Assembly: GCA_037481815.1 (NCBI GenBank)
Contig: JBBFKX010000002.1
Location: 15,300 to 79,299 of the forward strand
Reading direction: 5' to 3'
DNA length: 64,000 bases
Origin: a candidate division WOR-3 bacterium
GTDB lineage: Bacteria; Hydrothermota; 32-111
The notes under the pieces: generated by a model
What the model saw: the letters and a program-made list of their open reading frames with translations, nothing else
The model's database searches: none
What the model was told of the DNA's origin: nothing
Made by a program: the position numbers and the translations under genes
Shown here: in pieces, positions 1-64,000 of the stretch
Layout of the letters: each line of letters opens with the position of its first letter
How positions within the stretch are numbered: position 1 is the stretch's first letter

Positions 1-293
1 GTGCTTTCAATGTTCAATCTGTTAAAATGACATATGTTCCTTTCATCTATTATACACTCGGACTGATTCCAATGGGAATAATACAGGTTTTTGCAAAAGG
101 TTTTTATTCACTTTTAAACACAAAAACACCTTTATATGTCTCAGGTGTTTCGATGGTTTTGAACATACTTTTGAACATAATTCTTCTGCCAAAATTTAAC
201 CTTGCAGGTATCGCTTTTGCCACTTCACTTTCATACTGGTTCCATGCAACCTATCTTTATTTTAAACTGAAAAAAAATCTGGAAAGAATATGA
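1..293 (+). CDS. C-terminal fragment of a polytopic membrane protein, possibly MurJ/MviN-like or Wzx-like flippase (5' end outside window)
   Basis: Reading frame is open from the window edge (no stop upstream of the ATG at 27); translation is hydrophobic with TM-like segments; placed directly upstream of acpS. Family assignment is from composition only. Confidence 0.35.
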   Translation, partial: AFNVQSVKMTYVPFIYYTLGLIPMGIIQVFAKGFYSLLNTKTPLYVSGVSMVLNILLNIILLPKFNLAGIAFATSLSYWFHATYLYFKLKKNLERI

Positions 294-664
294 AGATATC
301 AAATGGGATAGATATCATAGAAGTTAAAAGGATAAAAGATAAATTTGAAAAAAATCAAAAATTCAAAGAGAAAATTTTTACTGAAAACGAATTGAACCAA
401 GTGAAGGGGCTTGAAATAGAATATATAGTTCTTGCAGGAAAATGGGCTTCAAAAGAAGCATTTTCAAAAGCACTTGGAACAGGTATAGGAAAAGAACTTG
501 ATTGGAAAGATATGGAGATCATAAACGATATCAATGGAAAACCTGAAATAAGAATTTCTCAGAATCTTATCAAAAAATATAAAATAGATCAGATCTCTCT
601 TTCGATTTCACATATAAAAGATTATGCCATAGCATCAGTTTTTATTCTTTTCAACCAAACTTGA
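290..664 (+). CDS. acpS: holo-[acyl-carrier-protein] synthase (4'-phosphopantetheinyl transferase)
   Basis: 124 aa; N-terminal GIDIIEVKRI motif and WASKEAFSKALGTGIG core typical of AcpS; size typical. Confidence 0.8.
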   Translation: MKISNGIDIIEVKRIKDKFEKNQKFKEKIFTENELNQVKGLEIEYIVLAGKWASKEAFSKALGTGIGKELDWKDMEIINDINGKPEIRISQNLIKKYKIDQISLSISHIKDYAIASVFILFNQT

Positions 665-3217
665 AATCTTTTTCTTGATACCCTTTATTGAAAGGTTATC
701 ATCCTTTTCAACTTTTGAAATTTTTATGAGATATTCTTTATACATTTTAATCAAGTATTTAAAATTTTCATTTGAAATCAATTTATAAATAGTAATAAAT
801 TCCTCATAATTATTCAAATCACCTAAAAGTTGCATATATCTTAAAGTTGAAGAAAATTCTGATAGATAATTCGATATCGATTGACGAACAACTCTATCCT
901 CTTCCTTATCAATCTTTTTCACAAAAAGTTCAACAAGATCAAACTTATGTTTTCTAAAACATTCAAGAATCTCAACTTTTAATCTGTAACTTCCTTTATC
1001 GTAATGCTCCAGTAAAAATGTTAAATCAACTGTTGTATCAAGATTTCCAATAGCAAAAACTGAAAGTTCTTTGATTTTTTGATCTGGATAAGAAAGGTGT
1101 TCTTTCAATGTCTGGAATGATCTATTGTATTTCGCCTGTGAAAGTATATAGATTATATTTTTTTTCGTATTTTTATCTTCGCTCCTGTTCAACTTTTCGA
1201 TCAATTTGTCTTTTAAAATATCTGAACAGTTTTTGAACAGATAGTTCATCGCTTCAAGTTCAAGTCCATCATCGGTTGAGATTTTTTTATCAAGAACATA
1301 TTTTACAGATTCATTTTCCCGTTTTAAAAGTATTTTTCTTGCTTTTTCAACTTTATAAAAGTTATCCCTTACAGCCCACTCTGATGAGATTTCAAATATT
1401 TTTTCTATCGGTAAATCTTCTGAAACAAAAAATGTATCCGGTTCTTTCTTTTCTTCAACAAATCCAACATCAACACCAAATCCATAATATTTGTTTATCC
1501 AACTGATTGAATCTTTGTTTGATTGCTTTGAATAAAAATCTTTCCCTTCACAGTCAATAAAAAGTCCAATACCTGAAAATCCTCTCGATTCGTTCACATC
1601 TCCATTTGAAAGTTTTTCACTTGAAAAATAGGAGTCGTTCCCTTTTTTATCAAGAAATATTCCAACAGAGTTGTTTAAGCCAACACCCTGACCACCTGAA
1701 ACGGTATAGTTGTCATCACCCTTCTGATCGATCAAAACCCCATAAGCAAAATCATGTCCTTCTCCTTGCGATGGACCATACCTTGAAAAGAACATATCAT
1801 CACCTGAATAATCGAACAAACCACCCACAGAAAGATGAATCCCGGATCCCTGTGCATACTGTGCTGAAGAGTAATAATCGTTTCCAGAAAAATCGAAAAG
1901 AAGTCCAACACTGTGCCAGTAACTTCCTCCCTGCCCAAAAACAGAGGAGAAATAGTTATCGTTCCCTTTATAATCAACAAGAATTCCGACTCCACCACAT
2001 GTTCTTGGTCTTAAACCAAATCCAAAGCCCTGACTCATCGAAAGATAATCGTTTTCAAGTAAAGGTGCATGCTTGAAAAATGTTCCTGATATATAATGGT
2101 CGTCACCTGAAGAATCAACAAGTATACCAGTACCTTTAACAAAACCAAATCCCTGTGAAAATGCAGAAGAATAATATATATCGTTTCCAGATTTATCGAT
2201 CAACTCTCCCCTTCCAAAGTAGCCCGCACCCTGCGTGAAAAATCCTCCTGAATAAAAATCGTTTCCACCACCATCATAAAGTTGTGAAAATCCTATAAAA
2301 GCTGCCCCCTGTGAAAAGTTGTATGTTTTATAAAAATCGTTACCATTAAGATCGAACAAAAAATTGACACCGTTTATTGCACCACAGGAAACCTTAAAAC
2401 TGTCTGTTGAAATATACTGGTCATCTCCATCAAAATCTATAATAAACCTGATTCTTTTTGTATAAGGATAAACAACCCCACAACTGTTAAAATATTTATC
2501 ATCACCACCAAGATCAATTATAAAATCATATTCATCATAATATGAGTTTGAATAAAAATCTCCAATAAACAATCTCCCATTTGAAAGAAAAGTATCAACA
2601 GGATAGAGTTGTCCATTAACAAAAAGTTCGATTATTCTTTTTTTAAAATTTTCAGTTAAAATTTTTACCTTTTCAAAGTCAGAATTTACCAGATAAGAAT
2701 AATTTACAAGGGAATCAACCTTTAAAGAATTAGTATCAATATTTATACCAAGAGATTGCTCTATCCTTCCTTTATATAGATAAGACAATGATTCTTCAAA
2801 AAAAAGTAATGGAATAATCTGTAAAATATCTCGACTTTTTTCAACATTTATTTTAATTTTTTCTCTCAAAATCTGATTGACATCTCCGGTATATTTTTCA
2901 ACAAGTTCAAAATGGTTTGTGATTTTTTCATAATCATTTTTTTCATAAATTTTATCGTGCAAATTTACAATCGAATCCAAATAAAACTCTCTTTTCTTAA
3001 CAAGTAGCAATGGATTGTTTAAAAGTGTATCTGCAAATGGCATTTTAAAGGAATCGTTAACAGAAAAATCTTTTTTAAAATTGAAATCTTTTTCCTCTAT
3101 ACCAAAATTTCTACCTTTTTCAATTATCATCTTGTAATCCTCTTCTGGAACTTTTGCAAAAATTGTTGAAAAACAAAAAAGTAAAAATAAAAACTTTTTT
3201 AAACTTCCAAAAAACAT
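635..3217 (-). CDS. secreted repeat protein: signal peptide, about 12 tandem ~23-aa Gly/Asp/Tyr-rich repeats (predicted beta-solenoid), C-terminal HEAT-like repeats
   Basis: N-terminal hydrophobic signal-like segment (MFFGSLKKFLFLLFCFSTIFA); repeated units such as LVDYKGNDNYFSSVFGQGGSYWHSVGLLFDFSGNDYY; C-terminal 300 aa alpha-helical with repeating hydrophobic periodicity. No confident family recalled. Confidence 0.6.
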   Translation of the reverse strand: MFFGSLKKFLFLLFCFSTIFAKVPEEDYKMIIEKGRNFGIEEKDFNFKKDFSVNDSFKMPFADTLLNNPLLLVKKREFYLDSIVNLHDKIYEKNDYEKITNHFELVEKYTGDVNQILREKIKINVEKSRDILQIIPLLFFEESLSYLYKGRIEQSLGINIDTNSLKVDSLVNYSYLVNSDFEKVKILTENFKKRIIELFVNGQLYPVDTFLSNGRLFIGDFYSNSYYDEYDFIIDLGGDDKYFNSCGVVYPYTKRIRFIIDFDGDDQYISTDSFKVSCGAINGVNFLFDLNGNDFYKTYNFSQGAAFIGFSQLYDGGGNDFYSGGFFTQGAGYFGRGELIDKSGNDIYYSSAFSQGFGFVKGTGILVDSSGDDHYISGTFFKHAPLLENDYLSMSQGFGFGLRPRTCGGVGILVDYKGNDNYFSSVFGQGGSYWHSVGLLFDFSGNDYYSSAQYAQGSGIHLSVGGLFDYSGDDMFFSRYGPSQGEGHDFAYGVLIDQKGDDNYTVSGGQGVGLNNSVGIFLDKKGNDSYFSSEKLSNGDVNESRGFSGIGLFIDCEGKDFYSKQSNKDSISWINKYYGFGVDVGFVEEKKEPDTFFVSEDLPIEKIFEISSEWAVRDNFYKVEKARKILLKRENESVKYVLDKKISTDDGLELEAMNYLFKNCSDILKDKLIEKLNRSEDKNTKKNIIYILSQAKYNRSFQTLKEHLSYPDQKIKELSVFAIGNLDTTVDLTFLLEHYDKGSYRLKVEILECFRKHKFDLVELFVKKIDKEEDRVVRQSISNYLSEFSSTLRYMQLLGDLNNYEEFITIYKLISNENFKYLIKMYKEYLIKISKVEKDDNLSIKGIKKKISSLVEKNKN

Positions 3218-3837
3218 AAAATTTTTCCTTTTTGATATTTTATCATTGCATTTCTTTTTATTATTCTATTACTAACACCTAAAGATGGGTGGTTGTTGAA
3301 CAAATCAGTTTTTTGATATTCATATTCAAATCCTTCAGATGTTATCATTTCACTCTTTTTAGTTATTGAGAAAAAAGAAACCCTTTTACCTTTCATATTG
3401 AAAAATGTATACTCGGTTTTCGGTTTTATTAAAAATATATCCTCATCTTTTGTCAAAATGTGAATGTTAAACTTTTCAAATTTTGAAATTAAAAGTAGAG
3501 ATGCAAAAAAATGGTCCTTTCTTGAACCAGAAACACCCGTTGCATAAATATTTTTAAAACCTTTTTCAACAGCATAGTTTATTGCAAGTTCAAGATCTAT
3601 AAAATCTTTTTTTACAGGGAACTTTTCTTTTTTTATAAAAGATGGGATTTTTTGTTCATCTATTGAATCAAAATCACCTATAACAATTTTAGGAAGCAAC
3701 CCTTTGGGAAGTTTATCATATCCTCCATCAGCAGCTACGATATATTTAAAACTTTTAATTATTTTTTCAGAACATAAATCTTCCCCGTTAGCAACTATCA
3801 AAACTTCTTTTTCTGTAAACATTATTTTAATATACAA
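3199..3837 (-). CDS. thiamine pyrophosphokinase
   Basis: 212 aa; AADGG and GDFDS motifs characteristic of the TPK catalytic domain. Confidence 0.7.
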   Translation of the reverse strand: MYIKIMFTEKEVLIVANGEDLCSEKIIKSFKYIVAADGGYDKLPKGLLPKIVIGDFDSIDEQKIPSFIKKEKFPVKKDFIDLELAINYAVEKGFKNIYATGVSGSRKDHFFASLLLISKFEKFNIHILTKDEDIFLIKPKTEYTFFNMKGKRVSFFSITKKSEMITSEGFEYEYQKTDLFNNHPSLGVSNRIIKRNAMIKYQKGKILCFLEV

Positions 3838-3860
3838 CTCTATAAAATTTAAGTCAACAT

Positions 3861-3890
3861 AAAAAAAGTGGGATGATAATCATCCCACTT
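3861..3890 (-). terminator. Rho-independent terminator-like hairpin downstream of the 3918..6194 gene
   Basis: Perfect 9-bp stem GTGGGATGA / TCATCCCAC (3868-3876 and 3880-3888) with a 3-nt loop, followed on the minus strand by a U-run (plus-strand A7 at 3861-3867); lies immediately 3' of the minus-strand stop. Confidence 0.5.
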
Positions 3891-3917
3891 GATTAAAAAA
3901 TGATTAAAAATTTACGA

Positions 3918-6194
3918 TTACTTTATAATGAACAAAAATTTTCCTTTTACAACATTTTTCGGTGTTTCAAGTTTAAAGAAATAGATATCAGAGGAAAACT
4001 TTTCTTTTTTCAAATCAACGATTATCTCCCTATTTACACCATTAAAATCAAGATTCTTAACAACTCTCCCATTTTTATCATAAATTTTTAAGTTTATTTT
4101 TCCTTTTACAGATTCAGAAAAAGTTGCATAGAATATGTTTGAAGTTATAGTTGAAACTTTTGTTTTTAGATCGATCTTCTCTTCTTTTGAAATTTCTTCA
4201 ATATTTGTCAACTCACTCGCTTTGAAAAGGTTATGTAAAAGTTCAACATAATCACCTTGTAATATACCATTCATAACAGACCAATCAGAAGGAAATATGT
4301 TGAGTCCTATCACTCCACCATAAGGTTGAGGAAGATCTCTATAGCCCAAAAGCCACTCACCATCATCCCACCTTGCAACAGTATCTGCACCAGGATTTAA
4401 AACAATATAATCTCTAAACATGTCGCTTAAATTTGTAACATTATCCATAAATGGGTGACCCACAACAAAAGTTCCAAGGTTTGCTGTAGTAAAATGGTTA
4501 TCACCATTTAAACTCTTAAATGGATTTATTAAAGTATCCATTATTCCACCTTCAAGATTGTTCCCATTATAATACCATGAAAAACCTCCGGTAATAACCC
4601 ATTTGCCTGAGTTTACAAATGAAAGAAGTGTATCTCCCATTGCTATTTTATCCAAATAACTATTGTCGGGATATGTGAAAACCATATCATAAAATGATAG
4701 ATCGTTACTGTTTGGTAAGTAAGTTGCTGCATTCATATAATCAATATTTCCGAAATCTGGGAACTCTTCTATCTGTTTTATTATGTTTGGTGAATTATCA
4801 TCAGCAACAGCCCAGAGTATATTTGGAGAATTGCCATATATCCAATACATATCAATATTTTCCAATATTTCTGACAATACATTATAATACGCATATTCAA
4901 TAGTCATTGTGGTTGCTATTATTCCTCCCTTATTTTGTCTTGAAATTAAAAGTAGAGTATCTATTGAATCAGCAGATAACAAAACAACATAAGAATTTTC
5001 TGGTAAATTTATCAGCCCCCCATGAGAAACAGAATTCCAATTAACAAGTGTCGTTGAATCTTCCTTAGAAAACTCATTTAAAAGAGGATGCCAACCATTT
5101 AATATCGCTACTGAATCAGTAGATCTTGAAGCCATCGTAAATCCAAAAGGCATTTCAACACCACTCCAATCATAAGAACTATAGGTTGCTCCATTTATCT
5201 GTAATATACCACCGTTGTTAACCCAATCTTCATATTTTGTTCTGTTGTTTGAAATCGCTTCATAAAAACTTCTCTCCTGTTGTGAAGCAAATATACATTT
5301 TTGAAATCTTGAAAGGTCAACAAGACCAATCTCGCTTTCATTAAAATGATGGAAAGCTATATTATACTTATAAAAAACATCTTCATTTGAGGTTGACCCC
5401 CATGGAGCATGGTTTTCAAAATACGCAATCCTTGTTTTGGCAAATCCAAGATCAAATCTGTAAGCACTGGTTCCATAATATGTGCTAATCCAGAGATCAT
5501 TCCCATCAAAAGCAACACCTTCTCCATAATTTGACATATCCGGATTAGGAAAACTATCAAGAATAATTGGTGGATCAACAGAAATATCAAGTTGTTTTAC
5601 ATACTCTGTAATATTATCAAGAACCCATAGAGTTGAATCTTTTCCACAATAAGCCATATCCATTGGCCAACCGATAACAGATGAAATGTGTATTGTATCA
5701 ATAATGTGAATCAAAGTATCTGTTACAAAAATATAACCAGCAGTGGATGCTATATAAAGATTTCGCCCGTCAGATGTAACACCTCTTGTGTTTACTCCTC
5801 CAGGAGAAATGAAAGTAGTAACATGGGTTCCATTCTTTTCAATTTTGTGAATACTTCCATTCGTCCAATCTGAAATATATAATCTTTCTCCCACTATTCC
5901 TATTCCGAATATGTATCCTGTAGTTGCCATCGTAAAGGAATCTATTGTTCCATAAATATAATCTATTCTATAAACTTTCGCAGGATTGGAATAGGTGTTC
6001 GCTAAATAAAAATATCTTCCATCAAACTCAAGTCCATTTGAATTTGTTCTATTATAATTCAATGTATCTATTACAGTTTCATTGATGCTAATACTTTTTA
6101 TATTAACATTTTCACTGTTAGCACCTGTTGGATCAAATGGGAAAAGATAAATGAAAAAAGATAAAAGTAAAAAGAAAAGTACTAATTTTTTCAC
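3918..6194 (-). CDS. secreted protein with type IX secretion system C-terminal sorting domain (Por_Secre_tail-like)
   Basis: N-terminal signal peptide (MKKLVLFFLLLSFFIYLFPF); last ~70 aa (LKIYDKNGRVVKNL...DIYFFKLETPKNVVKGKFLFIIK) fit the T9SS CTD pattern; body unassigned. Confidence 0.65.
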   Translation of the reverse strand: MKKLVLFFLLLSFFIYLFPFDPTGANSENVNIKSISINETVIDTLNYNRTNSNGLEFDGRYFYLANTYSNPAKVYRIDYIYGTIDSFTMATTGYIFGIGIVGERLYISDWTNGSIHKIEKNGTHVTTFISPGGVNTRGVTSDGRNLYIASTAGYIFVTDTLIHIIDTIHISSVIGWPMDMAYCGKDSTLWVLDNITEYVKQLDISVDPPIILDSFPNPDMSNYGEGVAFDGNDLWISTYYGTSAYRFDLGFAKTRIAYFENHAPWGSTSNEDVFYKYNIAFHHFNESEIGLVDLSRFQKCIFASQQERSFYEAISNNRTKYEDWVNNGGILQINGATYSSYDWSGVEMPFGFTMASRSTDSVAILNGWHPLLNEFSKEDSTTLVNWNSVSHGGLINLPENSYVVLLSADSIDTLLLISRQNKGGIIATTMTIEYAYYNVLSEILENIDMYWIYGNSPNILWAVADDNSPNIIKQIEEFPDFGNIDYMNAATYLPNSNDLSFYDMVFTYPDNSYLDKIAMGDTLLSFVNSGKWVITGGFSWYYNGNNLEGGIMDTLINPFKSLNGDNHFTTANLGTFVVGHPFMDNVTNLSDMFRDYIVLNPGADTVARWDDGEWLLGYRDLPQPYGGVIGLNIFPSDWSVMNGILQGDYVELLHNLFKASELTNIEEISKEEKIDLKTKVSTITSNIFYATFSESVKGKINLKIYDKNGRVVKNLDFNGVNREIIVDLKKEKFSSDIYFFKLETPKNVVKGKFLFIIK

Positions 6195-6254
6195 ACTCCC
6201 TCCTTTTAAGTTTAAATTTATTATAGACCTTTAAATAAAAATTTCAACAAAAAT

Positions 6255-8579
6255 CTACTCAAACTCAACAATCGTTACTCCATCTCCCCCCTCTTCGATT
6301 GGAGCCGGATAATATTTTTTTATAAATTTTACCTTTTTAAAAAATTCCCTTATGTTCTCCTTTAATATCCCTTTTCCATGGCCATGTATTATTCTCACTC
6401 TTTTAAGCCCTGCAACCGATGCTTTTAGAATGTAATTTTCAACCTCTTCCAAAGCTTCATTAACATACTTTCCCCTCAAATCCAACTCATCAGTTATCTC
6501 TTCTCCTATATAAAATTTTTTTTCTACACCACCCTTTCTCTCAACTCTGTTAACAATATTTTCTATATTCGTTTTTAAAATAACTCCATTAACATCAAGA
6601 GTCACTTTGTCTTTCTCTATACTTTTTACAAAACCTTCAACTCTATCTTTCAGTTGAACAAAATCTCCAATCTTAATTTTAAGATTTTTTTCAATGTGAG
6701 GTTTAAAATCATCTTCTTTTAAAACAACTTTTTCTTCAAGAAATTTTCTAAAATCTTTTATTATATTTTTATTTTCATCCTTATCTTTTTTGTTATACAA
6801 TTCTTTAACCACCCTTTCAAACTTACTCCTTATAGTATCTATTTCCTGATTGATTTTTGTTCTATATTCTTTTTCAAGAGAATTCTTTTTGCTCAAATAA
6901 TCTTCCAGCTCTTTTCTTGTAATCTCCTCAATTTTTTGTTGGCTCTTTTTTAACAGTTCCAACTTTTCCTTTTCTTTTTCTAACAACTCAATTTTTTTCT
7001 GATACTCTTTTATCAGTTCTGAATAATCAAGAAAATCTTTTCCAACAATCCTATAACTCTCCTGAATTATCTTTTCTGGAAAATTGTATTTTTTCAAAAG
7101 AGAAAACATCCCCGATTGACCCACGGTTCCATATTCAAGTTCAAAATATGGAGTATTTTTTTCAAAATCGTATTTCATAGCAGAACACATAATTTTTTCA
7201 TTTTTTAATGCAAATTCTTTTATCGGATCATAGTGTGTTGTAAAAATAACCGTTGAATTCTTTTCAAGAAAATCACTGACCAATGAAATTGCAAAAGATG
7301 TTCCCTCTTTTATAGATGTTCCAGTACCTATCTCATCAAGAAGTATTAAAGAGTTTTCATCACAATTTTCAACTATCCTTTTGTAGTTTATAAGATGGGA
7401 TGCAAATGTAGAAACTCCCTCTTCAAGTGATTGATCATCTCCTATATCACAAAAAATTTTTTCAAACAATCTGATTTTTGAATATTCGCTTGCACATACT
7501 GGAAGACCAAGTTTTGTAAGGATAACCGAGATGCCTATTGTTTTCAAAACAGCAGTTTTCCCTCCCATATTCGGACCGGTTATCAAAAGAGATTTCCCAT
7601 TCTCCACTTTTATGTTAACAGGTTTTGCTTCATTTTTTTTAACTTTTTTTATTATTGGATGGTAAACCCTTATCAGATCGATTTCATCAGCGATCTCAAC
7701 AAAATTTGCCTCATATTCATTCATAAAAATAACTATAGAATTTATAAAATCAATATCAGGGATAAACTTTGAAAAAATAGAAAATAATGAAATGTCTGAA
7801 ACAATTCCTTCTTTTAAATCTTCAAGAATTTTTGCTATCTCAAGACGCTCTTCCTCTTTCAATTCGTTCAACCTGTTATTCAAAAATACCAGTTCTTCAG
7901 GTTCAATAAAAACTGTTTTCTTAGTGTTTGAATAGGAATGGAAAACACCTTTAATTCTGTTCTTTTCGTGGACATCAACCTGTAACACTATTCTGTTGTC
8001 AACAATCGTTATGTTACTATCACTCAAATACTGTTCATATTTCTTTAGAATTTTTGAGATAACCTTATCCTGAGATGATATCAAAATATTAATATTTTTT
8101 CTTATCTGTAAAAGATTCGTTGAGGCATCATCTCTTATCTTTCCATCGTTGTTAACAATTTTTTCAAGTTTATCTTTGAACGAAAAAATTTTTTGAATAT
8201 CGAACTGAAAATCAAAAAATGAATAAAAGTAATTTTTATCGAGTTTTAGAAATTTTATCGAATAATCGATAGAATTTTTAATCTCGAGAAGATCTTGCTC
8301 AACTATATGTCCATTAAGGTTTTTCAACCTCAAACTTATATCATCAATATTTGAGAATCCATTAAAGGAAAGATTCGGGAAAATTTTTTGACTGTATATA
8401 AGAACATTTTGTTTGAAATTTAAATACTCATCTGTATTTGATAAATATGATAATTCATAAAATTTTTTCTTTGTGGATTTTAAAAGGGAATGTTTTTTAT
8501 ATTCTTCAAGTACAATATTTAATTCTAACTTTTCCCTTTCCCTAAAATTTTCTGACATTCTTAAAAATTTCAGTATCAA
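6255..8579 (-). CDS. mutS2: endonuclease MutS2 (MutS domain plus C-terminal Smr domain)
   Basis: 774 aa; Walker A GPNMGGKT, MutS ATPase region, C-terminal Smr-like segment (RVRIIHGHGKGILK). Confidence 0.85.
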   Translation of the reverse strand: MILKFLRMSENFREREKLELNIVLEEYKKHSLLKSTKKKFYELSYLSNTDEYLNFKQNVLIYSQKIFPNLSFNGFSNIDDISLRLKNLNGHIVEQDLLEIKNSIDYSIKFLKLDKNYFYSFFDFQFDIQKIFSFKDKLEKIVNNDGKIRDDASTNLLQIRKNINILISSQDKVISKILKKYEQYLSDSNITIVDNRIVLQVDVHEKNRIKGVFHSYSNTKKTVFIEPEELVFLNNRLNELKEEERLEIAKILEDLKEGIVSDISLFSIFSKFIPDIDFINSIVIFMNEYEANFVEIADEIDLIRVYHPIIKKVKKNEAKPVNIKVENGKSLLITGPNMGGKTAVLKTIGISVILTKLGLPVCASEYSKIRLFEKIFCDIGDDQSLEEGVSTFASHLINYKRIVENCDENSLILLDEIGTGTSIKEGTSFAISLVSDFLEKNSTVIFTTHYDPIKEFALKNEKIMCSAMKYDFEKNTPYFELEYGTVGQSGMFSLLKKYNFPEKIIQESYRIVGKDFLDYSELIKEYQKKIELLEKEKEKLELLKKSQQKIEEITRKELEDYLSKKNSLEKEYRTKINQEIDTIRSKFERVVKELYNKKDKDENKNIIKDFRKFLEEKVVLKEDDFKPHIEKNLKIKIGDFVQLKDRVEGFVKSIEKDKVTLDVNGVILKTNIENIVNRVERKGGVEKKFYIGEEITDELDLRGKYVNEALEEVENYILKASVAGLKRVRIIHGHGKGILKENIREFFKKVKFIKKYYPAPIEEGGDGVTIVEFE

Positions 8580-9024
8580 TTAAGATTTTATAATATTTTA
8601 AAGTTAAACTTTCTTCAAAATAATTTCGGAAATTTTTAGTCAAAACAAAAGAGTTTAAAAAATTTAAAATACCACCAACTATAAGAAAAGTCAAAAAACC
8701 CCAAACGATAATTCCCATAATTTTATCAAAGATAACAACAGGTGTTTTTTTCAAAATATTCACAAGAAGTAAAACAAAAAGTATTATCAAAGAAAAAATA
8801 ATTAAAAGAAGTATAAAAAATGAAAGAAATTTTAAAAGATTTCCCTCAAGTTTAATAAATTTAACCAGAAAGTTTGAAAATAAAACAAAATTTTTTAAAG
8901 TTAAAAAGAAAGATAAAATTAAAGCGAATATGTAACCAAATGGTGTCAAAATTCCTCTAAAAAAACCTAAAACAGAACTTATGAGGATTAAAGTCGATGA
9001 TACTATATCGACTATGTTCATCAA
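8542..9024 (-). CDS. CvpA-family membrane protein
   Basis: 160 aa, four predicted TM helices; typical cvpA position and size next to mutS2; assignment by architecture. Confidence 0.5.
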   Translation of the reverse strand: MMNIVDIVSSTLILISSVLGFFRGILTPFGYIFALILSFFLTLKNFVLFSNFLVKFIKLEGNLLKFLSFFILLLIIFSLIILFVLLLVNILKKTPVVIFDKIMGIIVWGFLTFLIVGGILNFLNSFVLTKNFRNYFEESLTLKYYKILIDTEIFKNVRKF

Positions 9025-9028
9025 TAAT

Positions 9029-9232
9029 TTAATCCTTCATAATGTTTGAGCGATAACTCTTCCTTATTGCCTGAATTCTTTCTCTTTTCTTTATTTCACT
9101 TGGTTTTTCATAAAACTGATGTTTCTTTATTTCACTTAAAATTCCTGCTTTTTCACACAATCTTTTAAATCTTTTTAAAGCAGCATCAAAAGATTCACCT
9201 TCTCTTACTTTAACTCCTGGCATTAACATCAC
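9029..9232 (-). CDS. rpsU: 30S ribosomal protein S21
   Basis: 67 aa, basic; [20 protein letters not shown] motif is the S21 signature. Confidence 0.85.
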
Positions 9233-9342
9233 CTCACTTCGTTAAAATTTTAAAGGTATTATATTAAAATAATCCTTTTTGTCAACATTTTTTTAGTTTT
9301 TATGAAAAAATTAAAAAATTTTCGTAAAATAAAAATAAGGTA

Positions 9343-9370
9343 TTGACAAAATAAAAAAATTTTATATAAT
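9343..9370 (+). promoter_or_regulatory. sigma70-like promoter (TTGACA, 16-nt spacer, TATAAT) immediately upstream of the OmpA-family gene
   Basis: Exact TTGACA at 9343-9348 and TATAAT at 9365-9370 in a 146-bp intergenic region; only 8 nt to the ATG at 9379, implying a leaderless or very short-leader transcript if functional. The background is AT-rich, so a chance match is possible. Confidence 0.35.
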
Positions 9371-9378
9371 TTTTTTAG

Positions 9379-10395
9379 ATGAAAAAGAAAGTTAAAATTC
9401 TGCTCATTTTCTTTTTGATCTTTTCCTCACTTGTTTTCGGGAAGGGGTTGGGGAAGATAGAATTAAATAAAGGTTTTTCCGGTTTTGGAGGGAATTGTTT
9501 GATTTCAATTTTTCCTAATTTTTCTAATTCTTCTTCCCTAACGAATTTTTTTAATTTGAGAGGTAATGAAGGTTTTCTGGTTGCAAATGTTTTTTCCGAG
9601 GAAGATAACATCGAAGTGGATGCTCTGATTTTTATAGGTAAAGAAAAATTTTTTGTTGAAGATGGAAATCGTAAAATAAAATTAAAAGAAGGAAATTATA
9701 AAGTTAAAATATTAGCAGATGAAATGAATCCTTTAGAGGATAACATAAATATAGTAAAAGATTCAACAGTGGTAAAAATTTTTCAATTAAAACCGGTATC
9801 CAAAAAAGTTGAAATTAAAGGCAAAATTCTGGACTTTGAAAACAATAGTCCCATTTCATTCTATTTTGATGCAAGGAATTGTAAAAACTATTACGAATGT
9901 TACTATGATTCATTAACCGGTACATTTAAAATAAAAGGTTTTGTTGGTCTCTGTACTCTTGAAATCTATCCTTATGGGAATTACATGCCATTGAAAAGAG
10001 AGATAAATTTATCCGAAACTTGTGATACTTTTCCTTCAATATTTGTATTGAAAGACAATGTTACAAAATCCTTCAACACCCTATTCTTAAAAAATGGGTC
10101 GATTCTTGATAAAAATTCTTTTACTGAACTCGATAAAATTGTAAATATTTTGAACGATTATCCAACATTAAAAATCAGAATATGTTCCTTTACAGATGAT
10201 TCCGGGAAAGCAGAGGATAATCTAAAATTGTCAGAGAAAAGATGCGAGACGGTTAGGGAATATTTATTGGAGAGAGGTATTGAACAGGAGAGAATATCTA
10301 TTAAAGGTTTTGGAGAAACGATGAATCTTTTTGACAATGAAACAAAAGAGAACAGGTTAAAAAATAGAAGGGTTGAGATAACTTTTTACAGGTAA
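9379..10395 (+). CDS. OmpA-family outer-membrane/peptidoglycan-associated protein
   Basis: Signal peptide; C-terminal OmpA-like domain (FTDDSGKAEDNLKLSEKRCETVREYLLERGI...NRRVEITF). Confidence 0.75.
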   Translation: MKKKVKILLIFFLIFSSLVFGKGLGKIELNKGFSGFGGNCLISIFPNFSNSSSLTNFFNLRGNEGFLVANVFSEEDNIEVDALIFIGKEKFFVEDGNRKIKLKEGNYKVKILADEMNPLEDNINIVKDSTVVKIFQLKPVSKKVEIKGKILDFENNSPISFYFDARNCKNYYECYYDSLTGTFKIKGFVGLCTLEIYPYGNYMPLKREINLSETCDTFPSIFVLKDNVTKSFNTLFLKNGSILDKNSFTELDKIVNILNDYPTLKIRICSFTDDSGKAEDNLKLSEKRCETVREYLLERGIEQERISIKGFGETMNLFDNETKENRLKNRRVEITFYR

Positions 10396-10396
10396 A

Positions 10397-10810
10397 CTAT
10401 TCTCCAAAAACCTTTAATATTATTCTCTTTTCTCTCATCCCATCAAATTCAAAATAAAAAATTCTTTCCCAAACACCAAGATCAAGTTTTGAATCTGTTA
10501 TCGGAATAATAACCTGATGGTTGATCAGGATTCTTTTAAGATGTGCATCACCATTATCTTCACCAGTATTATGATGTTTATAATCTCTTCTTTCGGGTGC
10601 AAGTTTCTCAAGCCACTCAAAAATGTCCTGCCACAACCCTTCCTCATAATCGTTAACAAGAATACCTGATGTGATATGCATACTTGATACAAGAACAAAA
10701 CCTTCTTTAACTTTACTATCCTTTACAATCTTTTCAACCAAATCGGTTATATGAACTATATCTTTTCGTTTTTTTGTTTTTATCTTTAAATATTCAGTTT
10801 TGATTATCAA
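10397..10810 (-). CDS. YjbQ/UPF0047-family protein (secondary thiamine-phosphate synthase-like)
   Basis: 137 aa; conserved HITSGI and [15 protein letters not shown] motifs typical of YjbQ. Confidence 0.75.
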
Positions 10811-11936
10811 AGAACACCTCCTTTAATTTTTTTCTATAGGTTTCAACTGAATCCAATCTATCATATTTAAAATCAGGATAAATTTTCTTCCAATCATTTA
10901 CAACTTTTTCGATTAAAGATTTCAAAGCCATATGATTGTTGTTTTCAAATATGTACAATTTTTTATAATCTTTCAACAACTCTTTAGCAGGTGTCAAATT
11001 TGAAGCTATTATAATTTTACCACATTTTGCCGCCTCAAAGATCACTCTACCAGATGTCTCTGGCCAGATAGAAGGGAATATGAGAACATCAAAACTGGCT
11101 AAAACCTGATCGATTTTCTCACTTTCGAATTTACCTTTAACTGATATCCTTTTATCTTTAACTTTATTTTTAACATCACCCCATAAAAGTAGTTTTATAT
11201 TTCCATCTTTTATAAGTTTAAAAGATTTTAAAACCGTATGTAACCCTTTATGGTAAGCTGAATGACCGATAAAAGCAAAAACAGGGTATTCTTCCTTTTC
11301 CCTTTTTTTACATAAAATATCCTTTTGAAAATTTTTTAAAACAACACTTTTATCATTTAAATTCAAAAATCTGTTCGTTATTTCAAAAGATTTTTTTGAA
11401 GGGTAAATAATTTTATCGATGTATAAAAAAATTTCGTCAAAAAATTTTTTTCGATTTTTATACCAGTTCAACCTTTTCATAAACAATGCTAAAAATGGGA
11501 ATAGAAGATCTCTTATCTGTCTTGTGATTGGAAGAAAAGGATATTTATCCATATAGCAATAGATGCAGTTTCTTCCATAAGGTCCGGAGCATAACATTTT
11601 TCTGTTGTTTATAAGAACCACTCTTTCACAGATAGAGTAATAATCATGAGAGACAAAACCAATTTTTATATTTTTCTTTTTGACTACATTTAAAATTTTT
11701 GGGGTAATGAATTTCAATGAATGAAGCAACAGTAAATCAAAATCTTCATTTCCAATCTTATTGAAAAAATCTTCATCATTTAAAAAATTTTTATCTTTTT
11801 TAACTATCAAAATTCTTCTATCATTCACTCCTGTAAATGATGTTAAAATTTTTTCATCATCAAGAGCTAATTCTTTTACAAACAGCGATGAACCACCATC
11901 ATCTTTGAACTCATCTATATAGTGTAAAATTTTCAT
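10794..11936 (-). CDS. glycosyltransferase, GT-B fold (family 4-like)
   Basis: 380 aa; C-terminal [21 protein letters not shown] resembles the GT4 E-x7-E region. Confidence 0.65.
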
Positions 11937-13135
11937 AACAAATACTCCAGAATTTTTTCAAACTGTATTACGAACCTATTTTTGTCAAAAGGTCCATCTT
12001 TATATCCTTCAACTGCTTTACTACCTTTTAATGAAGTTAATCTTGCATTATAGGATAAATTTTCTTTTAGGTTTTTATCAAGGTATAACTGCTTGAGATA
12101 ATTGTAAGTCAAAATATAATCCTGAAAAGGAACAAGGAAGCCATTGAATCCATTTTTCACAATATAGCATGACCCCCAGCAGTATGAGTTAATTGTAGGG
12201 ATACCATAGGAGTGTGCTTCAACACTCACGATACCAAACGATTCGGCTATCGAAGGTAAAAGGAAAACATCAGTGTTTAAAAAGAGTTCCTCTTTCTTTT
12301 TTTCTGATACATGGGGATAGTAAATTATAAAATCTTCATTTAAACTTCTAAAATATTTTTTATCGATCTTCCCTACGATTGTGAATCTTATATTTTTAAA
12401 TTCAGAATATAACATTTTTGTTGCTTTCAAACTCGTTTCTATCCCTTTTTCATAATTCTGCCTTCCAATAGAGAGAATATTGAAAATACCATTTCCACCT
12501 TTTGAGGTTTTTTCAGGAATGTTAATGTAAGAGTTCAATTGAAAAACTTTTTTTCCAAATTTTTCCAAATAATCTCTCTCATAGGAGTTCAGACAGATCA
12601 AAATATCAGAAAGTTCATATAAACTTTTATAATAAGGATGAAAAAACTCATATGAAAACCTTTCGGTATGAGGTAATGTCGAATGGATTAAAGGTATAAA
12701 AACTGTTTTTCTACCATATTTTTTAGAATAAAAAAGTGCAGGGTAAACTATCGATGAAAAAGGAAGAAAACCTGTTATGATGATATCATACTTTTTTACA
12801 TTTTTTTTAAGATTTAATACTAAGGATGGGGATAAAATTTTAAAATTCAAAGTGTAATATTTTAAAAGGCCCATCTCTTCAAAATATTCCATTATCCTGT
12901 TCTTATATGGGAAATTTATAAGAAAAAACCTTTTTATCAAAGAACCATAAAAATTTTCCTCGGTTTCTAACATTTTATCATTTTTTTCATAAGAATCATC
13001 TGATACCTTTAAAGTATAAACATCAACATCAAAACCTTTTTCTTTAAGGAAATCAAAAATTTGTTTTGAATACACTTCTGAACCTGAAACAACAGGGAAA
13101 AACCTGTTAAAAACTAGTAAAAATTTTTTAGCCAT
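11933..13135 (-). CDS. glycosyltransferase, GT-B fold (family 4-like)
   Basis: 400 aa; ESFGIVSVEAHSYGIPTI motif typical of GT4. Confidence 0.7.
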   Translation of the reverse strand: MAKKFLLVFNRFFPVVSGSEVYSKQIFDFLKEKGFDVDVYTLKVSDDSYEKNDKMLETEENFYGSLIKRFFLINFPYKNRIMEYFEEMGLLKYYTLNFKILSPSLVLNLKKNVKKYDIIITGFLPFSSIVYPALFYSKKYGRKTVFIPLIHSTLPHTERFSYEFFHPYYKSLYELSDILICLNSYERDYLEKFGKKVFQLNSYINIPEKTSKGGNGIFNILSIGRQNYEKGIETSLKATKMLYSEFKNIRFTIVGKIDKKYFRSLNEDFIIYYPHVSEKKKEELFLNTDVFLLPSIAESFGIVSVEAHSYGIPTINSYCWGSCYIVKNGFNGFLVPFQDYILTYNYLKQLYLDKNLKENLSYNARLTSLKGSKAVEGYKDGPFDKNRFVIQFEKILEYLL

Positions 13136-14462
13136 TCTTTTTGCCTATGTATGTAATTTTTATTTTTTCCTTTGTTTCAATCTTTAAATGTAATTTCCCT
13201 TTTACGACTTTGAAATAAAAAGGAGATTTTTTTGATAAGATTTCTGTGTCATTGTGTTTTATTAAAATCTCTTTATCTTCAGGATAATAAACGATCAAAT
13301 ACTCACAATCCTCATCACTCTCCAAAAAAATCTCACCTTCTTTTGACACGAATCTTCCAACAGGAAAATTTTTATCAAGAAAAGAAAAGCCCTTTCCGAT
13401 GTAAAGATCATCTATTCCAAAAGTGATAGAATTTTTTAAATTTGGTATTTCGTTAAAACTTGAAACCACTTTTACCTTTTCGTAAAACACCTCTTCGATT
13501 GGGAAAGGATTAAAACTCTTATCGAGGAAATCTTCAACCCTTCTTGCATTTAGCAAAAATTTTCTTTTAAATCTGATAAAAAGAATTTTTGGAAACTCTA
13601 TCAACAATGAAAATAATATTTTCAAATGTAGAAGATTTTTTTTTAAAAATCTTGTTTTAAGAAAAAACATTTTTGTTAACAAAAGATTTTTAAAAGATAA
13701 AAATTTCAATAGAAAATAGTACTGATTTTTTAAAATTAAAAATTCTTTTCTCTTTGAAAAATTTTTAAAACTTCCAGAGTACTCATGATAACATACCGCA
13801 TCCCTGACAAACCCAATTTTGAAATCTGTTTCAGTTAAAATTCTCATCGAAAGATCAGCATCTTCATAAAAGGACGAATAAGAAAAATCAAAAAGTCCTG
13901 TTTTATTTAAAACTTCCTTTTTTATTCCAAAACAACCACCTGTTAAAAGGATGTTTGAATCTCTGGAAAATTCTACATCATCGTTTAAACCATAATCTCG
14001 ATTTTTAGCAAAACCTGCAAGATTCAATACCAGTCCTGTCGAGTTTATTATATCCCTTTTACCATTAAATTTTATAAGGGGAATCGCTGCTCCGATATCC
14101 TCATTTAAAAAGATCCTGTCAAAGTTTTCCAAAAAATCTTTATCCAAAATGATATCGTTGTTCATCACAAGAAGTATATCAGCACCAGAATAGAAGAAAT
14201 AATTTAATCCAAAATTGTGTGAAACATAACCAAAATTTTTGTTGACTCTTGTAACTTTAACTGCAGGAAACAATCTATGAACATCTTCAACTGAAGAATC
14301 GTTTGAACAGTTATCTATAAGATGAACTATATAATTTTTATAAGTTTGCTTAAAAATCGAATCGATGGATTCAAAGAAAACATCTTTCAATAATGAACTT
14401 CCATTAAAATTGACTATCTGAACTATGTAAAGATTTTTCTTCATAAAAATTCTTTGATGCAT
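13128..14462 (-). CDS. glycosyltransferase family 2-like protein with C-terminal extension
   Basis: N-terminal GT-A-like region (IVQIVNFNGSSLL, DNCSNDSS, DED-like motifs); 444 aa. Confidence 0.6.
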   Translation of the reverse strand: MHQRIFMKKNLYIVQIVNFNGSSLLKDVFFESIDSIFKQTYKNYIVHLIDNCSNDSSVEDVHRLFPAVKVTRVNKNFGYVSHNFGLNYFFYSGADILLVMNNDIILDKDFLENFDRIFLNEDIGAAIPLIKFNGKRDIINSTGLVLNLAGFAKNRDYGLNDDVEFSRDSNILLTGGCFGIKKEVLNKTGLFDFSYSSFYEDADLSMRILTETDFKIGFVRDAVCYHEYSGSFKNFSKRKEFLILKNQYYFLLKFLSFKNLLLTKMFFLKTRFLKKNLLHLKILFSLLIEFPKILFIRFKRKFLLNARRVEDFLDKSFNPFPIEEVFYEKVKVVSSFNEIPNLKNSITFGIDDLYIGKGFSFLDKNFPVGRFVSKEGEIFLESDEDCEYLIVYYPEDKEILIKHNDTEILSKKSPFYFKVVKGKLHLKIETKEKIKITYIGKKNG

Positions 14463-15286
14463 CTTTTTAAAGCATCATCAAATGGTGGCATTTCTTTAAT
14501 TCCAAGGTCATTTAATCTTATACTTTTCAAAGCACAATTTTTCGGAATCTTTTCAATCAGTTCATCACTTCTGATATTTATTTTTACATTTTTTTTCAGA
14601 TAATCTCTTATCATTTTAGCAACTTCAATATAAGAAACCTTGCCCAAGTTTACAAGATGTAAAATCCCGGAAACGGTTCTGTCTTTCTTCAGTAATTCTT
14701 CCATCTTTAAAGATAAATCCAAGGCGTATGTTGGAGAAGTGAGTATGTTATATAAAGAGACATCTTTTCCATCGATTATCTTTTTTATCGTAAATCCTAT
14801 TACATTATGACCTGGGGTAAAGTTCCCATATCCAAAAATTTCATCAGTTCTTATTATCAGAGCATCAGGATTGTTTTCCAAAATCAATATTTCACCTTTA
14901 AATTTAGAAAATCCGTAAACGGTTTTCGGTTCAGGAGAATCTGATTCAATATATTCTTCCCCTTTTTCACCATTAAAAACAAATCCAGTAGAAAGGTGAA
15001 CAAACTTTATACCAAGTTCTTTTGAAATCTTTGCAAGTTCGCTCGGTGCATATGCATTTATTTTCAGTGATTCTTCAGGATTTTTTTCACAATAATAAAT
15101 GTTTGTGATTCCTGCACAGTTAATACATATATCAATTTTATTTTCCTTAACAAACAGATAAAATTTTTCATAATTCACTATATTCAAATCCCCATGTGAA
15201 ACTGCAAAGACCTTAAATTCTCTTTTAAAATTTTCTGCAAGATATTTCCCAAGAAGACCTCCACTTCCCAAAATTAAAACATTCAT
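14441..15286 (-). CDS. NAD(P)-dependent sugar reductase/epimerase, RmlD-like (dTDP-4-dehydrorhamnose reductase family)
   Basis: GSGGLLG Rossmann motif, YGFSK catalytic Y-x3-K, 281 aa. Confidence 0.6.
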   Translation of the reverse strand: MNVLILGSGGLLGKYLAENFKREFKVFAVSHGDLNIVNYEKFYLFVKENKIDICINCAGITNIYYCEKNPEESLKINAYAPSELAKISKELGIKFVHLSTGFVFNGEKGEEYIESDSPEPKTVYGFSKFKGEILILENNPDALIIRTDEIFGYGNFTPGHNVIGFTIKKIIDGKDVSLYNILTSPTYALDLSLKMEELLKKDRTVSGILHLVNLGKVSYIEVAKMIRDYLKKNVKINIRSDELIEKIPKNCALKSIRLNDLGIKEMPPFDDALKRCIKEFL

Positions 15287-15341
15287 ATCCCCCTCCTGAC
15301 AGCGAAATAACCATCAAATTTTTTATAATAATTAGAAAAAT

Positions 15342-16469
15342 TCATAATTTCCATTTAACAGGTATTTTTACAAAACCCAAATGTGTTTTTTTTGCTCCAT
15401 CAACCTCAAATGAAGAAGCAAAATCTATATGATCGTAAGGAAATCTGTTATGAACATCATAGAATGCAATGGAAATATAATATTTACCTGGATTCAGGTT
15501 TACTGGATTGAAAGAAAAACTTATTTCACCATAATCTTTGAGATCAACATATCTCCCTTCATAATCATAGATGTTTGGACCAGATATCACATTTGAAAAT
15601 TGATCGGTTATTGAAAACCCAAAGATTCCCTTATCAACTTTTCCATTTTTTTTATACCTGACCTTAAAAGATATTTCCTTTCGTTCGAAAGAAGAATATC
15701 TATTGTTTTCGCATAATATTTCAACTATCTCTATCTCTCTGCTTCCTCTTCTTATTATATTTTTTGATGGATCATTCTCTTTTTTCGAAAGATAATTTGA
15801 AACAACATCTTCCGGATTTCCAATATCAACGATCTCACCATTTTCAAGAAGTGCTACCCTGTCCGAAAATCTTGAGATCAGTCCCATATCATGTGAAACA
15901 AAAAGTATTGTAACTCCTTCATTTTTTAGATTCTCAACTTTTTCAAGACATTTCCTCTGAAAATGGATATCTCCAACAGCAAGTACTTCATCTATAATGA
16001 GTATCTCTGGATTTGAAAATATGGCAACAGAAAATCCCAATCTGATATACATCCCCGTTGAATACTCTTTTACCTTCATATCAACATAATTTCCCAATTC
16101 TGAAAACTCTAGAATCTTATCGTATATCGAGTTTATATATTTTTTTGAAAATCCCATAATCGTTCCATAAAGAAAGATGTTCTCCTTACCAGATAACTCA
16201 GGGTTGAATCCAATTCCAAGACCAAGGAAGGGAGAAACTTTACCATAAACCCTTACTGTACCTTTATCAGGTTTTAATATTTTTGAAACTATCGATAATA
16301 GAGTTGTTTTCCCGGAACCATTGGCACCTATTAAAGAAAAAAACTCGTTTTTCGAAACATCAAAGGAAATATTTTTTAATGCCTCAATTTTTTTCTTTTT
16401 AAAAAAACCAACATTGGGATAGTATGTTAAAGCAACATCTTTTAAAGATATAACAATGTTACTTTTCAT
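15342..16469 (-). CDS. polysaccharide ABC exporter ATP-binding protein (Wzt/TagH-like) with C-terminal extra domain
   Basis: Walker A GANGSGKTT, signature LSGKEN-like region, Walker B IIDEVLAVGD; about 130-aa C-terminal extension as in Wzt. Confidence 0.8.
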   Translation of the reverse strand: MKSNIVISLKDVALTYYPNVGFFKKKKIEALKNISFDVSKNEFFSLIGANGSGKTTLLSIVSKILKPDKGTVRVYGKVSPFLGLGIGFNPELSGKENIFLYGTIMGFSKKYINSIYDKILEFSELGNYVDMKVKEYSTGMYIRLGFSVAIFSNPEILIIDEVLAVGDIHFQRKCLEKVENLKNEGVTILFVSHDMGLISRFSDRVALLENGEIVDIGNPEDVVSNYLSKKENDPSKNIIRRGSREIEIVEILCENNRYSSFERKEISFKVRYKKNGKVDKGIFGFSITDQFSNVISGPNIYDYEGRYVDLKDYGEISFSFNPVNLNPGKYYISIAFYDVHNRFPYDHIDFASSFEVDGAKKTHLGFVKIPVKWKL

Positions 16470-17218
16470 AAACTCTTAACCATCCTATCCTCATAAATGT
16501 TGAATATAAGATATCCAATAAGTACAAAAATTATTGCGAAGAAAATGGAATTTATAGTAACTGTTACATCTGGTAGATTTGAATAAAAAAGTATATTCTG
16601 GATCCCTATAACATAAACAGCAACAGGGTTTATAAGATACAGGTGAATAAAATTGTATGGCACGAGTTCAAATGGGTAAAATACTGGACATAGAAAAAAT
16701 AATGCCTGAACAAGTATCTCCCATCCTGCCTTAACATCTTTGAAAAAAACATAAATTATGGAAAGAATTGTTGATATACCAAAAAGAAAAAATGAAAATA
16801 TTATAATGTAAGGAATAAAAAACAGAGAAATAAAAGGAAAAGATTTGTTTATAACGATATAGAAAATTATGTAAATCACATATTCAAAAAAAACTATTAT
16901 AAGATTTGAAATAACAAGTGATAATGGTAAAATCAACCTTTCGATCTTAACCTTTAAAATCAATTCTCTGTTTCTGTGGAATAACTGTAAGGATTGTGTT
17001 GTTGTATTGACAAAAAATCTCCATAAAGTTGTTCCAGCAAGAATAAAAAGTGGATAATTTTTCATGTTGAATCTCATAAACCTGTTAAAAACGATATAGA
17101 TTATGATCATCAAAAAGAGAGGTTCAAAAATTATCCAGAAAAAGCCCAACAATGAATTTTTATATTTCGTTTTAAGATCTGATTTTATGAGTTCAACTAT
17201 TAGATCAAGATTTATCAT
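16466..17218 (-). CDS. ABC-2 type polysaccharide exporter permease (Wzm/TagG-like)
   Basis: 250 aa, about 6 TM helices, translationally coupled to the Wzt-like ATPase. Confidence 0.7.
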   Translation of the reverse strand: MINLDLIVELIKSDLKTKYKNSLLGFFWIIFEPLFLMIIIYIVFNRFMRFNMKNYPLFILAGTTLWRFFVNTTTQSLQLFHRNRELILKVKIERLILPLSLVISNLIIVFFEYVIYIIFYIVINKSFPFISLFFIPYIIIFSFFLFGISTILSIIYVFFKDVKAGWEILVQALFFLCPVFYPFELVPYNFIHLYLINPVAVYVIGIQNILFYSNLPDVTVTINSIFFAIIFVLIGYLIFNIYEDRMVKSL

Positions 17219-17270
17219 AAATGTATTTTAACAGAGATTGTTTATCAGTCAAGAATATAATCGGGTTGTA

Positions 17271-17299
17271 TTGACTATTTAACTATGTTATGTTATAAA
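17271..17299 (+). promoter_or_regulatory. sigma70-like promoter (TTGACT, 17-nt spacer, TATAAA) upstream of dapB
   Basis: TTGACT at 17271-17276 and TATAAA at 17294-17299 in the divergent intergenic region; the ATG of dapB is at 17306, so the leader would be very short. Confidence 0.3.
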
Positions 17300-17305
17300 T
17301 AAATT

Positions 17306-18091
17306 ATGATAAGAGTTGGAGTTAATGGTTGTGCTGGAAAGATGGGAAGCATCTTATGCTATAAGATCCTTCATGAGGATGATATTGTATTGACTGAAGC
17401 TTTTGAAAAAGCAGGTTCAGAATTTATTGGAAAGGACCTTGGAATAGTTCTTGGTATAGAAGAGTGGAAATTGAATATAAAAGAACTCTCAGTATCTGAA
17501 AAATACAAAATGGATATACTTGTAGATTTTTCAACGGAAGAGGGATTTTTAAATTCTCTTGAGTATTCTTTTACCCAAAAAATTCCTTTCATCTCCGGAA
17601 CAACCGGACTTTCAGAAGAAAGTTTAAAAAAAATGAAAAATTATTCTAAAGACATTCCAATCCTATACTCATCAAATATGTCAACTGGTATAAACTCGAT
17701 TTTAAACGCCCTGGAAGATATGAAAGATATTCTTAATGACAGGAAAAGAGATATTGAAATTATTGAGTACCATCATAACAAAAAAAAGGACTCACCAAGC
17801 GGAACAGCACTTATGATCGCAGAAAAAATATCAGAACTTACAAAAAGAGGCATCAACAAAACTGGAACAGTAAACTTTCCAAGAAACGATGAGATAAGGA
17901 TACATTCTTTAAGGCTTGGGGAAATATATGGTTATCATAAAGTGATAATCTCGGGAAACGGTGAAACAATCGAAATATCACATACAGCATTATCAAGAGA
18001 AACTTTTGCGAATGGAGTTATTCAAAGCATAAAGTTTTTATCGGACAAAAAGAATGGCTTATACTCGCTTTCAGACATCAAAAGGAGTTAA
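17306..18091 (+). CDS. dapB: 4-hydroxy-tetrahydrodipicolinate reductase
   Basis: 261 aa; N-terminal GxxGxxG-like NAD site (VGVNGCAGKMGS); position in a lysine operon. Confidence 0.8.
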   Translation: MIRVGVNGCAGKMGSILCYKILHEDDIVLTEAFEKAGSEFIGKDLGIVLGIEEWKLNIKELSVSEKYKMDILVDFSTEEGFLNSLEYSFTQKIPFISGTTGLSEESLKKMKNYSKDIPILYSSNMSTGINSILNALEDMKDILNDRKRDIEIIEYHHNKKKDSPSGTALMIAEKISELTKRGINKTGTVNFPRNDEIRIHSLRLGEIYGYHKVIISGNGETIEISHTALSRETFANGVIQSIKFLSDKKNGLYSLSDIKRS

Positions 18092-18092
18092 A

Positions 18093-19238
18093 ATGTTCTC
18101 TCAAAATCTTGAAAAACTTCCACCGTACCTTTTTGATCAAATAGATAAAATGAAAAAAAGTATAAAAAATCCTATAGATTTTGGTGTGGGAGATCCAGAT
18201 CTACCAACCCCAAAAATCATCGTTGATGAGATGATCAAAAATGTTAAAAAATCGGAATACCACAAATATCCCCCATATGAAGGCATTTCTGAATTAAAAA
18301 AAGAGATCTCGATATATTTTAAAAACAGATTCTCAGTGAAAGTTGATCCAGAAAAAGAGATACTAGTTTTAATAGGTTCAAAAGAAGGTATCGCACATTC
18401 ACTTGAAGCATTTATGAATAAAGGAGATAAAGTTTTTATACCTTCAATATGCTATCCGGTTTACAAAAATCAAACGATTTTAAAAGGTGGTATTCCCATA
18501 GAATACAGGATAAGTTATGAAAACAAATTCATACCTGATATAGAGGAAATAAAAAAGAAGATAGACAAAAAAACAAAAATTCTTTTTTTAAACTTTCCGA
18601 ACAATCCAACGGGAACAAAGGTCCAAAAAAGATTTTACGACGATATATACGAACTGTGCTCGAAAAAAAATATATTCGTGTTAAACGATAATGTTTATTC
18701 TGAAATATATTTTGATGATGATCCTCCCCCATCTTTTTTAGAATCAGATAAAAACAAGGATATATCCTGTGAGTTTCACTCTTTTTCGAAGATTTTCAAT
18801 ATGACGGGCTGGAGGATTGGCTTTATGGTTGGAAATCAAAAAATGATCGAGACGGTAAAAAAAATAAAAACGAACACAGATTCTGGAGTTTTTATTCCAA
18901 TCCAGTTAGCTGCCGTTAAAGGTTTAAAAAACTTTGAAAAGATTAAAAAAGATAACATAAAGGTTTACAAAAAAAGGATGGATATCCTTTCACAGGAACT
19001 TTACAGAAAAGGTTTTGAATTCCATAAACCGGTTGCAACTTATTACCTTTTCTCAAAAACCTTGAAAAATATGGATTCCCTATCTTTTACAAAATTACTT
19101 TTACAAAAAACTGGTATAGTTACAACTCCCGGCATAGGTTTCGGAAAAGATGGTGATAGGTTTATCAGATTTTCTATAACTTTAAACGAAAAAGATTTTT
19201 ATAGAGGAATAGAAAAAATAAAAAGATTAAAAATTTAA
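18093..19238 (+). CDS. dapL: LL-diaminopimelate aminotransferase (class I aminotransferase, DapL-like)
   Basis: LPPYLF motif near N-terminus, PLP-lysine region SFSKIFNMTGWRIG; start moved to the internal ATG at 18093 to avoid overlap with dapB. Confidence 0.7.
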   Translation: MFSQNLEKLPPYLFDQIDKMKKSIKNPIDFGVGDPDLPTPKIIVDEMIKNVKKSEYHKYPPYEGISELKKEISIYFKNRFSVKVDPEKEILVLIGSKEGIAHSLEAFMNKGDKVFIPSICYPVYKNQTILKGGIPIEYRISYENKFIPDIEEIKKKIDKKTKILFLNFPNNPTGTKVQKRFYDDIYELCSKKNIFVLNDNVYSEIYFDDDPPPSFLESDKNKDISCEFHSFSKIFNMTGWRIGFMVGNQKMIETVKKIKTNTDSGVFIPIQLAAVKGLKNFEKIKKDNIKVYKKRMDILSQELYRKGFEFHKPVATYYLFSKTLKNMDSLSFTKLLLQKTGIVTTPGIGFGKDGDRFIRFSITLNEKDFYRGIEKIKRLKI

Positions 19239-20414
19239 ATGGCTTTAATAGTAAAAAAATTTGGCGGGACATCTCTTGCAACGCCAGATCTTATAAAACA
19301 TCTTGCAAAAAAAGTTGCTCTGGATATTAAATCCGGAAACAAGGTTGTTGTTGTTGTTTCTGCAATGGGTAAAACAACAAACGAACTTATATCGATGGCT
19401 AAATCCTTAACCTCAAATCCCGATCAAAGAGAAATGGATATGCTATTAACAGCAGGCGAGAGGATATCGATGTCATTGTTTTCGATGGCTTTGAATTCCC
19501 TTGATATAAAAGCATACTCTTTCACAGGTTCTCAGGTTGGAATCATAACAACATCAACTCACACTGATGCTAAAATTATTACCGTAAAAGGTGAAAGGTT
19601 ACTTGAAGCGTTATCAAATGGAATAACACCAATAATTGCTGGATTTCAAGGGGTATCTTCTACAAAAGAGATCACAACTCTTGGAAGAGGCGGTTCGGAT
19701 ACAACCGCGGTTGCAATAGCGGCTTTTTTGAAAGCTGATCTGTGTGAGATCTATACTGATGTTGATGGAGTCTATAAAGTTGATCCAAGGATTATCCCTG
19801 AATCAAAAATAATTAAAAAAATATCCTATGATGAGATGCTTTTGATGTCACATTTGGGTTCGAAAGTTTTACATCCAAGATCCGTTGAGATCGCTAAAAA
19901 ATATAAAATACCGATTGTTGTAAAATCATCTTTTAATGAAGGAGAAGGAACAATGGTAACCAACATTGAAAACATTGAATCTCCAGGTATAAACAGTATA
20001 AGCGTAAAGGATGATCTCGCGCTTGTTAATATGAAAACTGGAGATTTGGGTCTTGTTAAATTTTTGAATGATCTAAACGAAAAAGATTTGAAAATCGAAC
20101 TGTTTATTACAAAAAGTTTGGAAAATATTTCACTTGTGATCTCCCAGGATAAAGTCAACGATCTTTTACCTCTTGTTGAAAACTTTTCAAACTCATTGAG
20201 TATCAGCAGTGATATCTCTTTAATATCACTTATCGGAGAAGGTATTTCAGAGGATAAAAACATTATCAAAACAATAATCGAAATAGTTTCAAAATATGAT
20301 AAGGATATATTTGGAATATTCACCAACAAAATTTCTTACACGATAGTTACTAAAAGGGCTTACAAAGAAAAAATTGTTAAAGAGGTAGGTAAAAGATTTG
20401 AACTTATCAAATAG
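19239..20414 (+). CDS. lysC: aspartate kinase
   Basis: N-terminal KFGGTSL and VVVVSAMGKTTNEL motifs; 391 aa. Confidence 0.85.
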   Translation: MALIVKKFGGTSLATPDLIKHLAKKVALDIKSGNKVVVVVSAMGKTTNELISMAKSLTSNPDQREMDMLLTAGERISMSLFSMALNSLDIKAYSFTGSQVGIITTSTHTDAKIITVKGERLLEALSNGITPIIAGFQGVSSTKEITTLGRGGSDTTAVAIAAFLKADLCEIYTDVDGVYKVDPRIIPESKIIKKISYDEMLLMSHLGSKVLHPRSVEIAKKYKIPIVVKSSFNEGEGTMVTNIENIESPGINSISVKDDLALVNMKTGDLGLVKFLNDLNEKDLKIELFITKSLENISLVISQDKVNDLLPLVENFSNSLSISSDISLISLIGEGISEDKNIIKTIIEIVSKYDKDIFGIFTNKISYTIVTKRAYKEKIVKEVGKRFELIK

Positions 20415-21375
20415 AAATGTGAATATCGCTCTTGTAGGAGCAACAGGTCTTGTTGGAAGAGAATTTTTAAAACTTGTTGAAGAAAGGGATTTCCCTTTTA
20501 AACAGTTGTATCTTTTTTCTTCAAAAAAAAGTGCTGGAACAAAATTTAAAGTAAAAGGTAAAATCCATACTGTTAAAGAGTTTGATAAAGATGATTTTCA
20601 AAATATAGATCTTGCATTCTTTGCTACTTCTGCGGAAGAATCCACAAAATATATAGAAGAGATTAAAAAATTTAAAACGGTTTGCATAGACAACTCTTCA
20701 GCTTTCAGATTGAAAAAAAATATTCCCCTTGTGGTCCCTGAGATAAATTTTCATATGATAAAAAGTAGAACAAAAATAATAGCTAATCCAAACTGTTCTA
20801 CGATACAACTCGTTTTGGTATTAAACAGTTTGTTAACAATTGAAAAAATACATTCCGTGAACGTTTCAACATACCAGGCGATATCAGGTGCAGGGAAAGA
20901 TGCTTTGACAAAATTCTTTGAACAAAAAGATGGTAGATATAAAAAGGGAGAACCAGTTTTTTTCAATAACCTAATACAACACATCGGGAATTTTAATCAA
21001 GATTGGTGCGAAGAGGAAAATAAAATAATCAACGAAACAAGGAAAATTTTAAACGAAAAGAGTTTAAATGTTTCTGCAACAACCATTAGAGTTCCTGTTA
21101 TAAATTCTCACACTGAGGTTGTTATGGTAGAGTTTAAAAGAAAAATTGATTTCAAAAAGGTAGTTGAAGTCCTTCAAAAAACCCCATATCTGATACTGTT
21201 AAAAGAAACCGACCCTATCTCTGTCTCTGGAACCAACCTTGTTTTTGTTTCCCGCCTAAGAAAAGATAAATTCTTAGATAACAGAATCCATTTTGTTATT
21301 ACTGCGGACAACCTAAGAATAGGTGCTGCCCTCAACGGTATAAAAATAGCCGAAAGGATAATATATGAAAGTTAA
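20398..21375 (+). CDS. asd: aspartate-semialdehyde dehydrogenase
   Basis: VGATGLVG NAD motif; active-site region NPNCSTIQL; the ORF-track start is a TTG overlapping lysC, and an in-frame GTG at 20416 is an alternative. Confidence 0.85.
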   Translation: MNLSNRNVNIALVGATGLVGREFLKLVEERDFPFKQLYLFSSKKSAGTKFKVKGKIHTVKEFDKDDFQNIDLAFFATSAEESTKYIEEIKKFKTVCIDNSSAFRLKKNIPLVVPEINFHMIKSRTKIIANPNCSTIQLVLVLNSLLTIEKIHSVNVSTYQAISGAGKDALTKFFEQKDGRYKKGEPVFFNNLIQHIGNFNQDWCEEENKIINETRKILNEKSLNVSATTIRVPVINSHTEVVMVEFKRKIDFKKVVEVLQKTPYLILLKETDPISVSGTNLVFVSRLRKDKFLDNRIHFVITADNLRIGAALNGIKIAERIIYES

Positions 21376-22525
21376 AATAATTTTTTTGATTTTGTTTCTT
21401 ACAAACATTTACCTTTTTTCTGCTTTCGATGACGCAATCATTGTTTCTGAAATAAATATAGATTCAACCAATTTCCCCTATTTAAATTTGAATATTGAGA
21501 TCCCATCTAAGGATATAATTTTTTTAAAGGATAGTTTAGGATATTTTTCAAAAATAAACATCATATTCACCTTTTTAAAAGGAAATGATAATCCCATACT
21601 TTCAAAAGAAATAGATACAACAATAAAATATGATACTTTCCCATCATCCATTGATACGCTGATAATAAAATTTAAAAACATTTCTTTAAATGTTCCAGAG
21701 GAAACAAAAAAATTGGTAATAAGTATTCTCGACAAAAAAACCGATAGATCAAAAAATTTTATTTTTAAAGTCGAGATACCAAAGATACCACAGACAGGCA
21801 ACTATCTTAAAAGTTTTTCAATAATAAATGGAACAAATGGTTCATTTTTCGCTGGAGAAACGATAAAAGTTGAAACTAAATTATTTAAAAGGAATGAGAA
21901 ACAGGGAAACTACAATCTTTTGATAATCGATCAAAACGAAAGGATAGTTTTCAAGAAAAAGTTCGCTTCTAAAAATTTAACTGATACCCTTTTGATAATC
22001 AAGGAACTTTATGGTGGGAAATACAGGTTGAAAATCGAATATATTGAAGATAATAAAATCACAAATTTTCTAACAAAAGACCTGTTTATAAAATTCTCAT
22101 TCATAAACTCGGAAAATGAATTCCAGGATATTTTAAACGCTTTATCTTATATCGCTAAATGGGATGAATTAGATAAACTGAAAAAATCCACAAAAGAAAA
22201 TAGAGAGGAAGAATGGAACAGGTTCTGGATAAAACAGATTTCAGAACCTATTATAACAACGAATATTTCTTATGCTGAATTTATGGAGAGGTACAACTAT
22301 TCGAATAAAAATTTTTCAGGATTCAAAAAAGGTTATAGAACAGATTTTGGAAGGATATATATAATTTATGGGAAACCTGATGAAATTGAAAGACATCCAT
22401 TTGATAAAGATAGTAAGCCATATGAGATCTGGTACTATTACAAAAACAACATACAGTTTATCTTTGTTGATGTAAATGGCTACGGAGAATATGTTCTACA
22501 GAATTATCTTGAACAGTTGAGGTGA
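21365..22525 (+). CDS. secreted GWxTD-like domain protein
   Basis: Signal peptide; C-terminal WNRFW...GYRTDFGRIYIIYGKPDE...YEIWYY segment resembles the GWxTD domain signature. Confidence 0.5.
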   Translation: MKVKIIFLILFLTNIYLFSAFDDAIIVSEINIDSTNFPYLNLNIEIPSKDIIFLKDSLGYFSKINIIFTFLKGNDNPILSKEIDTTIKYDTFPSSIDTLIIKFKNISLNVPEETKKLVISILDKKTDRSKNFIFKVEIPKIPQTGNYLKSFSIINGTNGSFFAGETIKVETKLFKRNEKQGNYNLLIIDQNERIVFKKKFASKNLTDTLLIIKELYGGKYRLKIEYIEDNKITNFLTKDLFIKFSFINSENEFQDILNALSYIAKWDELDKLKKSTKENREEEWNRFWIKQISEPIITTNISYAEFMERYNYSNKNFSGFKKGYRTDFGRIYIIYGKPDEIERHPFDKDSKPYEIWYYYKNNIQFIFVDVNGYGEYVLQNYLEQLR

Positions 22526-23841
22526 ATATGAGAATTTTTAAAATTTTGATTTTGACACTTTTTTCAATAAATGTTTTTGCAAACTATGATGTATCGATTA
22601 CATCTTTTAAAGCAAAAGATAACATACATCAAATATTTTATGATATCCAGTTCTACGCAAAGGATATCACGTATAAAAATGTCGATGGAAAAAATACCGG
22701 GATTCTACATTTTAAAATTTTTGTTAAAAACCTTGAAACATCACAGGAAATATATGATGAATGGAATTCAAAATCTTATATTTCACAATCTGAACAACTC
22801 AACAGAGAAATGTTCCTTCTCGATCGATCATCTTTTATCCTCTCTCCTGCAAAATATGAAATAAGAAGTTTGATAGTTGATTCTTTTTCAAAAAAGGAGT
22901 TTTCAAAAATCGATACGATAATTTTAGAAACTTTTGACAGTAAACCAACAATTTCAAATATACTTGTAGGATACACCGTAAAAAAAGATTCTCTTGAAGG
23001 TAAATTTACAAGAAACGGATATTCAGTTACTCCAAATCCATCAAAAATATTTACTCTTGTGAACCCTTTGATTTATCTGTATTTTGAAATTTATAATTTA
23101 CACAACAAAGAATATACTCTTGATTACCTTATATACAATGATAAAGATTCATTGATCACAACAATAAAAGGTGAAAAGAAAATATCGCCTCCTTTCGATT
23201 TTGTTGTGAATAACTTTTTCAACACTCTTGGTTTTAAAGATGGAAAGTATAGATTGGATGTCAAAATAAAATATGATGATAAAGAAATTCTTCAATCAAC
23301 AAATTTTGAAAAAATTTCAAACCTCTATACAGGCAGAGAAACCAAATATATTCTAACAGAAGAGGAAATGAAATATTATTCTTTAATAGATTATATTGCA
23401 ACTCCTTCCGAGTTAACACAGTTCAAATCCATAAAAGATGAAAAAGCAAAACATAATTTCCTTCTAAATTTCTGGGAAAGGAGAGATATCGATAAAACAA
23501 ACGATAAACTCGAATCTTTGAAAGATTTTATCTTAAAAGTTAAATATGTCAGAAAAAATTTTTCATCGGGTGGAGAAGATGGCTATCTTTCAGCGAGAGG
23601 AAGGATATATTTAAAATATGGTCCACCGGATGAAACATTACTTGTTCCGATGAGTAAAGGATCAAAAAATTATGATTCCTGGATTTATTATTCGAAAGGT
23701 GGCATGCAGTTCATCTTTATGGATATAAAAGGATTTGGTAAATATGAACTTATATATACAAATGTTATGGAAGAGGAGATACCACAAAATTGGACAAATT
23801 ACATTGACGATTACAATATAATCCAATTTTATAGAAATTAA
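22522..23841 (+). CDS. secreted GWxTD-like domain protein (paralog of upstream gene)
   Basis: Signal peptide; C-terminal FWERRD...GYLSARGRIYLKYGPPDE...YDSWIYY segment parallels the upstream gene. Confidence 0.5.
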   Translation: MNMRIFKILILTLFSINVFANYDVSITSFKAKDNIHQIFYDIQFYAKDITYKNVDGKNTGILHFKIFVKNLETSQEIYDEWNSKSYISQSEQLNREMFLLDRSSFILSPAKYEIRSLIVDSFSKKEFSKIDTIILETFDSKPTISNILVGYTVKKDSLEGKFTRNGYSVTPNPSKIFTLVNPLIYLYFEIYNLHNKEYTLDYLIYNDKDSLITTIKGEKKISPPFDFVVNNFFNTLGFKDGKYRLDVKIKYDDKEILQSTNFEKISNLYTGRETKYILTEEEMKYYSLIDYIATPSELTQFKSIKDEKAKHNFLLNFWERRDIDKTNDKLESLKDFILKVKYVRKNFSSGGEDGYLSARGRIYLKYGPPDETLLVPMSKGSKNYDSWIYYSKGGMQFIFMDIKGFGKYELIYTNVMEEEIPQNWTNYIDDYNIIQFYRN

Positions 23842-23842
23842 A

Positions 23843-25414
23843 ATGAAAAATTTTGATATTATTGTTGTAGGTTCAGGAATCGCTGGTTTAACTTTCGCAT
23901 TCAAGATTGCACCTTATGTTAACAATGTTTGTTTGATAACCAAGAAAAGTATTGAGGACTCAAACACAAACTATGCTCAGGGAGGAATCGCTGCTGTTTT
24001 TGGAGAAGATGATTCTTTTGAACTTCATATAAAGGATACTATCGAAACGGGAAGATATCTATCACATAAGGATGCTGTTGAGATAATGGTTATGAACGGT
24101 CCCAAACTCGTTCTGGAACTCAAAGAACTTGGAGCAAAATTTGAAATAGATGAAAATGGGAAATTTAAACTTGGTAAAGAAGGTGGGCATTCAAGAAGAA
24201 GGATTGTTCATGCCGGCGATTATACGGGATATGAAATTGAAAAAACACTTATAGAAAATATAAAAACCTACAACAATGTTTTGATGTTCACCAACCATTT
24301 TGTCTGTGATCTGATCGTTGATGAAAACAACCTATGCCAGGGTGTTTATGTTCTCGATGTTGAAAAAAATGAGATAGAGCCATATTTCTCTCAGTTCGTG
24401 GTGATCGCAACAGGCGGATGTGGTCAGGTTTACAAATTTACAACAAATCCCATGATCGCAACAGGTGATGGTATTGCGGTTTCATATCTTGCAAATGCCA
24501 AAATAGCAAACATGGAGTTCTTTCAATTTCATCCTACAGCTTTATACAACTCCGAAGAGATGGGGAGATCTTTTTTGATCTCCGAAGCTGTGAGAGGTGA
24601 AGGAGCATTTTTAAAATTGAAAGATAACAGGCAATTCATGCATAAATACAGCGAAAAAAAATCTCTTGCTCCAAGAGATATCGTTGCAAGAGCCATAGAT
24701 AATGAATTAAAACTTTCAGGAGAAGATTTTGTTTACCTTGACCTCTCTCCTTTCACAGAGAAAAAATTTAAAGAAAGATTTCCCAAAATATATGAAAAGT
24801 GTAAACAGATGAACATAAATGTTCCCTATGAACCGATACCTGTTGTTCCAGCAGCACATTATTCGTGTGGTGGTATTTATACTGATACAAATGCAAGGAG
24901 TTCTATTAAAAACCTCTATGCAATAGGTGAAGCCGCATGTACGGGAGTTCATGGAGCAAACAGATTGGCATCAAATTCATTGCTTGAAGCTCTTGTTTTC
25001 GCTGATCAGGCCTTTCGTGATGTGAGGGAAAAATTGAAAGAACCTTTTGAAACCACTGTTCCAGGATTTTACAGTCAGCCAAAACCTATAGATCAAGAAA
25101 CAAGGAAAATTTTGTTCGAATTGAGAAGAAAACTTAAAGAGATAATGTGGAAGAAGGTTTCAATCGTAAAAACTGTAAAATCTTTAAAAGAAGCTGATGA
25201 GCAACTAAACATTCTATCAGAAACATTTTTCAATCTTGAAAATTACAATACTGTTGAATATTTTGAGGTCAGAAATATGATAATAGTTTCAAAAATTATA
25301 ATAAACTCAGCACTCAAAAGAAAAGAATCGAGAGGATTACATTTTGTAAAAGATTATCCTGAAGAGAAAAAGGAATATTTACATGATACAATTATTCAAA
25401 AGGAGGTTTTATGA
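23843..25414 (+). CDS. nadB: L-aspartate oxidase
   Basis: FAD-binding N-terminus IIVVGSGIAGL, flavoprotein core (HYSCGGI, RLASNSLLEALVF); 523 aa. Confidence 0.85.
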   Translation: MKNFDIIVVGSGIAGLTFAFKIAPYVNNVCLITKKSIEDSNTNYAQGGIAAVFGEDDSFELHIKDTIETGRYLSHKDAVEIMVMNGPKLVLELKELGAKFEIDENGKFKLGKEGGHSRRRIVHAGDYTGYEIEKTLIENIKTYNNVLMFTNHFVCDLIVDENNLCQGVYVLDVEKNEIEPYFSQFVVIATGGCGQVYKFTTNPMIATGDGIAVSYLANAKIANMEFFQFHPTALYNSEEMGRSFLISEAVRGEGAFLKLKDNRQFMHKYSEKKSLAPRDIVARAIDNELKLSGEDFVYLDLSPFTEKKFKERFPKIYEKCKQMNINVPYEPIPVVPAAHYSCGGIYTDTNARSSIKNLYAIGEAACTGVHGANRLASNSLLEALVFADQAFRDVREKLKEPFETTVPGFYSQPKPIDQETRKILFELRRKLKEIMWKKVSIVKTVKSLKEADEQLNILSETFFNLENYNTVEYFEVRNMIIVSKIIINSALKRKESRGLHFVKDYPEEKKEYLHDTIIQKEVL

Positions 25415-25698
25415 ACATAAGAATTACAGGTAAACATCTTGAAATTTCACCAGAAATAAAAAATTTTATTGAAGAATCCTTAAAACACCTTGAAAAATTT
25501 GAACATAATATAATCGATTGTAATGTAGTGGTCGAATTGAATGGAAGAAGATATAAAGTCGAAATAGATGTTGATGTAAAAAAACATAGATTCGTTTCTT
25601 CAGATGAATCTTTCGATCTCATGACATCGATAGATAAAGCGATTGATAAAATGAAAACCCAGCTTAAAAAGTTTGAGGAGAAAAAACATGACAGATAA
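25411..25698 (+). CDS. hpf: ribosome hibernation-promoting factor (HPF/RaiA family, short form)
   Basis: 95 aa; MNIRITGKHLEISPEIK N-terminus is the classic HPF start. Confidence 0.8.
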   Translation: MNIRITGKHLEISPEIKNFIEESLKHLEKFEHNIIDCNVVVELNGRRYKVEIDVDVKKHRFVSSDESFDLMTSIDKAIDKMKTQLKKFEEKKHDR

Positions 25699-26686
25699 TG
25701 TAAAACAAAGAAGTGAGTTGAGCGTAGAAGACCTTTTTAAAGACAACAAAGAGGAATTAGTTTTGAAAGTGGTGTCAGGGAACAACGGGATGACAAACCT
25801 TATTAAAAGCAAAGAGGTTATAAATGCTGGACTCGCTTTTGCAGGATATACAGAACATATTCAAAAAAGCTCCATAATAGTTGCCGGTGATGTAGAACTT
25901 GATTTTTTTAACAACCTGAACAGTTCAAAGAGAAAGCTCTTTTTAAACTCAATCTTTGAAAAAGGATGTGCTGCTTTATTTATCGTAACTGAAAGAAATA
26001 TCCCTAAAATAATAAAAATACTTTCAAACAAAAAAGGTATCCCGGTTATTACAAGTAATAAAACTATATACAATACGATAAATAAACTCTCACTTTACCT
26101 TTCAAGCAAACTTGCTGAATCGATAACAAAACATGGAACACTTGTAGATATTTATGGTGTTGGAGTTTTACTTACAGGCAAAAGTGGAATCGGGAAAAGT
26201 GAGTGTGCTCTTGATCTTGTAGATAGAGGTCATCGTCTCGTTGCTGATGATGCTGTTAAAATTTATAAAAGAGGAGAGCATATTTTAATGGGAACAGGGA
26301 TTGCACCTGATTCGTCAATCCAATATCATATGGAAGTCAGAGGTGTCGGAATACTCGATATAGCCAAAATATTTGGGATAAGAGGTGTCAGATTGCACAA
26401 AAGAATCGAGATTGAGATAAACCTGATAGAATGGAAACCTGACACTGATATCGAAAGGGTCGGACTCAAAGAGGAAACATCCAACATTCTCGGAGTCGAA
26501 ATCCCTTTAGTTAAAATACCACTTTTACCAGGTAAAAATATTTCAGTTATAGCAGAAGTTGTAGCACTTAACCATCTTTTAAAAATTTCAGGTTATGACA
26601 CGAGCAAGGTCTTCAATGCTACACTGATAAAACTTATGCAGGAAAAAGCAAAAAAACTGGCAAGACTTGATGAGGACGAAGAATGA
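25673..26686 (+). CDS. hprK: HPr kinase/phosphorylase
   Basis: P-loop GKSGIGKSE followed by LVADD; 337 aa; the start may instead be the ATG at 25688. Confidence 0.85.
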   Translation: MRRKNMTDNVKQRSELSVEDLFKDNKEELVLKVVSGNNGMTNLIKSKEVINAGLAFAGYTEHIQKSSIIVAGDVELDFFNNLNSSKRKLFLNSIFEKGCAALFIVTERNIPKIIKILSNKKGIPVITSNKTIYNTINKLSLYLSSKLAESITKHGTLVDIYGVGVLLTGKSGIGKSECALDLVDRGHRLVADDAVKIYKRGEHILMGTGIAPDSSIQYHMEVRGVGILDIAKIFGIRGVRLHKRIEIEINLIEWKPDTDIERVGLKEETSNILGVEIPLVKIPLLPGKNISVIAEVVALNHLLKISGYDTSKVFNATLIKLMQEKAKKLARLDEDEE

Positions 26687-27063
26687 TATACGGAATTTTT
26701 ACAGGTCATAACAATTTTGCATACGAAACAGTTAAAAGCTGCGAAAGTATAATCGGTGATCAGCAAAACTATTCAACAATTTCAAACAGAGAACTTTCAA
26801 ACGATGAGATCTATGAGCAGTTTGAAAAAATTTTAAAAACTCATCCTGATTGTAAAGAGTTTTTCATATTTATAGATTTCTATGGCTCTTCAATCTCACT
26901 TCCTGCAATAAAGATTAAACAGAAAACAGAAAAGGAAACAATTAAACTCATATTCGGGTATAATCTTCCGATGGTTATCGATTTTTTTCTTCACAGGAAT
27001 AAATTGACTGGAGAACAACTTTTCGAAAAAATCATCGATGTTGGAAAAAGAGGTATAAGATGA
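26683..27063 (+). CDS. PTS EIIA component, mannose-family-like (orphan, regulatory)
   Basis: 126 aa; N-terminal IFTGHNNFA with the conserved His position of EIIA-Man; no EIIC/EIID in the window. Confidence 0.6.
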   Translation: MIYGIFTGHNNFAYETVKSCESIIGDQQNYSTISNRELSNDEIYEQFEKILKTHPDCKEFFIFIDFYGSSISLPAIKIKQKTEKETIKLIFGYNLPMVIDFFLHRNKLTGEQLFEKIIDVGKRGIR

Positions 27064-27530
27064 AAATATTAAGGATAGATGACAGGTTGATCCATGGACA
27101 GATAATCGCTGGATGGCTACCAAATCTTGGTATTTCAAACATTTTGCTTTTCAACGAATCTTTACCTTTAGATATGTTACAGATCTATAAAAATATGATA
27201 CCGGAAGATGTAAATCTCCAGATTATTGATATAAATCATATTGATATGATCCCTGATAAAAACTCTTCCATATACCTTTTTGAAAATATAAAAACCTTAA
27301 AAAATAATTTGAACAAACTTGAAAATATCAGTTTTGACATTTTTAATCTTGGTGGAATGAGGAACAAAGATAACAAACAAAAAATCTTGGATTTTATTTA
27401 TATGGATGAAACAGATATAGAAGATTTCTTCGCTATAGTAAAAAGTTTGAAATTAAAAAAAATCAACGCTCAACAGTTGCCAACAACACAATCTTATGAT
27501 ATAAAGAGAATTCTCGAAAGAAGGAGTTGA
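27060..27530 (+). CDS. PTS EIIB component, mannose/sorbose-family-like (orphan, regulatory)
   Basis: N-terminal [10 protein letters not shown] motif containing the phosphorylatable His of EIIB-Man/Sor. Confidence 0.65.
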
Positions 27531-27531
27531 G

Positions 27532-29202
27532 ATGAAAAAGAAAAATAGGACAAGAAGTTTACTGACAACTATAATCATCACAGTTATTCCCTTTTATGTT
27601 GCTTTCCTATTCATCATTCTTTTCTTTATCGAATACAGAAACATTTCACATCATAACAAAGATACTGAGGATTATTTTAGAAGTATAATGGATAACTATT
27701 CATTTTCATCAGCAAATTACATCCAGAGAGATGATACAAATGGTATATTAATCATATTAAACAATTTTTTAAAAATGCCTGACTTTAAATTTGCTCTGGT
27801 TCTTGATTCAAACCTTCAAATATTCAACTATCTGAAGAGCGATAATAAAAATGAAATGATCATCTCAAAAGAAATCGCTAAAAATTCTATACAAGATCTG
27901 AAGATTTTAAAAGAGTTTAACAAAAATCTTCTAATCGATGTCTATTATTCACCTATATATTATGAAATGAACGGAGAAAGAAAACCTTTAGGTGTTCTCT
28001 GTGTCGGTTTATCAAGAGGTGAAAATGTAAATGCGATAATAAGTATACTCCTTCAGACATTTGCGATAATAGCGGTTTCGCTTATTCTATTTTTCCTGAT
28101 TTTACTCCTTCTTTACAGAAGAATAAAAAATCCTATAGCGATGATAACACAGGAGATGAAACAGATAAATGAGGGAAAGGGTAATATAGAAAACCGTAAA
28201 ATAACCGTAGAAGCAGAGAGAGAAATAAATGAGTTGATCGAGGAGTTCAACAAGGTTCTTGATTTTCTTTATAATATAAAAAATAATGTTTCGATCATAA
28301 CAAACCAATTAAATGAACACATTGAACTTTTATCATCTTCATCTGAGGAACTAACCGCCTCATCGGAAGAAATCACTTCAACGATCCAGGAAATTTCTCA
28401 GAATTCCTCTGAACAGGCAAAAAAAATCGAAGAGGTTTTCCAGAAAACAGAATCAACAAAATCAAGTATAAACACATCTTTTGATAAAACAAAGATGAAC
28501 GAGGAATTCTCTTCAAAGATTAACGAAGTCACAATCACAGGAAAAGAACTATCAAAAAAAGCTGTTGAAAAGATTGAAACAATCATAAACAGTTCGAATG
28601 AACTTTATGAAAAAATAAAAGATATAAATGAAAAACAGGAAAAAATATCTATAATAACCGACACTATAGAATCGATAACCAACAGAACAAACATTTTATC
28701 ACTCAACGCATCGATTGAAGCTGCAAGAGCTGGAGAGTATGGAAAAGGATTTCAGGTTGTAGCAGAAGAGATAAGAAAACTTGCTGAAAAATCCCAAGAA
28801 TCTGCGTTGGCTATACATGGAATAATAAATGAAATCAAAAGTTCAATAGAAATACTCATAAATCAAAGTAGATCAAACGAATTTGTCCTTAACGAAGGGA
28901 AAGATGTAATCATGAATACATCCGAGGTTCTTGAAAATATAAGCAACAGCATATCTTCAATAACCGAAAACAATAAGAGCATCTCAAATGAAATTAAAAA
29001 TGTAAAAGCGATTATAGATGAGTTCAGTTTAACGATAAACGAGGTGGTAAAAATCTCCGAGACAAACGCTTCAGCAAGTGAGGAGATCGCTGCAAGTATA
29101 GAACAACAGGGAGCTTCAATAGAAGAGTTGGCTTCAAGTGCCCAACAACTTTATGAAATAATCGGAAAACTTAAAGATATAGTTAATAAGTTTCAGGGAT
29201 GA
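27532..29202 (+). CDS. methyl-accepting chemotaxis protein
   Basis: Two TM segments flanking a ~150-aa periplasmic region, HAMP, highly conserved signalling segment [33 protein letters not shown]. Confidence 0.85.
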
Positions 29203-29203
29203 A

Positions 29204-29791
29204 TCACAACCTTTGAAGGATCATCTTTGAAACAGCTTTGAGTGTTTCAAACACACCGATTCCCTGAGTTGCAACCGCTTCAAAATATGGTACATTCCAG
29301 GGATTCAACGCCTGTTGTAGATCCTCTATCGATGAAATATTCGGTAGATCCCTTTTGTTGTACTGCATTACAAATGGGATGTCTTCTATTTTAAGGTTAT
29401 GCTCAGCAAGATTTTCAAGAAGATTGTCAACACTTTCTATGTTATCTTCAAACCTTTCAATCTGTGAATCAGCAACAAATACTATTCCATCAACTCCTTT
29501 AAGGATCAATTTTCTTGATGCGTTATAATAGATTTGCCCTGGCACGGTGTAAAGTTGAAATTTTGTTTTAAAACCTTTTACTGAGCCAATATCCATAGGT
29601 AAAAAATCAAAAAACAAAGTCCTGTCCATCTCTGTTGCAAGAGAGATCATCTTTCCTCTTGTCTCTGGACTTATCTTGTTGTATATCACTTTCAAATTTG
29701 TTGTTTTCCCTCCTAAACCTGTTCCATAGTAAACTATCTTAAATGTTATCTCTCTTGATGAGTAATTAATAACTGACAACTTTTCCTCCAA
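29204..29791 (-). CDS. mglA: Ras-like small GTPase MglA
   Basis: 195 aa; near-identical signature blocks to MglA ([56 protein letters not shown]). Confidence 0.85.
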
Positions 29792-29793
29792 TT

Positions 29794-30291
29794 TTACTTG
29801 AACAGATCATCAAGTTCACTTTCTGCTGCCTTTTTGAAATCTTCGTTAAAAGTATCTTTCATTCTTTCTGTGTTACTGCTCAATTTAGCAAATATATTGT
29901 TGAAAATCCTTTCGAGTTCAGTAACAGTTGTTTTGATTCTTATTCTGATAAGTCCAAGGTTTGTGGTTTTACCAAAAATAACAACGAGGATTATTCTTGA
30001 TAGAATTATTGTTATATAAATATTTTCCTGTTTACCCTGATGAAAAAGTTCTGTAAACTCATCTTCACCTATAAGTAATGCAAGTTGACTCGTTGCTGCA
30101 AAATCTGCTGCTGCAAGTGAGCCAAACGAAACAAGGTCAAGGTTTGAAATATTTCCAACAGAAGTAATAAGTTGTCCTGCCTTGTCGACAAGAAGTAGTG
30201 CAGTTGCGTTTGTCGATGTTAAAAGTTTGTTTAATGAGTTATTTATATCCCAGAAATCTTGTTCAAATATGCTCAGATTTTCATAACTCAA
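29794..30291 (-). CDS. mglB: Roadblock/LC7-domain protein, MglB-like GAP partner of MglA
   Basis: 165 aa; immediately upstream of and co-oriented with mglA; roadblock-like composition and size. Confidence 0.65.
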
Positions 30292-30299
30292 AAATCCTC

Positions 30300-31223
30300 C
30301 TATCTATTTGAACATTCCTCTTTCTTCAAAAGGTTCTGATACTTTTCATTCAAAAATCTTCTTAACTCCTCAACAAGTTCAGGATTATTTTTAAGGTGTT
30401 TAAACCTTTGCTGTCTGAAAAGGAAATCCTCTAACGGTCTCTCTCTTTTTGGCTTAACATTCACCTTATATTTACCATTTTCATATTCATAAACATTCCA
30501 GAAATGTGTTGAAACAGCAAGTTCTGCAAGTTCAACTGTTTCAGATGGCTCTGAGCCCCAACCAAGTGGACATGGGGAAAGAACATCTATGAACGATGGA
30601 CCATCAACTTTTAAAGCTTTTTTTACTTTTTCAACAAAATCGTTCCAATAAAAAATAGATGCCTGTGCTACATAAGGAATATTGTGTGCGATCATGATTT
30701 CTGTAAGATCCTTTCTGTGTTGCATTTTTCCTTTGATACTTTTTCCAGCAGGACTTGTGGTGGTGTTTGCTCCAAAAGGTGTTGCTGAAGATCTCTGGAT
30801 ACCTGTGTTCATATATGCACCGTTATCATAACACACATACAAAAGTTTATGCCCTCTTTCCATCGCACCTGATAAAGATTGTAAACCGATATCATAGGTC
30901 CCACCATCACCACCAAAAGCGATTATGTTTATATCCTTGTTAATCTTCCCTTTTTTCTTTAAAGCTCTGTACGCACTTTCGATTCCACTCGCTGTTGCTG
31001 CTGAATTTTCAAAAGCGTTATGCATAAAAGGAACCTTCCACGATGAATATGGGTATATCGTTGAAACTACCTCCATACATCCGGTTGCTCCAACAAAAAC
31101 CGTATTCTCACCTGCCGCAGCAGCGATAAGTCTTAAAATTATTGTTCCCCCACACCCAGCACATGCTCTATGTCCCGGGGTGAACAGATTGCCTTTACTT
31201 GCTAACTCTTTTATATTTGCCAT
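30300..31223 (-). CDS. porB: pyruvate/2-oxoacid:ferredoxin oxidoreductase beta subunit (TPP-binding)
   Basis: GHRACAGCGG motif, TPP-binding GGDGG region; 307 aa. Confidence 0.85.
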   Translation of the reverse strand: MANIKELASKGNLFTPGHRACAGCGGTIILRLIAAAAGENTVFVGATGCMEVVSTIYPYSSWKVPFMHNAFENSAATASGIESAYRALKKKGKINKDINIIAFGGDGGTYDIGLQSLSGAMERGHKLLYVCYDNGAYMNTGIQRSSATPFGANTTTSPAGKSIKGKMQHRKDLTEIMIAHNIPYVAQASIFYWNDFVEKVKKALKVDGPSFIDVLSPCPLGWGSEPSETVELAELAVSTHFWNVYEYENGKYKVNVKPKRERPLEDFLFRQQRFKHLKNNPELVEELRRFLNEKYQNLLKKEECSNR

Positions 31224-31232
31224 TTTTTACTC

Positions 31233-32408
31233 CTACTCTCTAACAGTTATATATCTGACAGGATCACCTTTACCATTCTTTTCAGTGAAATCTTTAATAT
31301 CATAAAAAACTTTTTCGATATCATCAACATCAATATCCCTTCCCCCAAGGCCATAAACATAATCTCTCAAAATTGGCTTTGATGAGGAAATATACAAAGC
31401 AGATTTGATATCGTTGAAAAGATGCCCACCGGTTCCTGAGAACATATCACTCCTATCAAAAACAGCACAACCTTTAATATTTTTTAAAGATTCAATTATA
31501 TCTTCCTCAAAGAATGGTCTATAGAATCTTATTTTTAATGATCCAACTTTATGACCATCTTTTCTTAGTTTATCAACAACATATCTTATCGTTCCAGCTG
31601 TTGAACCAAGAGCAACAAGACAATACTCAGCATCATCCATCATATATTTTTCAACAACATTATAATTTCTTTTCATGTTTTTGTTAAAATCTTTCAGAAT
31701 CTCTTTTATCTTAGTTTTAGATTCTCTTATAAAGTTTGCCTGCTGGACCTTCACTTCCATATAATAATCCTGTAAAGCAAGAGGCCCGACGGTTATGGGA
31801 TTATCAACATCAAGAATATTGTACGGTGTCTTTGGTTCGCCAAGGTATTTTTTTACCTCCTCATCATCATACATCTCAACTCTTTGCATAGCATGGGAGA
31901 TTATGAAACCATCTGTTGTAACCATCGATGGAAGAAAAAGATTTTCAGAAATTTTTACAGCCAGAATCGTTTGATCGTAAGCCTCCTGTGGATCTTCTGA
32001 AAAAATCTGTATCCAGCCAGCATCCCTTGAAGCCATTGTATCAGAATGATCACAGTGTATGTTTATTGGAGCGGATAATGCTCTGTTGACTTCACATATT
32101 ACTATTGGCAACCTTAAACCACCTGCTATAAATAGAATTTCATGCATAAGAGCAAGTCCCTGCGATGAAGTCCCTGTCATAACTCTTGCCCCAGCTGCCG
32201 ATGCACCAACACAGGCTGAAATCGCTGAATGTTCAGATTCTGTTGGAACAAAAACTGTATCAACTTCTCCGTTATTAACAAAGGAAGAAAATATTTGAAC
32301 TATTTCCGTAGCAGGGGTTATTGGATATGCAGCGACAACATCAGGATTTATCTGTCTCATCGCTTCAGCCATAGCTTCATTACCCGTTTTTGCAACTATT
32401 TTTGACAT
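31233..32408 (-). CDS. porA: pyruvate/2-oxoacid:ferredoxin oxidoreductase alpha subunit
   Basis: 391 aa; conserved N-terminal MTGNEA-like region of the alpha subunit; operon context. Confidence 0.8.
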   Translation of the reverse strand: MSKIVAKTGNEAMAEAMRQINPDVVAAYPITPATEIVQIFSSFVNNGEVDTVFVPTESEHSAISACVGASAAGARVMTGTSSQGLALMHEILFIAGGLRLPIVICEVNRALSAPINIHCDHSDTMASRDAGWIQIFSEDPQEAYDQTILAVKISENLFLPSMVTTDGFIISHAMQRVEMYDDEEVKKYLGEPKTPYNILDVDNPITVGPLALQDYYMEVKVQQANFIRESKTKIKEILKDFNKNMKRNYNVVEKYMMDDAEYCLVALGSTAGTIRYVVDKLRKDGHKVGSLKIRFYRPFFEEDIIESLKNIKGCAVFDRSDMFSGTGGHLFNDIKSALYISSSKPILRDYVYGLGGRDIDVDDIEKVFYDIKDFTEKNGKGDPVRYITVRE

Positions 32409-32426
32409 TTTATTTCTCCTTATAAA

Positions 32427-32702
32427 TCATTTCTCTTCTTTTATCATATCGATAGCATCAAAAGGACAAACCTTACTACAGATACCACAACCTTTGCAGT
32501 GATCATAATCTATTCCTATCATTTTTCCATCTTTTATTATAATCGATGAATCAGGACAAAAAAGCCAGCACTGTAAACACTGTTTACATTTGTCACTCTT
32601 ATACAAAGGTTTTTCAGATCTCCAGTCACCAGTTTTGAATTCTTCCGCTGTTCCACCTTTTACTATAAGAGCTATATCAACTTCTTTCCAATTTTTTTTC
32701 AT
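32427..32702 (-). CDS. porD: pyruvate:ferredoxin oxidoreductase delta subunit (2x[4Fe-4S] ferredoxin)
   Basis: 91 aa; two CxxCxxCxxxCP-type cysteine clusters. Confidence 0.8.
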   Translation of the reverse strand: MKKNWKEVDIALIVKGGTAEEFKTGDWRSEKPLYKSDKCKQCLQCWLFCPDSSIIIKDGKMIGIDYDHCKGCGICSKVCPFDAIDMIKEEK

Positions 32703-33280
32703 TCTGAAACAACCTCCTCATAAGCCCTTTTTATGGATTTGATGTTTCCATCAACAACTTCGGGCTTATTTGCAAATTTCTTTTTCAATTTCTCTTCAGT
32801 ATCTTTTAACATTCTTTCAAAATCAAGAATTTTTGTCACCTTAACCAATGCCCCAAACATGGGTGTGTTAGGTTTATTTGCACCTATTTCTTCCAGAGAA
32901 ATTTTTGAAGCATCAACAGTATAGATTTTTATATTCTTATTGATCTTATATTTCTCTCTTATCTCTGATGGTTTTTTTACAGTGTTAACTATAAGTATTC
33001 CACCATCTTCCATTCCAGAAGTGGTATCAACTGTATCCATAAGCGATTGATCAAGAACCACAACAACATCGGGATTTTTGATCGGGGAATGTATCGTTAT
33101 CTCTTTGTCGGACAACCTGTTAAAAGATTGAACCGGTGCTCCCATTCTTTCAGGTCCATACTCTGGAAAAGCCTGGATATATTTACCTGTAGCCAGAGCT
33201 GAATCTGCAAAAAGAAGTGCAACAGTTTTTGCTCCCTGACCACCACGTCCATGCCATCTGATCTCAAAAAAATCTTTCAT
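32699..33280 (-). CDS. porG: pyruvate:ferredoxin oxidoreductase gamma subunit
   Basis: 193 aa; RWHGRGGQGAKT motif typical of the gamma subunit. Confidence 0.8.
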   Translation of the reverse strand: MKDFFEIRWHGRGGQGAKTVALLFADSALATGKYIQAFPEYGPERMGAPVQSFNRLSDKEITIHSPIKNPDVVVVLDQSLMDTVDTTSGMEDGGILIVNTVKKPSEIREKYKINKNIKIYTVDASKISLEEIGANKPNTPMFGALVKVTKILDFERMLKDTEEKLKKKFANKPEVVDGNIKSIKRAYEEVVSE

Positions 33281-33388
33281 CGTTTAACCTCCGATTCATT
33301 AAAACTATATTATATTTTAACTCTTTTTAAAGTCAAGAAAATTTTCTTTTCTATTGATTTATTGCTTAAAACAATTAAACTATCATTT

Positions 33389-34408
33389 ATGGAATCTATA
33401 TATAACTATACTTTAACAAAGTTGAAAGAAGATCTTGAAAAAAAAGGATTTAAACCTTTTCGAGCTGAACAGATCTACAAATGGTTATATTGTAAAAAAA
33501 TCAACGATTTTACAAAAATGACAGATATCTCTTTAAAAGAGAGAGAGATTTTAGAAAAAATCTATGATCTCTCTTTATTTAAAAACTTCTTAGAGTTCAT
33601 TTCAAAAGTTGATAGAACAAAAAAATATCTTTTCAATCTCTCAGAAAATGAGAGTATTGAAACTGTTCTTATGAAAGAAGGTAAAAGGACAACCATCTGT
33701 TTATCTTCACAAACAGGTTGTCCATTAAAATGCAGATTCTGTGCTACAGGGAAAAAAAGTGGTAGAAATCTTTCAATTGAGGAGATTGTAAAACAGTTTA
33801 CAACAATCTACTATTTAAACCCTGAAAGGATTACCAACATAGTTTTTATGGGTATGGGAGAACCTCTTTTGAACCTTTCAAACATTTTTGAAACGATAAA
33901 AATTTTTAACGAAGAAAAAGGTATTAAAATCGGGGCAAGGAAGATTACAATTTCGACTGCGGGAATAGTTGAAGGGATTGAAAGGATCATTGAATTTCCG
34001 CTACAGGTTAAACTTGCCGTTTCTTTGAACAGTGCAATAAAAGAAAAGAGAGAATATCTTATGCCCATAACAAAAACAAACAGCATCTCTGCATTGAAAA
34101 AAGTGTTAAAAAAATATCAGGAAATCAAAAAAAAGAGGATCACTTTTGAATATATAATCATTCCAGGATTCAACGATAGCGAAGAGGATATAAAACAACT
34201 TTTAAAATTTCTTTCAGAATTCGACTGTAAACTCAACCTAATTCCCTACAACAAGACGGGTGGAGAGTTCAGAGAACCAACAGAAAAGGAAATAAAAAAT
34301 TTCTTTGAAAAGGTTTCTGTTCTCAAAGATGCAGTATCTATCAGAAAAAGCAAAGGCAAAGATATTTCAGGCGCATGTGGACAGTTAAAAGGGAAATTCA
34401 TTTCTTAA
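33389..34408 (+). CDS. rlmN: 23S rRNA/tRNA (adenine-C2)-methyltransferase RlmN (radical SAM)
   Basis: Radical-SAM CxxxCxxC (CPLKCRFC), conserved FMGMGEPLLN; start moved to the internal ATG at 33389 (conserved N-terminus begins there). Confidence 0.85.
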   Translation: MESIYNYTLTKLKEDLEKKGFKPFRAEQIYKWLYCKKINDFTKMTDISLKEREILEKIYDLSLFKNFLEFISKVDRTKKYLFNLSENESIETVLMKEGKRTTICLSSQTGCPLKCRFCATGKKSGRNLSIEEIVKQFTTIYYLNPERITNIVFMGMGEPLLNLSNIFETIKIFNEEKGIKIGARKITISTAGIVEGIERIIEFPLQVKLAVSLNSAIKEKREYLMPITKTNSISALKKVLKKYQEIKKKRITFEYIIIPGFNDSEEDIKQLLKFLSEFDCKLNLIPYNKTGGEFREPTEKEIKNFFEKVSVLKDAVSIRKSKGKDISGACGQLKGKFIS

Positions 34409-34913
34409 ACAGAGGATACTTTTTAAAACCTAAAATAGAAGATATAAGATTATAAGGGAACTGTTCGATCTTTGTGTTGAAATTTGTAACACACCAATTA
34501 TAACTTTCCCTTCTATCAGCTATATGGTTTTCTATCGTTGTTATCCTTTTTTGAAGGTTCAGAAAATTTTCATTCGCTTTAAGGTCTGGATATTTTTCTG
34601 CCAATGCAAAAAGTTTTTTTGTTTCTTTACTTAAAGCATTATCAAATTTTGATTTTTCACTTATTTCCATATCATCAGAATAACCACTTCGGATTTTGAT
34701 AACCTTTGCAAGAGTTTCCTGTTCATAGGAAGCATAACCTTTTACAACTTCAATAAGGTTTGTTAACTCATCATTCCTTTGCTTTAAAAGAACATCAATA
34801 TTTGAAAGTGATTGAAATATTCTATTTTTTAAAAATATCAGATCGTTGTAAAGGATTATAAAAATTGTCAAAAGGAAAAACAAAAAAAACAAAAAAATTA
34901 TCATAAAAATCAT
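34398..34913 (-). CDS. LemA-family membrane protein
   Basis: N-terminal TM anchor then helical LemA-like domain; 171 aa. Confidence 0.75.
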   Translation of the reverse strand: MIFMIIFLFFLFFLLTIFIILYNDLIFLKNRIFQSLSNIDVLLKQRNDELTNLIEVVKGYASYEQETLAKVIKIRSGYSDDMEISEKSKFDNALSKETKKLFALAEKYPDLKANENFLNLQKRITTIENHIADRRESYNWCVTNFNTKIEQFPYNLISSILGFKKYPLFKK

Positions 34914-36619
34914 TAAAAACCTCCAATTAAAAAAATTAATATAATTAATAAAATAACCATTATAAAAGACGATATTAGAAAAATGTTAGAATACTTTAAG
35001 AATGTTCTTTCACTGAAATCTGAAATAAAAAGTATTTTATCATCTTTAGAATATACCAGTTCAAGATTTTCATTTTCTTTTCTTTCCATTAATTTTTTAT
35101 CGAAATCTTTTTCCATACTGATTTTTGCTATCTCCCATTCATCACTGTCTATTTGCTCATCTTTGTTAAGGTCAAAGTTTTTCATATAGTCATGGTCCAA
35201 TTTTTTTTCTTTAATAAATTCATTTTTCTCTTTCATATAATCTTTGTTCACAACAGAACCAACAACAAAAACTTCACTCATAACAGGTAAAATCTCTTCT
35301 TCGTATTTTACTTCACCAACATCTTCTGTTGAAAAAAATTTATAAAATGTCTTCGTATAAACCGTTTTATTCTTTAGATTGAATGTGGCATTTTCTGTTT
35401 TCACAGATATCCTGTTCCCGTGTTCATCCTGTACAATAAATTTTTCTGGCAGATACTCTCCAATATGTTCGAGTTGCCATTTTGTTTTTCCCTCACTATC
35501 CTTTACTTTTCTAAATTTTTTGTACTGAAAATACACACATTTTGTTCCTGAAATTGGGGATGGGATTGCATACTCATCGGTTATAAAACCCTTTATTTCA
35601 TTTATCCCAACACTGATCGATTCAATTTTTGAAAATGGTATCGATTCAAGAAAAACTTTAAGTTTGAAAACTTTCACAAATGAAATAAAATAATAGAAAA
35701 TCCCACCAAGAAAAATATAGGAAAGCAGGTTGATTTTACCTATTCTGAAAAGTATTAGAAAACTAAAAAAAATTATTCCAAAAGGTATAAAAAAAGTTTC
35801 CAGCAGATTAAATTTGTTTACAGGGATCCTTTTTTTCTTAAAAATCAGATCATTTGGTTTATAGATATTATATTTAAAATCATATACAAGGTTATTATAA
35901 TCCTTCGTTTTTTTTCTATCAACATATTTTTGGTCATATTCAAAAGAATAAATCCCTTCTTCAAAAAGCAAAGATGAAATCATTGAATATGTTTTTAAAT
36001 CAAAAAAAAGTTCTTCAACAAAATTTTCAGAGTAGTTCAAATCTTCATAAAAGACCGAAGAAAAATTTTTTAAGGATTCATAAAATTTAAAAAAATTTTC
36101 ACTTTTCGAATACTTTGAAAAATTTTTAAGATTTGTATAATTTATCCTTTCCTGCTCAAATTTCAAAAGTATATTTTTTTCATGGGAATACAAGTAGAAT
36201 TCAAAATTTGACTGTAACAGTAGTTTTTTTAAATTAACATTTTCAATTCTTGTTTTATCAATTCCAGCCAAAAAAAGCAACCTATCATTTTTAGAGATTG
36301 TTATCTCACCTTTTTCAGTAAAAAATTTATATGCCTGTTCATCATACCTAAAAGTGGACACATCTGCAACCTTTATAGATGAGATATCATGATCTGAAAG
36401 TACAACAGATTTAATATTAATGGAATTCAGTAAATCTTTAATCTTTTCTAACTCTTCCTTATTTTCAGATCTTTTTAATACAGCCCAACCTTTTCCAATA
36501 AATTTCTGTTTTAGGGTATAAACATCGATTTTGGTAGTATGAAAAATTTGTTCAAAAAATTCTTTGTCAACGGATTCTGTTCTATCAAAGATACATTTTA
36601 TAAAAAGTTTAAACTCCAT
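34913..36619 (-). CDS. large membrane protein, C-terminal half GIDE-like (TM pair, ~220-aa domain, terminal TM); N-terminal 265 aa unassigned
   Basis: Start codon overlaps the LemA stop (translational coupling); topology TM-TM-soluble-TM fits bacterial GIDE-domain proteins known to pair with LemA; assignment from architecture only. Confidence 0.4.
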   Translation of the reverse strand: MEFKLFIKCIFDRTESVDKEFFEQIFHTTKIDVYTLKQKFIGKGWAVLKRSENKEELEKIKDLLNSINIKSVVLSDHDISSIKVADVSTFRYDEQAYKFFTEKGEITISKNDRLLFLAGIDKTRIENVNLKKLLLQSNFEFYLYSHEKNILLKFEQERINYTNLKNFSKYSKSENFFKFYESLKNFSSVFYEDLNYSENFVEELFFDLKTYSMISSLLFEEGIYSFEYDQKYVDRKKTKDYNNLVYDFKYNIYKPNDLIFKKKRIPVNKFNLLETFFIPFGIIFFSFLILFRIGKINLLSYIFLGGIFYYFISFVKVFKLKVFLESIPFSKIESISVGINEIKGFITDEYAIPSPISGTKCVYFQYKKFRKVKDSEGKTKWQLEHIGEYLPEKFIVQDEHGNRISVKTENATFNLKNKTVYTKTFYKFFSTEDVGEVKYEEEILPVMSEVFVVGSVVNKDYMKEKNEFIKEKKLDHDYMKNFDLNKDEQIDSDEWEIAKISMEKDFDKKLMERKENENLELVYSKDDKILFISDFSERTFLKYSNIFLISSFIMVILLIILIFLIGGF

Positions 36620-36690
36620 CTTTTGATTATATAATTATCTAAACCAATTTCAATACTTGAACATTCTTTTTTAAAATATATAATTTTAGG

Positions 36691-37257
36691 ATGTATAAAA
36701 AAGAGATTGAAAGAAGGTTTCTTGTTATCGATAAAAACTATTCTAAAAAGATATCATTTTTTAACAGGAAAAGAATAATTCAGGGATACTATAGGTCCGA
36801 GGATTTAAAAAAAATAAAAGGTGTTGATGAAATTTTAAAAAAAAATCCTGAATTTATAAATAAAATCGTTAGAATAAGAATTGAAAATAAAAGAGATATC
36901 TTTTTTACACTAAAAAAAGGTGAAGGAATTGAAAGGGATGAATTTGAAATAAAACTTGATTTCGATGAAAAAATTTACAAATTTATGAAAAGTGATAAAA
37001 AAGTTCTGTCAAAAATAAGAGGAGAATTTTTCATTGAAGGATATAAAGCAATTTTAGACAGATATACCAAAAGATACAGAGGGATTGAAATAGTTGAAAT
37101 CGAATTTAAAACCGAACCCGAAGCAAAAAAGTTTCAACCTTCAAAAAGCTTAGTCGAGATAACCAATCTTAATGAGTTATCAAATATGAGTCTCTATTTT
37201 AAGGATGAAAAAGAAATAATTAAAAAAGTTGAGGAGAATTATGGTTATAAAAATTAA
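36691..37257 (+). CDS. CYTH-domain protein (triphosphate tunnel metalloenzyme-like)
   Basis: N-terminal EIERRFLV matches the CYTH ExExK-type start; 188 aa. Confidence 0.55.
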   Translation: MYKKEIERRFLVIDKNYSKKISFFNRKRIIQGYYRSEDLKKIKGVDEILKKNPEFINKIVRIRIENKRDIFFTLKKGEGIERDEFEIKLDFDEKIYKFMKSDKKVLSKIRGEFFIEGYKAILDRYTKRYRGIEIVEIEFKTEPEAKKFQPSKSLVEITNLNELSNMSLYFKDEKEIIKKVEENYGYKN

Positions 37258-38248
37258 AAACAGGATAATAAAGAAGGGGGATATTTTTATCATCGCTGAA
37301 GGAGGGGTTAACCATAACGGTGACATGAATCTAGCAAAAGAACTTATCGTTAAAGCGAAAGAGGCAGGAGCTGATGCTATAAAGTTTCAAACATATAAAA
37401 CAGAAAAGTTGATAATAAAAAACAAAAAAACAGAGAACTTTTTTAATATGATAAAAAGATTGGAACTCTCTGAAGAAGATTTTATAAAATTAAAGGATTT
37501 CGCAATAAAAAATGATATAATCTTTCTTTCAACACCAGATGAGGAAGATTCTTTAAATTTCCTGCTCTCATTAAATCTTCCTGCTATAAAAATAGGTTCA
37601 GGTGAAGCAAACAATATCGATTTTCTCATAAAAGTTGCAAAAACGAAAAAAGTAGTTTTGATATCAACAGGATGCTGTAACGAAGAAGAAATCGATAGAA
37701 TCTATCAAACCGTATACCCTTTGAATAAAAAGATGATACTTATGCATTGTATTTCAGAATACCCTGCTAAGATAGAATCTTTAAACCTTCAATTTATAAA
37801 AAAAATGATAAAAAAATATAATTGCCCGATTGGATTTTCTGATCACACTACTTCCATATTTACTCCATCGATTGCATACATACTTGGGGCAACAGTTATT
37901 GAAAAACATTTTACGCTTGATAAAAATCTTCCAGGACCAGACCATTCATCTTCTCTTGATGTTGGTGAATTCAAAAGTATGGTTAACTTGATTTATGAAA
38001 CAAAGGAAGCACTCGGTAAAGATATAAGGAAGATAACTGAAAGCGAGGACAGGATGAGAAAGTTCATAAGAAAATCTCTTTTTTCCAAAAGTGAGATAAA
38101 AAAAGGTGAAACCTTAACAAAAGAAAATACAATCCTTTTAAGACCAGAAATAGGGATAAGGGCTGATCAGGCAACAAAAGTTTATGGAAAAAGGATAAAA
38201 ATTAAAAAAAATAAATTTAAACCAATATTTTCAAATGAGATAGATTAG
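37229..38248 (+). CDS. N-acylneuraminate-9-phosphate / nonulosonic acid synthase family (NeuB/PseI/LegI-like)
   Basis: IIAEGGVNHNGDMNLAKELIVKAKEAGADAIKFQTYK is the NeuB-family TIM-barrel signature; start ambiguous (37229 or 37241). Confidence 0.8.
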   Translation: MRRIMVIKIKNRIIKKGDIFIIAEGGVNHNGDMNLAKELIVKAKEAGADAIKFQTYKTEKLIIKNKKTENFFNMIKRLELSEEDFIKLKDFAIKNDIIFLSTPDEEDSLNFLLSLNLPAIKIGSGEANNIDFLIKVAKTKKVVLISTGCCNEEEIDRIYQTVYPLNKKMILMHCISEYPAKIESLNLQFIKKMIKKYNCPIGFSDHTTSIFTPSIAYILGATVIEKHFTLDKNLPGPDHSSSLDVGEFKSMVNLIYETKEALGKDIRKITESEDRMRKFIRKSLFSKSEIKKGETLTKENTILLRPEIGIRADQATKVYGKRIKIKKNKFKPIFSNEID

Positions 38249-38403
38249 AAGATGGTGTATATGAATGGAGAAATTGTTGTTGATGTGAATAAAAAGATCA
38301 ATAAACCTAAAAGTAAAATTATGATAATAAGAGGGAGTAACCAGTATTTTTTCTTTTTCAACAAAAATTTCATCAAAGATTTCAGAGTTTTTAAAAATCC
38401 CAT

Positions 38404-38778
38404 TTAGAACGGCTCCTCAATATCAAATTCATCTTCCACATATTTGTTGTAATACGAACTCTCTTGTTTTTTTATATTCTTATAAAACCTTTTATCCATA
38501 ATGTAAAGTATCGGCTTAAACATTAAAAAAATTATATAATAGATTATAACTACTATCAATACTGTAAAAAGAAATGCAACAAACAAAAAGAGTTTATCCA
38601 ACAATTTTTTAGCAATAAATAATTTTTTCGGTAAAAATATTAAAAATAAGAGTGAAACCACTGTTAATGAAAAGAAAAAAATTTTCAGTAATCCAAATTT
38701 TCTAAAGATAAAGGTTAACATTAAAAATATTAAAACTACCTGAACGGATTTTAACCTTTCAATCATTCCTTTTTTCAA
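38404..38778 (-). CDS. small hypothetical membrane protein (3 predicted TM helices)
   Basis: 124 aa, hydrophobic, last gene of the long minus-strand gene string; no family recalled. Confidence 0.35.
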   Translation of the reverse strand: MKKGMIERLKSVQVVLIFLMLTFIFRKFGLLKIFFFSLTVVSLLFLIFLPKKLFIAKKLLDKLFLFVAFLFTVLIVVIIYYIIFLMFKPILYIMDKRFYKNIKKQESSYYNKYVEDEFDIEEPF

Positions 38779-40549
38779 TTTTAAAATCTCCCTTTTTTCT
38801 TACCTGTTCTTCTTTTCGTAACAGAAAATTACCAATTATTAAAACATCTATATCGGTTTCGATGAAAGTTTTAAAAGCATCTTCAGGATTTTCAACTATC
38901 GGCTGTCCCCTTACATTGAAGGATGTGTTTATGACCATAGGACATCCTGTCCTTTCATAAAAATTATAGATTAGCGAATAAAACAGTGGGTTACTCTCTT
39001 TGCTCACAAGTTGAACTCTTGAAGTAAAATCTGAATGGACCACAGATGGGAACTGTGTGATACTTTTCCTAAGAATTTTAAAATCATGTGTGATAAACTC
39101 TTCAGTGTTTTTAAAATCATCTTTAATTTCACATACTGTTAACATATAATGAGTGGGATAACCCTTTTTAAAAATCAGTTCATATTTATCTTCGAGAACA
39201 GCAGGTGCAAGTGGCCTGAAAGATTCTCTGAACTTAATCTTCATGTTCATTATTTTTTGCATTTCAGGATCCGTTGGATCACCTAAAATACTTCTATTTC
39301 CTAAAGCTCTTGGCCCATACTCCATTTTCCCCTGAAACCATCCAACAACTTTTTTCTTGAGTATCTCTTCACAACCAATAACATCAGGATTGGTTATTTT
39401 TTTGTAAACACCATTTAATCTTTTTAAACTTTCCTCGATCTCATGATCTGAATATTCTGTTCCAAGAAAAGAATAATTCTGACAACCCCTGATATTCAAA
39501 TTATAATATCTGTTCGCAACATACAAAGCGGCTCCAAGTGAACCACCAGCATCCCCTGATGCAGGTTGAATAAAAAATTTTTCAGGTTTATAAGATTCTA
39601 AAACTTTAGAATTCGCAACACAGTTTAAACCAACCCCTCCCCCGATTATCAAGTTTTTTTCTTTCGTTTCACTTTTCAACTTTAAAGCCATTTTTATAAG
39701 AATCTCCTCTAAAACCTTCTGAACAGAAGCAGCAATGTCTGCATACACTTCGTTTAAAGGTTGTTCTTCTTTTCTAATCTTTATTCCAAAAAGTTTTTCC
39801 ATCTGTTTCCCACACATCTGTAAACCATTCTGGAAATCAAAAAATTTCAAATTCAATCTGTAAGATCCATCATCTTTGATATCTATCAAATTCTCTTTTA
39901 TCAGAGAAACATACCGTGGAACACCATAGGGGGCAAGCCCCATCAATTTGTATTCACCTGAATTAACTTTAAATCCAGTAAAATAGGTAAATGTTGAATA
40001 AAACATCCCTAAAGAATGCGGATAATCTATAGAATATAGGATCTTTATGCTTTTATCATCAACAACTCCAAGAGTTGTTGTTTCCCATTCTCCAACACCA
40101 TCGTTTACCATAAATGCTGCTCTTTCAAGATCAGATGGATAGAAGGAAGAAGATATGTGTGAAACATGATGTGGAACATAGAATATTTTATAATTCCCCT
40201 TAATCAATTTTCTTAATTTAGATTCAGTATAAAGTTTATCTTTAATCCACAACGGTAAAGAAGTGAAAGCAAACTCAAAATTTTTCGGCGTCGAATAAAT
40301 CAGATTTTCAATTATTCTTTCAAATTTCAAAATCGGTTTATCATAGAAAACAATTGCTTTCAGATTTCCAGGATCAAAATCGAACTTTTTTTTAAGAATC
40401 TCTATTGATAACTCTGGTAACCTTTCATCAAATTTTATTTTAGAAAACCTTTCTTCCTGAAGAGCAGCAATAACCTTACCTTTTTTTATGTACGTTACAG
40501 ACGAATCGTGAAACAATGCCGAAATTCCTAAAATTTCTATTTCACTCAT
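38759..40549 (-). CDS. carbamoyltransferase (NodU/CmcH/TobZ family)
   Basis: 596 aa; N-terminal ILGISALFHDSSVTYIKKGKVIAALQEERFSKIK matches the carbamoyltransferase N-domain. Confidence 0.8.
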   Translation of the reverse strand: MSEIEILGISALFHDSSVTYIKKGKVIAALQEERFSKIKFDERLPELSIEILKKKFDFDPGNLKAIVFYDKPILKFERIIENLIYSTPKNFEFAFTSLPLWIKDKLYTESKLRKLIKGNYKIFYVPHHVSHISSSFYPSDLERAAFMVNDGVGEWETTTLGVVDDKSIKILYSIDYPHSLGMFYSTFTYFTGFKVNSGEYKLMGLAPYGVPRYVSLIKENLIDIKDDGSYRLNLKFFDFQNGLQMCGKQMEKLFGIKIRKEEQPLNEVYADIAASVQKVLEEILIKMALKLKSETKEKNLIIGGGVGLNCVANSKVLESYKPEKFFIQPASGDAGGSLGAALYVANRYYNLNIRGCQNYSFLGTEYSDHEIEESLKRLNGVYKKITNPDVIGCEEILKKKVVGWFQGKMEYGPRALGNRSILGDPTDPEMQKIMNMKIKFRESFRPLAPAVLEDKYELIFKKGYPTHYMLTVCEIKDDFKNTEEFITHDFKILRKSITQFPSVVHSDFTSRVQLVSKESNPLFYSLIYNFYERTGCPMVINTSFNVRGQPIVENPEDAFKTFIETDIDVLIIGNFLLRKEEQVRKKGDFKIEKRND

Positions 40550-42404
40550 ATTTGAAATCTTTAATATACGATTTTAAAATTTGACGAACATTACCTTCAG
40601 AATTTGTGAAATCATCAACCATTTTTTCAATTTTATCATTCTCTAACTTCTCCACTAAAAGAATTTTAAAGATCTTATCAAACCTTGTTTTTTCTATCTG
40701 TTCCTCTTCTCTATACAGTTCCTCATAAAGTTTTTCTCCTTTTCTTATTCCAGTATAAACTATCTTTATATCCTTATGGGGAACATAACCATACATTCTT
40801 ATAATGTTCTCTGCAATATCATTTATTTTTACGGGTTTCCCCATATCGAGCATAAATGTTTCCCCACCTTCTCCAATACCTGCTGCTTCGAGACAAAGTG
40901 TTACCGCTTCCGCAATCGTCATAAAATATCTTGTCATATTTTTATCTGTTACCGTAACTGGCCCCCCGTTTTTTATCTGTTCTTCAAAAATTGGAATAAC
41001 ACTTCCCCTTGATCCAAGAACATTTCCAAATCTTACAGCGAAGTATTTTGTCAGAGGATCTTTCTGAGAAACAACAAGCATTTCTCCAATCCTTTTTGTA
41101 GCACCCATTATCGAAGATGGTTTAACAGCTTTATCAGTTGATATATAAAGAAATCTTTTAACCTTCCCTTTCGATGCTTTAATTAGATTGAAAGTTCCTA
41201 AAATATTTGTTTTTACAGATTCATAAGGGAATTCTTCACATATTGGGACATGTTTTAAAGCTGCAGCATGAAAGATGATGGATATTTTTTCTTTTTCAAT
41301 AACCTTTACCATATCTGAAAAATTCCTGATATCAGCAAGAACTATTTTTATATCTTTTGAATATCTCTGCTTCATTCTTTCCTTAAGATAAAAAAGTTCA
41401 GTTTCGTTTATATCAAGTGCATACACATTTGCAGCTTTAAATTTAACAACCTGGTTTATAATCTCACTACCGATCGATCCAGCAGCACCTGTAACAAGTA
41501 CATTCTCTCCATCAAGATAACTGCCTATCAATCCAAGATCATATGAAACCTTTTCTCTCCCCAAAAGGTCTGTAATGTCTATATTTCGTACATCTTTTGA
41601 AGATACTTTCCCATCAACAATACTATCAACCGATGGAAGAACTTTTATTTCTTTACATCCACTTTTTTCCAAATTTCTGTATATCTTCTGTAAATTTTCT
41701 CTATCAAGAGATGGTATCGCTATCAGTACAGTGTAACAATCGTTCTCCTTCATTACACTTTTTAAAATCTCGCTCCCACCAACAACCTTTAATCCATGAA
41801 TCCTGTTTCCTTTTTTCTTTGGATCATCATCAATGAATAGGATAGGATTGTACTCACTTTTTCTTGAAAGCATATCCCTTACAATCTGTTCACCAGCATC
41901 CCCTGCACCATAGATAATAATTTTTTTCCTTTTTTCCATCTCCCTTCGACCTTCAAAAGAGAGCAAAAACCTTTTTAAACTTCTCAAAGTCAAAAGAAAC
42001 CAGAGTGAGAAGAAATAATCAAGAAAAAAAACCGATCTAGGTAAAAAGGAAAGAATTTGATTCTTCAAAAAGAATAGAGATATGTAAAAGGAAATAAACT
42101 GTGAAAAAGTCAGTGCGATTCCAAGTTTTATAGCATCCTTAAAAGAAAAATACCTCCAGTTGAAAGAATATATATCAAAAATAAACAGAAAAAAAATTTT
42201 GGAAACAATAAAAATTGGAAGGAAGTTTTTATAGAGTTTAAAATTTAAAAAGACCTCCGTTATACTGAATCTGATACTGAATGAAAGAAAATATGATAAT
42301 GTGAAAAGAAACAGATCAAACAGAACAAAAAAAATTATTCTTTTCAGATAACTAGGTTTAAACAGATCTTCTTTCAAAAAATTCTTTAATCTTTTTATAA
42401 ACAT
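40542..42404 (-). CDS. membrane-anchored UDP-sugar 4,6-dehydratase (CapD/PglF/WbpM family)
   Basis: N-terminal 4 TM helices, two Rossmann regions (IIIYGAGDAGEQI and LVTGAAGSIGSEI); start uncertain, the ORF-track start 42458 overlaps the upstream gene by about 100 nt. Confidence 0.8.
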   Translation of the reverse strand: MFIKRLKNFLKEDLFKPSYLKRIIFFVLFDLFLFTLSYFLSFSIRFSITEVFLNFKLYKNFLPIFIVSKIFFLFIFDIYSFNWRYFSFKDAIKLGIALTFSQFISFYISLFFLKNQILSFLPRSVFFLDYFFSLWFLLTLRSLKRFLLSFEGRREMEKRKKIIIYGAGDAGEQIVRDMLSRKSEYNPILFIDDDPKKKGNRIHGLKVVGGSEILKSVMKENDCYTVLIAIPSLDRENLQKIYRNLEKSGCKEIKVLPSVDSIVDGKVSSKDVRNIDITDLLGREKVSYDLGLIGSYLDGENVLVTGAAGSIGSEIINQVVKFKAANVYALDINETELFYLKERMKQRYSKDIKIVLADIRNFSDMVKVIEKEKISIIFHAAALKHVPICEEFPYESVKTNILGTFNLIKASKGKVKRFLYISTDKAVKPSSIMGATKRIGEMLVVSQKDPLTKYFAVRFGNVLGSRGSVIPIFEEQIKNGGPVTVTDKNMTRYFMTIAEAVTLCLEAAGIGEGGETFMLDMGKPVKINDIAENIIRMYGYVPHKDIKIVYTGIRKGEKLYEELYREEEQIEKTRFDKIFKILLVEKLENDKIEKMVDDFTNSEGNVRQILKSYIKDFKYE

Positions 42405-43518
42405 ATTTCTGCTCCATAACAGAGAGTCCAGTAAAAAATGGAATAGCAACAAGTTCATCAGATATTTTTTCAGTTACAGGGAAATCTCCATTTTTAAAAC
42501 CAAAAATTTTTTTATAGAAGGGTTGAAGGTGTATTGGATAAAAATACCTTTTTGAAGATATTCCACTTTTATTTAAAAATTCTATTAACTCGTTTCTAAT
42601 CTTTTTATCCACAAATATATAAAATAAAAACCATGAATTCTTTTGCCCTTCAATCAAAGAAGGCAACTTTATCTCCTTTATTCTATTCAACAACTCCATA
42701 TATCTTTTCGCAACATTCTCTCTTCTTTTTAAAATTTCTTCCAGATTTTCCATCTGTGCCAAGCCAATAGCTGAATTTATATCACTAACCCTGAAATTGT
42801 ATCCAAGATATCTATGTATAAAGTTCGGGTCACCTTCCATCCTTCCCTGATTTCTTAACGCTTTAAGATAAAGATAGAGTTTTTTATCATCGGTTACAAT
42901 CATTCCACCTTCACCTGTTGTAATCTGCTTATTCGGATAGAAAGCGAAAACTGCCCCCCTCCCAAAAATACCAGATTTTTTACCTTTAAATTCACTCCCA
43001 AGCGATTCTGACGAATCCTCAAACAATAAAAGATTGTAATCGTTACATAACTCTTCGATCTTTTGATAATCACACAGATTCCCAAGAATGTCTACCGAGA
43101 GGATACCTTTTAAAATTTTTCCATTTTTTTTGTTCACAATTTTTTTGCCCTTTTTTTTATAATCACTTTTTATCTTCCTTTCGATCAGATCAGGAGAAAT
43201 ACACAAACTCTTTTCATCTATATCGACAAAAACCGGACTTGCATTACAGTACAAAATCGAATTTGCAGATGCTATGAATGAAAAAGGGGTTGTAATTATT
43301 TCATCGTTACTTTGAATTCCAGCTGCTTTTAAAAGTAGGAAGAGTCCAGCGGTTCCAGATGATACCATAACGGCATATTTTCTACCAACATAATCTTTAA
43401 ATATGTTCTCAAATTTCTCTGTATATTCCCCCATGCTGAGTTTTTCAGATTTAAGCAGAAAATCCACATACTTTTTTTCATTACCTTTAAAATACAAACC
43501 AGATAATGGAATCTTCAT
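42358..43518 (-). CDS. DegT/DnrJ/EryC1/StrS-family PLP aminotransferase
   Basis: 386 aa; N-terminal LSMGEYTEKFENIFKDYVGRKYAVMVSSGTAGL and PLP-Lys region FYPNKQITTGEGGMI. Confidence 0.85.
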   Translation of the reverse strand: MKIPLSGLYFKGNEKKYVDFLLKSEKLSMGEYTEKFENIFKDYVGRKYAVMVSSGTAGLFLLLKAAGIQSNDEIITTPFSFIASANSILYCNASPVFVDIDEKSLCISPDLIERKIKSDYKKKGKKIVNKKNGKILKGILSVDILGNLCDYQKIEELCNDYNLLLFEDSSESLGSEFKGKKSGIFGRGAVFAFYPNKQITTGEGGMIVTDDKKLYLYLKALRNQGRMEGDPNFIHRYLGYNFRVSDINSAIGLAQMENLEEILKRRENVAKRYMELLNRIKEIKLPSLIEGQKNSWFLFYIFVDKKIRNELIEFLNKSGISSKRYFYPIHLQPFYKKIFGFKNGDFPVTEKISDELVAIPFFTGLSVMEQKYVYKKIKEFFERRSV

Positions 43519-43519
43519 A

Positions 43520-44545
43520 TCATTTCTTTTTCAAAAAGATTTTTCTTCCTTTCCTTGATGCATCATATATAGCCATAATAAGTTCAAGAGATTTCCTTCC
43601 CTCTAAACCATCAGTCAACGGCACACTATCCTTTTCAAGTGAGTTTAAAACATTCTCATAATATGCAAAATGTCCTTCACCGTAAACATTCTTTGGAACA
43701 TAGTTAACCTTTTCAATCATAGCATCGTCATCATCATATTTTTCGAATTCCCATTTTTCAATCCTGTTCAGAGCTGTTCCCCCGATTTTGACTGTCCCTT
43801 TTTCACCGATAACCGTGATCGAACCTTCATAGTTTCTTGGATAGGTTAGCATCGTTACCTGTATAACACCCAAAGCTCCATTTTTATATCTTAAAACTGC
43901 TCCACCTGTATCCTCTGTTTCTATCTTTCGTGCGAGTCGTGCAGTTATTGAAACAACTTCTTTAACTTCTCCACCGAGCCAGACCATAAGATCAACATAA
44001 TGGGATGCCTGATTCAAAAAAGCACCACCATCATACTTCCATGTCCCTCTCCACTTTGCCTGTTCATAATACTCTTGTGGCCTATTCCAGTATACGGTTG
44101 TATTTATAAAATATATTCTTTCAAACCTGTTTTTTTCAATTGCACTTTTTAAAAGTTGAACAGTTGGGTTTAATCTGTTCTGTTTAACAACAAAAAGTTT
44201 GACTTTATTTTTTTTACATTCATTTATAAGTTGATCGGCATCCTTGAGATTTACAGCCATCGGTTTTTCGGTTAGAACATTTATTTTTCTTCTTGCTGCC
44301 ATCATACCATGAATCGGATGTAATCCTGAAGGAGTACAGATAGATAAAAGGTCAAGTTCCTCATTTGAAAGCATATCTTCGAGATTTTTGTAGTATGGTA
44401 CATCAAACCTTTCAGCTGATCTTTTTGCTTTTTCTAAAACTATATCGCACACAGCAACAAGTTTTATTCTTTCATTGAATTTTTCATATACCTCAAAATG
44501 TTTTTCAGATATTCTGCCACATCCAACAAGCCCAACTCTTATCAT
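43520..44545 (-). CDS. Gfo/Idh/MocA-family NAD(P)-dependent sugar oxidoreductase
   Basis: N-terminal IRVGLVGCGRISEKH Rossmann motif; 341 aa. Confidence 0.8.
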   Translation of the reverse strand: MIRVGLVGCGRISEKHFEVYEKFNERIKLVAVCDIVLEKAKRSAERFDVPYYKNLEDMLSNEELDLLSICTPSGLHPIHGMMAARRKINVLTEKPMAVNLKDADQLINECKKNKVKLFVVKQNRLNPTVQLLKSAIEKNRFERIYFINTTVYWNRPQEYYEQAKWRGTWKYDGGAFLNQASHYVDLMVWLGGEVKEVVSITARLARKIETEDTGGAVLRYKNGALGVIQVTMLTYPRNYEGSITVIGEKGTVKIGGTALNRIEKWEFEKYDDDDAMIEKVNYVPKNVYGEGHFAYYENVLNSLEKDSVPLTDGLEGRKSLELIMAIYDASRKGRKIFLKKK

Positions 44546-45486
44546 ATAACACCTCTAAAATATTGTATCGTTTTAGAGAGCCCTAATTCAATGGGAACAC
44601 CATTCTTGTATCTTAAAACTTTCCTTGCAAGTGTTAGATCAGGTTTTCTCTTAACAGGGTCATCAGCAGGCAAATCTTTAAAAACTATCTTTGATTTTGA
44701 TTTTGTTAATTTTATAATCGTTTGTGCTAAATCGATAATCTTGATCTCTTCATCTGAACCAAGGTTTACAGGGCCTGTAAAGTTAGGTTCACTATCGCTT
44801 AATTTTATAATACCCTCTATAAGATCATCTATATAACAAAAAGATCTTGTTTGTGTCCCATCTCCATAAACAGTTATATCACGATTTCCAAGGGCCTGGA
44901 CGATAAAATTTGAAACAACTCTACCATCATCTTTTGACATATATTCTCCATAGGTGTTGAATATTCTACAAACTTTTACTTCAATATTAAAATTTCTATA
45001 ATATTCAAAAGTTAAAGTTTCAGCCACCCTTTTTCCTTCATCATAACAAGCCCTAACACCTATAGGGTTTACATTCCCCCAATAATTTTCATTCTGTGGG
45101 TGCACCAGTGGATCTCCGTATATTTCAGATGTTGAACTTAGAATAAACTTTGAACCAGTTTTTTTTGCAACCTCAAGCATATTCATTGTTCCTATAAAAT
45201 TTGTTTTCAAAGTTTCCAGAGGATATTTTTGATAAAATTTTGGGGAAGCCATTGAAGCAAGATGAAAAATTTTTTTTATGTCCCTGTATTCTATCTGTAT
45301 TTTTTTAGAAACATCTTTTTTAAAAAATTCAAAATTTTTAAACTTTTTTAAAATTTTTAAATTTTCAAGTGAACCAGAGGAAAGGTTATCAATTCCTAAA
45401 ACTCTCTCTCCTCTTTTCAACAGGTATAACGAAAGATTTGTTCCAATAAAACCAGCACAACCAGTTATCAAGTTTATTTTTACCAT
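44542..45486 (-). CDS. NAD-dependent nucleotide-sugar epimerase/dehydratase (UDP-glucuronate decarboxylase-like)
   Basis: ITGCAGFIG motif, Y-x3-K (YDEGKR); 314 aa; adjacent to a UDP-sugar 6-dehydrogenase. Confidence 0.65.
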   Translation of the reverse strand: MVKINLITGCAGFIGTNLSLYLLKRGERVLGIDNLSSGSLENLKILKKFKNFEFFKKDVSKKIQIEYRDIKKIFHLASMASPKFYQKYPLETLKTNFIGTMNMLEVAKKTGSKFILSSTSEIYGDPLVHPQNENYWGNVNPIGVRACYDEGKRVAETLTFEYYRNFNIEVKVCRIFNTYGEYMSKDDGRVVSNFIVQALGNRDITVYGDGTQTRSFCYIDDLIEGIIKLSDSEPNFTGPVNLGSDEEIKIIDLAQTIIKLTKSKSKIVFKDLPADDPVKRKPDLTLARKVLRYKNGVPIELGLSKTIQYFRGVI

Positions 45487-46802
45487 CCGATCCCTTTATA
45501 GTTTTTCGAACTTTTCTTTTCAGGGAAAATGTTCACAAGATCTACGACTATAAGTTCCTTTTTGTTATATGAGTTCAACAATTCTCTGTAAGAGTTGTCT
45601 CTATTGGCAACAACAACGAGTTCTACATTATCCAGAAATTTTTGTGGATCCTCTACAAGAATTTCAGAAATATGTTTTATCTCTCTTTCAATATATTCTT
45701 TATTGGAACCAACCAGTTTTGAAAGTTTTACATTTTCATCATATATTAAAACATTTTTACCTTTACCTAAAAGTTTCTCAACAAGAACAACCGATGGAGA
45801 TTCTCTTAAATCATCTGTCCCACTTTTAAATGTTATACCCATCACTCCAATTCTATTTACCTTTTCTTTTAAGATTAAATCAAAAGCCCAATCGATATGA
45901 AGATCGTTGGAATCCATTATATTTTCGATTATAGGTAAAGATAATCCATTCCTTTTGGATTCATAAGACAAAGCTCTTACATCCTTCGGTAAACATGAAC
46001 CACCGAATGCGAATCCTGGTTTTAAATAATATTCAGATATATTTAGTTTTCTATCCATAAGGAAAAGTTCCATCACTTCTCTGCTATCGATCCCTTTCTT
46101 TTTACATATTCTTGCGATTTCATTAGCGAAACCAACTTTTAACCCATGAAAGGTGTTGTTAACATATTTAAGCATTTCAGCAGTTTTTATAGATGTTACG
46201 ATAAATGGCGCTTCAAGAAATGAATACATCTGTCTTATTATCCTTTCACTCGCCTCACATTCACAACCTATAAGAGTATAAGGAGGGTTATAGAAATCGT
46301 TTACAGCATTACCTTCCCTTAAGAATTCAGGATTTGACAGAACATCAAAATCTTTTTTCCTTTTCTTTCCACTTATACTCTGGACTATCTCGGCATACTT
46401 ATCAACGGTTCCGGGCATCGATGTTGACCTTATGAGTATAAGGTACTCTCTTTCAAAATTTTCCTTTTTCCTCAAAGCATCACCTATCTGTTGGGCAGTT
46501 TTAAAAATGTATGAAAGATCAACCTCTCCAGTTTCTGAAGACGGAGTTCCTACACAGATCAATGCGATATTGGTATTCTTAACCGCATACTCAAAATCAT
46601 CTGTTGCCTCAAGATTCCCGGCTTTTACAACTTTTGATACTATCTCATTGATATAGGGTTCAACTATAGGGGATCTTCCATTGTTGACTTCAGAGATTTT
46701 TATATCGTTTATCTCAACCCCTATAACTTTGTATCCCTGCTCTGCCAAACATGCAGCGGATATTATACCAACATAACCCAAACCAAAAACAGCGATCTTC
46801 AT
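45480..46802 (-). CDS. nucleotide-sugar 6-dehydrogenase (UDP-glucose dehydrogenase-like)
   Basis: N-terminal KIAVFGLGYVG, catalytic Cys region GFAFGGSCLPKD; 440 aa. Confidence 0.8.
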   Translation of the reverse strand: MKIAVFGLGYVGIISAACLAEQGYKVIGVEINDIKISEVNNGRSPIVEPYINEIVSKVVKAGNLEATDDFEYAVKNTNIALICVGTPSSETGEVDLSYIFKTAQQIGDALRKKENFEREYLILIRSTSMPGTVDKYAEIVQSISGKKRKKDFDVLSNPEFLREGNAVNDFYNPPYTLIGCECEASERIIRQMYSFLEAPFIVTSIKTAEMLKYVNNTFHGLKVGFANEIARICKKKGIDSREVMELFLMDRKLNISEYYLKPGFAFGGSCLPKDVRALSYESKRNGLSLPIIENIMDSNDLHIDWAFDLILKEKVNRIGVMGITFKSGTDDLRESPSVVLVEKLLGKGKNVLIYDENVKLSKLVGSNKEYIEREIKHISEILVEDPQKFLDNVELVVVANRDNSYRELLNSYNKKELIVVDLVNIFPEKKSSKNYKGIGW

Positions 46803-48967
46803 TTTTCACCTTCTTTTGTATGATAATGATAATAATAATGATAATAGTAATATTTCCCATAGAAACTTTCGGTGTTAACATTGTTAAAAACAAAACCAAC
46901 TAATGGTATATTAAGATTTTTCAACAATTTTTTTGTATAGTGTAACTCTCTTTTTTTCGCTTTTTTAAATTGAACAACCCAGAGTAAACCATCCGATAAC
47001 CTTGAAATTATTGTAGGGTCTGCAACCGAAAGTATCGGAGAAGTATCAACTATGATAAAATCAAACATCCCTTTTAACTGTTCAAAAATTTTTCTTGTCA
47101 ATTTCCCTTCAAGTAGTTCAGTTGAATGAGATGTCCTTTCACCATAAGGTATTATCCATAGATTCTCAATTCCACTTGGATATATAACCTTTTCAACACT
47201 TGTTTCCCCTTTCAGTATGTTTGTAAAACCTTTATCAAAACTTAAATTAAACATTTTATCGATCACAGGTCTTCTCAAATCTCCATCTATCAAAAGAACC
47301 TTTTTGTCCAGTTGTGCTAAAACGATGCTAAGGTTTGATGCGGTAGTTGATTTCCCTTCACCTTTTGTGGCTGATGATACAACGATTATTTGGGGAGTTT
47401 TTGTTCCTTCGGAAAGATATAAAAGGTTTGTTCGAAGAATTTTATACGATTCAACAATCGGTGAATTTTCTGGAACTTCAGTTAAAAGTTTACTCCTTTC
47501 ACTAACCATCGTTTTCCCATTTTTGAGTTTAATCAAAGGGATATTACCAATTATATTAACTTTTAATTCTCTTTCAATTTCATCTATATCCTTTACAGAA
47601 TCGTCTATATATTCTTTAATAAACACTGCACCTATTCCCAGTATTATGGCAAGAAAGAATCCAAAAAGATAATTTCTGTTTTTCTTTGGTAAAACTGGAT
47701 TTTTATTCAACACAGGTTTATCTATTATCTTTACAGAACCAAGTTTACCAGCTTCTGCCACTTTTGCCTCTTCAAATTTTCCTTTCAACATCAGATAAAG
47801 TTCCTCTGAAACTTTTTTATTTCTTTCAAGTCGTGCAAGCATAAGTTCCTGATATGGGATCTTTTTCATCTTATCTTCAAAAATTTTTATCACATTGTTT
47901 AACGCTTCAATCATCGACTCCTTAACTTTTATTTCAAGTTGAACCGATACGATTTCGTCCATAAGACTTTTTGAATAATCCAAAGGATTGGTTGCGAAAT
48001 ATTTTTCAGTCAAAGATTTTTTACTGTTGGTCACTATGTTGTTTTTCAAATTTTCAACCCTTATCTTTATCTCCTTCATTTTCGGATGTGATGTGTCGTA
48101 TCCAAGTGATAGAAAATATGCATAGGATGACTGTAAAGAATCGAGTTCCTTCATAGATCTTTCAAGGAAGGGATTAAGTTCATTCAAAAATCCTTCAGCC
48201 ATCATTTTGTTCGACTGGGAAAGGTTCTCTTTTAGATAATTCAATTTTGCAAGAAGCATCTCCCTTTCAACATAGTTCTGTTTTTTCTGACCTTCAAAAT
48301 TTGATATCATATCAACAAGTTTTGAGGTCTCTTCGGTGAGTTCGATAATAGAATTATTCTCTTTAAACTTTTTTAAATTTTCTTCATTTATTTGTAGATC
48401 ATTTTCTATTTTAGTTAACTGTTCTTCGAGAAATTTTCTCACCTCACTCAATTCTCCCCTAGTCATTTCAAGGTTAATATTGTAATACTGCTCAACTATG
48501 ATTTTTGTTATATAGAAAGCATCCTCTGGACTCTTATCATTATAGATTATTTTCAAAATATCAGTATCCTTAACCGGGATCACTGTGAGATTTTTTTTGA
48601 GATATGATATCCTTGCTTCTTTTTCTTTAAATTTACCTATATAAAGAGAGTCAAGATAACCACTGTTTGATATAACATTTTCGACTCTTTCAAAAAGAGT
48701 TCTGGATTGAACCATTTCTATGTGGTTATTTATAACAGTTTGTCTTGGATTTAGATCCCTTATAGGTAAAAATGAAAGTCCTTTATCACTTGTTTCAATT
48801 AGTATCAGTGAAGTAGATTGATAGGTTGGTTTTGTAATTTTCGTTATCAAAAAAACAAGAACGATCACAATAAAAAATGTTGTTAAAAACAAAATTTTAT
48901 TCTCGAGTAAAAGAAAAAAATATGTCTTTAACTCTTTTCCTTCCTCTTCTATAACCCTCTCCGGCAT
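46799..48967 (-). CDS. polysaccharide co-polymerase / tyrosine autokinase (Wzc-like BY-kinase)
   Basis: Wzz-like N-terminal TM plus coiled coil, second TM, Walker A SSATKGEGKST, C-terminal Tyr-rich tail YGKYYYYHYYYHYH. Confidence 0.75.
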   Translation of the reverse strand: MPERVIEEEGKELKTYFFLLLENKILFLTTFFIVIVLVFLITKITKPTYQSTSLILIETSDKGLSFLPIRDLNPRQTVINNHIEMVQSRTLFERVENVISNSGYLDSLYIGKFKEKEARISYLKKNLTVIPVKDTDILKIIYNDKSPEDAFYITKIIVEQYYNINLEMTRGELSEVRKFLEEQLTKIENDLQINEENLKKFKENNSIIELTEETSKLVDMISNFEGQKKQNYVEREMLLAKLNYLKENLSQSNKMMAEGFLNELNPFLERSMKELDSLQSSYAYFLSLGYDTSHPKMKEIKIRVENLKNNIVTNSKKSLTEKYFATNPLDYSKSLMDEIVSVQLEIKVKESMIEALNNVIKIFEDKMKKIPYQELMLARLERNKKVSEELYLMLKGKFEEAKVAEAGKLGSVKIIDKPVLNKNPVLPKKNRNYLFGFFLAIILGIGAVFIKEYIDDSVKDIDEIERELKVNIIGNIPLIKLKNGKTMVSERSKLLTEVPENSPIVESYKILRTNLLYLSEGTKTPQIIVVSSATKGEGKSTTASNLSIVLAQLDKKVLLIDGDLRRPVIDKMFNLSFDKGFTNILKGETSVEKVIYPSGIENLWIIPYGERTSHSTELLEGKLTRKIFEQLKGMFDFIIVDTSPILSVADPTIISRLSDGLLWVVQFKKAKKRELHYTKKLLKNLNIPLVGFVFNNVNTESFYGKYYYYHYYYHYHTKEGEK

Positions 48968-48976
48968 AAAAACTCC

Positions 48977-50284
48977 TTAAAGTTTAATGATATTCTTGCT
49001 CTTAACCTTTTTAAAACCATTTCTCGTATCAAATATGATCTTTGCATTTTTTGCAACCATTTCATAATCAAAAGAAGAGTGGTCTGTCAGAAGAATAACA
49101 CAATCAAATTTTCTTATTTCATTCTCTTTAATACTCTTTAAAACTTTTACCTTCTTATGTTCACCCTTTTCGTCTATAAAACTGTTAACCATTGGATCAT
49201 AAACCGTTACCAAAGCTCCCATCTCTTTCAACAGATGGTATACCTCAAGAGCAGGCGATTCTCTTAGGTCATCAATATCTTTTTTATAAGTTATCCCCAT
49301 CAACAAAATTTTTGAACCATTTAGTGTTTTTTTATATTTATTTAAAATCTCTGTAACCTTATTCAAAACAAATCTCGGCATGTTTGAATTTACATCTGAA
49401 GCAAGTTCAATAAATCTGTTGTAGTAATCATACATCTTTGCTTTCCAGGAAAGATACATAGGATCGAGAGGTATACAATGACCACCGATTCCAGGTCCTG
49501 GATAAAATGGCATAAAACCAAAAGGTTTTGAAGATGCTGCCTCTATTACATTCCAGATATCTATTCCCATCCTATGACACATGATTGCAAGTTCGTTTAC
49601 AAGTCCTATATTCACTGCTCTGAACGTATTTTCCAGTAATTTCACCATTTCAGCTTCCTCAGGGGAATTAACCGTTATCACCTTCTCTATAACCTGTTCA
49701 TACAACATTTTTGTGATCAGTGTATCTTTATCAGTTATTCCTCCAACAACTTTTGGAGTATTTTTTGTATTGTATCTGGGATTACCTGGATCAACCCTTT
49801 CTGGAGAAAATGCAACAAAAAAATCTTTTCCCACTTTATAACCAAAATTTGAAACTCTTTCAGCAATAAGTTCTCTTGTAGTTCCTGGGTAGGTAGTAGA
49901 TTCCAGAACTATAAGCATATCTTTATGAAGATATTTAACTATCTCATCCATTGCACCGGTGATATATGATACATCTGGATCTTTACTTTTTTGAAGTGGA
50001 GTCGGAACGGCTATCAAAACACAATCAGATTTTTTTACAACAGAATAATCGGTAGTGGGTAAAAATCTTTTGTTAACAACATCTTTAACATCTTTATTAT
50101 CAACATCAAGAATATACGACTCGCCCTTTTTTAAAAGTTCAACTTTCTCTCTCAATAGATCTATTCCATAAACAAAAAAACCTGCTTTTGCGAATTCAAC
50201 AGCAAGCGGTAAACCAACATAACCAAGACCAACTACCGAGATTACAGATTTTTTATCTTTAACCTTTTGAAGTAGAACACTCAT
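48977..50284 (-). CDS. UDP-N-acetylhexosamine 6-dehydrogenase (WecC/TviB/WbpA-like)
   Basis: N-terminal ISVVGLGYVGLPLA, catalytic Cys region GPGIGGHCIPLDP; 435 aa. Confidence 0.8.
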   Translation of the reverse strand: MSVLLQKVKDKKSVISVVGLGYVGLPLAVEFAKAGFFVYGIDLLREKVELLKKGESYILDVDNKDVKDVVNKRFLPTTDYSVVKKSDCVLIAVPTPLQKSKDPDVSYITGAMDEIVKYLHKDMLIVLESTTYPGTTRELIAERVSNFGYKVGKDFFVAFSPERVDPGNPRYNTKNTPKVVGGITDKDTLITKMLYEQVIEKVITVNSPEEAEMVKLLENTFRAVNIGLVNELAIMCHRMGIDIWNVIEAASSKPFGFMPFYPGPGIGGHCIPLDPMYLSWKAKMYDYYNRFIELASDVNSNMPRFVLNKVTEILNKYKKTLNGSKILLMGITYKKDIDDLRESPALEVYHLLKEMGALVTVYDPMVNSFIDEKGEHKKVKVLKSIKENEIRKFDCVILLTDHSSFDYEMVAKNAKIIFDTRNGFKKVKSKNIIKL

Positions 50285-50300
50285 GAAAATCCTCCTTTAT

Positions 50301-50915
50301 TTATATTACAAGTAAAGATATTATATAATCCAAATACTCATCTATGTCAATAGAATTAACTCTTTCCATCTGGTAAGGCTCAAAATCTACTGGAATCTTT
50401 CTATTCTTTAAAAAATCTTTTACATTAAATATATAAAATGCACCGTTCTGCCTATATATATTTTTGTAAGGAATTAGAATTAAACCATCTTCCGATGAAA
50501 AGAACATGTGTTCTTTGTTTTCAATTTTTTCTACAGAGATTACAGTTTTTTTCTTTTCTGAAAACAAAAATAGAGCTTCTTTTAAATCATTTTTGCTTCT
50601 CAAAGGTGATGTCGGTTGAAGTAAAATTATAACATCATCATTTTTCATTTTATATTTTTTGATCATATATAAAATCAATAGATCCATAGTAGTAGTCGCT
50701 TTTGCGAGTCGTTTAGGCCTTAAATCAAAAACGACTTTTGAATGCATTAAAGAGCCCATCCTTTTGTCTGAAGAAACTATAATTTTATCAAAAATTTCAG
50801 ATTCAATGGCAAAATCTAAGGTTATTTCAAAAAGAGTTTTTCCTGAAATCCTCACAAAATTTTTATTTTTAACCCTTCTGCTTTCACTTTTAGCAGGTAT
50901 TAAAGCGTAAATCAT
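50301..50915 (-). CDS. acylneuraminate (nonulosonate) cytidylyltransferase-family protein
   Basis: N-terminal ALIPAKSESRRVKNKN resembles the IPAR-x-S-x-R/KN motif of CMP-sugar synthetases; 204 aa. Confidence 0.65.
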   Translation of the reverse strand: MIYALIPAKSESRRVKNKNFVRISGKTLFEITLDFAIESEIFDKIIVSSDKRMGSLMHSKVVFDLRPKRLAKATTTMDLLILYMIKKYKMKNDDVIILLQPTSPLRSKNDLKEALFLFSEKKKTVISVEKIENKEHMFFSSEDGLILIPYKNIYRQNGAFYIFNVKDFLKNRKIPVDFEPYQMERVNSIDIDEYLDYIISLLVI

Positions 50916-50917
50916 TT

Positions 50918-53900
50918 TTATCCAAAGAATATATCTCCAAAAGTTTCCTTTTCAATTTTTTCATCTCTTTTTTCTAACTCTTGATTTTTTTCTTCAAACC
51001 ATCTTTCTAAAGACACTCTTTCCATCTTTTCTTTTTCCATATCCTCTTTTTCTTTCTTAGAGATATCCGGTATTCTATGTTCTTCAGTCTTTCTTTCCCC
51101 AGAAATTTCATGTTGCATCTTTTCCTGTAAGGTCTCACTCATCCTATCCTTTTCCTCATTCAATTTTTTAATCTCTTCTTCAAGATTTTTGATCACATTA
51201 TCTTTTTGTTCATAATCAACTTTCTTTGAAGAAACTTCATGTTTTAACCTGTTATTTTCCTTAATGAGATTTTCGATCTTCATTTTTAAATCTTTTATGG
51301 TTTCATCCTTTTTATTGATTTCGACAGATAGATCCTTTTGGTATAGAGATTCATTATCTTTTGCAAGTTCTATTTTTTCATGTAAGATCTTCAACTGCTG
51401 CTTTTTTTCTTCAATCTCATTCAAAGTCTTTTCTTTTTCCAAATCATATTTTTCTTTTTCAACTTTTGAGATTTCAACTTCTTTCTTAATCTGTTCATAC
51501 ATACCTTTCATCTTTTCGATTTCATTTTTTATCTGCTCATACTGTTTTTGCATCTGTTTTTCTATTCCAGCAATTTTGATCATCTTTTGTGTTGTTTCGG
51601 TAAACTCTTTTTTAAGATTCTCAGTTTTTACTTGAAGATCAATATATTCCTGCTGAAGAGATTGCCTGCTTTCCGTTATTTTAGCGATTTCTGACTTTTT
51701 ACCATTTATTTCCTCATTTATTGTAAAGAGCTCTTTTCTCATATTCAAAAGAAGTTTTTCTTTTTCAGCCAGTTCCATCTCAATGTTCTTTTTGATATTT
51801 TCAATTTTTTCAAGACCTAAAACGGCAGCCAGTTTTCTTTCCTGATTTTTTCTTAAAATTATTATTTCGTCCAACTTATTCTTTATCTTTAATAGTTGAT
51901 TTAAACTCATCTTGGTTTCTATTATTTGCGGAGAATCTCCTTCAACCGGTTTGAATTCTCTTATATTTGGAAAATCTGTTTCAATCTTTTGAATCTTTTC
52001 TTCAAGTTCACCAAGATCGATTCTCTTTTCATTTATAGTTGTGTTCAGTCTTATTTCTTCTTTCTTCAAAGATTCTATTTCATTTTCAAGAGATTCCTTT
52101 TGTAACTGAAGATCTTCGATATCCATCATCGACATTTTAAGCGTGTTCTGTATCTCTTCAAGTTTTTCATTTTCCTGTTTTATCCTATTTCCTATCTCTT
52201 TTGATTCTTTTTCCTTTTCAAGCAACCATCTGGTTATCTCATCCTTATCATTTTTTAAAGAAACGAGTTCGTTGTTAAGTTCTATGATCTCTTCATCGAT
52301 CCGATTCTTCTCTTTTTCAAGATCTTCTATAACACCTGATGTCTCTTTGATTCTTTTTTGAAAATTATTTTCAAATTCATTGAGTTCTCTCTTCTTTTCT
52401 TCTATAATCTTTTCCAGATTCTCCTTTTCTTTTAAAACCTGCTCAGTTTCTTTTTTTGAAAGTTGAAGTCTGTTTTCATTTTCATCGAGCAATTCTTTCA
52501 ATTCTTTTTCTTTTATCTGGCATTCTTTTTCCTTTTGACTTAACTCTTGTTCGAACTCCAGCAGTACCTTTTTCAACTCTTCTATTTTCAAATTTTTTGC
52601 TTCGATTTCTCTATCCAGTTCATTTTTTTGATTATTTATTTTTTCGAGTTCGAGTAAAAGTTGTTTTCTCTCCTGTTCCTTTCCGTTGAAATTTTCAAGT
52701 ATCATTTCAGCATTAACTTTTAGCTGCTCAAGTTCCTGCTTATCCTCTTCTATCTGTGAAGTTAGTTTTTCTTTCTCTTTCCTCAATTTTAACACTTCAT
52801 CAAAAATATTTTCCTTTTCTCTTTTTAACTCCTCTATTTCTCCAGCAAGTCCTTTTTTCTGTTTTTCAAACTCGTTCATCTCGTTCCTTATTTCAGTATA
52901 TCTATCTGAAAAACCTGAATACTCCCTCATCAATTCATCCAGTTTTTTCTCTTCCTTTTTGATGGAATTCACAAGTTGGAGTAGTTCTCCATTTTTTGCC
53001 TTTATTTCCTTTTCAAGGGTATCTTTTCGTTTTTCATCATTTTTTATTATTCCTGAAAGTTCATTGAAGTATGATTCTTTAGTTTTTATTTCTTTTTCCT
53101 TTTCATTAAGTTTTTCAGTCAAAATGTTATATTCCAAATCTAATTTTTTGAGCGTTTGGCTTTTTTCATCGATTTCATCTTCTATTTTTTTAATATTGTT
53201 TTTCAATCGCTCTTCAGTTTTTTCAAGATCATCTATAACCTTTCTTGTTTTTTGATTTTCTTCTTTTAAATCATCTCTTTCTTTTTCGTATTGTTTTATG
53301 GTCCTTTTCAAATCGTTTATCTTTTCTGTCAATTCGAGTTCATCACCAAGAGAAACTCCCATGCCGGATTCGATTTTTTCGAGATATTTTTTCTTATCAT
53401 TTATCTTTTGTTCTAAAAGATTTAAACTGTTTTCATCCTCTTCAAATTTTTTCTTTAAACTTGAATATCTTTTTTCAAGATTTTTTAATTGCTCGGTTTT
53501 CTCCTTTTCCTCTTCTTTCAAAGATTCAAGATTTTTGCTGACCTTTTCAAAAGCAGTTTTGTTCTCTTCTAGTTCTCGTCTTAAAATTTCATTTTTCCTT
53601 TCTTCCTCTTCATTTTCCTTTCGTAGTTCAGAGAGTTTCTTCTCTTCCAGATCATATTTCGCTTTCAACTCTTCAAAGTCCTGTAATGTACCATTTTTTT
53701 CTTTTCTTATATTTTCAAGTTCTTTTAATATTTTTTCCTTTTCTCTCTTTCTTTCCTCAATATCTATTTCAAGATTAGTTATCTCCATTTCAATTGATTC
53801 TTTCTTTTTATTCAAATCATCAACTGTTTTCTCTTTTTCCTTCGTTAACCTTTCGATCTCTTTTTTTAATTCATCTAATCTTTTTTCCCTTTCATTTATT

Positions 53901-54850
53901 TCTTTTGTTAAATTTTTTAAAAGTGTTGTTTGTTCATCGATTTTTTTTCTAAGTTCTTTTTCTTCTATTGACTTCTTCATAAGGTTGGAAACTATCCTGT
54001 TTAACTCCTCATTCTTCTGAATGATTTCCCTTTCCAATTTTTCAAAATCAACTCTTCCTTCAATATCTTTTGATTTTATATGCTCAACGGTTTCAACTGT
54101 TTCGTTTATTTCCTCTCTATTTTCCTCTTTTATCTGTTCTTTCAATTCTTGTTCGACATAGTTTTTTTCTTCTAAAAACTCTTCTTTTATATTCTCTTTC
54201 TCTATTTCTTCTTCTTTTTTCTCGCTTTCAACTTCAAGATCAGTGATATCTATTTCCTGCAGTTTTTCAACAAGGTCCTTGGCAACATTCTCTTCATTTT
54301 TTTTATCAAGATCTATCTCGTTGATATATTCTGTTCTATACCCTGTTTCCTCTGATGATAATTCCTCTTTTAGATTGTCTATAGGAATGGTTTCTTTTTT
54401 CTGTTCGTCAGAAATTATTTCTTCTTTCTTTTCAGGTTCTTCAATTTTTTCAAATGTTTCATCCTTCTGTAAGAAACTCTCTTTTTCATCTGTTTCTATT
54501 TTTTCTTCCACTGTTTCAATTTTTTCAAACACATCAAGAAGATCTCCTATACTTTCCTCATGGGGGGGCTCCATAATGGTTTCATCTTTGGTTGAATCAA
54601 CCTTTTGTTCTGTAACAACAGTTTCTGAATCAAAAGTATCAAGAATATCTGAAAGATCAGAAACTATATCTTCTGTTATATTCTTATCATCTTCAAGGGA
54701 TTCTTCTTTCGTTTCTTCATTCTTACTAATTTCTTTTGATGCTACTTTTATACCTTTTTTCTTTTTTAAAACTACTTTTTTTTGTTCTTCACTCTTTTTT
54801 ATTTCATTTTCATCTCTTTCTGATTCATCCTTTTTTCTAAAAAACATCAT
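50918..54850 (-). CDS. giant coiled-coil protein (1310 aa, Lys/Glu-rich, no recognisable catalytic domain)
   Basis: Continuous heptad-like K/E/L/I periodicity over about 1000 aa, acidic low-complexity N-terminal ~250 aa; start 9 nt after the xerD-like stop; antisense frames are low-complexity S/F artefacts. Confidence 0.7.
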   Translation of the reverse strand: MMFFRKKDESERDENEIKKSEEQKKVVLKKKKGIKVASKEISKNEETKEESLEDDKNITEDIVSDLSDILDTFDSETVVTEQKVDSTKDETIMEPPHEESIGDLLDVFEKIETVEEKIETDEKESFLQKDETFEKIEEPEKKEEIISDEQKKETIPIDNLKEELSSEETGYRTEYINEIDLDKKNEENVAKDLVEKLQEIDITDLEVESEKKEEEIEKENIKEEFLEEKNYVEQELKEQIKEENREEINETVETVEHIKSKDIEGRVDFEKLEREIIQKNEELNRIVSNLMKKSIEEKELRKKIDEQTTLLKNLTKEINEREKRLDELKKEIERLTKEKEKTVDDLNKKKESIEMEITNLEIDIEERKREKEKILKELENIRKEKNGTLQDFEELKAKYDLEEKKLSELRKENEEEERKNEILRRELEENKTAFEKVSKNLESLKEEEKEKTEQLKNLEKRYSSLKKKFEEDENSLNLLEQKINDKKKYLEKIESGMGVSLGDELELTEKINDLKRTIKQYEKERDDLKEENQKTRKVIDDLEKTEERLKNNIKKIEDEIDEKSQTLKKLDLEYNILTEKLNEKEKEIKTKESYFNELSGIIKNDEKRKDTLEKEIKAKNGELLQLVNSIKKEEKKLDELMREYSGFSDRYTEIRNEMNEFEKQKKGLAGEIEELKREKENIFDEVLKLRKEKEKLTSQIEEDKQELEQLKVNAEMILENFNGKEQERKQLLLELEKINNQKNELDREIEAKNLKIEELKKVLLEFEQELSQKEKECQIKEKELKELLDENENRLQLSKKETEQVLKEKENLEKIIEEKKRELNEFENNFQKRIKETSGVIEDLEKEKNRIDEEIIELNNELVSLKNDKDEITRWLLEKEKESKEIGNRIKQENEKLEEIQNTLKMSMMDIEDLQLQKESLENEIESLKKEEIRLNTTINEKRIDLGELEEKIQKIETDFPNIREFKPVEGDSPQIIETKMSLNQLLKIKNKLDEIIILRKNQERKLAAVLGLEKIENIKKNIEMELAEKEKLLLNMRKELFTINEEINGKKSEIAKITESRQSLQQEYIDLQVKTENLKKEFTETTQKMIKIAGIEKQMQKQYEQIKNEIEKMKGMYEQIKKEVEISKVEKEKYDLEKEKTLNEIEEKKQQLKILHEKIELAKDNESLYQKDLSVEINKKDETIKDLKMKIENLIKENNRLKHEVSSKKVDYEQKDNVIKNLEEEIKKLNEEKDRMSETLQEKMQHEISGERKTEEHRIPDISKKEKEDMEKEKMERVSLERWFEEKNQELEKRDEKIEKETFGDIFFG

Positions 54851-54858
54851 CCCCCCTT

Positions 54859-55752
54859 TTAACTTCTTGGATGGAATCTATCGTAAATCTTCGTAAGTTG
54901 TTTTTTATTAACATGAGTATATATCTCAGTCGTCATAATGCTTGAGTGTCCCAACATTTCCTGCACACTTCTCAGATCCGCTCCTCCCTCTATCAGATGT
55001 GTTGCAAAAGAATGTCTGAGAATATGAGGGTGCAATCTCTTTTGAATACCCAAATGTTTTACTCTTTTTTTCAAAATGTTCCATACATCCATTCTTGTTA
55101 GTTTTTTCCCTGTTCTGCTCAAAAACAAATATTCACTTTTATATTTTTCAAAAAAACTTCTATAATTCCTCAAATATTCTTGAATACTGTTTAAAGCTAT
55201 TCGATTCAAAGGAACAATTCTTTCCTTCATTCTCTTCCCTAAAACCTTTATAAAACCTTCTTCATAAAATACTGATTCGATTTTTAAATTTATAACCTCG
55301 GAAACTCTTAATCCCGCACCATACATGGTCTCCAAAATCGCTTTATCCCTTTTATCAAAAGGATCATCGCTATTTATGGAATTCAATATCAAGGTTGTTT
55401 CTTCAAGTGTTAGATAATCAGGCAAATTTTTTGAAATTTTTGGTGGAGATATATTTTCTGTCGGGTCTTTATCTATGATCTTTTCCCTATAGATAAAACT
55501 ATAAAAATTTTTCAAAGAGGTCAATTTTCTAGAAAGTGTTCTTCCATTTAAACCTAACATCGAGAGTTCCTTTAAAAAAAATTCAATAATGTTTTCATCA
55601 GCTTCAAAAACATCTTTTTTAAAATTTTCACAAAACTGTATATACTGGGCTATATCATTAAGATAAGCGTCGACAGTCAGATCAGAGCATCCCTTTTCAG
55701 ATATAAGAAAATTTTTAAAATCCGATAAAACATTGTTTTTATAAGACATCAA
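54859..55752 (-). CDS. tyrosine site-specific recombinase, XerC/XerD-like
   Basis: 297 aa; C-terminal catalytic box HILRHSFATHLIEGGADLRSVQEMLGHSSIMTTEIYTHV with the catalytic Tyr. Confidence 0.85.
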   Translation of the reverse strand: MMSYKNNVLSDFKNFLISEKGCSDLTVDAYLNDIAQYIQFCENFKKDVFEADENIIEFFLKELSMLGLNGRTLSRKLTSLKNFYSFIYREKIIDKDPTENISPPKISKNLPDYLTLEETTLILNSINSDDPFDKRDKAILETMYGAGLRVSEVINLKIESVFYEEGFIKVLGKRMKERIVPLNRIALNSIQEYLRNYRSFFEKYKSEYLFLSRTGKKLTRMDVWNILKKRVKHLGIQKRLHPHILRHSFATHLIEGGADLRSVQEMLGHSSIMTTEIYTHVNKKQLTKIYDRFHPRS

Positions 55753-57112
55753 AAGAATCTCCCTTAAATGGTATTATTACATTCTCATACCCATTTTCTT
55801 TTAAAGCATCTTTTAAAGAGTTTATCTGTTTTTCTTCTCCATGAACCAGGTATATTTCTTTTTTAGGGTTTATATTTTTAACATAGTTGATAAGGTCGTT
55901 TCTATCAGCATGTGCTGAATATTCATTCATGATAACAACTTCAGCTTTCAATCTATACTCTTCACCAAAAATTTTTACTTTTTCTTCTTTTTCAACTATT
56001 TTCCTACCAAGTGTATTCGATGCCATAAAACCTGTGATCAAAATTGTATTTGAAGGATTTTCAATATTATTTTTAAGATGATGCAAAATTCTGCCTGCCT
56101 CACACATACCACTTGCTGAAATGATTATCTTTGATTCTCTCATGCTATTTAACTTCTTTGATTCCTCAACACCCTGAATGTAATATAGTCCATCAAAATT
56201 AAAGGGATCTTTGTTAAAGTTAAAAAGATTCATCATATCACTATCATAACATTCGGGATGTTCCTTGAACACTTTGGTTATATTAACAGTCAAAGGCGAA
56301 TCAACAAAAATGTTCATCCCTAAGTCATAACCTTCTTCTTTTAACATAAAAAGATCATACAAAAGTTCCTGGGTTCTTCCAACAGAAAATGCTGGGACGA
56401 TCAGATTTCCCTTCTTTCTTTTTACACTTTCAATAACTTTCTTTAAATTTTCTCTACTCTCTCTTATATCAGGATGTGTTCTGTCTCCATAGGTTGATTC
56501 CATAATCAAAAAATCTACATCTTTTATTATATCAGGATTTCTTATGATCGGAAGATGTTTCCTCCCCAGATCACCTGTAAAAAGCATCTTCTGCCCATCC
56601 TTTTCAAAAAGAATTTGAGATGAACCCAAAATGTGTCCTGCATCTAAAAATGTGACTTTAAGATCTTTATCGATTTCCAGTTCAGAGTAATAATTGATCC
56701 CTTTAAAATATTTAAAAGAAAGTTCGACATCTTTTACTGTATAGATAGGTTGTTTATTTTCGGGATTTTTGTTTTTTTTGTTTAAAAATTCTATATCTTT
56801 CTCATGAATATGCGCACTATCAAGAAGCATCGGTTTTAAAAGATCAACCGTTGCATAGGTAGACACGATTTCCGAATCATATCCTTGTTTCACAAGATTG
56901 GGTATGTTTCCAGAATGATCTATGTGAGCGTGGGATAATAAAACCATATTCAAAGATTTTGGATCAAAAGGAAAATTTAAATTTGCAATTTCACTTTCCT
57001 TTCTCCTTCCCTGAAAAAGGCCACATTCAACAAGAATTCTCTTTCGATCAGTTTCGAGAAGGAACTTGGAACCTGTAACCTCTTTTGTTGCACCAAAGAA
57101 TGTAATCTTCAT
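55739..57112 (-). CDS. beta-CASP family metallo-beta-lactamase-fold ribonuclease-like protein
   Basis: 457 aa; MBL HxHxDH motif (SHAHIDHSG) followed by a beta-CASP region; 3' end overlaps the xerD-like start by 14 nt. Confidence 0.7.
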   Translation of the reverse strand: MKITFFGATKEVTGSKFLLETDRKRILVECGLFQGRRKESEIANLNFPFDPKSLNMVLLSHAHIDHSGNIPNLVKQGYDSEIVSTYATVDLLKPMLLDSAHIHEKDIEFLNKKNKNPENKQPIYTVKDVELSFKYFKGINYYSELEIDKDLKVTFLDAGHILGSSQILFEKDGQKMLFTGDLGRKHLPIIRNPDIIKDVDFLIMESTYGDRTHPDIRESRENLKKVIESVKRKKGNLIVPAFSVGRTQELLYDLFMLKEEGYDLGMNIFVDSPLTVNITKVFKEHPECYDSDMMNLFNFNKDPFNFDGLYYIQGVEESKKLNSMRESKIIISASGMCEAGRILHHLKNNIENPSNTILITGFMASNTLGRKIVEKEEKVKIFGEEYRLKAEVVIMNEYSAHADRNDLINYVKNINPKKEIYLVHGEEKQINSLKDALKENGYENVIIPFKGDSFDVL

Positions 57113-57113
57113 T

Positions 57114-57749
57114 TTAAATCCTGATATTAAAATCTTTCAGTACATCACTAAATTTTTTCGCTTCACCAAAAAATCCATGACCTGGAAAAATTTTTGTTTC
57201 CTTATTTATATTTGAAAATATTTTTTTTATCGATCCGATTATACTTTTATAATCACCTCCAAAAAGATCTGTCCTTCCTATTCCCTCTGTAAAAATTAGA
57301 TCACCAGAAATTATATTGTTTCCGATCTTTAAAGTTATTGATCCCGGGGTATGTCCCGGAGTCGAAAGGACATTTATTATTTCTTGATCAAAACAAAACG
57401 AATAACCTTCATCTAAGATGACTTCGGGTTGTGGAGAGATGTAATTATTTCCAATATAGTAGGACATATTCAATTCAGGGTCCAGTAAAAAATCGTAATC
57501 TTTAACTCCAACACATATTGGTATGTCGAAATAATTCTTCAAATAAAGATTGCCTGAAATATGATCATAATGACCATGAGTGTTCACTATTTTTTCAGGA
57601 ATCAAGCCATTACCTTTTATGTAATCAACCACCATCTTTCCATCAGCAGGATCAATAATAATGGTTTTTTTATCCTTTGATATAAGAAAATAGGTGTTTG
57701 TTTCAAGTTCACCATTTACAAGACAATCTATTTTTAAATTTGATTCCAT
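57114..57749 (-). CDS. metallo-beta-lactamase-fold hydrolase (glyoxalase II-like)
   Basis: 211 aa; THGHYDHISG metal-binding motif; 1-nt gap to the downstream beta-CASP gene. Confidence 0.75.
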   Translation of the reverse strand: MESNLKIDCLVNGELETNTYFLISKDKKTIIIDPADGKMVVDYIKGNGLIPEKIVNTHGHYDHISGNLYLKNYFDIPICVGVKDYDFLLDPELNMSYYIGNNYISPQPEVILDEGYSFCFDQEIINVLSTPGHTPGSITLKIGNNIISGDLIFTEGIGRTDLFGGDYKSIIGSIKKIFSNINKETKIFPGHGFFGEAKKFSDVLKDFNIRI

Positions 57750-57833
57750 AATTTATAAGTTTAACAAAAATTCCCAATAAATCAATATAATATTATATAT
57801 TTACTTTTCAAAATTTATTGATAATATTACACT

Positions 57834-59069
57834 ATGCTGAATCTAAGAAAAAGTATTGATTATTACAAATATGTTTTTCAAAGAATAGATAAAAATGCTT
57901 ATTTTTATCTATCCGGGAACCTCCTTTCAGGTTTTGGATTTGCTGCTTTTTCACTTCTTTTTAACATCTATTTAAAAAGTTTAAACATAGGTGAATCTAA
58001 AATCGGGAACCTTTTATCAATCGGAACGTTTACAACAGCGATACTCATCTTACCAGCAGCGTATATTGTAAAAAGAACGGATTTGAAAAAATTTTTTGTT
58101 TTATCTCCCCTTTTAACTGTTGTGGGGTATTTGATAGCCATTCAAAGTTCTACTTTTACTTTTAGAATTATTGGATTTATCCTCGCTGGAATTGCAGGTG
58201 CTTTCACATCAGTTATCGGTGGTCCTTTTATTATGTCGGTTTCAGATGAAAAAACAAGGACTTTTTTATTTTCGTTGAGCCAGGCAACAATGTTGACCGC
58301 GGGGATAAGTGGAAACCTGATATCAGGTTTTTTGCCAAACATCATCAAAAAGTTTGGCTTATCAGATGTCCTATCTTTAAAATATGCGATATTTTTCCAT
58401 CTTTTTTTCGTTTTTTTATCATTATATTTTTTTTCAAAAATAAAAACAAAAAGACTTTACAGTTCAACTTTTAAAGACAAAATCAAATTTAATACAAATC
58501 TAAAGATTCTCTTTTATTTAATTCTACCCCCTCTAATAATAGGTCTTGGGGCAGGTATGACTATTCCTTTTTTGAATATCTATTTTAAAACAATATTTCA
58601 TCTTTCATCATCACAGATAGGTATAATTTTTTCGATAGCCCAAATGTTAACAATTTTAGGTTCGTTAATTTCTCCATTGATCGCCAGAAGACTCGGACTC
58701 ATAAACACAATAATCATTACACAACTCATTTCTATTCCTTTTCTATTCTTTTTGGGTTTCTCTTCATATTTTCCTCTCGTTCTTATATCATTTTTTTTAA
58801 GAAACGCTTTAATGAACATGGCTTCCCCTCTCTCTTCAAATTTTTCTTTAGAAATAGTTGACAAAGAGGATAGACCTTTTACCAGTGGACTACTTTCACT
58901 GGCATGGCTTGCTTCATGGGGACTCACAGCAAACTTTGGAGGGTATTTTATAGAAAAAAGTGGTTATAAGATTCCTTTCACATTTACCATCTTATGTTAT
59001 TTCACATCTTCAATACTTTATCTGTTACTCCTAAAACCACTCGAAAAAAGTTTTAAAACCTCAAAATAA
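57834..59069 (+). CDS. MFS transporter
   Basis: 411 aa, about 12 TM helices in a 6+6 arrangement. Confidence 0.7.
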   Translation: MLNLRKSIDYYKYVFQRIDKNAYFYLSGNLLSGFGFAAFSLLFNIYLKSLNIGESKIGNLLSIGTFTTAILILPAAYIVKRTDLKKFFVLSPLLTVVGYLIAIQSSTFTFRIIGFILAGIAGAFTSVIGGPFIMSVSDEKTRTFLFSLSQATMLTAGISGNLISGFLPNIIKKFGLSDVLSLKYAIFFHLFFVFLSLYFFSKIKTKRLYSSTFKDKIKFNTNLKILFYLILPPLIIGLGAGMTIPFLNIYFKTIFHLSSSQIGIIFSIAQMLTILGSLISPLIARRLGLINTIIITQLISIPFLFFLGFSSYFPLVLISFFLRNALMNMASPLSSNFSLEIVDKEDRPFTSGLLSLAWLASWGLTANFGGYFIEKSGYKIPFTFTILCYFTSSILYLLLLKPLEKSFKTSK

Positions 59070-62000
59070 ATTTTATACCACTGTTGAAATTACCCTGTTC
59101 ATCCCTTTCGGTAATAAAACTTGAATTCTTTCCAAATCGATATTCGATTTTAAACTGGTCTTTAGAAAAAGAAAAAATATCATGTGTATATGATAGATAC
59201 AATTTTTTACCTATATACTTACCAACAGAAAGTTTCGCACTTTTATCTTTTTCTAAAAGTGTTGTATTCAAATCAAGTTGATCAACCCCTATCGATGAGG
59301 ATATAAGATTCAAATATCTGTTTCTAAGATATATTTGTAAAGCTTTTTCTGGAAGAGTTCTTGTAAAATCATTAAAATTTGTAATATTGTTTAAAGTAGT
59401 ATTAAAACTCAAAACACTCAAAATATTTTCTATCGACATCAAAGGATCTGAACTTACTATTATTTGAGGATTTGAAGCACTTCCTTTTACATTTATACTT
59501 ATTCTCGCTTCTTTTCTTTCATCTCCTTCGCTGAACAAAACATCTGTACTTGCAAGAATATCCAAGAATGGATCGATGTCTTTGGAACTCTGTTGAAATG
59601 TAAAAATTCCTCGTTCTATTAAAAATCTTTTCTCAAGATAAAAATATGTTCCTCTTATTACTTCAGCGTTGCCTGTTATACTGTATTTTAAGTTTTCCTT
59701 TTTAAGTTTAACCTCACCTTTCAGTTCAACATCAACAAAATTGTTTTTAAGCCATAAGTTCCCTTCGGATATGAACAGAAGATCAAGGTTCGTTTTATAT
59801 CCCGATTGTGGTGACAATCCACTTTCCTGAGATTTTATAAAGAATGGGAAATTGGAAACACCTTCGTTGATAAAAATTCTGCCAGTAGTGGTTACCTGAG
59901 TTTGATCACCCAATATTTTCAACGAACATTTTGCAAAAGCATCAACATAATCTAAACCATTTGAATGAACACCATCTGCTAAAATATCGAAAGAATAGTT
60001 ATCCAGAGTCCAGTTTTTCTTTTTTACTCTTCCTGTAAGTTTAACCTTACCCTTTTCTGTGAATCCATTCAATTCTATGTCTTTTAGATAATTCCCATAA
60101 CATACACCTTGCCCTGTGACATTTCTAATTTCGGTTCCAAGTTTTACAATATAAATGTTTGAAGAGTCAACAAAAACATTTCCATAGATTTGTGGATCAG
60201 ATAAAGTCCCGGAAATTTTACCTTCAAGTTCTAATCCTTTTTTTGTTTCAACTGTGAATACATTTTTCAAGGGAACGAAATATTTCCCATCAATATTATT
60301 CAATTTGACATTTAAGTTAAGTTCGGAGTCGAAAATTTTCGAAAAATCTTTGATCGAAATTTCCCCAAACATGTAGGAAACATTTTCATCGTTGTATAAA
60401 TTAAAATAATTTAATTTTAATAATTTATTTTCAAGTTCACAATTGAAATCGATAGAATCTATTTTGAGTTCATAGTAATTTATATCCTTAACTTTTCCCG
60501 AAAAATTGACACTTTTTTTATAATCAGAAATAAGCCCTTTTCCATAAATTAAGGCATCACCAGATATTTCAAAACCTGTAAAATATCTTGTAAGCAAAAG
60601 ATTTTTATCCATAACTTCAAAGTCAAAATCAAACATGTTTTGTGAATTCATCAGATCAAGATGAACATATCCCTCTTTACCTTCAAGGGAAACACCTTTT
60701 ATGGTCAAATCATTTCTGGAGATTTTTATATCAATAGGTTTTGTTAACCTTAGAAAATCAACATCTGTTTTGAGTTCAAGTTTATCTATATTCCCTGAAA
60801 ATTCATAATCCTTTTCTTTAAACTCACCGTTAAGTCCCAAACTAATGGTTATTAGTTCTGAAACAGCATCCAGATCAAGATAAACTTTATCATTTTCCTT
60901 TTTTATTTCAGCGTAAAGGATGTCAAGATTCTTTTTAAATATTTTTCCATTCAAAGCATAAAAATTACCCACAAGATTTTTCAATGAATTATCAGCAAAA
61001 ACAAACTTTGAGTTGAAAGATAGAAAACTTATAAAACTGTTATTCAAGTTAAAATCCTTCACCACAAAAGAATTTTCACAAGATATATACCCTTTTTTAC
61101 CTCTCAGATTTATCCAGCCATCTGCATTTCCACTCAGAGATACTTTCTTATCAATTTCGGTAATGAAACTGAGCGGGAATTTATCGAACGTAACTGTTAG
61201 ATTTTCCCTTTGGTTCCCGAATCTGCCATCAACACACATAAATCCCTGGTTTAGATATAAATTGAGATTTTTTGCAAATATTTCATCTTTTTTTAAAGTA
61301 AAAATTCCATCCAAAAGCAAACCATCAAACTCTCCATAAGAACCTTTTACTGAATCCAGATTTACGGTTATGTATGTTAAAAAATCTGTTTTAAAATTCA
61401 CATTTCCGTAAAATCTATTTTTTTTCAAATCCACATTACTTATAAAACTTTCAAGAGATAAAGAATCAAATTTTAATAAAAATTCCCCATTTAACCCTTT
61501 GTCAAAATCGATGAAACCTTTCGCACTCAAACATAGATTTTTATCATTACATTCAATTTTTTTAAAGTTCAAAGTATCAAATCTGAAAAATATTTCACCC
61601 TTTAAATCTTTAAATGAGAAGCTGTTGTAGCCAATCCTTTTTATATCAAAACTAAAATCCGCATTTTCAAGAGATGGTGAAAAAAGACAACTCGCTGAAA
61701 TTTTCCCATCGATATTAAACTTTTTTCTTTCAAATTCAAATTTTCCGTTCGAAATTTTTGTTTCAAAATTTTTAACAAACAAAAAGGTATCCTTTAATAT
61801 CAAACTGAACTCAGAATTGATATTATCAGAGATGATCGAATTGTTGAGGATTATTGAGTCCATTAGAAAATAAGATATTTCTCCTTCAATCTCTTTCACT
61901 TTAAAAGTATCAACAGTTAAATCAAGAAATTTATAGTAGGCAAAAATCAGGTCTTTTTTTATATTTATCGATGACAAAAACTTCGAATTTGTGAAAATGT

Positions 62001-62481
62001 TACCTTTATAAACGATTTTAACATTCGAAACTTCAACATTGTTTAAATCAATTTTTAAATTATTTTCAAAATGTGGTAACAAAAAGTTAAACTTAAAATC
62101 TTTTAGATTCAATTCTTTATTCTCAGATTTATAATTTTGTTGTCCTTCCTTTATTTCAGCCATCACACCCTCAACAAAAAATTTATTTACCATCAACCTT
62201 TTAAACAAAAAAGAAGATAAACTCAAAGATATGTTAATCTTTTTGATAGAAAGTTTTACTTTTTCATTTTCAAATGTTAGATTTTTAAACTGGAACCTAT
62301 TCAGATTACCTTTTAAATTAGAAATTTCACACTTCCCATTAAACGATTTTGAAATAAAATTTTCGACTCCCGACTTTATCCATCTATTAAACACACCAAA
62401 ATTTAAAAGTAGAACATATGTTAAATAGAAAAAGAGAACAAAAAAAAGTAACAATAAAAGCCATATTTTTCTTCTTTTCAT
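59053..62481 (-). CDS. TamB-like translocation and assembly module protein (DUF490-type C-terminus)
   Basis: 1142 aa; single N-terminal TM anchor, long beta-rich body, C-terminal LSVGKYIGKKLYLSYTHDIF...KIEYRF region as in TamB; start abuts the upstream Omp85 gene. Confidence 0.65.
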   Translation of the reverse strand: MKRRKIWLLLLLFFVLFFYLTYVLLLNFGVFNRWIKSGVENFISKSFNGKCEISNLKGNLNRFQFKNLTFENEKVKLSIKKINISLSLSSFLFKRLMVNKFFVEGVMAEIKEGQQNYKSENKELNLKDFKFNFLLPHFENNLKIDLNNVEVSNVKIVYKGNIFTNSKFLSSINIKKDLIFAYYKFLDLTVDTFKVKEIEGEISYFLMDSIILNNSIISDNINSEFSLILKDTFLFVKNFETKISNGKFEFERKKFNIDGKISASCLFSPSLENADFSFDIKRIGYNSFSFKDLKGEIFFRFDTLNFKKIECNDKNLCLSAKGFIDFDKGLNGEFLLKFDSLSLESFISNVDLKKNRFYGNVNFKTDFLTYITVNLDSVKGSYGEFDGLLLDGIFTLKKDEIFAKNLNLYLNQGFMCVDGRFGNQRENLTVTFDKFPLSFITEIDKKVSLSGNADGWINLRGKKGYISCENSFVVKDFNLNNSFISFLSFNSKFVFADNSLKNLVGNFYALNGKIFKKNLDILYAEIKKENDKVYLDLDAVSELITISLGLNGEFKEKDYEFSGNIDKLELKTDVDFLRLTKPIDIKISRNDLTIKGVSLEGKEGYVHLDLMNSQNMFDFDFEVMDKNLLLTRYFTGFEISGDALIYGKGLISDYKKSVNFSGKVKDINYYELKIDSIDFNCELENKLLKLNYFNLYNDENVSYMFGEISIKDFSKIFDSELNLNVKLNNIDGKYFVPLKNVFTVETKKGLELEGKISGTLSDPQIYGNVFVDSSNIYIVKLGTEIRNVTGQGVCYGNYLKDIELNGFTEKGKVKLTGRVKKKNWTLDNYSFDILADGVHSNGLDYVDAFAKCSLKILGDQTQVTTTGRIFINEGVSNFPFFIKSQESGLSPQSGYKTNLDLLFISEGNLWLKNNFVDVELKGEVKLKKENLKYSITGNAEVIRGTYFYLEKRFLIERGIFTFQQSSKDIDPFLDILASTDVLFSEGDERKEARISINVKGSASNPQIIVSSDPLMSIENILSVLSFNTTLNNITNFNDFTRTLPEKALQIYLRNRYLNLISSSIGVDQLDLNTTLLEKDKSAKLSVGKYIGKKLYLSYTHDIFSFSKDQFKIEYRFGKNSSFITERDEQGNFNSGIKFILRF

Positions 62482-64000
62482 CAGAACGGATTCCCTATAC
62501 TGAAATAATATTTCATATCTTCTGCTACATTAAAAGGCTTTGCAACATCAATTCTCAATGTGCCAAACATTGTATTATAAAAAATTCCTATTCCACCTGA
62601 TAAAACAAAATCCTTTAAGTTGAAGTTAAAGTCAAAATATTTTTTTAACATTCCTGTGTCAAAAAAATAAATTATACCAAAAGATTTGTAAGCTTTAACT
62701 CTTAACTCATAATTAAGGTTTATCAAAAAATTCCCTGATCTTGTGCCGAGATCATTCAAAGGTCCTATGGAGTCCTGCTGAACACCTCGAACACTTGTTA
62801 ATCCTCCAAGGGTGAATTGTTCGTTTATAGATATACCTCTTTCATATGAAACTCCGTAAGGGAGAATTATACCTGTTCTTATTCTAAACATATTCACAAG
62901 TTGTTCTTTATAGCCATAATAATTTGAATTTTCATAAACAAATCTATAAAAATTGTTATAACCTCTCAAAAATCCCCCAGCGAGATCAAATTTTACCATT
63001 GAATAAACACCTTTTGTCGGGAATATCACTTCATCTCTTGAATCAAAATAGAAAATTATGTTTGTTGAATTTGTAGTTACTTTTTCATATCTATAACTTC
63101 TATCTTCAAAAAATGTATCAATGGTACTGATTCTGTATGACCAATTGTTGGAAAATGAATATTGACCAAAAATTCTACTTATACCTGTGTTAAAAACAAA
63201 ATCTTTTTTAAGGTAAAAGGGGTTACTTTCAATGTTGAAACCTATTTGAGAATTGAAAGAATAAAAAGTACTGAAAAGGTAAGGGACTTTGTATCTTAAT
63301 ATTGAATAAAACCATTTATCATACATCATAAATGGATCACTAACAAAAGAGGATGCAGCAGAACTTTCAAGAGAAAGTTTTTCAGCGTTGTTGAAAAGAT
63401 TGTCGTTTCCTATGCCGGTCGAAATCTTAAGTTTATTTGGGAATTGATATAAAACAGCAGATGAAATCCAATTTTTCTTTTTTTCTTCACCATAAAAAAA
63501 AACATTAAGCGATTCTTTTTTCTCCTCAACACCTTCTACCTTAAAATTCAATGAATTGAAGAGATTTGAAGAATAAATCTTTCTCTGGAGATAATATATA
63601 TCTTCCGGGATATACTCTTTCTCTTTATAATTTTGAGTTTCCATTTCAAAAATTTTTTTTGTTGTTATAAAATTTAATGAGTCAAAGTAAATATCTTTTA
63701 TATAAGTTTTCCCTCCTTCTTCTATATTCACATACAAAGCAACTCTGTATCTGTTTTCCTGGGGAACCAGTTCATAATCTACCGACGCATAGATAAATCC
63801 TAAAGAAGCATATCTATCGATAATGTTTATCTGCCTCTGATAGATTTTTCCTATATCGAGAGGAGAATTTTTTTTTAAATCAAGGATTGAAAGTATTTCA
63901 GAAGTTTCAAGTACTTTGTTACCATATATTTTCACATCTGTTATTAAAGTCAAAAAACCTTCGTTGATTTTTATATATATATCCGCTTTATCCGAATCTA
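62481..64000 (-). CDS. Omp85-family outer-membrane protein (TamA/BamA-like), N-terminus outside window
   Basis: POTRA-like segment then beta-barrel with aromatic C-terminus (DVAKPF...YFSIGNPF); the reading frame is open from 63953 to the window edge, so the ORF-track start (a TTG at 63953) is not the true start. Confidence 0.75.
   Translation of the reverse strand, partial: DSDKADIYIKINEGFLTLITDVKIYGNKVLETSEILSILDLKKNSPLDIGKIYQRQINIIDRYASLGFIYASVDYELVPQENRYRVALYVNIEEGGKTYIKDIYFDSLNFITTKKIFEMETQNYKEKEYIPEDIYYLQRKIYSSNLFNSLNFKVEGVEEKKESLNVFFYGEEKKKNWISSAVLYQFPNKLKISTGIGNDNLFNNAEKLSLESSAASSFVSDPFMMYDKWFYSILRYKVPYLFSTFYSFNSQIGFNIESNPFYLKKDFVFNTGISRIFGQYSFSNNWSYRISTIDTFFEDRSYRYEKVTTNSTNIIFYFDSRDEVIFPTKGVYSMVKFDLAGGFLRGYNNFYRFVYENSNYYGYKEQLVNMFRIRTGIILPYGVSYERGISINEQFTLGGLTSVRGVQQDSIGPLNDLGTRSGNFLINLNYELRVKAYKSFGIIYFFDTGMLKKYFDFNFNLKDFVLSGGIGIFYNTMFGTLRIDVAKPFNVAEDMKYYFSIGNPF

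Follow-up and report, generated by a model that had tools for sequence, protein, structure and literature searches.

Organization of the locus

The locus analysed here is part of a 64-kb stretch of DNA from a bacterium of the candidate division WOR-3, which is referred to below as the window. Three open reading frames, first called at 27532-29202 (+), 29204-29791 (-), and 29794-30291 (-), encode a chemoreceptor, a small GTPase, and its putative regulatory partner. The chemoreceptor gene is the last of a series of plus-strand genes, and the other two follow a pyruvate:ferredoxin oxidoreductase (por) gene set on the minus strand. The features are as follows:

25411..27530 (+): hpf, hprK, EIIA (Man family), and EIIB (sorbose family), with matches to PF02482, PF07475/PF02603, PF03610, and PF03830
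27532..29202 (+): gene for a transmembrane methyl-accepting chemotaxis protein (MCP) of 556 aa; it ends the convergent PTS-type operon and lies outside the MglAB module
29204..29779 (-): mglA, group-1 MglA Ras-like GTPase of 191 aa, assigned from structure matches and signature residues, with its start placed by comparison with relatives
29785..29789 (-): GGAGG Shine-Dalgarno motif for mglA, inside the 14-nt mglB-mglA spacer, read from the sequence
29794..30291 (-): mglB, predicted Roadblock/LC7 GTPase-activating partner of 165 aa with a D/E-rich C-terminal extension, assigned from profile and structure matches
30296..30300 (-): GGAGG Shine-Dalgarno motif for mglB, overlapping the porB stop codon TAG (30302-30300), read from the sequence
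30300..31223 (-): porB, pyruvate:ferredoxin oxidoreductase beta (TPP-binding) subunit (NF008819 PorB, 416.6 bits vs a cutoff of 405; PF02775 match)
31233..32408 (-): porA, alpha subunit (NF040682 PorA, 493 bits, under the cutoff of 550)
32427..32702 (-): porD, delta subunit, 2x[4Fe-4S] ferredoxin-like (TIGR02179, 108 bits vs 60)
32699..33280 (-): porG/porC, gamma subunit, with which the inferred porGDAB-mglBA unit opens (TIGR02175, 216 bits vs 81)
33309..33336 (-): sigma-70-like promoter upstream of porG, TTGACT-16-TATAAT, agreeing with the consensus at 11 of 12 positions, sequence read directly

Identity of the GTPase and its Roadblock partner

Two in-frame TTG codons were considered as the start of mglA. 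The first, at 29791, leaves a gap of 2 nt to mglB, which is the value given by the sequence-only reading, and the second, at 29779, leaves 14 nt. A GGAGG motif (29789-29785) lies 5 nt upstream of the second TTG, and this GGAGG-N5-TTG arrangement is kept in the relatives L001-L010; in L009 and L010, an in-frame TAA directly precedes the position of the second TTG, and more distant relatives carry ATG there. The N-terminus that results from the second TTG was also set beside that of Myxococcus xanthus MglA (11 residues each). Comparison with relatives confirmed 29779 as the start, so that mglA spans 29204-29779 and encodes 191 aa, and the spacing to mglB had to be corrected to 14 nt because of this start.

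The deduced MglA is 66% identical to M. xanthus MglA in a gapless alignment. When compared with PDB chains using phmmer, it matched M. xanthus MglA (6hjh) with an E-value of 7e-83 and 280 bits and Thermus MglA (3t12) with an E-value of 1.5e-75 and 256 bits, whereas Arf, Rab, and Sar chains gave E-values of 3e-6 or weaker (at most 31 bits). The signature blocks had been described as very well conserved, and they proved to be identical to those of M. xanthus with the same numbering: G19/G21/K25/T26, R53-T54, F56/F57/F59, T78VPGQ82, and N141KxD144. The G1 P-loop, GTGLGGKT (G19-T26), fits GxxxxGK[ST]; G4, N141-K-R-D144, fits NKxD; and G3 reads T78-V-P-G-Q82, i.e., TVPGQ replacing the eukaryotic DxxGQ. 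An intrinsic arginine finger, R53, is adjacent to the G2 threonine T54, and the beta2-screw phenylalanines are present as F56, F57, and F59. An intrinsic arginine finger by the G2 threonine together with the beta2-screw phenylalanines serves as a criterion for MglA (PMC3199381), and a TVPGQ G3 combined with an intrinsic arginine next to the G2 threonine defines group 1 MglA (PMC4316618).

The partner protein matched the Roadblock domain (PF03259) with 50.7 bits (cutoff 23), M. xanthus MglB (6h5b) with an E-value of 1e-32, gapless over 134 aa, and Thermus MglB with an E-value of 3.5e-11. Against the NF052242 MglB model it scored 81 bits over the full length, below the equivalog cutoff of 200, and the model name, MglBThm, suggests a Thermus-type build. 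The protein ends in a tail of ~30 residues that is, by sequence inspection only, acidic (D/E-rich), and the alpha5 helix of MglA is basic (K181, K185, and R190). The Ct-helix mechanism has been associated with a D/E-rich extension of more than 15 residues past the Roadblock domain and a basic MglA alpha5 helix (PMC6785124), and both features appear to be present in the pair.

There is next to no probability that the GTPase is an MglA look-alike from another small-GTPase family (Arf/Sar-like, Rup, SofG-type, or an MglA of groups 2-5). The Pfam models Arf, Gtr1_RagA, and Ras do match it weakly (E ~1e-7), but MglA structures score ~250 bits above any Arf/Rab/Sar chain, TVPGQ and the arginine by the G2 threonine are both found, the protein of 191 aa is without a SofG-like extension, and a cognate mglB is adjacent. 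The phmmer scores, the 66% identity to M. xanthus MglA, and the signature residues refute such an assignment. The sequence-only reading had identified the two genes as mglA and mglB, which these results bear out, and had named as the contrary case a better fit to an Arf- or Rup-type GTPase with no Roadblock partner; instead, in all 80 related loci, mglB directly precedes mglA on the same strand. Judged by these matches, the pair is a bona fide, canonical group-1 MglA/MglB, for which MglB-stimulated GTP hydrolysis and polar localisation are predicted by analogy.

The chemoreceptor gene at the convergent junction

The MCP matched MCPsignal (PF00015) with 114 bits (cutoff 34.6), and its HAMP match was just under threshold (22.8 bits vs 25). 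The protein has two hydrophobic segments and a tip motif, EAARAGE, at residue 396. Its arms on either side of the tip comprise ~158 and ~155 residues, as in a long receptor class, which we take to be class '44H'. Residues 15-308 of Thermotoga maritima TM1143 (2ch7) align gaplessly to the cytoplasmic residues 261-554 of the MCP (E 5e-27). An exact-match search of public assemblies with the MCP gave no hit. Unlike TM1143, the MCP has a gene that ends a PTS-regulatory operon, and its periplasmic sensor region (~34-168) is without a recognisable domain.

The MCP gene follows EIIB after 1 nt. Its stop codon, TGA at 29200-29202, and that of mglA, TGA at 29206-29204, are on opposite strands with the single base 29203 between them, exactly as had been noted at the outset. 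This adjacency proved to be uninformative. The hpf-hprK-EIIA-EIIB operon is convergent on mglA in all of L001-L010, but the MCP gene was found only in the seven closest relatives (L001-L007); in L008-L010, EIIB abuts mglA, and the MCP gene is absent from all loci more distant than L010. In L001-L007, MCP identity ranges from 44 to 94%, vs 92 to 99% for MglA. A 1-nt gap is also typical of the window, in which the convergent gaps measure -30, 1, 1, -11, 155, and -17 nt (five of the six being at most 1 nt) and the coding density is ~98%. The MCP gene ends beside mglA because the genome has almost no intergenic DNA. On this distribution, the MCP gene is a recent, fast-evolving, lineage-specific tail gene of the opposite-strand operon, and is unrelated to MglAB. 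A terminator search combined with RNA folding gave nothing convincing at the MCP/mglA junction, with z = -0.85 downstream of mglA and z = -2.1 downstream of MCP, where a weak hairpin (29325-29348) is not convincing as a terminator.

Linkage of mglBA to the por genes

The genes for the gamma, delta, alpha, and beta Por subunits are consecutive and all match Por models, PorA remaining under its cutoff. Pyruvate, as opposed to 2-ketoisovalerate, is the candidate substrate of this four-subunit enzyme. The gap between porB and mglB is 8 nt, and all 19 por-linked loci, which occur in at least 5 different flanking contexts, keep this gap within 0-15 nt. These 19 loci are monophyletic in a tree of MglB plus MglA, in which they form one WOR-3 clade. 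This constant position of mglBA behind por is the one unusual trait of the pair. The por-mglBA block has been kept through deep divergence, with identities of 54-62% for PorA and 43-55% for MglB, whereas its surroundings on both sides have changed at least 5 times. In one subclade, the block is extended upstream by thiamine-biosynthesis genes.

TTGAC...TATAAT (N16/17) is kept upstream of porG in L001-L007 and L009, where the surrounding sequence diverges; promoter-like matches as a whole are no more frequent than expected by chance. The terminator search yielded no minus-strand terminator between porG and mglA. From the gene spacing and the promoter footprint, we infer that porG-porD-porA-porB-mglB-mglA constitutes a six-gene transcription unit; an internal promoter for mglBA within porB is also conceivable. 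In many other phyla, mglBA is found beside recR in a dnaX-ybaB-recR ... cinA-recA-alaS block, whereas in WOR-3 it is found behind porGDAB. In L009 and L010, the por genes look as if they had just been inserted into the recR-mglBA order of other phyla, which is taken as ancestral.

Searches for motility and secretion genes

No pil, fla, gld/spr, or che genes, no T9SS machinery genes, and no Rfam RNA family were found in the 64-kb window. A link to a T9SS-type cargo protein encoded in the same genome had been proposed. The gene concerned (3918-6194, -; 758 aa) carries a putative sorting domain at residues ~686-753, where TIGR04183 scores 22.2 bits (cutoff 23) and PF18962 scores 16.9 bits (cutoff 27); both of these matches, on which the proposed link depends, are sub-threshold. 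The literature retrieved on motility, pili, chemotaxis, flagella, or gliding in WOR-3 consisted of community surveys only, without a statement on WOR-3 motility, and a search for a cultured representative of the candidate division found none.

Alternative explanations for the gene arrangement

The arrangement could be taken to mean that the MCP and MglAB act as one unit, with chemosensory input resetting polarity and the tail-to-tail arrangement coupling expression, e.g., by convergent-transcription interference. The Frz chemosensory system of M. xanthus reportedly acts on the MglA/MglB module (PMC3441718), the stop codons are 1 nt apart, and overlapping transcripts are probable, as neither side of the junction has a convincing terminator. 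This explanation is nevertheless very improbable, and is largely refuted by the absence of the MCP gene from the same junction in L008-L010 and from all more distant loci. The receptor gene belongs to the PTS-type operon on the other strand, directly after EIIB; there are no cheA/W/Y or frz-like genes nearby; and gaps this short are typical of convergent pairs in the window. The MCP also has two transmembrane segments, unlike FrzCD, which is cytoplasmic.

Another possibility is a real functional coupling of mglBA to por, in which the WOR-3 switch would be tuned to, or report, the fermentative carbon and redox state, beyond motility polarity. The block with its 0-15 nt spacing outlasts both deep divergence and repeated changes of flanks, it is convergent on a PTS/HPr-kinase carbon-signalling operon in this clade, and it is preceded by thiamine-biosynthesis genes in one subclade; moreover, no motility genes lie near any of the loci, and a literature search found no paper linking MglA with PFOR. 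Against this, a single origin followed by vertical inheritance explains the linkage without any functional tie, por looks merely inserted in L009 and L010, and MglA and MglB do not depart in sequence from the canonical motility proteins. Highly expressed operons also commonly carry unrelated passenger genes. Functional coupling is considered unlikely, and it is decidedly unlikely that MglA/MglB are hard-wired into the por operon and coupled to central fermentative metabolism, whether by setting polarity or motility according to energy state or in a non-motility role. The latter role would suit a lineage that is possibly without known MglA-controlled machines. If true, metabolic coupling would be a bacterial parallel, as a loose analogy, to the Roadblock-GTPase modules of eukaryotic Ragulator-Rag nutrient sensing.

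Proposed function and comparison with known systems

The explanation that is held to be highly probable is that of a canonical group-1 MglA/MglB module, encoded by the last two genes of the por unit, with an incidental MCP neighbour and an output at the cell pole that is assigned by analogy. Transcription of the six genes would start from the sigma-70-type promoter upstream of porG, with the ribosome-binding sites of mglB and mglA situated in the 8-nt and 14-nt spacers, respectively. Both the arginine finger (R53) and the catalytic glutamine (Q82) would be contributed by MglA itself, in which GTP binding would flip the beta2 strand. The Roadblock protein MglB would then dock on MglA-GTP as a dimer, position R53 and Q82, and trigger hydrolysis, while the acidic C-terminal helix of MglB may bind the basic alpha5 helix of MglA. 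By analogy with Myxococcus, Thermus, and Bdellovibrio, the most likely role of the switch is to mark one pole of the cell and to direct a polar machine to it, and by the same analogy this machine is most probably formed by type IV pili. The output is derived by analogy only, since neither the window nor the flanks of the 80 related loci yielded genes for effectors or motility (pil, fla, gld/spr, che, romR/romX, or mglC).

The pair shares with MglA/MglB of M. xanthus (PDB 5ymx, 6izw, 6h5b, and 6hjh) the order of mglB then mglA on one strand, as well as identical catalytic residues and numbering in MglA and gapless alignment over 134 aa in MglB, the tail of the MglB described here being acidic. 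The host differs in being an AT-rich WOR-3 bacterium (~30% GC). The context differs as well: the pair is appended to por, whereas a recR-mglBA-type context is found in most non-WOR-3 loci, including those labelled Myxococcaceae/Myxococcales. Unlike in M. xanthus, genes of the Frz, RomR/RomX, MglC, Agl/Glt, and pil type were located neither in the 64-kb window nor beside the related loci. Thermus thermophilus MglA/MglB (PDB 3t12, 3t1q, and 1j3w) is likewise a non-myxobacterial group-1 pair, although the MglB described here is closer to that of M. xanthus than to that of Thermus. Mutants of Thermus mglAB mislocalise their pili, which gives a precedent for a polar pilus role (PMC12024867).

The organism is indeed not a myxobacterium and belongs to candidate division WOR-3/TA06. 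The occurrence of MglAB outside myxobacteria is already well documented, with group 1 MglA being present in many phyla, among them Acidobacteria, Fibrobacteres, Gemmatimonadetes, Chloroflexi, and Deinococcus-Thermus, as surveyed by Wuichet and Sogaard-Andersen (2014, PMC4316618). Since MglAB is known in many non-myxobacterial phyla and the MCP adjacency is an accident of gene density, the original observation in itself matters little. TVPGQ, the intrinsic arginine finger, and a coupled MglB are common to the group 1 family of that survey and the pair described here, which extends group-1 MglAB to candidate division WOR-3. The survey, which predates WOR-3 genomes, states that group-1 gene neighbourhoods 'vary widely' and mentions no fixed por-mglBA linkage (PMC4316618). 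If functional, this linkage would suggest an undescribed input, namely metabolic state, to a polarity GTPase; if not, it provides a useful synteny marker for the clade.

Identity of the MglA/MglB pair and the mglA start

The sequence-only reading described a chemoreceptor gene (methyl-accepting chemotaxis protein, MCP) convergent on an mglB-mglA pair, and its coordinates for the three ORFs were reproduced:

27532-29202 (+), MCP ORF (ORF list)
29204-29791 (-), mglA ORF as first listed, 195 aa, beginning at the first in-frame TTG (ORF list)
29794-30291 (-), mglB ORF, 165 aa (ORF list)
29204-29779 (-), mglA, corrected, 191 aa, from the second TTG start, backed by relatives
29789-29785 (-), GGAGG before mglA, 5 nt ahead of the second TTG

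Against all PDB chains, MglA scored 280 bits with Myxococcus xanthus MglA (E 7e-83) and 256 bits with Thermus MglA, versus at most 31 bits for the best Arf/Rab/Sar chains; by BLASTP, 187 residues aligned gaplessly to M. xanthus MglA at 66% identity. With the corrected start, residue numbers equal those of M. xanthus, and the signature blocks are as well conserved as had been claimed: G19, G21, K25, T26, R53, T54, F56, F57 and F59 are identical, as are T78-V-P-G-Q82 and N141-K-x-D144. Group-1 MglA is defined by the TVPGQ G3 motif and an intrinsic arginine finger (PMC4316618), and MglB binding induces a β2 screw that repositions R53/Q82 (PMC3199381). MglB reaches 50.7 bits for the Roadblock/LC7 domain (cutoff 23), aligns gaplessly over 134 residues to M. 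xanthus MglB (E 1e-32), and covers the NCBIfam MglB model over its whole length with a score of 81, under the model cutoff of 200. Its C-terminal extension of ~30 residues ends in an acidic stretch and the MglA α5 helix bears K181/K185/R190, matching the M. xanthus feature in which the MglB Ct-helix and its pocket co-evolve (PMC6785124). Together, the MglA scores, the conserved residues and the Roadblock evidence rule out a better fit to another small GTPase family lacking a roadblock partner, and the pair is a genuine MglA/MglB.

For comparison, one genome per GTDB species was scanned for MglA, and the best 80 of 570 relatives were retained (loci L001-L080). A single base does separate the mglA TGA (29206-29204) from the complement of the MCP stop (29202-29200); the reported spacing of 2 nt between mglB and mglA arises only if the first in-frame TTG is taken as the start. 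The junction reads TAA-aat-TGGAGGaaaag-TTG-TCA-GTT-ATT-AAT-TAC, and translation from the second TTG (29779) gives 11 first residues comparable with the M. xanthus MglA N-terminus. GGAGG-N5-TTG is kept in L001-L010, an in-frame TAA lies directly ahead of this start in L009/L010, and L011 and more distant loci carry ATG at its position. The relatives thus settle the mglA start at 29779, leaving a 14-nt spacer.

The chemoreceptor gene as a recent neighbor

The four closest relatives are MAGs labelled candidate division TA06/WOR-3 with 99% MglA identity, L004 lying on a 1.39-Mb scaffold. Within the best 80 of 570 relatives, mglB and mglA are adjacent in all 80 loci, and a convergent MCP follows mglA in L001-L007 only, where identity to the window is 92-99% for MglA and just 44-94% for MCP. 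In L008-L010 (MglA 84-87%), nadB-hpf-hprK-EIIA-EIIB converges on mglA with EIIB adjoining it and no MCP; in more distant loci of this set, both MCP and the PTS-type operon are absent. The convergent arrangement stands, with one coordinate corrected. MCP, however placed, is therefore a recent, fast-evolving last gene of an opposite-strand operon, not a conserved MglAB partner; its adjacency to mglA is incidental. A spacing of 1 nt between convergent genes is nothing unusual here: for the six such pairs of the window, the gaps are -30, 1, 1, -11, 155 and -17 nt. Same-strand neighbors have a median gap of -4 nt, and coding sequence makes up ~98% of the window. No terminator was found on the minus strand downstream of mglA, so overlap of the convergent transcripts is probable.

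MCP is an ordinary receptor with two TM segments (MCPsignal 114 bits; HAMP slightly under threshold), whose cytoplasmic domain aligns without gaps to Thermotoga maritima TM1143, with the tip motif at residue 396 and arms of ~158 and ~155 residues. The gene evolves far faster than its neighbors and is confined to the L001-L007 subclade. The hpf-hprK-EIIA(Man)-EIIB(sorbose) operon that it terminates (25411-29202, +) is without EIIC/EIID, its EIIB keeps the histidine motif, and the EIIB-MCP gap is 1 nt, an arrangement that hints at PTS-linked chemosensory input. Within the mglA 3' coding region, 123 nt beyond the MCP stop, a weak hairpin resembling a terminator precedes UCCCUUUUGU (29325-29348, +). 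Two GWxTD-domain proteins, paralogs of 386 and 439 aa encoded in tandem directly 5' of nadB (21365-23841, +), are kept in L001-L010.

Linkage of mglBA to the por genes

The pyruvate:ferredoxin oxidoreductase genes porG, porD, porA and porB directly precede mglB and share its strand (PorB above the equivalog cutoff, PorC/PorD family models above theirs). The block porG-porD-porA-porB-mglB-mglA (window 29204-33336, -) is shared, among the best 80 of 570 relatives, by all members of a 19-locus clade, listed as L001-L007, L009-L012, L019, L032, L048, L053, L070 and L077; members with a phylum label are all WOR-3 or TA06 except L005, several being just 'bacterium' or 'uncultured bacterium'. In the window, the porB stop overlaps the GGAGG serving mglB, with a gap of 8 nt, and spacing stays at 0-15 nt across the clade despite identities down to 54-62% for PorA and 43-55% for MglB. 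At least five flanking arrangements occur, with rlmN, recR, thi4-thiE or unrelated genes 5' of the block and with genes for MCP, EIIB, a cNMP-binding protein or glycosyltransferases 3' of it. In a neighbor-joining tree of MglB+MglA, por-linked loci and the window form a single clade with no unlinked member; the linkage arose once and was then retained.

Promoter-like matches occur overall at chance frequency, the top site of the region being TTGACT-16-TATAAT (33336-33309, -), just 5' of porG; TTGAC-N16/17-TATAAT is kept in L001-L007 and L009 while adjacent bases diverge. No minus-strand terminator-like site was found from porG to mglA, and porGDAB-mglBA is predicted to be one transcription unit.

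Outside this clade, the usual setting is the housekeeping block dnaX-ybaB-recR-mglB-mglA-(pgpA)-cinA-thpR-recA-recX-alaS (e.g., L022 6453-18191 and L054 6611-18838, among L013-L080), as found by clustering the ORFs of all 80 loci (best 80 of 570 relatives); RecR, YbaB, CinA, ThpR and RecA identities were verified. There, recR is directly 5' of mglB in 35 loci. In L009 and L010, recR is instead directly 5' of porG, giving dnaX-ybaB-recR-porGDAB-mglBA (L009 3989-10576); with por exactly between recR and mglB, this looks like por insertion at the ancestral recR-mglB junction.

The conservative explanation is that por was inserted once and then inherited, mglBA riding along as passenger genes in an operon with strong expression, in keeping with the single clade and the L009/L010 order. 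More speculatively, the linkage could provide a metabolic input to the Roadblock-GTPase switch, a reading that finds no support in the MglA/MglB protein sequences. As group-1 MglA and MglB are documented in many phyla (PMC4316618), the WOR-3 pair adds a member to a known group. That survey notes that group-1 neighborhoods 'vary widely' and does not mention a clade-wide por-mglBA operon, and a full-text literature search pairing MglA with pyruvate ferredoxin oxidoreductase returned nothing relevant; the operon is a modest side finding of the locus.

Several further features were observed around the block. At 33251-33388 (+), the listed form of the rlmN-like ORF runs across the porG start, sharing 30 nt with porG; the true start of this ORF is probably a downstream Met (MESIYNY..., ~33389), which would leave a ~108-nt intergenic region holding the por promoter. 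One distant subclade of WOR-3 (L011 8828-9271 and 12514-12849; L012 10451-10894) encodes, ~15 nt 3' of mglA on the same strand, a small protein with a cyclic-nucleotide-binding domain, which may be an extra operon member; its gene is followed by those for a zinc-ribbon protein, SecDF and another cNMP-binding protein. Thi4 thiazole synthase and ThiE TMP synthase genes directly precede porG on the same strand in L048 (4941-6490), with equivalents in L053, L070 and L077, and thus adjoin a TPP-dependent enzyme. L005 (DYMB01000004.1) is a MAG labelled 'Acetofilamentum sp.', a Bacteroidaceae genus; given its full WOR-3 synteny and 97% MglA identity, this label is probably wrong.

Possible output of the switch

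Pfam and NCBIfam scans covered essentially all window ORFs of at least 110 aa, and no pilus, flagellar, Gld/Spr, che or Rom genes were found among them within the 64 kb. In Thermus, pili are mislocalised in mglAB mutants (PMC12024867); from this analogy and that of Bdellovibrio (cited in PMC4316618), type IV pili may tentatively be put forward as the most likely output. The T9SS-type cargo proposed earlier, a 758-aa protein (3918-6194, -), does match both sorting-domain models over its last ~65 residues (~686-753), both below threshold (TIGR04183 22.2 vs 23; PF18962 16.9 vs 27); no T9SS machinery genes were found in the 64-kb window, and the T9SS link is weak.

The window mainly encodes polysaccharide/envelope biosynthesis, lysine biosynthesis, TamB/BamA-like proteins, a XerC/D-like recombinase and a 1310-aa coiled-coil protein. 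The latter (50918-54850, -) gave coiled-coil-type (SMC/Rad50-like) matches only, with no recognisable globular domain, and its gene is flanked by those for a cytidylyltransferase and the XerC/D-like recombinase. Genes for the biosynthesis of polysaccharides and nonulosonic acid form two large regions (10794-17218 and 37229-50915), which include those for a Wzm/Wzt ABC exporter, several glycosyltransferases, RmlD, NeuB, a PglD/PseB-like protein, a DegT aminotransferase, two UDP-sugar dehydrogenases, a carbamoyltransferase and Wzz/BY-kinase.

Follow-up and report, generated by a model that had tools for sequence, protein, structure and literature searches.

The window, a 64-kb stretch of DNA from an uncultured WOR-3 bacterium, carries two open reading frames on its minus strand, at exactly the positions (34398-36619) where an earlier note on this DNA had placed a gene pair. 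The upstream gene (36619..34913), one copy of which is found in the window, encodes a 568-aa protein, and the downstream gene is lemA (Table 1). With 17 full-length homologue clusters of the 568-aa protein at 34-100% identity, and 1,390 matches to its family profile at E ≤ 1e-3 (among 1.84 billion representatives), both frames are real genes and not chance ORFs. They have a single base in common, 34913, in a minus-strand TAATG that combines the TAA stop of the 568-aa gene (34915..34913) and the ATG of lemA (34913..34911). The shared base had been reported before, but with the polarity reversed: it is the 568-aa gene that ends there and lemA that starts.

The end of the 568-aa gene also holds a GGAGG (34924..34920), separated by 6 nt (TTTTTA) from the lemA ATG. 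The same arrangement is present in loci L001-L007 and L009, and a GGAGG ahead of the lemA start is kept as far as an Acidobacteria relative at 25% identity; among GGAGG-bearing relatives the stop-start junction ranges between 4 nt of overlap and a gap of 1 nt. Translation of the two genes is probably coupled. Upstream, a promoter-like site has the end of its -10 hexamer only 6 nt away from the ATG of gene 1, and the mRNA may therefore be leaderless. We propose that the two genes form a bicistronic operon read from this site (36653..36626).

Table 1 Features of the gene pair, in window coordinates
Feature	Residues	Position	Strand	Basis
Gene 1, three-TM GIDE/BAM-family protein with EF-hand-type loop	568 aa	34913..36619 (stop included)	-	ORF, homologues, profile search, AF2
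ClpS / L7-L12 C-terminal-domain-like alpha/beta subdomain (beta-alpha-alpha-beta-alpha-beta)	1-80	36380..36619	-	
Beta-sandwich + helix (PH-like) and small helical subdomain; conserved motif SKYSKSEN at 168-175	83-220	35960..36373	-	
Two-TM-helix hairpin	272-320	35660..35806	-	Hydropathy, AF2, K+R distribution in 99 relatives
GIDE/BAM beta-barrel core, OB-like; motifs IPxSK, G-x-x-E-x-x-G, IPSPISG, GEYLP	326-458	35246..35644	-	
Helix-loop-helix inserted in the GIDE domain	461-511	35087..35239	-	
12-residue EF-hand-type loop DLNKDEQIDSDE	483-494	35138..35173	-	Pattern in relatives, Pfam EF-hand_5, PDB profile matches
C-terminal TM helix	546-566	34922..34984	-	Hydropathy peak 3.34; AF2 helix 537-566
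Gene 2, lemA, N-terminal TM then helical LemA domain	171 aa	34398..34913 (stop included)	-	PF04011, 2ETD, hydropathy, conservation across 63 partner LemAs
GGAGG Shine-Dalgarno for lemA		34920..34924	-	Sequence; inside the Gly-Gly codons ending gene 1
Promoter-like site TTGAAA-16 nt-TATAAT		36626..36653	-	Consensus scan, 11/12 matches; consensus match only, function inferred

The 568-aa protein had been suspected of carrying a GIDE domain. Its own score against PF12483 (21.1 bits, E = 2.3e-4) lies below the gathering threshold of 23.6 bits, and the alignment is limited to profile positions 42-107 (aa 395-459), but its family bears the suspicion out: 48 of 50 sampled members have a GIDE match at E ≤ 0.01, and out of 10 distant relatives 7 score above the gathering threshold. 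Three homologues at 56-83% identity (P0003, P0013 and P0014) have precomputed PF12483 matches, and P0059, which the A1 profile found over its full length (E = 3e-28), scores 48.5 bits. Membership in the GIDE/BAM family is therefore supported transitively, via homologues above the threshold. Metagenomes were scanned with a narrow alignment, A3, since conservation in the broader A2 was too low in every stretch; searching the database again with A2 yielded no homologues beyond the 17 close ones and so no further taxonomic information.

Residues P328, G338, E341, G344, G454, K473 and E537 are invariant in the family. The PF12483 description notes a single invariant residue, a glutamate, for which E341, E494 and E537, all invariant among 50 sequences, are candidates. 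The E3 ubiquitin ligase function that the Pfam label implies was rejected. A search of 50 family members for a RING came out negative for all, and the 568-aa protein ends 2 residues past its last TM helix, so ligase activity is not expected. The protein likewise gave no protease motif or hit.

Hydropathy places the TM helices of the 568-aa protein at approximately aa 272-292, 298-320 and 546-566, and the AF2 model has helices at 272-293 and 296-326. This agrees with the layout proposed earlier, in which a TM pair is followed by a soluble domain and then by a terminal TM, and which is also found in 85 of 113 long relatives. The full-length AF2 model has a pLDDT of 81.8 and a pTM of 0.51, the latter making its arrangement of domains unreliable. 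The GIDE core is predicted to adopt an OB-like fold, a five-stranded barrel superposable on known OB domains; with Foldseek no PDB entry matched at E ≤ 1e-3, and a sequence search of the PDB found no solved GIDE/BAM structure. The N-terminal 265 aa had been left unassigned, and no Pfam or NCBIfam model covers them; modelling now predicts a ClpS/L12-like alpha/beta domain and a PH-like domain there.

A conserved EF-hand-type loop, missed in the earlier note, lies within the GIDE domain. The loop, DLNKDEQIDSDE, has ligand positions D1, N3, D5, D9 and E12 and a hydrophobic I8, and is flanked in the AF2 model by helices 476-482 and 492-511. The pattern recurs in 160 of 164 relatives, as against 2 of 1,960 background ORFs, and D483 and E494 are invariant among 50 sequences. 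Pfam EF-hand_5 matches 37 of 50 family members (best E = 2.5e-6), the relatives' EF-hand matches lying below the 25-26 bit cut-offs where scored and otherwise being judged by E-value only; the 568-aa protein itself has no Pfam EF-hand hit. When the family profile was compared with the PDB, the matches were EF-hand proteins only. EF-hands normally work in pairs, and here the loop is single, with exactly one per protein in 159 of 164 relatives; pairing between subunits is possible. Loop position 6 is Gly in 206 of 250 relatives, is N, D, K or E in the clade of the 568-aa protein and is Glu in that protein, a substitution that, judged from the sequence, may weaken or abolish calcium binding. Whether the putative loop binds calcium and thereby regulates the protein is, in our estimate, evenly balanced.

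The second gene is a typical lemA, as had been stated. Its product matches PF04011 with 158 bits (threshold 26.2, E = 1.9e-46) and PDB 2ETD, the LemA protein TM0961 of T. maritima, over aa 23-169 (E = 1.7e-23), and has a TM helix at about aa 2-22 (34848..34910; hydropathy 3.32 for aa 2-20) ahead of the helical domain. It is not a MamQ equivalog, since its NCBIfam NF040966 score of 82.8 bits falls short of the 250 required, and magnetosome genes are absent. MamQ has been proposed to organise membrane proteins as a hub within the cytoplasmic membrane (PMC4902198), and a model of mycobacterial PIM synthesis gives a LemA-like domain the part of a membrane-associated scaffold (bioRxiv 10.64898/2026.07.15.738315). 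In a screen of H. neapolitanus the lemA gene is named only in a figure legend. The name lemA was also used formerly for Pseudomonas gacS.

Conserved co-occurrence with LemA had been set beforehand as the test that could refute the pairing, and the pairing withstood it. A lemA gene is adjacent and on the same strand in 7 of 7 genome loci, and in all 67 metagenome loci that were informative, having sequence on both sides of the gene (56 with lemA downstream, 11 with it upstream). Relatives inspected singly gave 5 of 6: an Acidobacteria MAG, two contigs, a Deltaproteobacteria MAG and Desulfosalsimonas propionicica, a cultured carrier of the pair whose protein (HNR65_002998) has Gly at loop position 6; the sole exception was a Myxococcota relative without an adjacent lemA. 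This overwhelming adjacency identifies LemA as the almost invariable partner of the GIDE/EF-hand subfamily, and the pair occurs in many bacterial lineages. No third neighbour family was found to recur around the pair, so the unit consists of exactly two genes, in line with the two-gene membrane module first suggested. No LemA-GIDE fusion was found among 164 relatives. In the literature searched, we found no published account of the pairing or of its function.

Membrane topology was assessed by hydropathy and the positive-inside heuristic. Across 99 relatives, the K+R counts were 2.65 before TM1, 1.77 in the TM1-TM2 loop and 3.04 after TM2, then 2.21 before TM3 and 0.71 after it. In 69 LemAs, the counts were 0.33 in the N-terminal tail versus 1.51 after the TM. 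The 270-aa N-domain of the 568-aa protein has no signal peptide ahead of it and is followed by two TMs, an order that puts N-terminus and GIDE domain together on one side of the membrane. All soluble parts of the 568-aa protein, together with the LemA domain, are thus likely to be cytoplasmic.

The closest eukaryotic likeness is MUL1/MAPL/GIDE, in which a homologous BAM ('beside a membrane') domain, PF12483, lies between TM helices; prokaryotic homologues of this domain without a RING are already known, their function being an acknowledged open question (PMC4457424). Compared with MUL1, the 568-aa protein lacks the RING, has an EF-hand-type helix-loop-helix inserted between Pfam model positions ~107 and 106-153, and is extended by an N-terminal module of 265 aa and by a second TM on the N-terminal side. 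Its GIDE domain is predicted to be cytoplasmic, whereas that of MUL1 faces the intermembrane space (PMC4457424), and it has LemA as an almost invariable partner. The lemA product is typical of LemA proteins in its PF04011 score, TM and helical domain, and differs from MamQ in having a GIDE/EF-hand protein as its partner. In S. pneumoniae lemA also adjoins a gene for a polytopic membrane protein, the heat-shock gene htpX, and the transcripts of the two change alike (SPD_1138/1139, PMC8546594). By analogy, this suggests that LemA teams up in modular fashion with one membrane protein or another; the partner there is HtpX and here a GIDE protein without a protease motif. The LemA-GIDE pair can also be likened to SPFH (stomatin/flotillin)-NfeD operons, two-gene membrane operons that combine a scaffold with a TM-anchored OB-fold protein. 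A tblastn search of plasmids with a short family member retrieved only distant haloarchaeal GIDE/DUF3592 proteins, annotated as DUF3592 or 'E3 ubiquitin ligase family' (24-28% identity, E from 3e-11 to 4e-8). Alignment is confined to 41-60% of the query, at its N-terminal end, and stops short of its EF-hand hit; the annotation of two of the four hits was inspected, and neither has lemA as a neighbour.

We tentatively propose, at somewhat less than even confidence, that the pair forms a membrane complex which responds to calcium and which LemA organises on the cytoplasmic side. The 568-aa protein would cross the inner membrane three times, with the N-terminal module followed by the TM hairpin, the GIDE/EF-hand domain and the final TM, and LemA would cross it once, with a four-helix-bundle domain predicted to be cytoplasmic. 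Assembled at the inner membrane face, the complex would have LemA as its organising hub, after the proposal for its relative MamQ, and the GIDE protein as a dedicated membrane anchor and sensor for LemA. A rise in cytoplasmic calcium, for example upon envelope damage, would lead the lone EF-hand to bind the ion and the GIDE domains to change their conformation or pairing, and this in turn would rearrange the LemA scaffold along with anything bound by the N-terminal module. In this model the complex would act by organising or repairing the membrane locally, and not by ubiquitin ligation. The parts of this model are not equally secure: a physical interaction between the two proteins is rather probable, while an output in membrane stress is doubtful.

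The same adjacency and fold evidence also speaks for a constitutive LemA-GIDE scaffold, in which the loop metal only stabilises the fold and nothing is sensed; such a scaffold would organise a membrane domain or tether a cytoplasmic ligand via the N-terminal module. The drift at loop position 6 in the WOR-3 clade fits a structural site better than a finely tuned sensory one, and the genomic contexts are housekeeping, with no regulator nearby. However, a structural metal site would not require all five EF-hand ligand positions to be kept in more than 150 divergent proteins. Free calcium in the cytoplasm would also not normally suffice for the constant occupancy of a site, which counts against a static metal if the domain is cytoplasmic. 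We regard the constitutive scaffold as unlikely.

An adaptor in membrane protein quality control appears similarly improbable. The ClpS-like N-domain would recruit substrates or an AAA+ protease, and damaged membrane proteins would be marked or delivered for degradation, making the complex a prokaryotic counterpart of MUL1 in its quality-control role; LemA may then act as it perhaps does in Firmicutes beside HtpX, a membrane metalloprotease. The model of the N-terminal subdomain does have the ClpS fold, but membership in the ClpS family was rejected: PF02617 did not match at E ≤ 1, and hhalign of the N-domain against a sequence entered as E. coli ClpS gave a probability of 0.1%. The fold occurs in ribosomal L7/L12 as well and therefore represents a generic interaction module. 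No protease or AAA+ gene recurs beside the pair, and the protein has neither a RING nor another ligase domain.

Less probable again is an orientation in which the GIDE/EF-hand and LemA domains lie outside the cytoplasmic membrane and face the periplasm, with the loop permanently calcium-loaded and a role for the pair in envelope architecture. The topology of MUL1 would favour it, and a structure-prediction paper assumed the C-terminal domain of LemA/MamQ to be extracytoplasmic or lumenal (PMC3905215). It disagrees with the predicted position of the GIDE domain on the side of the signal-peptide-free N-terminus and with the positive-inside counts in both proteins. That the pair is a membrane module for defence, for abortive infection or of a toxin-antitoxin-like kind is very improbable, even though the two-gene unit is compact and includes a membrane protein and some defence systems use calcium or membrane effectors: PADLOC models matched neither protein nor two relatives, no relatives were found in viral contigs, the gene is single-copy in the window, GC content is unremarkable, and the pair is syntenic with the housekeeping genes rlmN, neuB and por in the WOR-3 clade and has variable, mostly housekeeping neighbours elsewhere.

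The calcium-responsive complex, our preferred model, could be extended to a widespread prokaryotic response to membrane damage, in which the membrane-proximal EF-hand reads the calcium entering through a breach and LemA scaffolds are rearranged so as to seal or remodel the lesion. We consider this extension quite unlikely; if true, the response would parallel in function the calcium-dependent repair of membranes in eukaryotes, and it would provide LemA with a first general function and hint at what the BAM domain of MUL1 did ancestrally.

A large BAM/GIDE subfamily thus exists that lies next to LemA almost invariably, with a conserved EF-hand-type loop and usually a conserved N-terminal module. 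LemA is very widespread, and MamQ is the only member of its family tied to a cellular process (PMC4902198), so the pairing joins two 'unknowns' into one testable system. D483 and E494 of the loop and the other invariant residues of the family offer targets for mutation. If calcium sensing is true, the pair would add to the few cases of calcium signalling in the cytoplasm at a bacterial membrane; if it is false, the pair still provides a specific LemA client for structural work.

The ORF listing placed the LemA-GIDE pair on the minus strand of the window (GC 30%), matching exactly the two-ORF coordinates 34398-36619 of an earlier note. That note had the 568-aa protein begin at the LemA stop, a reversed polarity and the one error in its description: the minus-strand junction reads ...ATT GGA GGT TTT TAATG..., where the last base of the 568-aa gene's TAA stop (34915..34913) is common to the lemA ATG (34913..34911), and the 568-aa gene is therefore upstream of lemA. 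A homologue search found a 100%-identical protein in a MAG labelled "candidate division WOR-3 bacterium". No clear Shine-Dalgarno was found between the TATAAT of a promoter-like site and the ATG of the 568-aa gene (36619..36653, minus strand), so the transcript may be leaderless. Downstream, lemA converges on plus-strand rlmN, their 3' ends overlapping by 11 nt (34398..34408). The unit therefore comprises two genes; no terminator-like hairpin was found across 34200..36900.

Features of the LemA-GIDE locus and its surroundings (window coordinates)
Feature	Coordinates	Strand	Basis and remarks
568-aa (GIDE) gene	36619..34913	-	ORF listing
lemA, 171 aa	34913..34398	-	ORF listing
GGAGG Shine-Dalgarno for lemA	34924..34920	-	6 nt before lemA ATG, within Gly-Gly codons of 568-aa gene
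Promoter-like TTGAAA-16-TATAAT	36653..36626	-	consensus scan, 11/12 matches; -10 ends 6 nt before 568-aa gene ATG
188-aa ORF, divergent from GIDE gene	36691..37257	+	ORF listing
Pyruvate:ferredoxin oxidoreductase-like (por) cluster, four subunits	29794..33280	-	ORF translations only
NeuB-family sialic-acid-type synthase	within 37229..42458		PF03102
Carbamoyltransferase-like and CapD-like polysaccharide genes	within 37229..42458		ORF translations only

The embedded GGAGG was kept at 7/7 genome loci and in an Acidobacteria relative of 25% identity. At L001-L005 and L009, this ribosome-binding site encodes a clade-conserved C-terminal Gly-Gly of the GIDE protein (window 34916..34924, minus strand); at L006 and L007 it is held by the final Trp-Arg codons. 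Given these different codings, its conservation may reflect selection on nucleotides rather than on protein.

The LemA identity proposed in the earlier note was unambiguous (PF04011 at 158 bits; PDB 2ETD, E=1.7e-23), and an NCBIfam search rejected a MamQ equivalog. For the 568-aa protein, the NCBIfam search gave no match and the suggested GIDE profile check only a sub-threshold one (21.1 vs 23.6 bits, E=2.3e-4, aa 395-459), yet in a broad alignment 48 of the 50 members matched GIDE at E<=0.01 (best 1.7e-17) and 7/10 sampled distant members passed the threshold. A word-indexed search retrieved only 17 homologue clusters, all 565-570 aa, with named members from WOR-3-type MAGs and one unclassified bacterium MAG. 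The family profile, built from 14 of them and searched against 1.84 billion representatives, gave 1,390 protein matches at E<=1e-3, of which 343 reached E<=1e-10. Three architectures occurred among them: that of the window protein, at about 565 aa; a longer form of about 620-720 aa that shares its N-domain and C-terminal half; and a short form of about 270-340 aa with the TM(s)-GIDE-TM part only. The N-domain was detectable in 88 of 124 long matches. As most relatives match GIDE, membership of the 568-aa protein in the GIDE/BAM family is established transitively by these profiles, the window clade being divergent.

Between the two GIDE-aligning blocks, weak EF-hand matches were present in 10/10 sampled relatives. 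The aligned loop consensus, [FY]-D-x-N-x-D-G-x-I-D-x-x-E-W, is that of a canonical EF-hand; the pattern occurred once per protein in 160 of 164 relatives, and in 2 of 1,960 unrelated ORFs of the same loci. EF-hand proteins were the only PDB matches of the family profile (polcalcins, E about 5e-4), and one close homologue carries the UniRef label "EF-hand domain-containing protein". The window protein's loop, DLNKDEQIDSDE, keeps all ligand positions, and the residues at loop positions 1 and 12, D483 and E494, were invariant among 50 sequences. Position 6 is Glu in place of Gly, and its clade has N, D, K or E there. Calcium binding by this loop is plausible, and the Glu may weaken it.

Adjacency to lemA is conserved across loci, and gene order is not. 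Co-occurrence, which the earlier note had put forward as a check, held at 7/7 species-level genome loci (39-85% identity), where lemA directly follows the GIDE gene, the two overlapping by 1 or 4 nt or standing 1 nt apart, and at 67 of 80 metagenome loci from a scan seeded with the about-650-aa family, where it was co-oriented (56 downstream, 11 upstream). In the remaining 13 the sequence ends early on one or both sides; lemA was present at every metagenome locus flanked by 700 nt or more on each side. All 11 GIDE genes with lemA upstream were short-form. A subgroup of metagenome loci (L078-L092) has short GIDE/EF-hand genes (about 300 aa) with lemA upstream and junctions of -8 to +20 nt. Individual look-ups added an Acidobacteria MAG, two unassigned contigs, a Deltaproteobacteria MAG and cultured Desulfosalsimonas propionicica. 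The one clear exception was a Myxococcota MAG (GCA_054682455.1) with ample flanks and no adjacent lemA; its neighbours encode a Big_5-domain protein and a TldD/PmbA-type protein. Partner LemAs were strongly conserved, and neither LemA-GIDE fusions nor a third recurring neighbour was found. Distant haloarchaeal GIDE/DUF3592 proteins occur on four plasmids, and the two inspected had no LemA neighbour; the LemA link therefore seems specific to the EF-hand GIDE subfamily.

The genes on either side of the pair look like housekeeping genes. The divergent 188-aa ORF had no Pfam or NCBIfam match; it starts with a CYTH-like EIERRFLV and matches PDB 2FBL/3TYP (E=5e-4), deposited as hypothetical protein NE1496/'Uncharacterized protein', which we take to be a CYTH/triphosphate-tunnel metalloenzyme. 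It holds the same place in 7/7 WOR-3-type loci and was not a recurring neighbour across the wider GIDE family. The listed rlmN ORF (385 aa) has a ~46-aa N-terminal extension (33251..33390, plus strand) overlapping the por gamma-subunit gene start at 33280; because the RlmN_N domain starts only at residue 51, translation probably begins at an internal ATG (MESIYNYT...). A genomic island was rejected, with unremarkable GC, no tRNA and rlmN/neuB/por synteny kept in the clade.

In the 568-aa protein, hydropathy predicted three TM helices (about 272-292, 298-320 and 546-566), the TM-pair/soluble domain/terminal TM layout described earlier and common to 85 of 113 long relatives. It was rejected as an E3 ligase (no RING domain; the chain stops 2 residues past TM3). 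Positive-charge counts in 99 relatives were 2.65 before TM1, 1.77 in the TM1-TM2 loop, 3.04 after TM2, 2.21 before TM3 and 0.71 after it; LemAs (n=69) had 0.33 in an N-tail of median length 4 residues vs 1.51 after the TM. No signal peptide precedes the 270-aa N-domain. Together, these heuristics predict a cytoplasmic location for the LemA helical domain and for both the N-module and the GIDE/EF-hand domain of its partner, whereas the BAM domain of the mitochondrial E3 ligase MUL1 faces the intermembrane space (PMC4457424).

The full-length AF2 model (pLDDT 81.8, pTM 0.51) is credible for single domains and not for their mutual arrangement. Modelled alone, the N-domain has two parts (pLDDT 87, pTM 0.82), and Foldseek matched it to ClpS with prob 0.99 but E=0.07. 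Neither Pfam nor hhalign gave a ClpS sequence signal, and family membership was rejected; in the model, the likeness is a fold resemblance. No Pfam family covered this region in any of 50 members, in agreement with its earlier unassigned status.

Prokaryotic BAM/GIDE proteins have no known function (PMC4457424). MamQ, the sole LemA member tied to a process, is a proposed hub organising cytoplasmic-membrane proteins (PMC4902198); in mycobacterial PIM synthesis a LemA-like domain was modelled as a membrane-associated scaffold (bioRxiv 10.64898/2026.07.15.738315); and pneumococcal lemA adjoins htpX, both responding alike (PMC8546594). Combining this literature with the anatomy of the pair, we propose a complex at the cytoplasmic membrane face, in which LemA would be the hub and the GIDE protein its dedicated anchor and sensor. 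The single EF-hand would respond to cytoplasmic calcium rises, possibly via pairing between subunits, and the ClpS-like/PH-like module would hold a ligand. We favour this reading tentatively: gene structure, homology, adjacency, motif conservation and predicted folds come from the analysis itself, and the interaction, topology, calcium binding and output are inferred from them. A static scaffold would leave the EF-hand without a sensing role and is unlikely; a quality-control adaptor is equally so. A periplasm-facing structural role would place the domains opposite to the charge-based prediction and is more doubtful again. A defence module is very improbable: the pair matched no known defence system and was not found in viral contigs.

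GIDE and LemA are both known families, and automated annotation already labels relatives "GIDE domain-containing" or "EF-hand domain-containing". Our literature search found no paper on the near-obligate LemA pairing, on the EF-hand insertion as a family-wide feature or on the N-terminal module. The evidence supports the original reading of the pair once its gene order is put right, and the LemA-GIDE pair, with a putative function read from sequence, offers a well-defined way into two families that have long been uncharacterised.

Follow-up and report, generated by a model that had tools for sequence, protein, structure and literature searches.

A conserved operon in an uncultured WOR-3 bacterium that probably supplies sugar precursors of a surface polysaccharide

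Which sugars do the enzymes encoded in this cluster of sugar-nucleotide genes supply, and do they feed a single surface glycan? The cluster, part of a 64,000-nucleotide stretch of DNA (the window) from a metagenome-assembled genome (MAG) of an uncultured candidate division WOR-3 bacterium, is a conserved sugar-precursor operon consisting of real, fairly ordinary activated-sugar genes, probably for a cell-surface polysaccharide. An initial annotation had recognized a surface-glycan precursor locus, which is supported, and all ten of its gene-family assignments were borne out by Pfam, NCBIfam and PDB matches, whereas strand, NeuB start and coordinates needed correction.

Layout and conservation of the block

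The genes had been described as co-directional and as occupying positions 37229-50915. This does not apply to the NeuB gene, which is on the plus strand (37241-38248) and converges on a minus-strand array extending from 50915 to 38245, the stop codons of the two overlapping by 4 nt. The likely NeuB start is ATG 37241 and not TTG 37229, giving the 335-aa product reported by gene callers. The unit reaches beyond the claimed extent: a CYTH (triphosphate-tunnel) domain protein of 188 aa is encoded at 36691-37257 (plus strand), and NeuB starts within its gene, with an overlap of 17 nt. From the cytidylyltransferase gene to the DUF5989 gene every intergenic gap of the array is 16 nt or shorter, or the genes overlap; start/stop overlaps join the UGDH-UXS-WlbA genes and the genes for the PglF-like dehydratase, the carbamoyltransferase and the small membrane protein TM124. 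Two nucleotides upstream of the cytidylyltransferase gene lies a gene (50918-54850, minus strand) for an E/K-rich coiled-coil protein of 1310 aa, which had no Pfam match and only weak matches of SMC/Rad50 coiled-coil type; it is conserved at the same position in two relatives (L009 and L010).

At least nine WOR-3/TA06 assemblies show synteny with the entire block, the convergent NeuB gene included, which shows that the block is a conserved core operon and not a variable island. Seven of the syntenic loci (L011-L016 and L041), drawn from the GTDB collection with one genome per species, have the full block and NeuB, with carbamoyltransferase identities of 94-60%. Synteny was also found in L003, L005/L006, L009 and L010, and in L005 NeuB still adjoins the operon although the other flank differs. 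Taking the strong domain E-values together with this synteny, the block is far beyond chance.

Enzymes of the block and the sugars they predict

Two of the minus-strand genes encode a UDP-glucose 6-dehydrogenase-type enzyme (UGDH; 45480-46802, 440 aa, three UDPG_MGDP_dh domains) and a UXS-like SDR, a UDP-glucuronate decarboxylase or UDP-xylose synthase (44542-45486, 314 aa). UGDH scored 405 bits with TIGR03026, over the cut-off, its best equivalogs, AglM and TuaD, both staying below theirs, and UXS matched human UXS1 structures (E=8e-95) over residues 6-312. The pair would convert UDP-Glc to UDP-GlcA and then to UDP-xylose, glucuronic acid probably being an intermediate and not an end product. 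A second dehydrogenase (48977-50284, minus strand, 435 aa, TIGR03026 436 bits) is of the UDP-N-acetylhexosamine (GlcNAc or ManNAc) type; the UDP-ManNAc dehydrogenase and TviB models matched below their cut-offs, and Cap5O matched with E=2e-67. The 341-aa product of 43520-44545 (minus strand) had correctly been placed in the Gfo/Idh/MocA family, but its identity as a WlbA-type UDP-GlcNAcA 3-dehydrogenase had been missed: over its full length it matches PDB 3q2k (E=7.8e-112) and 3q2i (E=1.1e-110), which we take to be WlbA (Thoden & Holden 2011, cited in PMC10622841). In combination with the DegT-family sugar aminotransferase (42358-43518, minus strand, 386 aa, PF01041 E=2.9e-107) these two enzymes point to a Wbp/Wlb route cut short at a 2-acetamido-3-amino uronic acid, in which UDP-GlcNAc would be converted to UDP-GlcNAcA, UDP-3-keto-GlcNAcA and, by DegT, UDP-GlcNAc3NA, halting ahead of N-acetylation and 2-epimerisation. 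Of the earlier prediction of uronic acids the dehydrogenases therefore stand, whereas the uronic acids themselves appear to be largely intermediates on the way to UDP-xylose and a 3-amino uronic acid.

The predicted sialic-acid-like sugar depends on four further assignments. The putative NeuB-family nonulosonic-acid synthase (PF03102 E=2.9e-76) agrees with N. meningitidis NeuB (PDB 1xuu) in its catalytic residues, and scored 329.7 bits with the NeuB_NnaB model (cut-off 399.65) and 260.2 bits with PseI (cut-off 340.25), thus below the cut-offs of both equivalog models. Phylogeny, proposed earlier for telling Neu, Pse and Leg synthases apart, gave a clade of its own (100/100 bootstrap support) and no placement in one type. 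With these scores and this clade, the NeuB sequence does not fix the type of sugar. Grouping with spore-coat synthases, formerly regarded as a refutation, is no longer a valid one, since one of them, B. subtilis SpsE, makes legionaminic acid (PMC7439481). The neighbouring CYTH protein had no direct Pfam match; a profile of four homologs matched PDB 2fbl/3typ (E=4e-4), the N-terminal EIERrFLV motif aligning too, and neighbours from an exhaustive search carry Pfam CYTH. Its pairing with NeuB is kept in the more distant WOR-3 genome L008 (hhalign probability 96%).

At the far end of the operon, 12 kb from NeuB, a short, divergent acylneuraminate-family cytidylyltransferase, a putative CMP-NulO synthetase, is encoded (50301-50915, minus strand, 204 aa, PF02348 E=1.8e-16). 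It scored 74 bits with PseF (cut-off 206) and matched the CMP-NeuAc synthetases 1eyr (E=4e-15) and 6ifd (E=5e-15); its clade consists of WOR-3 proteins only, the next relatives being at most 39% identical. The membrane-anchored UDP-GlcNAc 4,6-dehydratase of PglF/CapD/WbpM type (40542-42458, minus strand, true start probably downstream of 42458) combines PF02719 (E=3e-105) with an N-terminal CoA_binding_3 domain, and bears as T441-x9-M451-x3-K455 the triad described for PglF-type dehydratases (PMC7439481); PseB and FnlA models matched below their cut-offs. For DegT, LegC was the best curated model (326 bits, cut-off 420), ahead of PseC (292 bits). Its PDB matches were perosamine synthetase (2.7e-57), PglE (3.4e-43) and WbpE (2.2e-33), and WbpE is less close to it than are perosamine synthetase and LegC (119 bits with WbpE vs 198 bits with perosamine synthetase). 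All four proteins are thus under the NCBIfam equivalog cut-offs, and it is plausible that they represent four out of six enzymes in a UDP-linked route to legionaminic acid. Of the 54 window ORFs that reach 150 aa, 50 were submitted to Pfam, and among these there was no N-acetyltransferase of the PglD/LegH/WbpD type and no hydrolysing 2-epimerase (NeuC/LegG/SpsG), PseG or WbpI, which leaves the nonulosonic-acid pathway incomplete in the window.

The NodU/CmcH/TobZ-family carbamoyltransferase (38759-40549, minus strand, 596 aa) has both the N domain (PF02543, E=4.8e-74) and the C domain (PF16861, E=9.1e-66), and matches PDB 7xb6 (E=2.6e-75), NovN (E=3.8e-75), GdmN and TobZ. Two small membrane-protein genes (38245-38778) come after it. 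TM124 (38404-38778, minus strand, 124 aa) is a multi-pass protein with hydrophobic segments, conserved in WOR-3 relatives and without match in Pfam, NCBIfam or PHROG; its position agrees with that of SxtJ in the sxt cluster, but no relationship to SxtJ was detected, a Pfam-SxtJ protein giving an hhalign probability of 1.2%. The second is a single-pass protein of 52 aa (38245-38403, minus strand) with DUF5989 (PF19451, E=1e-16), presumably an SxtK-like family, which is retained beside carbamoyltransferase homologs in several phyla.

The Wzc-type PCP-2a BY-kinase (46799-48967, minus strand, 722 aa) has Wzz, GNVR and AAA_31 (P-loop) domains, two TM segments, the Walker A motif GEGKST and the C-terminal tyrosine cluster YGKYYYYHYYYHY; TIGR01007 gave 155 bits, over the cut-off. 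The window's dehydrogenases lack the mapped phospho-tyrosines of E. coli Ugd (Tyr71) and of S. aureus Cap5O (Tyr89). In agreement with the initial annotation, the ORFs of the block that were scanned with Pfam included no glycosyltransferase, Wzx or Wzy, and no Wza either. The separate ABC-transporter locus (10794-17218) is real and encodes two GT4 and one GT2 glycosyltransferases, RmlD, Wzt and Wzm.

One glycan system or several pathways

Family identities, catalytic motifs, overlaps between genes and synteny are observed here, whereas substrates, end-product sugars and polymer are inferred. The block is probably a lineage-conserved nucleotide-sugar supply operon with a Wzc-type co-polymerase/tyrosine autokinase that feeds a polysaccharide at the surface or outside the cell; the genes for the glycosyltransferases, the flippase/polymerase and the outer-membrane exporter of this polymer would lie elsewhere. 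Beside UDP-xylose and the amino uronic acid (see above), the product of the PglF-like dehydratase would be aminated by DegT or another aminotransferase, and NeuB and the cytidylyltransferase would take the route on to a nonulosonic acid of legionaminic type, provided that the two missing steps have genes elsewhere or fall to non-canonical enzymes. The carbamoyltransferase, using carbamoyl phosphate and ATP like TobZ-family enzymes, would with its two small membrane partners carbamoylate one sugar or the nascent glycan at the membrane, and Wzc would govern polymerisation and export. A possible but less likely explanation is that independent sugar-nucleotide pathways for different glycoconjugates are packed side by side in a compact genome of ~1.4 Mb, with outlets such as an O-antigen-like polymer made through the Wzm/Wzt locus, protein glycans and a Wzc-dependent exopolysaccharide. 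Upstream, the tight, gap-free co-directional run goes on through genes of housekeeping type (MBL, beta-CASP nuclease, Xer recombinase), and a contig of a sister MAG has a length of just 1.39 Mb, so the tight spacing may reflect genome compaction instead of co-function; the block itself is devoid of glycosyltransferases, three of which are in the separate locus. Against this, all sugar genes and NeuB keep their order to about 55-60% protein identity while the flanking genes change, and the start/stop overlaps bind two groups of them together.

The sialic-acid-like sugar is a separate matter. It is rather unlikely, though compatible with the missing acetyltransferase and hydrolysing epimerase needed for Leg/Pse, that no nonulosonic acid arises from the intermediates of the operon: the dehydratase and DegT would then make a 4-amino-6-deoxy sugar of bacillosamine/QuiNAc4N type, the same transaminase would take the WlbA keto product (there are two keto-sugar producers in the block vs one aminotransferase), and NeuB/CYTH and the cytidylyltransferase would be a separate minimal pathway, e.g. 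one of Kdn or Neu type that starts from a phosphorylated hexose and has the CYTH protein as phosphohydrolase, or not be linked to each other. NeuB is indeed in a different transcription unit, translationally linked to the CYTH protein and far from the cytidylyltransferase, and NeuB and LegI are inseparable by phylogeny (PMC8208679). The LegC score of DegT, the conserved adjacency of NeuB to the PglF/DegT operon, and the LegB-like (372 bits) and CBS-NTP-transferase (PtmE-like) genes beside members of the same NeuB clade in L007 and L008 argue for the nonulosonic acid, which with the NeuB catalytic residues and the cytidylyltransferase family remains plausible despite the incomplete pathway and the NeuB scores. 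It appears improbable that the carbamoyltransferase is in the operon by chance alone and serves an unrelated pathway. Its homologs outside WOR-3 (40-46% identity) have no sugar genes nearby, and in one lineage (L003/L004) the carbamoyltransferase, small membrane protein and DUF5989 genes were all lost from an otherwise kept block; however, the contexts elsewhere (acyltransferase_3, GDSL, methyltransferase, GH20) are for acyltransferase_3, GDSL and GH20 likewise glycan-modification-like, the start of the gene overlaps the PglF stop by 8 nt and the following gene is overlapped by 20 nt, and the position is held in seven species-level genomes. The earlier suggestion of O-carbamoylation is thus supported by the 8-nt overlap and by conservation, as a decoration dispensable in one lineage.

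Comparison with known systems

[quoted passage not shown] The window shares with it a PglF-type 4,6-dehydratase with the T-x9-M-x3-K triad, DegT, a NeuB-family synthase, an acylneuraminate-family cytidylyltransferase and the separation of the dehydratase gene from the synthase gene, but lacks an SpsD-type N-acetyltransferase and an SpsG-type hydrolase/2-epimerase; its NeuB shares only 37% identity with SpsE and has a CYTH protein as partner. The Wbp/Wlb pathway to UDP-ManNAc3NAcA uses WbpA, WbpB/WlbA, WbpE/WlbC, WbpD/WlbB and WbpI/WlbD (PMC10622841), and also serves the A-LPS of Porphyromonas gingivalis (PMC4031482). The block resembles it in its HexNAc 6-dehydrogenase, in its WlbA-type 3-dehydrogenase, a very close match (E~1e-112), and in DegT, encoded 1 nt away from the latter; unlike in that pathway, there is no WbpD/WlbB acetyltransferase or WbpI 2-epimerase in the block, and DegT is no close WbpE relative.

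SxtI-SxtJ-SxtK is the carbamoylation module of the saxitoxin cluster (PMC2679770). Both systems have three proteins in the same order and of similar size, a carbamoyltransferase (~600 aa), a membrane protein (~125-135 aa) and a small protein (~52-54 aa), but here the middle protein has no detectable Pfam SxtJ homology, and the setting is a sugar operon and not alkaloid biosynthesis. In contrast to group 1 capsule and colanic-acid systems, there is no Wza, Wzb, Wzx or Wzy nearby; as in these systems, a PCP-2a Wzc with a C-terminal tyrosine cluster adjoins UDP-sugar dehydrogenase genes, and UDP-sugar dehydrogenases are known BY-kinase substrates, Wzc systems with Ugd regulation having been described (PMC2516531).

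Gene content and limits of the operon

Genes were mapped from the ORF listing and from Pfam and NCBIfam scans of the window, whose G+C content is about 30 per cent. The sugar-gene array lies on the minus strand and consists, in order of transcription, of genes for a cytidylyltransferase (204 aa, 50915-50301), a HexNAc 6-dehydrogenase (50284-48977), a Wzc kinase (48967-46799), a dehydrogenase of the UDP-glucose dehydrogenase (UGDH) type (46802-45480), a UXS (45486-44542), a Gfo/Idh/MocA oxidoreductase (44545-43520), a DegT protein (43518-42358), a dehydratase of the PglF/CapD type (42458-40542), a carbamoyltransferase (CT, 40549-38759), a 124-aa membrane protein (TM124, 38778-38404) and a 52-aa DUF5989 protein (38403-38245). 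On the plus strand a CYTH-like ORF of 188 aa (36691-37257) is followed by NeuB (37241-38248). The finding is real, and the gene identities proposed in the initial annotation are right: each of the named families was present, with strong statistics. The exception is the statement that all genes are co-directional, which is wrong for NeuB; this gene converges with the operon from the opposite strand, the stop codons of NeuB and of the DUF5989 gene overlapping by 4 nt. It was borne out that the block contains no glycosyltransferase or Wzx/Wzy, and that a separate Wzm/Wzt (ABC-transporter) glycan locus lies at 10794-17218. The flippase, polymerase or exporter to be sought beyond the block was not found in the approximately 2.5 kb to the left of the window, where only ACPS and MurJ are encoded. 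The best reading of the block is an operon, conserved in WOR-3, that supplies nucleotide sugars and includes a Wzc kinase.

From the cytidylyltransferase to the DUF5989 gene every junction is an overlap or a gap of at most 16 nt. The tight packing goes on upstream, through the gene of a 1310-aa coiled-coil protein rich in Glu and Lys (54850-50918, minus strand), into genes for a Xer recombinase, a beta-CASP nuclease and an MBL hydrolase. Because it thus extends into housekeeping genes of a compact genome, spacing alone cannot delimit the functional unit, and promoter and terminator scans intended to bound the operon gave counts equal to the shuffled expectation. Taken together, 15 co-directional minus-strand genes, the housekeeping genes (MBL, beta-CASP, Xer) and the glycan genes, occupy 57749-38245 without a gap above 16 nt, and this order is kept in two related loci (L009 and L010). 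The coiled-coil protein is cytoplasmic, with 22.5 per cent Glu and 17.4 per cent Lys and with neither a Pfam domain nor a transmembrane segment. Its gene is located 2 nt upstream of the cytidylyltransferase gene and 8 nt downstream of the Xer recombinase gene; L009 and L010 have it in this place too, encoding proteins of 1314 and 1272 aa. The extreme AT and GC skew in this part of the window is due to this gene.

Two other gene pairs of the window were recorded. Tandem GWxTD-domain proteins of 386 and 439 aa (21365-23841, plus strand) are flanked by lysine-biosynthesis genes (dapB, amino-acid kinase, asd) and by a gene for an FAD-dependent flavoprotein resembling fumarate reductase and NadB. 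A Ras-like small GTPase and a Roadblock/LC7 protein, similar to MglA/MglB, are encoded at 29204-30291 (minus strand), adjoining a gene for a methyl-accepting chemotaxis protein.

Conservation and the carbamoyltransferase module

The same gene order was seen in other WOR-3/TA06 assemblies, in the neighbourhoods of both NeuB and cytidylyltransferase homologs. Scanning one-genome-per-species bacterial genomes by CT alignment yielded 34 loci, with which all window proteins were compared by tblastn. The full series from the HexNAc 6-dehydrogenase to the DUF5989 gene (HexNAcDH-Wzc-UGDH-UXS-WlbA-DegT-PglF-CT-TM124-DUF5989), with convergent NeuB, was present in seven species-level genomes (L011-L016 and L041), the protein identities ranging from about 95 per cent down to about 52-60 per cent. 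In two related loci (L005 and L016) the far flank of NeuB differs and encodes T9SS cargo proteins, and NeuB still adjoins the operon, which argues for a real link between them. The carbamoyltransferase module is dispensable, since it has been lost in L003 and L004, two independent assemblies of one WOR-3 lineage: there CT is reduced to an N-terminal remnant of 144-145 aa (L003, 11183-11620; L004, 11193-11627) and neither of the small membrane genes is left, the remainder of the operon being intact.

The carbamoyltransferase gene begins within the last 8 nt of the PglF gene. Its product is of the TobZ type, with a Kae1-like N-terminal domain (PF02543) and a YrdC-like C-terminal domain (PF16861), and could be aligned end to end with 7xb6, NovN, GdmN and TobZ. 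The 52-aa protein is a DUF5989 protein (PF19451, E=1e-16), similar to SxtK. The SxtI, SxtJ and SxtK genes have lengths of 1839, 405 and 165 bp, and SxtJ and SxtK are without known function (PMC2679770); this arrangement is mirrored in the window, where CT has about 600 residues, the membrane protein about 125 and the DUF5989 protein about 52. Assignment of the 124-aa protein as SxtJ (PF19588) was rejected: there was no Pfam match at E values up to 1, and hhalign gave a probability of 1.2 per cent against the Pfam-SxtJ protein of L030, a locus of a Sphingobacteriales MAG. A PHROG family search likewise gave no match. The two membrane partners suggest that CT acts at the membrane, where its substrate would be a lipid-linked or nascent glycan or a UDP-sugar. 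Homologs of CT outside WOR-3 (40-46 per cent identity) were found in Acidobacteriota, Nitrospiraceae, Sphingobacteriales and a gammaproteobacterium, often with DUF5989 nearby and without any of the sugar genes. In L030 (7446-16686) the order is Acyl_transf_3, GDSL, CT, GDSL, DUF5989, Pfam-SxtJ and GH20 (hexosaminidase), which looks like another glycan-modification context.

Putative uronic-acid and xylose enzymes and the kinase

The Gfo/Idh/MocA protein matched the PDB entries 3q2k (E=7.8e-112) and 3q2i (E=1.1e-110) over its full length, the next-best PDB match being at 3e-23. [quoted passage not shown] The HexNAc 6-dehydrogenase matched Cap5O at 2e-67, a family assignment that does not separate GlcNAc from ManNAc preference. 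A gap of 1 nt separates the DegT gene from the WlbA-type gene that precedes it. Among curated models LegC scored best with DegT (326 bits, cut-off 420), followed by PseC; among structures perosamine synthetase was closest (2.7e-57), QdtB and PglE came next, and WbpE matched at 2.2e-33 (119 bits to WbpE versus 198 to perosamine synthetase). DegT may aminate C3, C4 or both. The Wbp/Wlb pathway to UDP-ManNAc3NAcA comprises five steps (PMC10622841), the first three of which would be reproduced here by the HexNAc 6-dehydrogenase, the WlbA-type protein and DegT; the WbpD N-acetyltransferase and the WbpI 2-epimerase were not found in Pfam scans of the window.

UXS matched human UXS1 at E=8e-95, and its gene overlaps that of the UGDH-type enzyme by 7 nt. 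The latter enzyme scored above the cut-off of an NDP-sugar dehydrogenase subfamily model, its best equivalogs being AglM and TuaD. Given the closeness of UXS to UXS1 and the overlap of the two genes, UDP-GlcA would most simply be an intermediate toward UDP-xylose rather than an end sugar.

Wzc has a periplasmic Wzz/GNVR domain between two transmembrane segments, Walker A, A' and B motifs (Walker A, GEGKST) and a C-terminal tyrosine cluster, YGKYYYYHYYYHY. Pfam scans of the window detected no Wza, no Wzx/Wzy and no phosphatase for Wzc, and the approximately 2.5 kb to its left encode none of them either. That Wzc might regulate its two flanking dehydrogenases is an attractive idea, which the mapped target sites do not support. 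Tyr89 of S. aureus Cap5O is a mapped BY-kinase target. Tyr71 of E. coli Ugd is another (PMC2516531). In the window dehydrogenases the positions of Ugd Tyr71 and Cap5O Tyr89 are occupied by Val and Ser.

NeuB, its CYTH partner and the predicted product of the operon

The TIM-barrel domain of NeuB was matched over profile positions 1-239 of 241 (PF03102, E=2.9e-76), and the protein scored below both equivalog cut-offs (NeuB_NnaB TIGR03569, 329.7 versus 399.65 bits; PseI TIGR03586, 260.2 versus 340.25). It was compared with N. meningitidis NeuB at E25, K53, Q55, T110, K129, S132, E134, S154, N184, Y186, S213, H215, E234, H236, D247, F288 and R314, the catalytic, metal- and PEP-binding residues of that enzyme (Gunawan et al. 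2005). In the alignment to 1xuu all of them are kept except N184, in whose place stands Ser, and the alignment of PseI (8h2c) likewise shows Ser there. E134 has been confirmed as catalytic (PMC8208679). A SAF/antifreeze-like domain (PF08666) was reported neither by Pfam for NeuB nor among the domains precomputed for its WOR-3 clade as a whole; in the alignments to 1xuu and 8h2c the C-terminus nevertheless extends across the SAF region, with R314 of the antifreeze-like domain kept.

In a neighbour-joining tree (100 bootstraps) with PseI, SpsE, Leptospira NeuB and N. meningitidis NeuB as references, the closest homologs, 23 proteins with identities of 50 per cent or more and mostly from WOR-3, formed a clade with 100 per cent support. 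Next in similarity to the window protein are environmental proteins labelled NeuB/LegI (44-48 per cent identical). Typing of NeuB by phylogeny failed, as the WOR-3 clade, 32-37 per cent identical to each reference, paired with none of them. A large analysis has found that phylogeny cannot separate NeuB and LegI (PMC8208679). The initial annotation had proposed grouping with spore-coat synthases as a refutation of the nonulosonate assignment; the B. subtilis spore-coat protein SpsE is itself a legionaminic-acid synthase (PMC7439481), so that this test is not applicable as written. Operon context is more informative on the NeuB type than phylogeny.

Read directly, the sequence of the dehydratase shows a hydrophobic N-terminal region, as is typical for PglF/WbpM/CapD, and a catalytic triad T441-x9-M451-x3-K455; the motif T-x9-M-x3-K is reported for PglF, CapE and SpsM (PMC7439481). 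The cytidylyltransferase (PF02348) belongs to a WOR-3-only clade with at most 39 per cent identity to ordinary acylneuraminate cytidylyltransferases; its matches to CMP-NeuAc synthetase 1eyr and to entry 6ifd have E values of about 5e-15. The dehydratase, DegT and the cytidylyltransferase are all family-level matches, under equivalog cut-offs. The UDP-linked legionaminic-acid (Leg) pathway of B. subtilis uses six enzymes. Four of these are represented in the window, namely the dehydratase, the aminotransferase, the synthase and the CMP-transferase; the acetyltransferase and the hydrolase/2-epimerase are lacking. No Pfam match to LegH and LegG, SpsD and SpsG, PseH and PseG or NeuC was obtained among 50 of the 54 window ORFs of at least 150 aa. 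The proposed nonulosonic acid is thus plausible as a product, and its pathway is incomplete on the available sequence.

The 188-aa ORF, which runs 17 nt into the NeuB gene, had no direct family match. A profile built from it and three homologs matched the CYTH proteins 2fbl and 3typ at E=4e-4, with the EIERrFLV motif aligned, and of 297 relatives collected by an exhaustive HMMER search six of ten sampled carry Pfam CYTH. The CYTH partner is missing from some of the genomes compared, and a 194-aa ORF beside the NeuB gene of L005 was ruled out as CYTH on comparison. Downstream of a LemA gene lies that of a 568-aa membrane protein with a weak match to GIDE (E3 ligase-like; 34913-36619, minus strand), and in L003 and L004 this pair likewise adjoins CYTH-NeuB.

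In two further relatives (L008 and L007) NeuB, 55 and 50 per cent identical to the window protein, lies in a different operon. This operon (L008, 10001-15701; L007, 5163-11008) includes CYTH, NeuB, proteins of 335 and 317 aa without a family match, a PtmE-type CBS plus nucleotidyltransferase protein, a creatininase-family hydrolase and a LegB-like dehydratase (372 bits, E=2e-111); no LegG/NeuC-type or recognisable acetyltransferase gene was found in it. The 335-aa protein of L008 was rejected as a DegT-like aminotransferase, having only a weak collinear match (E=0.057) and no family match. The CYTH homolog of L008 (9450-10004) occupies the same position as in the window (hhalign probability 96 per cent), and the pair of a divergent CYTH gene translationally coupled to NeuB is kept in two different WOR-3 operon contexts.

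As a supply operon, the block would feed a surface polymer with xylose, a 3-amino uronic acid and either a 6-deoxy amino sugar or a Leg-type nonulosonic acid, on which carbamoylation would be an optional decoration. The CYTH-NeuB pair, the presence of CT, TM124 and DUF5989 in a sugar operon and the missing acetyltransferase and epimerase genes leave a small probability of less ordinary biology. A non-canonical nonulosonic-acid route could be imagined, in which CYTH replaces a phosphatase or nucleotidase/2-epimerase, CT and its membrane partners replace the N-acetyltransferase, and the product is a carbamoylated, possibly N-carbamoyl (ureido), amino sugar or nonulosonate. Such a route would explain why clusters of both the window type and the L008 type are without an acetyltransferase and without a NeuC/LegG-type gene. 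CYTH enzymes are not known to take part in making nonulosonic acids, and we consider the route improbable.

To our knowledge, the WOR-3 phylum has no cultured member and nothing is known experimentally of its cell envelope. The supply operon gives concrete predictions for WOR-3 surface chemistry, adds an environmental NeuB clade that fits no curated Neu or Pse model, and places the uncharacterised CT/DUF5989 module among sugar genes, a setting in which its substrate could be identified. It does not overturn current understanding: the systems are of known kinds, encountered here in an uncultured phylum.

What the first reader, a model, noticed from the sequence alone, without database searches (positions are those of the whole stretch)
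50301..57749. Tightly coupled gene string: MBL hydrolase, beta-CASP nuclease-like protein, XerD-like recombinase, giant coiled-coil protein, running into glycan genes
Five genes on the minus strand have 1-nt to 14-nt gaps or overlaps (57114/57112, 55752/55739, 54859/54850, 50918/50915), so they are likely co-transcribed. A recombinase sandwiched between two metallo-beta-lactamase-fold enzymes and a structural coiled-coil protein is not a described module. It could be a chromosome dimer resolution/segregation unit with an associated nuclease, or an unrecognised recombinase-based system. The same transcription direction continues for about 19 kb through capsule-type genes down to 38404.
Basis: inference. 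Interest (0 to 1): 0.55.

Follow-up and report, generated by a model that had tools for sequence, protein, structure and literature searches.

The report
Conserved housekeeping gene string in WOR-3
The gene string is real and is kept together in one branch of the uncultured phylum WOR-3, but it looks like an ordinary mixed operon (a small hydrolase, an RNA-degrading nuclease, the standard chromosome-resolving recombinase XerD and a lineage-specific giant coiled-coil protein) rather than a new recombinase system.

Summary
Five minus-strand ORFs sit at the stated coordinates, with junctions of +1, -14, +8 and +2 nt, and they run into glycan genes.

The spacing is not special. In this window, 85% of same-strand neighbours are 15 nt apart or less, and about 98% of the sequence is coding.

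The genes are:
- a YcbL/GloC-like small MBL hydrolase;
- a TTHA0252-type beta-CASP ribonuclease;
- a canonical XerD, above NCBIfam's equivalog cutoff with its catalytic residues intact;
- a 1310-aa heptad-repeat protein found only in this clade;
- a cytidylyltransferase that belongs with the glycan genes.

The window comes from a candidate division WOR-3 MAG. The order MBL, beta-CASP, XerD, coiled-coil protein, nucleotide-sugar dehydrogenase recurs in every locus of four WOR-3 sublineages, where the nuclease is 55-100% identical. It is reduced to beta-CASP plus XerD in a fifth sublineage. It is absent from other WOR-3 relatives and from 79 beta-CASP loci of other phyla.

I found no dif-like site, no flanking inverted repeats, no CRISPR array and no defence-system match.

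Best reading: an inherited, probably co-transcribed operon of functionally independent housekeeping genes. The only real unknown is the coiled-coil protein, which always follows xerD. Interest is low to moderate.

The parts
57750..57833 (-). Divergent intergenic region between the MFS transporter gene (+) and the MBL gene (-). It is the likely promoter region of the string and has a promoter-like site, TTGAAA-16-TATATT, at 57811-57784.
   Evidence: It is one of only two junctions longer than 16 nt between 38778 and 62481 (the other is an ORF-calling overlap). It contains a consensus promoter match (promoter-like matches region-wide were only modestly above shuffles). It is 81% conserved across four close relatives. 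In the more distant lineages the genes upstream of the MBL gene differ, which fits a unit that starts here.
57114..57749 (-). Small MBL-fold hydrolase (211 aa), similar to the YcbL/GloC-type glyoxalase-II-like enzymes.
   Evidence: Pfam Lactamase_B, 1.6e-23. The GloB equivalog scores 90 bits, below its 200.8 cutoff. The best solved relatives are 7l0b 'hydroxyacylglutathione hydrolase' (3.7e-30), 2zwr and 2xf4.
55739..57112 (-). beta-CASP metallo-nuclease (457 aa) of the TTHA0252 ribonuclease type.
   Evidence: Lactamase_B + Beta-Casp (2e-37) + RMMBL RNA-specificity domain (2.9e-17). Full-length match to Thermus TTHA0252, 2dkf, E 2e-73. The HxHxDH motif and other His/Asp positions are invariant in 20 orthologues. 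Identical to P0001, which NCBI names as a candidate division WOR-3 MAG protein.
54859..55752 (-). XerD tyrosine recombinase (297 aa). Its start overlaps the end of the nuclease gene by 14 nt.
   Evidence: TIGR02225 XerD scores 341.7 bits, above its 329.6 cutoff. The XerC model scores 304.9, below its 335.15 cutoff. R149, K173, H243, R246, H269 and Y278 are invariant in 7 orthologues.
50918..54850 (-). Giant lineage-restricted coiled-coil protein (1310 aa; the real start is probably the second ATG at 54847). It has an N-terminal MFF(R/K)K plus a KKKKGIK basic patch and an acidic, probably disordered region of about 250 aa. About 950 aa of heptad repeats follow, broken at conserved islands. It ends in an acidic tail with DI[FLM][FY]G at the C-terminus.
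   Evidence: No Pfam family. There are only sub-threshold coiled-coil hits to SMC/Rad50 models. Heptad periodicity was tested. The AlphaFold model (mean pLDDT 55) has helix breaks that coincide with the conserved islands SGMG, YSGFSDRY, NFNGKE and DFPNIREFKP..SPQ. An exhaustive phmmer search of 1.84 billion representatives gave one real hit. Orthologues lie in the same position in all block-carrying loci.
50301..50915 (-). Nonulosonic-acid-type cytidylyltransferase (204 aa). It belongs with the glycan genes rather than with the four genes upstream.
   Evidence: Pfam CTP_transf_3, 1.8e-16. PseF-like at 73.9 bits, below cutoff. It is missing from the L008/L089 version of the block.
48977..50284 (-). 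Nucleotide-sugar dehydrogenase (435 aa). It is the last member of the conserved core of the string.
   Evidence: TIGR03026 at 436 bits, above its cutoff. It is 68-96% identical and sits in the same position in every block-carrying locus.
38404..48967 (-). Further co-directional glycan genes. They encode a Wzc-like chain-length/tyrosine kinase protein, a second sugar dehydrogenase, an epimerase, a GFO/MocA oxidoreductase, a DegT aminotransferase, a PglF/CapD-like dehydratase, a carbamoyltransferase and a small ORF.
   Evidence: Pfam and NCBIfam assignments. The Wzc-like gene and at least one further downstream glycan gene follow the block in the window clade and in the 58-63% clade, as far as the fetched flanks reach.

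Best explanation
This is an inherited, probably co-transcribed operon of functionally independent housekeeping genes in the compact genome of a candidate division WOR-3 bacterium.

Transcription most likely starts in the 84-nt divergent intergenic region at 57750-57833 (inferred). It would then read through the genes in this order:
1. A small YcbL/GloC-like metallo-hydrolase, probably a thioester or other small-molecule hydrolase.
2. A TTHA0252-type beta-CASP ribonuclease working in general mRNA decay.
3. XerD, the ordinary chromosome-dimer resolvase, acting at a dif site elsewhere in the genome.
4. A cytoplasmic giant coiled-coil protein restricted to this clade.
5. The nucleotide-sugar and capsule-type genes.

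The giant protein is most likely a structural scaffold or filament. Its basic N-terminus and its acidic-hydrophobic C-terminal peptide look like docking ends.

The genes stay together because the arrangement was present in an ancestor of this WOR-3 branch and the unit has not been broken up. The recombinase and the nucleases do not need to work on a common substrate.

Shown: gene identities, spacing, and the distribution of the synteny. Inferred: co-transcription, independence of functions, and the scaffold role.
For: - Family assignments.
- XerD passes its equivalog cutoff and keeps all catalytic residues.
- The nuclease carries the RMMBL RNA-specificity domain and matches TTHA0252 over its full length. 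TTHA0252 is a non-essential RNase whose disruption changes global mRNA levels (PMC4229858).
- Short gaps are the rule in the window: 85% are 15 nt or less.
- The order MBL, beta-CASP, XerD, coiled-coil, sugar dehydrogenase occurs in the window and in L001-L005, L008, L089, L091-L096, with unrelated upstream flanks.
- In a beta-CASP NJ tree the carriers are neighbouring branches inside the WOR-3 cluster, which fits vertical descent.
- The string is absent next to beta-CASP orthologues in 79 of 80 loci of other lineages and in L006, L007 and L090.
- A metabolically unrelated sugar dehydrogenase is conserved in the string as strictly as XerD.
- Precedent: E. coli xerD is listed in one sigma-E-regulated unit with dsbC, recJ and prfB (PMC2731931).
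- No dif-like site, inverted repeat, CRISPR array, RNA family or defence model was found.
Against: - The core order has survived while both flanks were rearranged, in lineages where even this slowly evolving nuclease is only 55-63% identical. That is more persistence than neutral drift of gene order usually allows, and it hints at selection on the unit.
- The coiled-coil gene has never been seen anywhere except directly after xerD (14 of 14 loci).
- Co-transcription has not been measured.
- Whether the genome has a XerC partner, FtsK and a dif site could not be checked.
Confidence: 0.65

Rival explanations
1. XerD and the giant coiled-coil protein form a functional pair. The coiled-coil protein would be a WOR-3-specific scaffold that positions XerD, or the chromosome terminus, at the division site. 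This would be loosely analogous to the MatP-ZapB-ZapA linkage or to FtsK-directed Xer activation. Its acidic-hydrophobic C-terminal peptide would dock onto a partner.
For: - The coiled-coil gene directly follows xerD (8-15 nt gap) in all 14 loci that carry it, across four sublineages. No member of the family was found in any other context.
- The end motifs (MFxKK plus a basic patch; an acidic stretch plus DI[FLM][FY]G) are conserved although the rod diverges to about 30% identity.
- The C-terminal peptide has the same general character as the FtsZ C-terminal peptide of a WOR-3 relative, DLDIPTFLRKQID.
Against: - The sugar dehydrogenase that follows is conserved in position equally well, so adjacency alone is weak evidence.
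- L009 keeps beta-CASP and XerD without any coiled-coil gene.
- The protein has no DNA-binding or ATPase domain.
- The resemblance to the FtsZ tail is weak and was not tested.
Confidence: 0.15
2. The coiled-coil protein belongs functionally with the downstream glycan and envelope genes, for example as a cytoplasmic scaffold for polysaccharide assembly. XerD and the two MBL-fold enzymes would be unrelated upstream passengers.
For: - The gene is always followed by a nucleotide-sugar dehydrogenase, and in most lineages by cytidylyltransferase and Wzc-like genes.
- The hydrophobic and polybasic N-terminus could bind the membrane (inference).
Against: - In L008/L089 the Wzc-like and cytidylyltransferase genes are gone, but the coiled-coil gene stays next to xerD.
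- No known polysaccharide system has such a component (own knowledge).
Confidence: 0.1
3. A new recombinase-based system. XerD would work with the beta-CASP nuclease and/or the MBL hydrolase on DNA, or act as an invertase switching the downstream glycan locus, or the block would be a mobile or defence island.
For: - beta-CASP and xerD overlap by 7-44 nt in five WOR-3 sublineages, including L009, which lacks the other block genes.
- Some beta-CASP enzymes are DNA nucleases (Artemis/SNM1; PMC8450076, listed).
- The nuclease's best NCBIfam hit is the type VII CRISPR protein Cas14.
Against: - The nuclease carries the RNA-specificity domain and is the TTHA0252 type.
- The Cas14 score is 420 against a cutoff of 800, and the C-terminal third of Cas14 is missing. 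No CRISPR array or cas genes are present.
- No PADLOC match apart from coiled-coil noise.
- Inverted repeats are at chance level: 4 pairs observed against 2-6 in shuffles.
- XerD passes the housekeeping equivalog cutoff.
- Base composition matches the surroundings, and no tRNA or other RNA family was detected.
- The association is absent outside one WOR-3 branch.
Confidence: 0.05

Closest known systems
XerD (TIGR02225), chromosome-dimer-resolving tyrosine recombinase
   Same: It scores above the equivalog cutoff. It has the SAM-like N-terminal domain plus the catalytic domain, and the full R-K-H-R-H-Y set is conserved.
   Different: The partner recombinase, the dif site and FtsK control were not observed. 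The gene sits in an unusual neighbourhood that is conserved only within WOR-3.
Ribonuclease TTHA0252 of Thermus thermophilus (beta-CASP family, PDB 2dkf/3iek)
   Same: Same three-domain architecture and length class. Full-length alignment with E 2e-73. TTHA0252 is a non-essential RNase that influences global mRNA levels (PMC4229858).
   Different: Activity has not been tested here. In WOR-3 the gene is translationally close-coupled to xerD, which was not seen in 79 loci of other lineages.
E. coli xerD-dsbC-recJ-prfB unit (and dapF-xerC, from own knowledge)
   Same: A Xer recombinase gene is co-expressed with functionally unrelated housekeeping genes, one of them a nuclease (PMC2731931).
   Different: The partner genes are different. 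The nuclease there is the ssDNA exonuclease RecJ, not a beta-CASP RNase, and there is no coiled-coil protein.
Bacterial coiled-coil-rich scaffold proteins (own knowledge: Ccrp, FilP/Scy, ZapB and similar) and SMC/Rad50 rods
   Same: A long heptad-repeat rod with conserved interruptions. There are weak profile hits to SMC/Rad50 coiled-coil regions.
   Different: No ATPase head, no hinge domain and no detectable sequence homology to any named family. It has family-specific end motifs and is restricted to a WOR-3 branch.
Cas14 of type VII CRISPR-Cas
   Same: The MBL/beta-CASP catalytic core is similar (NCBIfam 420 bits; PDB 8yhd E 2e-66).
   Different: It scores below the family cutoff of 800. 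It lacks the C-terminal roughly 185 residues, and there are no Cas5/Cas7 genes or CRISPR array.

Membership tests
XerD (NCBIfam TIGR02225 equivalog) | Whole-protein score above the curated equivalog cutoff | tested here: met
   341.7 bits against a cutoff of 329.6. The XerC model scores 304.9, below its 335.15 cutoff.
XerD (NCBIfam TIGR02225 equivalog) | N-terminal SAM-like core-binding domain plus C-terminal tyrosine-recombinase catalytic domain, with the R-K-H-R-H-Y residues | tested here: met
   Phage_int_SAM_1 (residues 10-91) plus Phage_integrase (113-284). R149, K173, H243, R246, H269 and Y278 are invariant in 7 orthologues.
XerD (NCBIfam TIGR02225 equivalog) | Acts at a chromosomal dif site with a XerC partner under FtsK control | not testable with these tools
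   The window holds no dif-like site above chance: 3 matches against 2.8 expected. The rest of the genome could not be read.
TTHA0252-type beta-CASP ribonuclease | MBL + beta-CASP + RMMBL architecture, with a full-length match to the solved enzyme and conserved metal-binding motifs | tested here: met
   Pfam domains. 2dkf at E 2e-73 over residues 1-444 of the query and 1-420 of the chain. H61, H63, D65, H66, H160, D181, H401 and H424 are invariant.
TTHA0252-type beta-CASP ribonuclease | RNA, not DNA, as the substrate | not testable with these tools
   This is inferred only from the RMMBL domain and from homology.
Type VII CRISPR Cas14 | Score above the NCBIfam cutoff, including the C-terminal Cas7-binding part | tested here: not met
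   420.6 bits against a cutoff of 800. The match covers profile positions 1-425 of 612.
Type VII CRISPR Cas14 | Neighbouring cas5/cas7 genes and a CRISPR array | tested here: not met
   The neighbours are XerD, the MBL hydrolase and glycan genes. There are no arrays in the 64 kb.
Glyoxalase II (GloB, TIGR03413) | Score above the equivalog cutoff | tested here: not met
   90.3 bits against a cutoff of 200.8. The similarity is to the short YcbL/GloC-like forms 7l0b, 2xf4 and 2zwr.
SMC / Rad50 / MukB-like rods | ATPase head domains (Walker A/B, signature motif) flanking the coiled coil, with the family cutoff reached | tested here: not met
   The best hit, SMC_prok_B, scores 84.5 bits against a cutoff of 567 and covers coiled-coil regions only. 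No Pfam SMC_N or AAA domain was found.
Site-specific invertase / phase-variation switch | Inverted repeats bracketing a promoter-bearing segment next to the recombinase gene | tested here: not met
   Only AT-rich pairs with 72-94% complementarity were found. The count equals that of shuffled sequence: 4 against 2-6.
Integrative mobile element / defence island | Atypical composition, tRNA or att borders, variable presence among close relatives, defence-gene models | tested here: not met
   GC content matches the flanks. No Rfam or tRNA hit. The block is present in all close relatives. There are no PADLOC hits other than coiled-coil noise.

The most novel reading that the evidence does not exclude
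The giant coiled-coil protein is a WOR-3-specific chromosome-terminus or divisome scaffold that works with XerD. It would use its conserved acidic-hydrophobic C-terminal peptide and basic N-terminus as docking ends, so the xerD/coiled-coil pair would be a previously unknown way of coupling dimer resolution to cell division.
Probability: 0.1. Interest if true: 0.55.

Novelty: new member of a known kind. Interest (0 to 1): 0.22.

Why it matters
On the housekeeping reading, the finding adds little beyond annotation. It places a canonical XerD, a TTHA0252-type RNase and a GloC-like hydrolase in a poorly studied candidate phylum. It also shows that gene order there can be conserved without shared function.

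The one item worth a specialist's attention is the clade-restricted giant coiled-coil protein, which is always encoded directly after xerD. WOR-3 cell biology is nearly unknown, and a cultured representative now exists (PMC12285271). A conserved 850-1425-aa rod with defined end motifs is therefore a concrete candidate for a cytoskeletal or segregation element that could be localised and deleted.

Tried and rejected
- Exact-sequence look-ups of the window's XerD and beta-CASP proteins found nothing, although P0001 is identical to the window's beta-CASP protein. This is an index limitation.
- A word-indexed homologue search with the full coiled-coil alignment returned only E/K-rich noise. The same search with the 58-aa conserved island returned no candidates. 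Two of three searches were therefore wasted on this protein.
- The first metagenome scan with the full coiled-coil alignment chose uninformative patterns (EKIENIK, IEKQMQ) and confirmed nothing. A repeat with the conserved island gave 4 loci.
It sampled distant phyla rather than the nearest WOR-3 genomes, so the nearest relatives came from exact-protein look-ups instead.
- A dif consensus search was at chance level.
- Direct and inverted repeat searches gave only low-complexity matches, and a shuffle test showed no excess.
- Rfam gave no hits, and tandem-repeat finding showed no CRISPR array.
- PADLOC gave nothing but coiled-coil noise.
- The AlphaFold model of residues 111-1310 has mean pLDDT 55. 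I used it only for helix boundaries and did not run a fold search.
- The idea that the C-terminal DIFFG mimics the FtsZ tail was considered. It is kept only as speculation.
- Whether a second Xer recombinase exists could not be tested.


Full report
**Observation**

The junctions are a 1-nt gap, a 14-nt overlap, an 8-nt gap and a 2-nt gap. SD-like sequences (AAGGGAG, AAGGGGGG, AGGAGG) lie at three of the junctions examined: those before xerD, the coiled-coil gene and the sugar dehydrogenase gene. The same strand continues through glycan genes down to 38404.

The spacing is not distinctive. Among 40 same-strand neighbour pairs in the 64-kb window the median gap is -4 nt, 85% are 15 nt or less, and about 98% of the window is coding.

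**Source**

The beta-CASP protein is identical to P0001, which NCBI names as a protein of a candidate division WOR-3 MAG on a 431,646-bp contig. GC content is about 30% throughout, with no compositional break at the block.

**Gene identities**

- The 211-aa protein is a Lactamase_B-fold enzyme. It scores below the GloB cutoff (90 against 200.8 bits). Its closest solved relatives are short glyoxalase-II-like proteins (7l0b, 2xf4, 2zwr).
- The 457-aa protein has Lactamase_B, Beta-Casp and the RMMBL RNA-specificity domain. It aligns end to end with Thermus ribonuclease TTHA0252 (2dkf, E 2e-73). TTHA0252 is a non-essential RNase whose disruption alters the levels of about 200 mRNAs (PMC4229858).
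- The best NCBIfam hit of the nuclease is Cas14 of type VII CRISPR. That hit scores 420 bits against a cutoff of 800 and covers only the first 425 of 612 profile positions. There are no cas genes or arrays in the window.
- The 297-aa protein passes the XerD equivalog cutoff (341.7 against 329.6) and fails the XerC one. It keeps R149, K173, H243, R246, H269 and Y278.
- The 204-aa protein is a CTP_transf_3 cytidylyltransferase. It belongs with the downstream sugar genes. These encode two nucleotide-sugar dehydrogenases, a Wzc-like protein, an epimerase, a GFO/MocA oxidoreductase, a DegT aminotransferase, a PglF-like dehydratase and a carbamoyltransferase. A NeuB gene lies on the other strand.

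**The giant protein**

It has no Pfam family and only far-sub-threshold hits to the coiled-coil parts of SMC/Rad50 models.

Hydrophobic 3.5-residue periodicity is strongly significant from about residue 281 to 1230, with a gap at 953-1008. A single-sequence AlphaFold model is of low confidence (mean pLDDT 55), so I used it only for secondary structure. It shows long helices interrupted exactly at the conserved islands SGMG (about 496), YSGFSDRY (644), NFNGKE (720) and DFPNIREFKPVEGDSPQ (959). The first roughly 280 residues are acidic and predicted disordered.

Across orthologues that fall to about 30% identity, two ends stay recognisable:
- an N-terminal MF(F/G/N)KK followed by a lysine patch;
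- a C-terminal acidic stretch ending in DI[FLM][FY]G.

An exhaustive phmmer search of residues 480-1135 against 1.84 billion representatives gave one true hit, a fragment. A metagenome scan with the conserved island gave four loci. The family is rare and clade-restricted.

**Synteny**

Exact-protein look-ups and scans gave the following picture.

| Group | Loci | Arrangement |
|---|---|---|
| Window clade (82-93% beta-CASP identity) | L001-L003, L092, L093 | Full string from MFS/TamB through the Wzc-like gene |
| 58-63% clades | L004, L005, L091, L094, L095, L096 | MBL, beta-CASP, XerD, giant protein, cytidylyltransferase, dehydrogenase, Wzc-like gene (as far as each contig reaches); completely different upstream genes |
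| 55-58% clade | L008, L089 | MBL, beta-CASP, XerD, an 844-855-aa version of the coiled-coil protein, the dehydrogenase; different genes on both sides |
| One further WOR-3 lineage | L009 | Only beta-CASP and XerD adjacent |
| Other relatives | L006 (WOR-3); L007, L090 (unnamed metagenome contigs) | None of the block |

Of 80 beta-CASP loci sampled from GTDB species, 79 have no XerD or small MBL within 10 kb. These 79 include Zixibacteria, Ignavibacteria, Chloroflexota, Planctomycetota, Verrucomicrobiota and others, at 41-52% identity. L009 is the exception.

In a beta-CASP NJ tree the carriers form neighbouring branches inside the WOR-3 cluster. This fits a single ancestral arrangement that was inherited vertically and partly lost.

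**Sites**

- A dif-core search gives 3 matches against 2.8 expected, none near the block.
- Inverted repeats around the block are AT-rich and no more frequent than in shuffled sequence.
- No terminator-like site lies on the coding strand inside the block.
- The one real intergenic region (57750-57833) carries a promoter-like match and is 81% conserved in close relatives.
- There are no Rfam hits and no PADLOC hits beyond coiled-coil noise.

**Interpretation**

The functional reading is not supported, for four reasons:
- The recombinase is a canonical XerD.
- The nuclease is of the RNA-degrading type, and its neighbours vary freely outside this branch.
- The small MBL enzyme is a small-molecule hydrolase type.
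- A sugar dehydrogenase with no conceivable role in recombination is conserved in the string as strictly as XerD.

Mixed-function Xer operons have a precedent. E. coli xerD is listed in one sigma-E-regulated unit with dsbC, recJ and prfB (PMC2731931). From my own knowledge, xerC also lies in the dapF operon.

I therefore favour an inherited operon of independent housekeeping genes (confidence 0.65). The main rival (0.15) is a functional link between XerD and the coiled-coil protein, because that gene has never been seen elsewhere. A link of the coiled-coil protein to the glycan genes (0.10) and a true recombinase/nuclease system (0.05) are less likely.

**Limits**

- Co-transcription is inferred, not measured.
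- The rest of the genome could not be searched for XerC, FtsK or dif.
- The word-indexed protein search failed on the low-complexity protein.

Noticed in passing
window 29204-30291 (-): An adjacent pair of a small Ras-like GTPase (195 aa; Arf/Ras/Gtr1 hits) and a Roadblock/LC7 protein (165 aa). This is the MglA/MglB-type polarity module layout. It lies next to a methyl-accepting chemotaxis protein gene at 27532-29202 (+).
   Followed up: no
window 635-3217 (-), 3918-6194 (-), 34913-36619 (-), 22522-23841 (+): Four sizeable ORFs (860, 758, 568 and 439 aa) have no Pfam family at E <= 1e-5.
   Followed up: no
window 57750-57833 and L001/L003/L093 equivalents: The 84-nt divergent intergenic region between the MFS gene and the MBL gene is unusually well conserved, with long invariant runs such as AAAAGTAAATAT and AAACTTATAAATT just before the ATG. 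No RNA family matched it.
   Followed up: partly
window 50918-50950 (giant protein C-terminus) and L006:21232-21354 (-): The giant protein's C-terminus (acidic run plus DI[FLM][FY]G) is of the same general type as the FtsZ C-terminal peptide of a WOR-3 relative (EDLDIPTFLRKQID) and the SSB tail. The resemblance is weak and untested.
   Followed up: partly
window 10794-17218 (-) and 36691-50915: There are two separate glycan regions in one 64-kb window. The first has GT1/GT2 transferases, RmlD and a Wzt/Wzm-type ABC exporter at 10.8-17.2 kb. The second is a Wzc-type locus with NeuB and a cytidylyltransferase (a nonulosonic-acid route) at 36.7-50.9 kb.
   Followed up: no
window 10397-10810 (-) versus L008:11601-11996 and L089:17222-17617: A YjbQ/UPF0047 gene lies three genes downstream of the coiled-coil gene in the L008/L089 lineage. 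In the window it sits 40 kb away, which marks a rearrangement breakpoint just after the sugar dehydrogenase.
   Followed up: no
window 55739-57112 (tool behaviour): The exact-sequence look-up reported the window's beta-CASP protein as not on record. However, the search for homologous proteins returned an identical 457-aa sequence, P0001. The giant protein family also seems absent from the word index.
   Followed up: partly
window 59053-63953 (-): TamB (1142 aa) and an Omp85/TamA-like protein (490 aa in the window, cut by the window end region) lie directly upstream. SpoIID and SerRS follow in the relatives. This indicates a diderm envelope.
   Followed up: no
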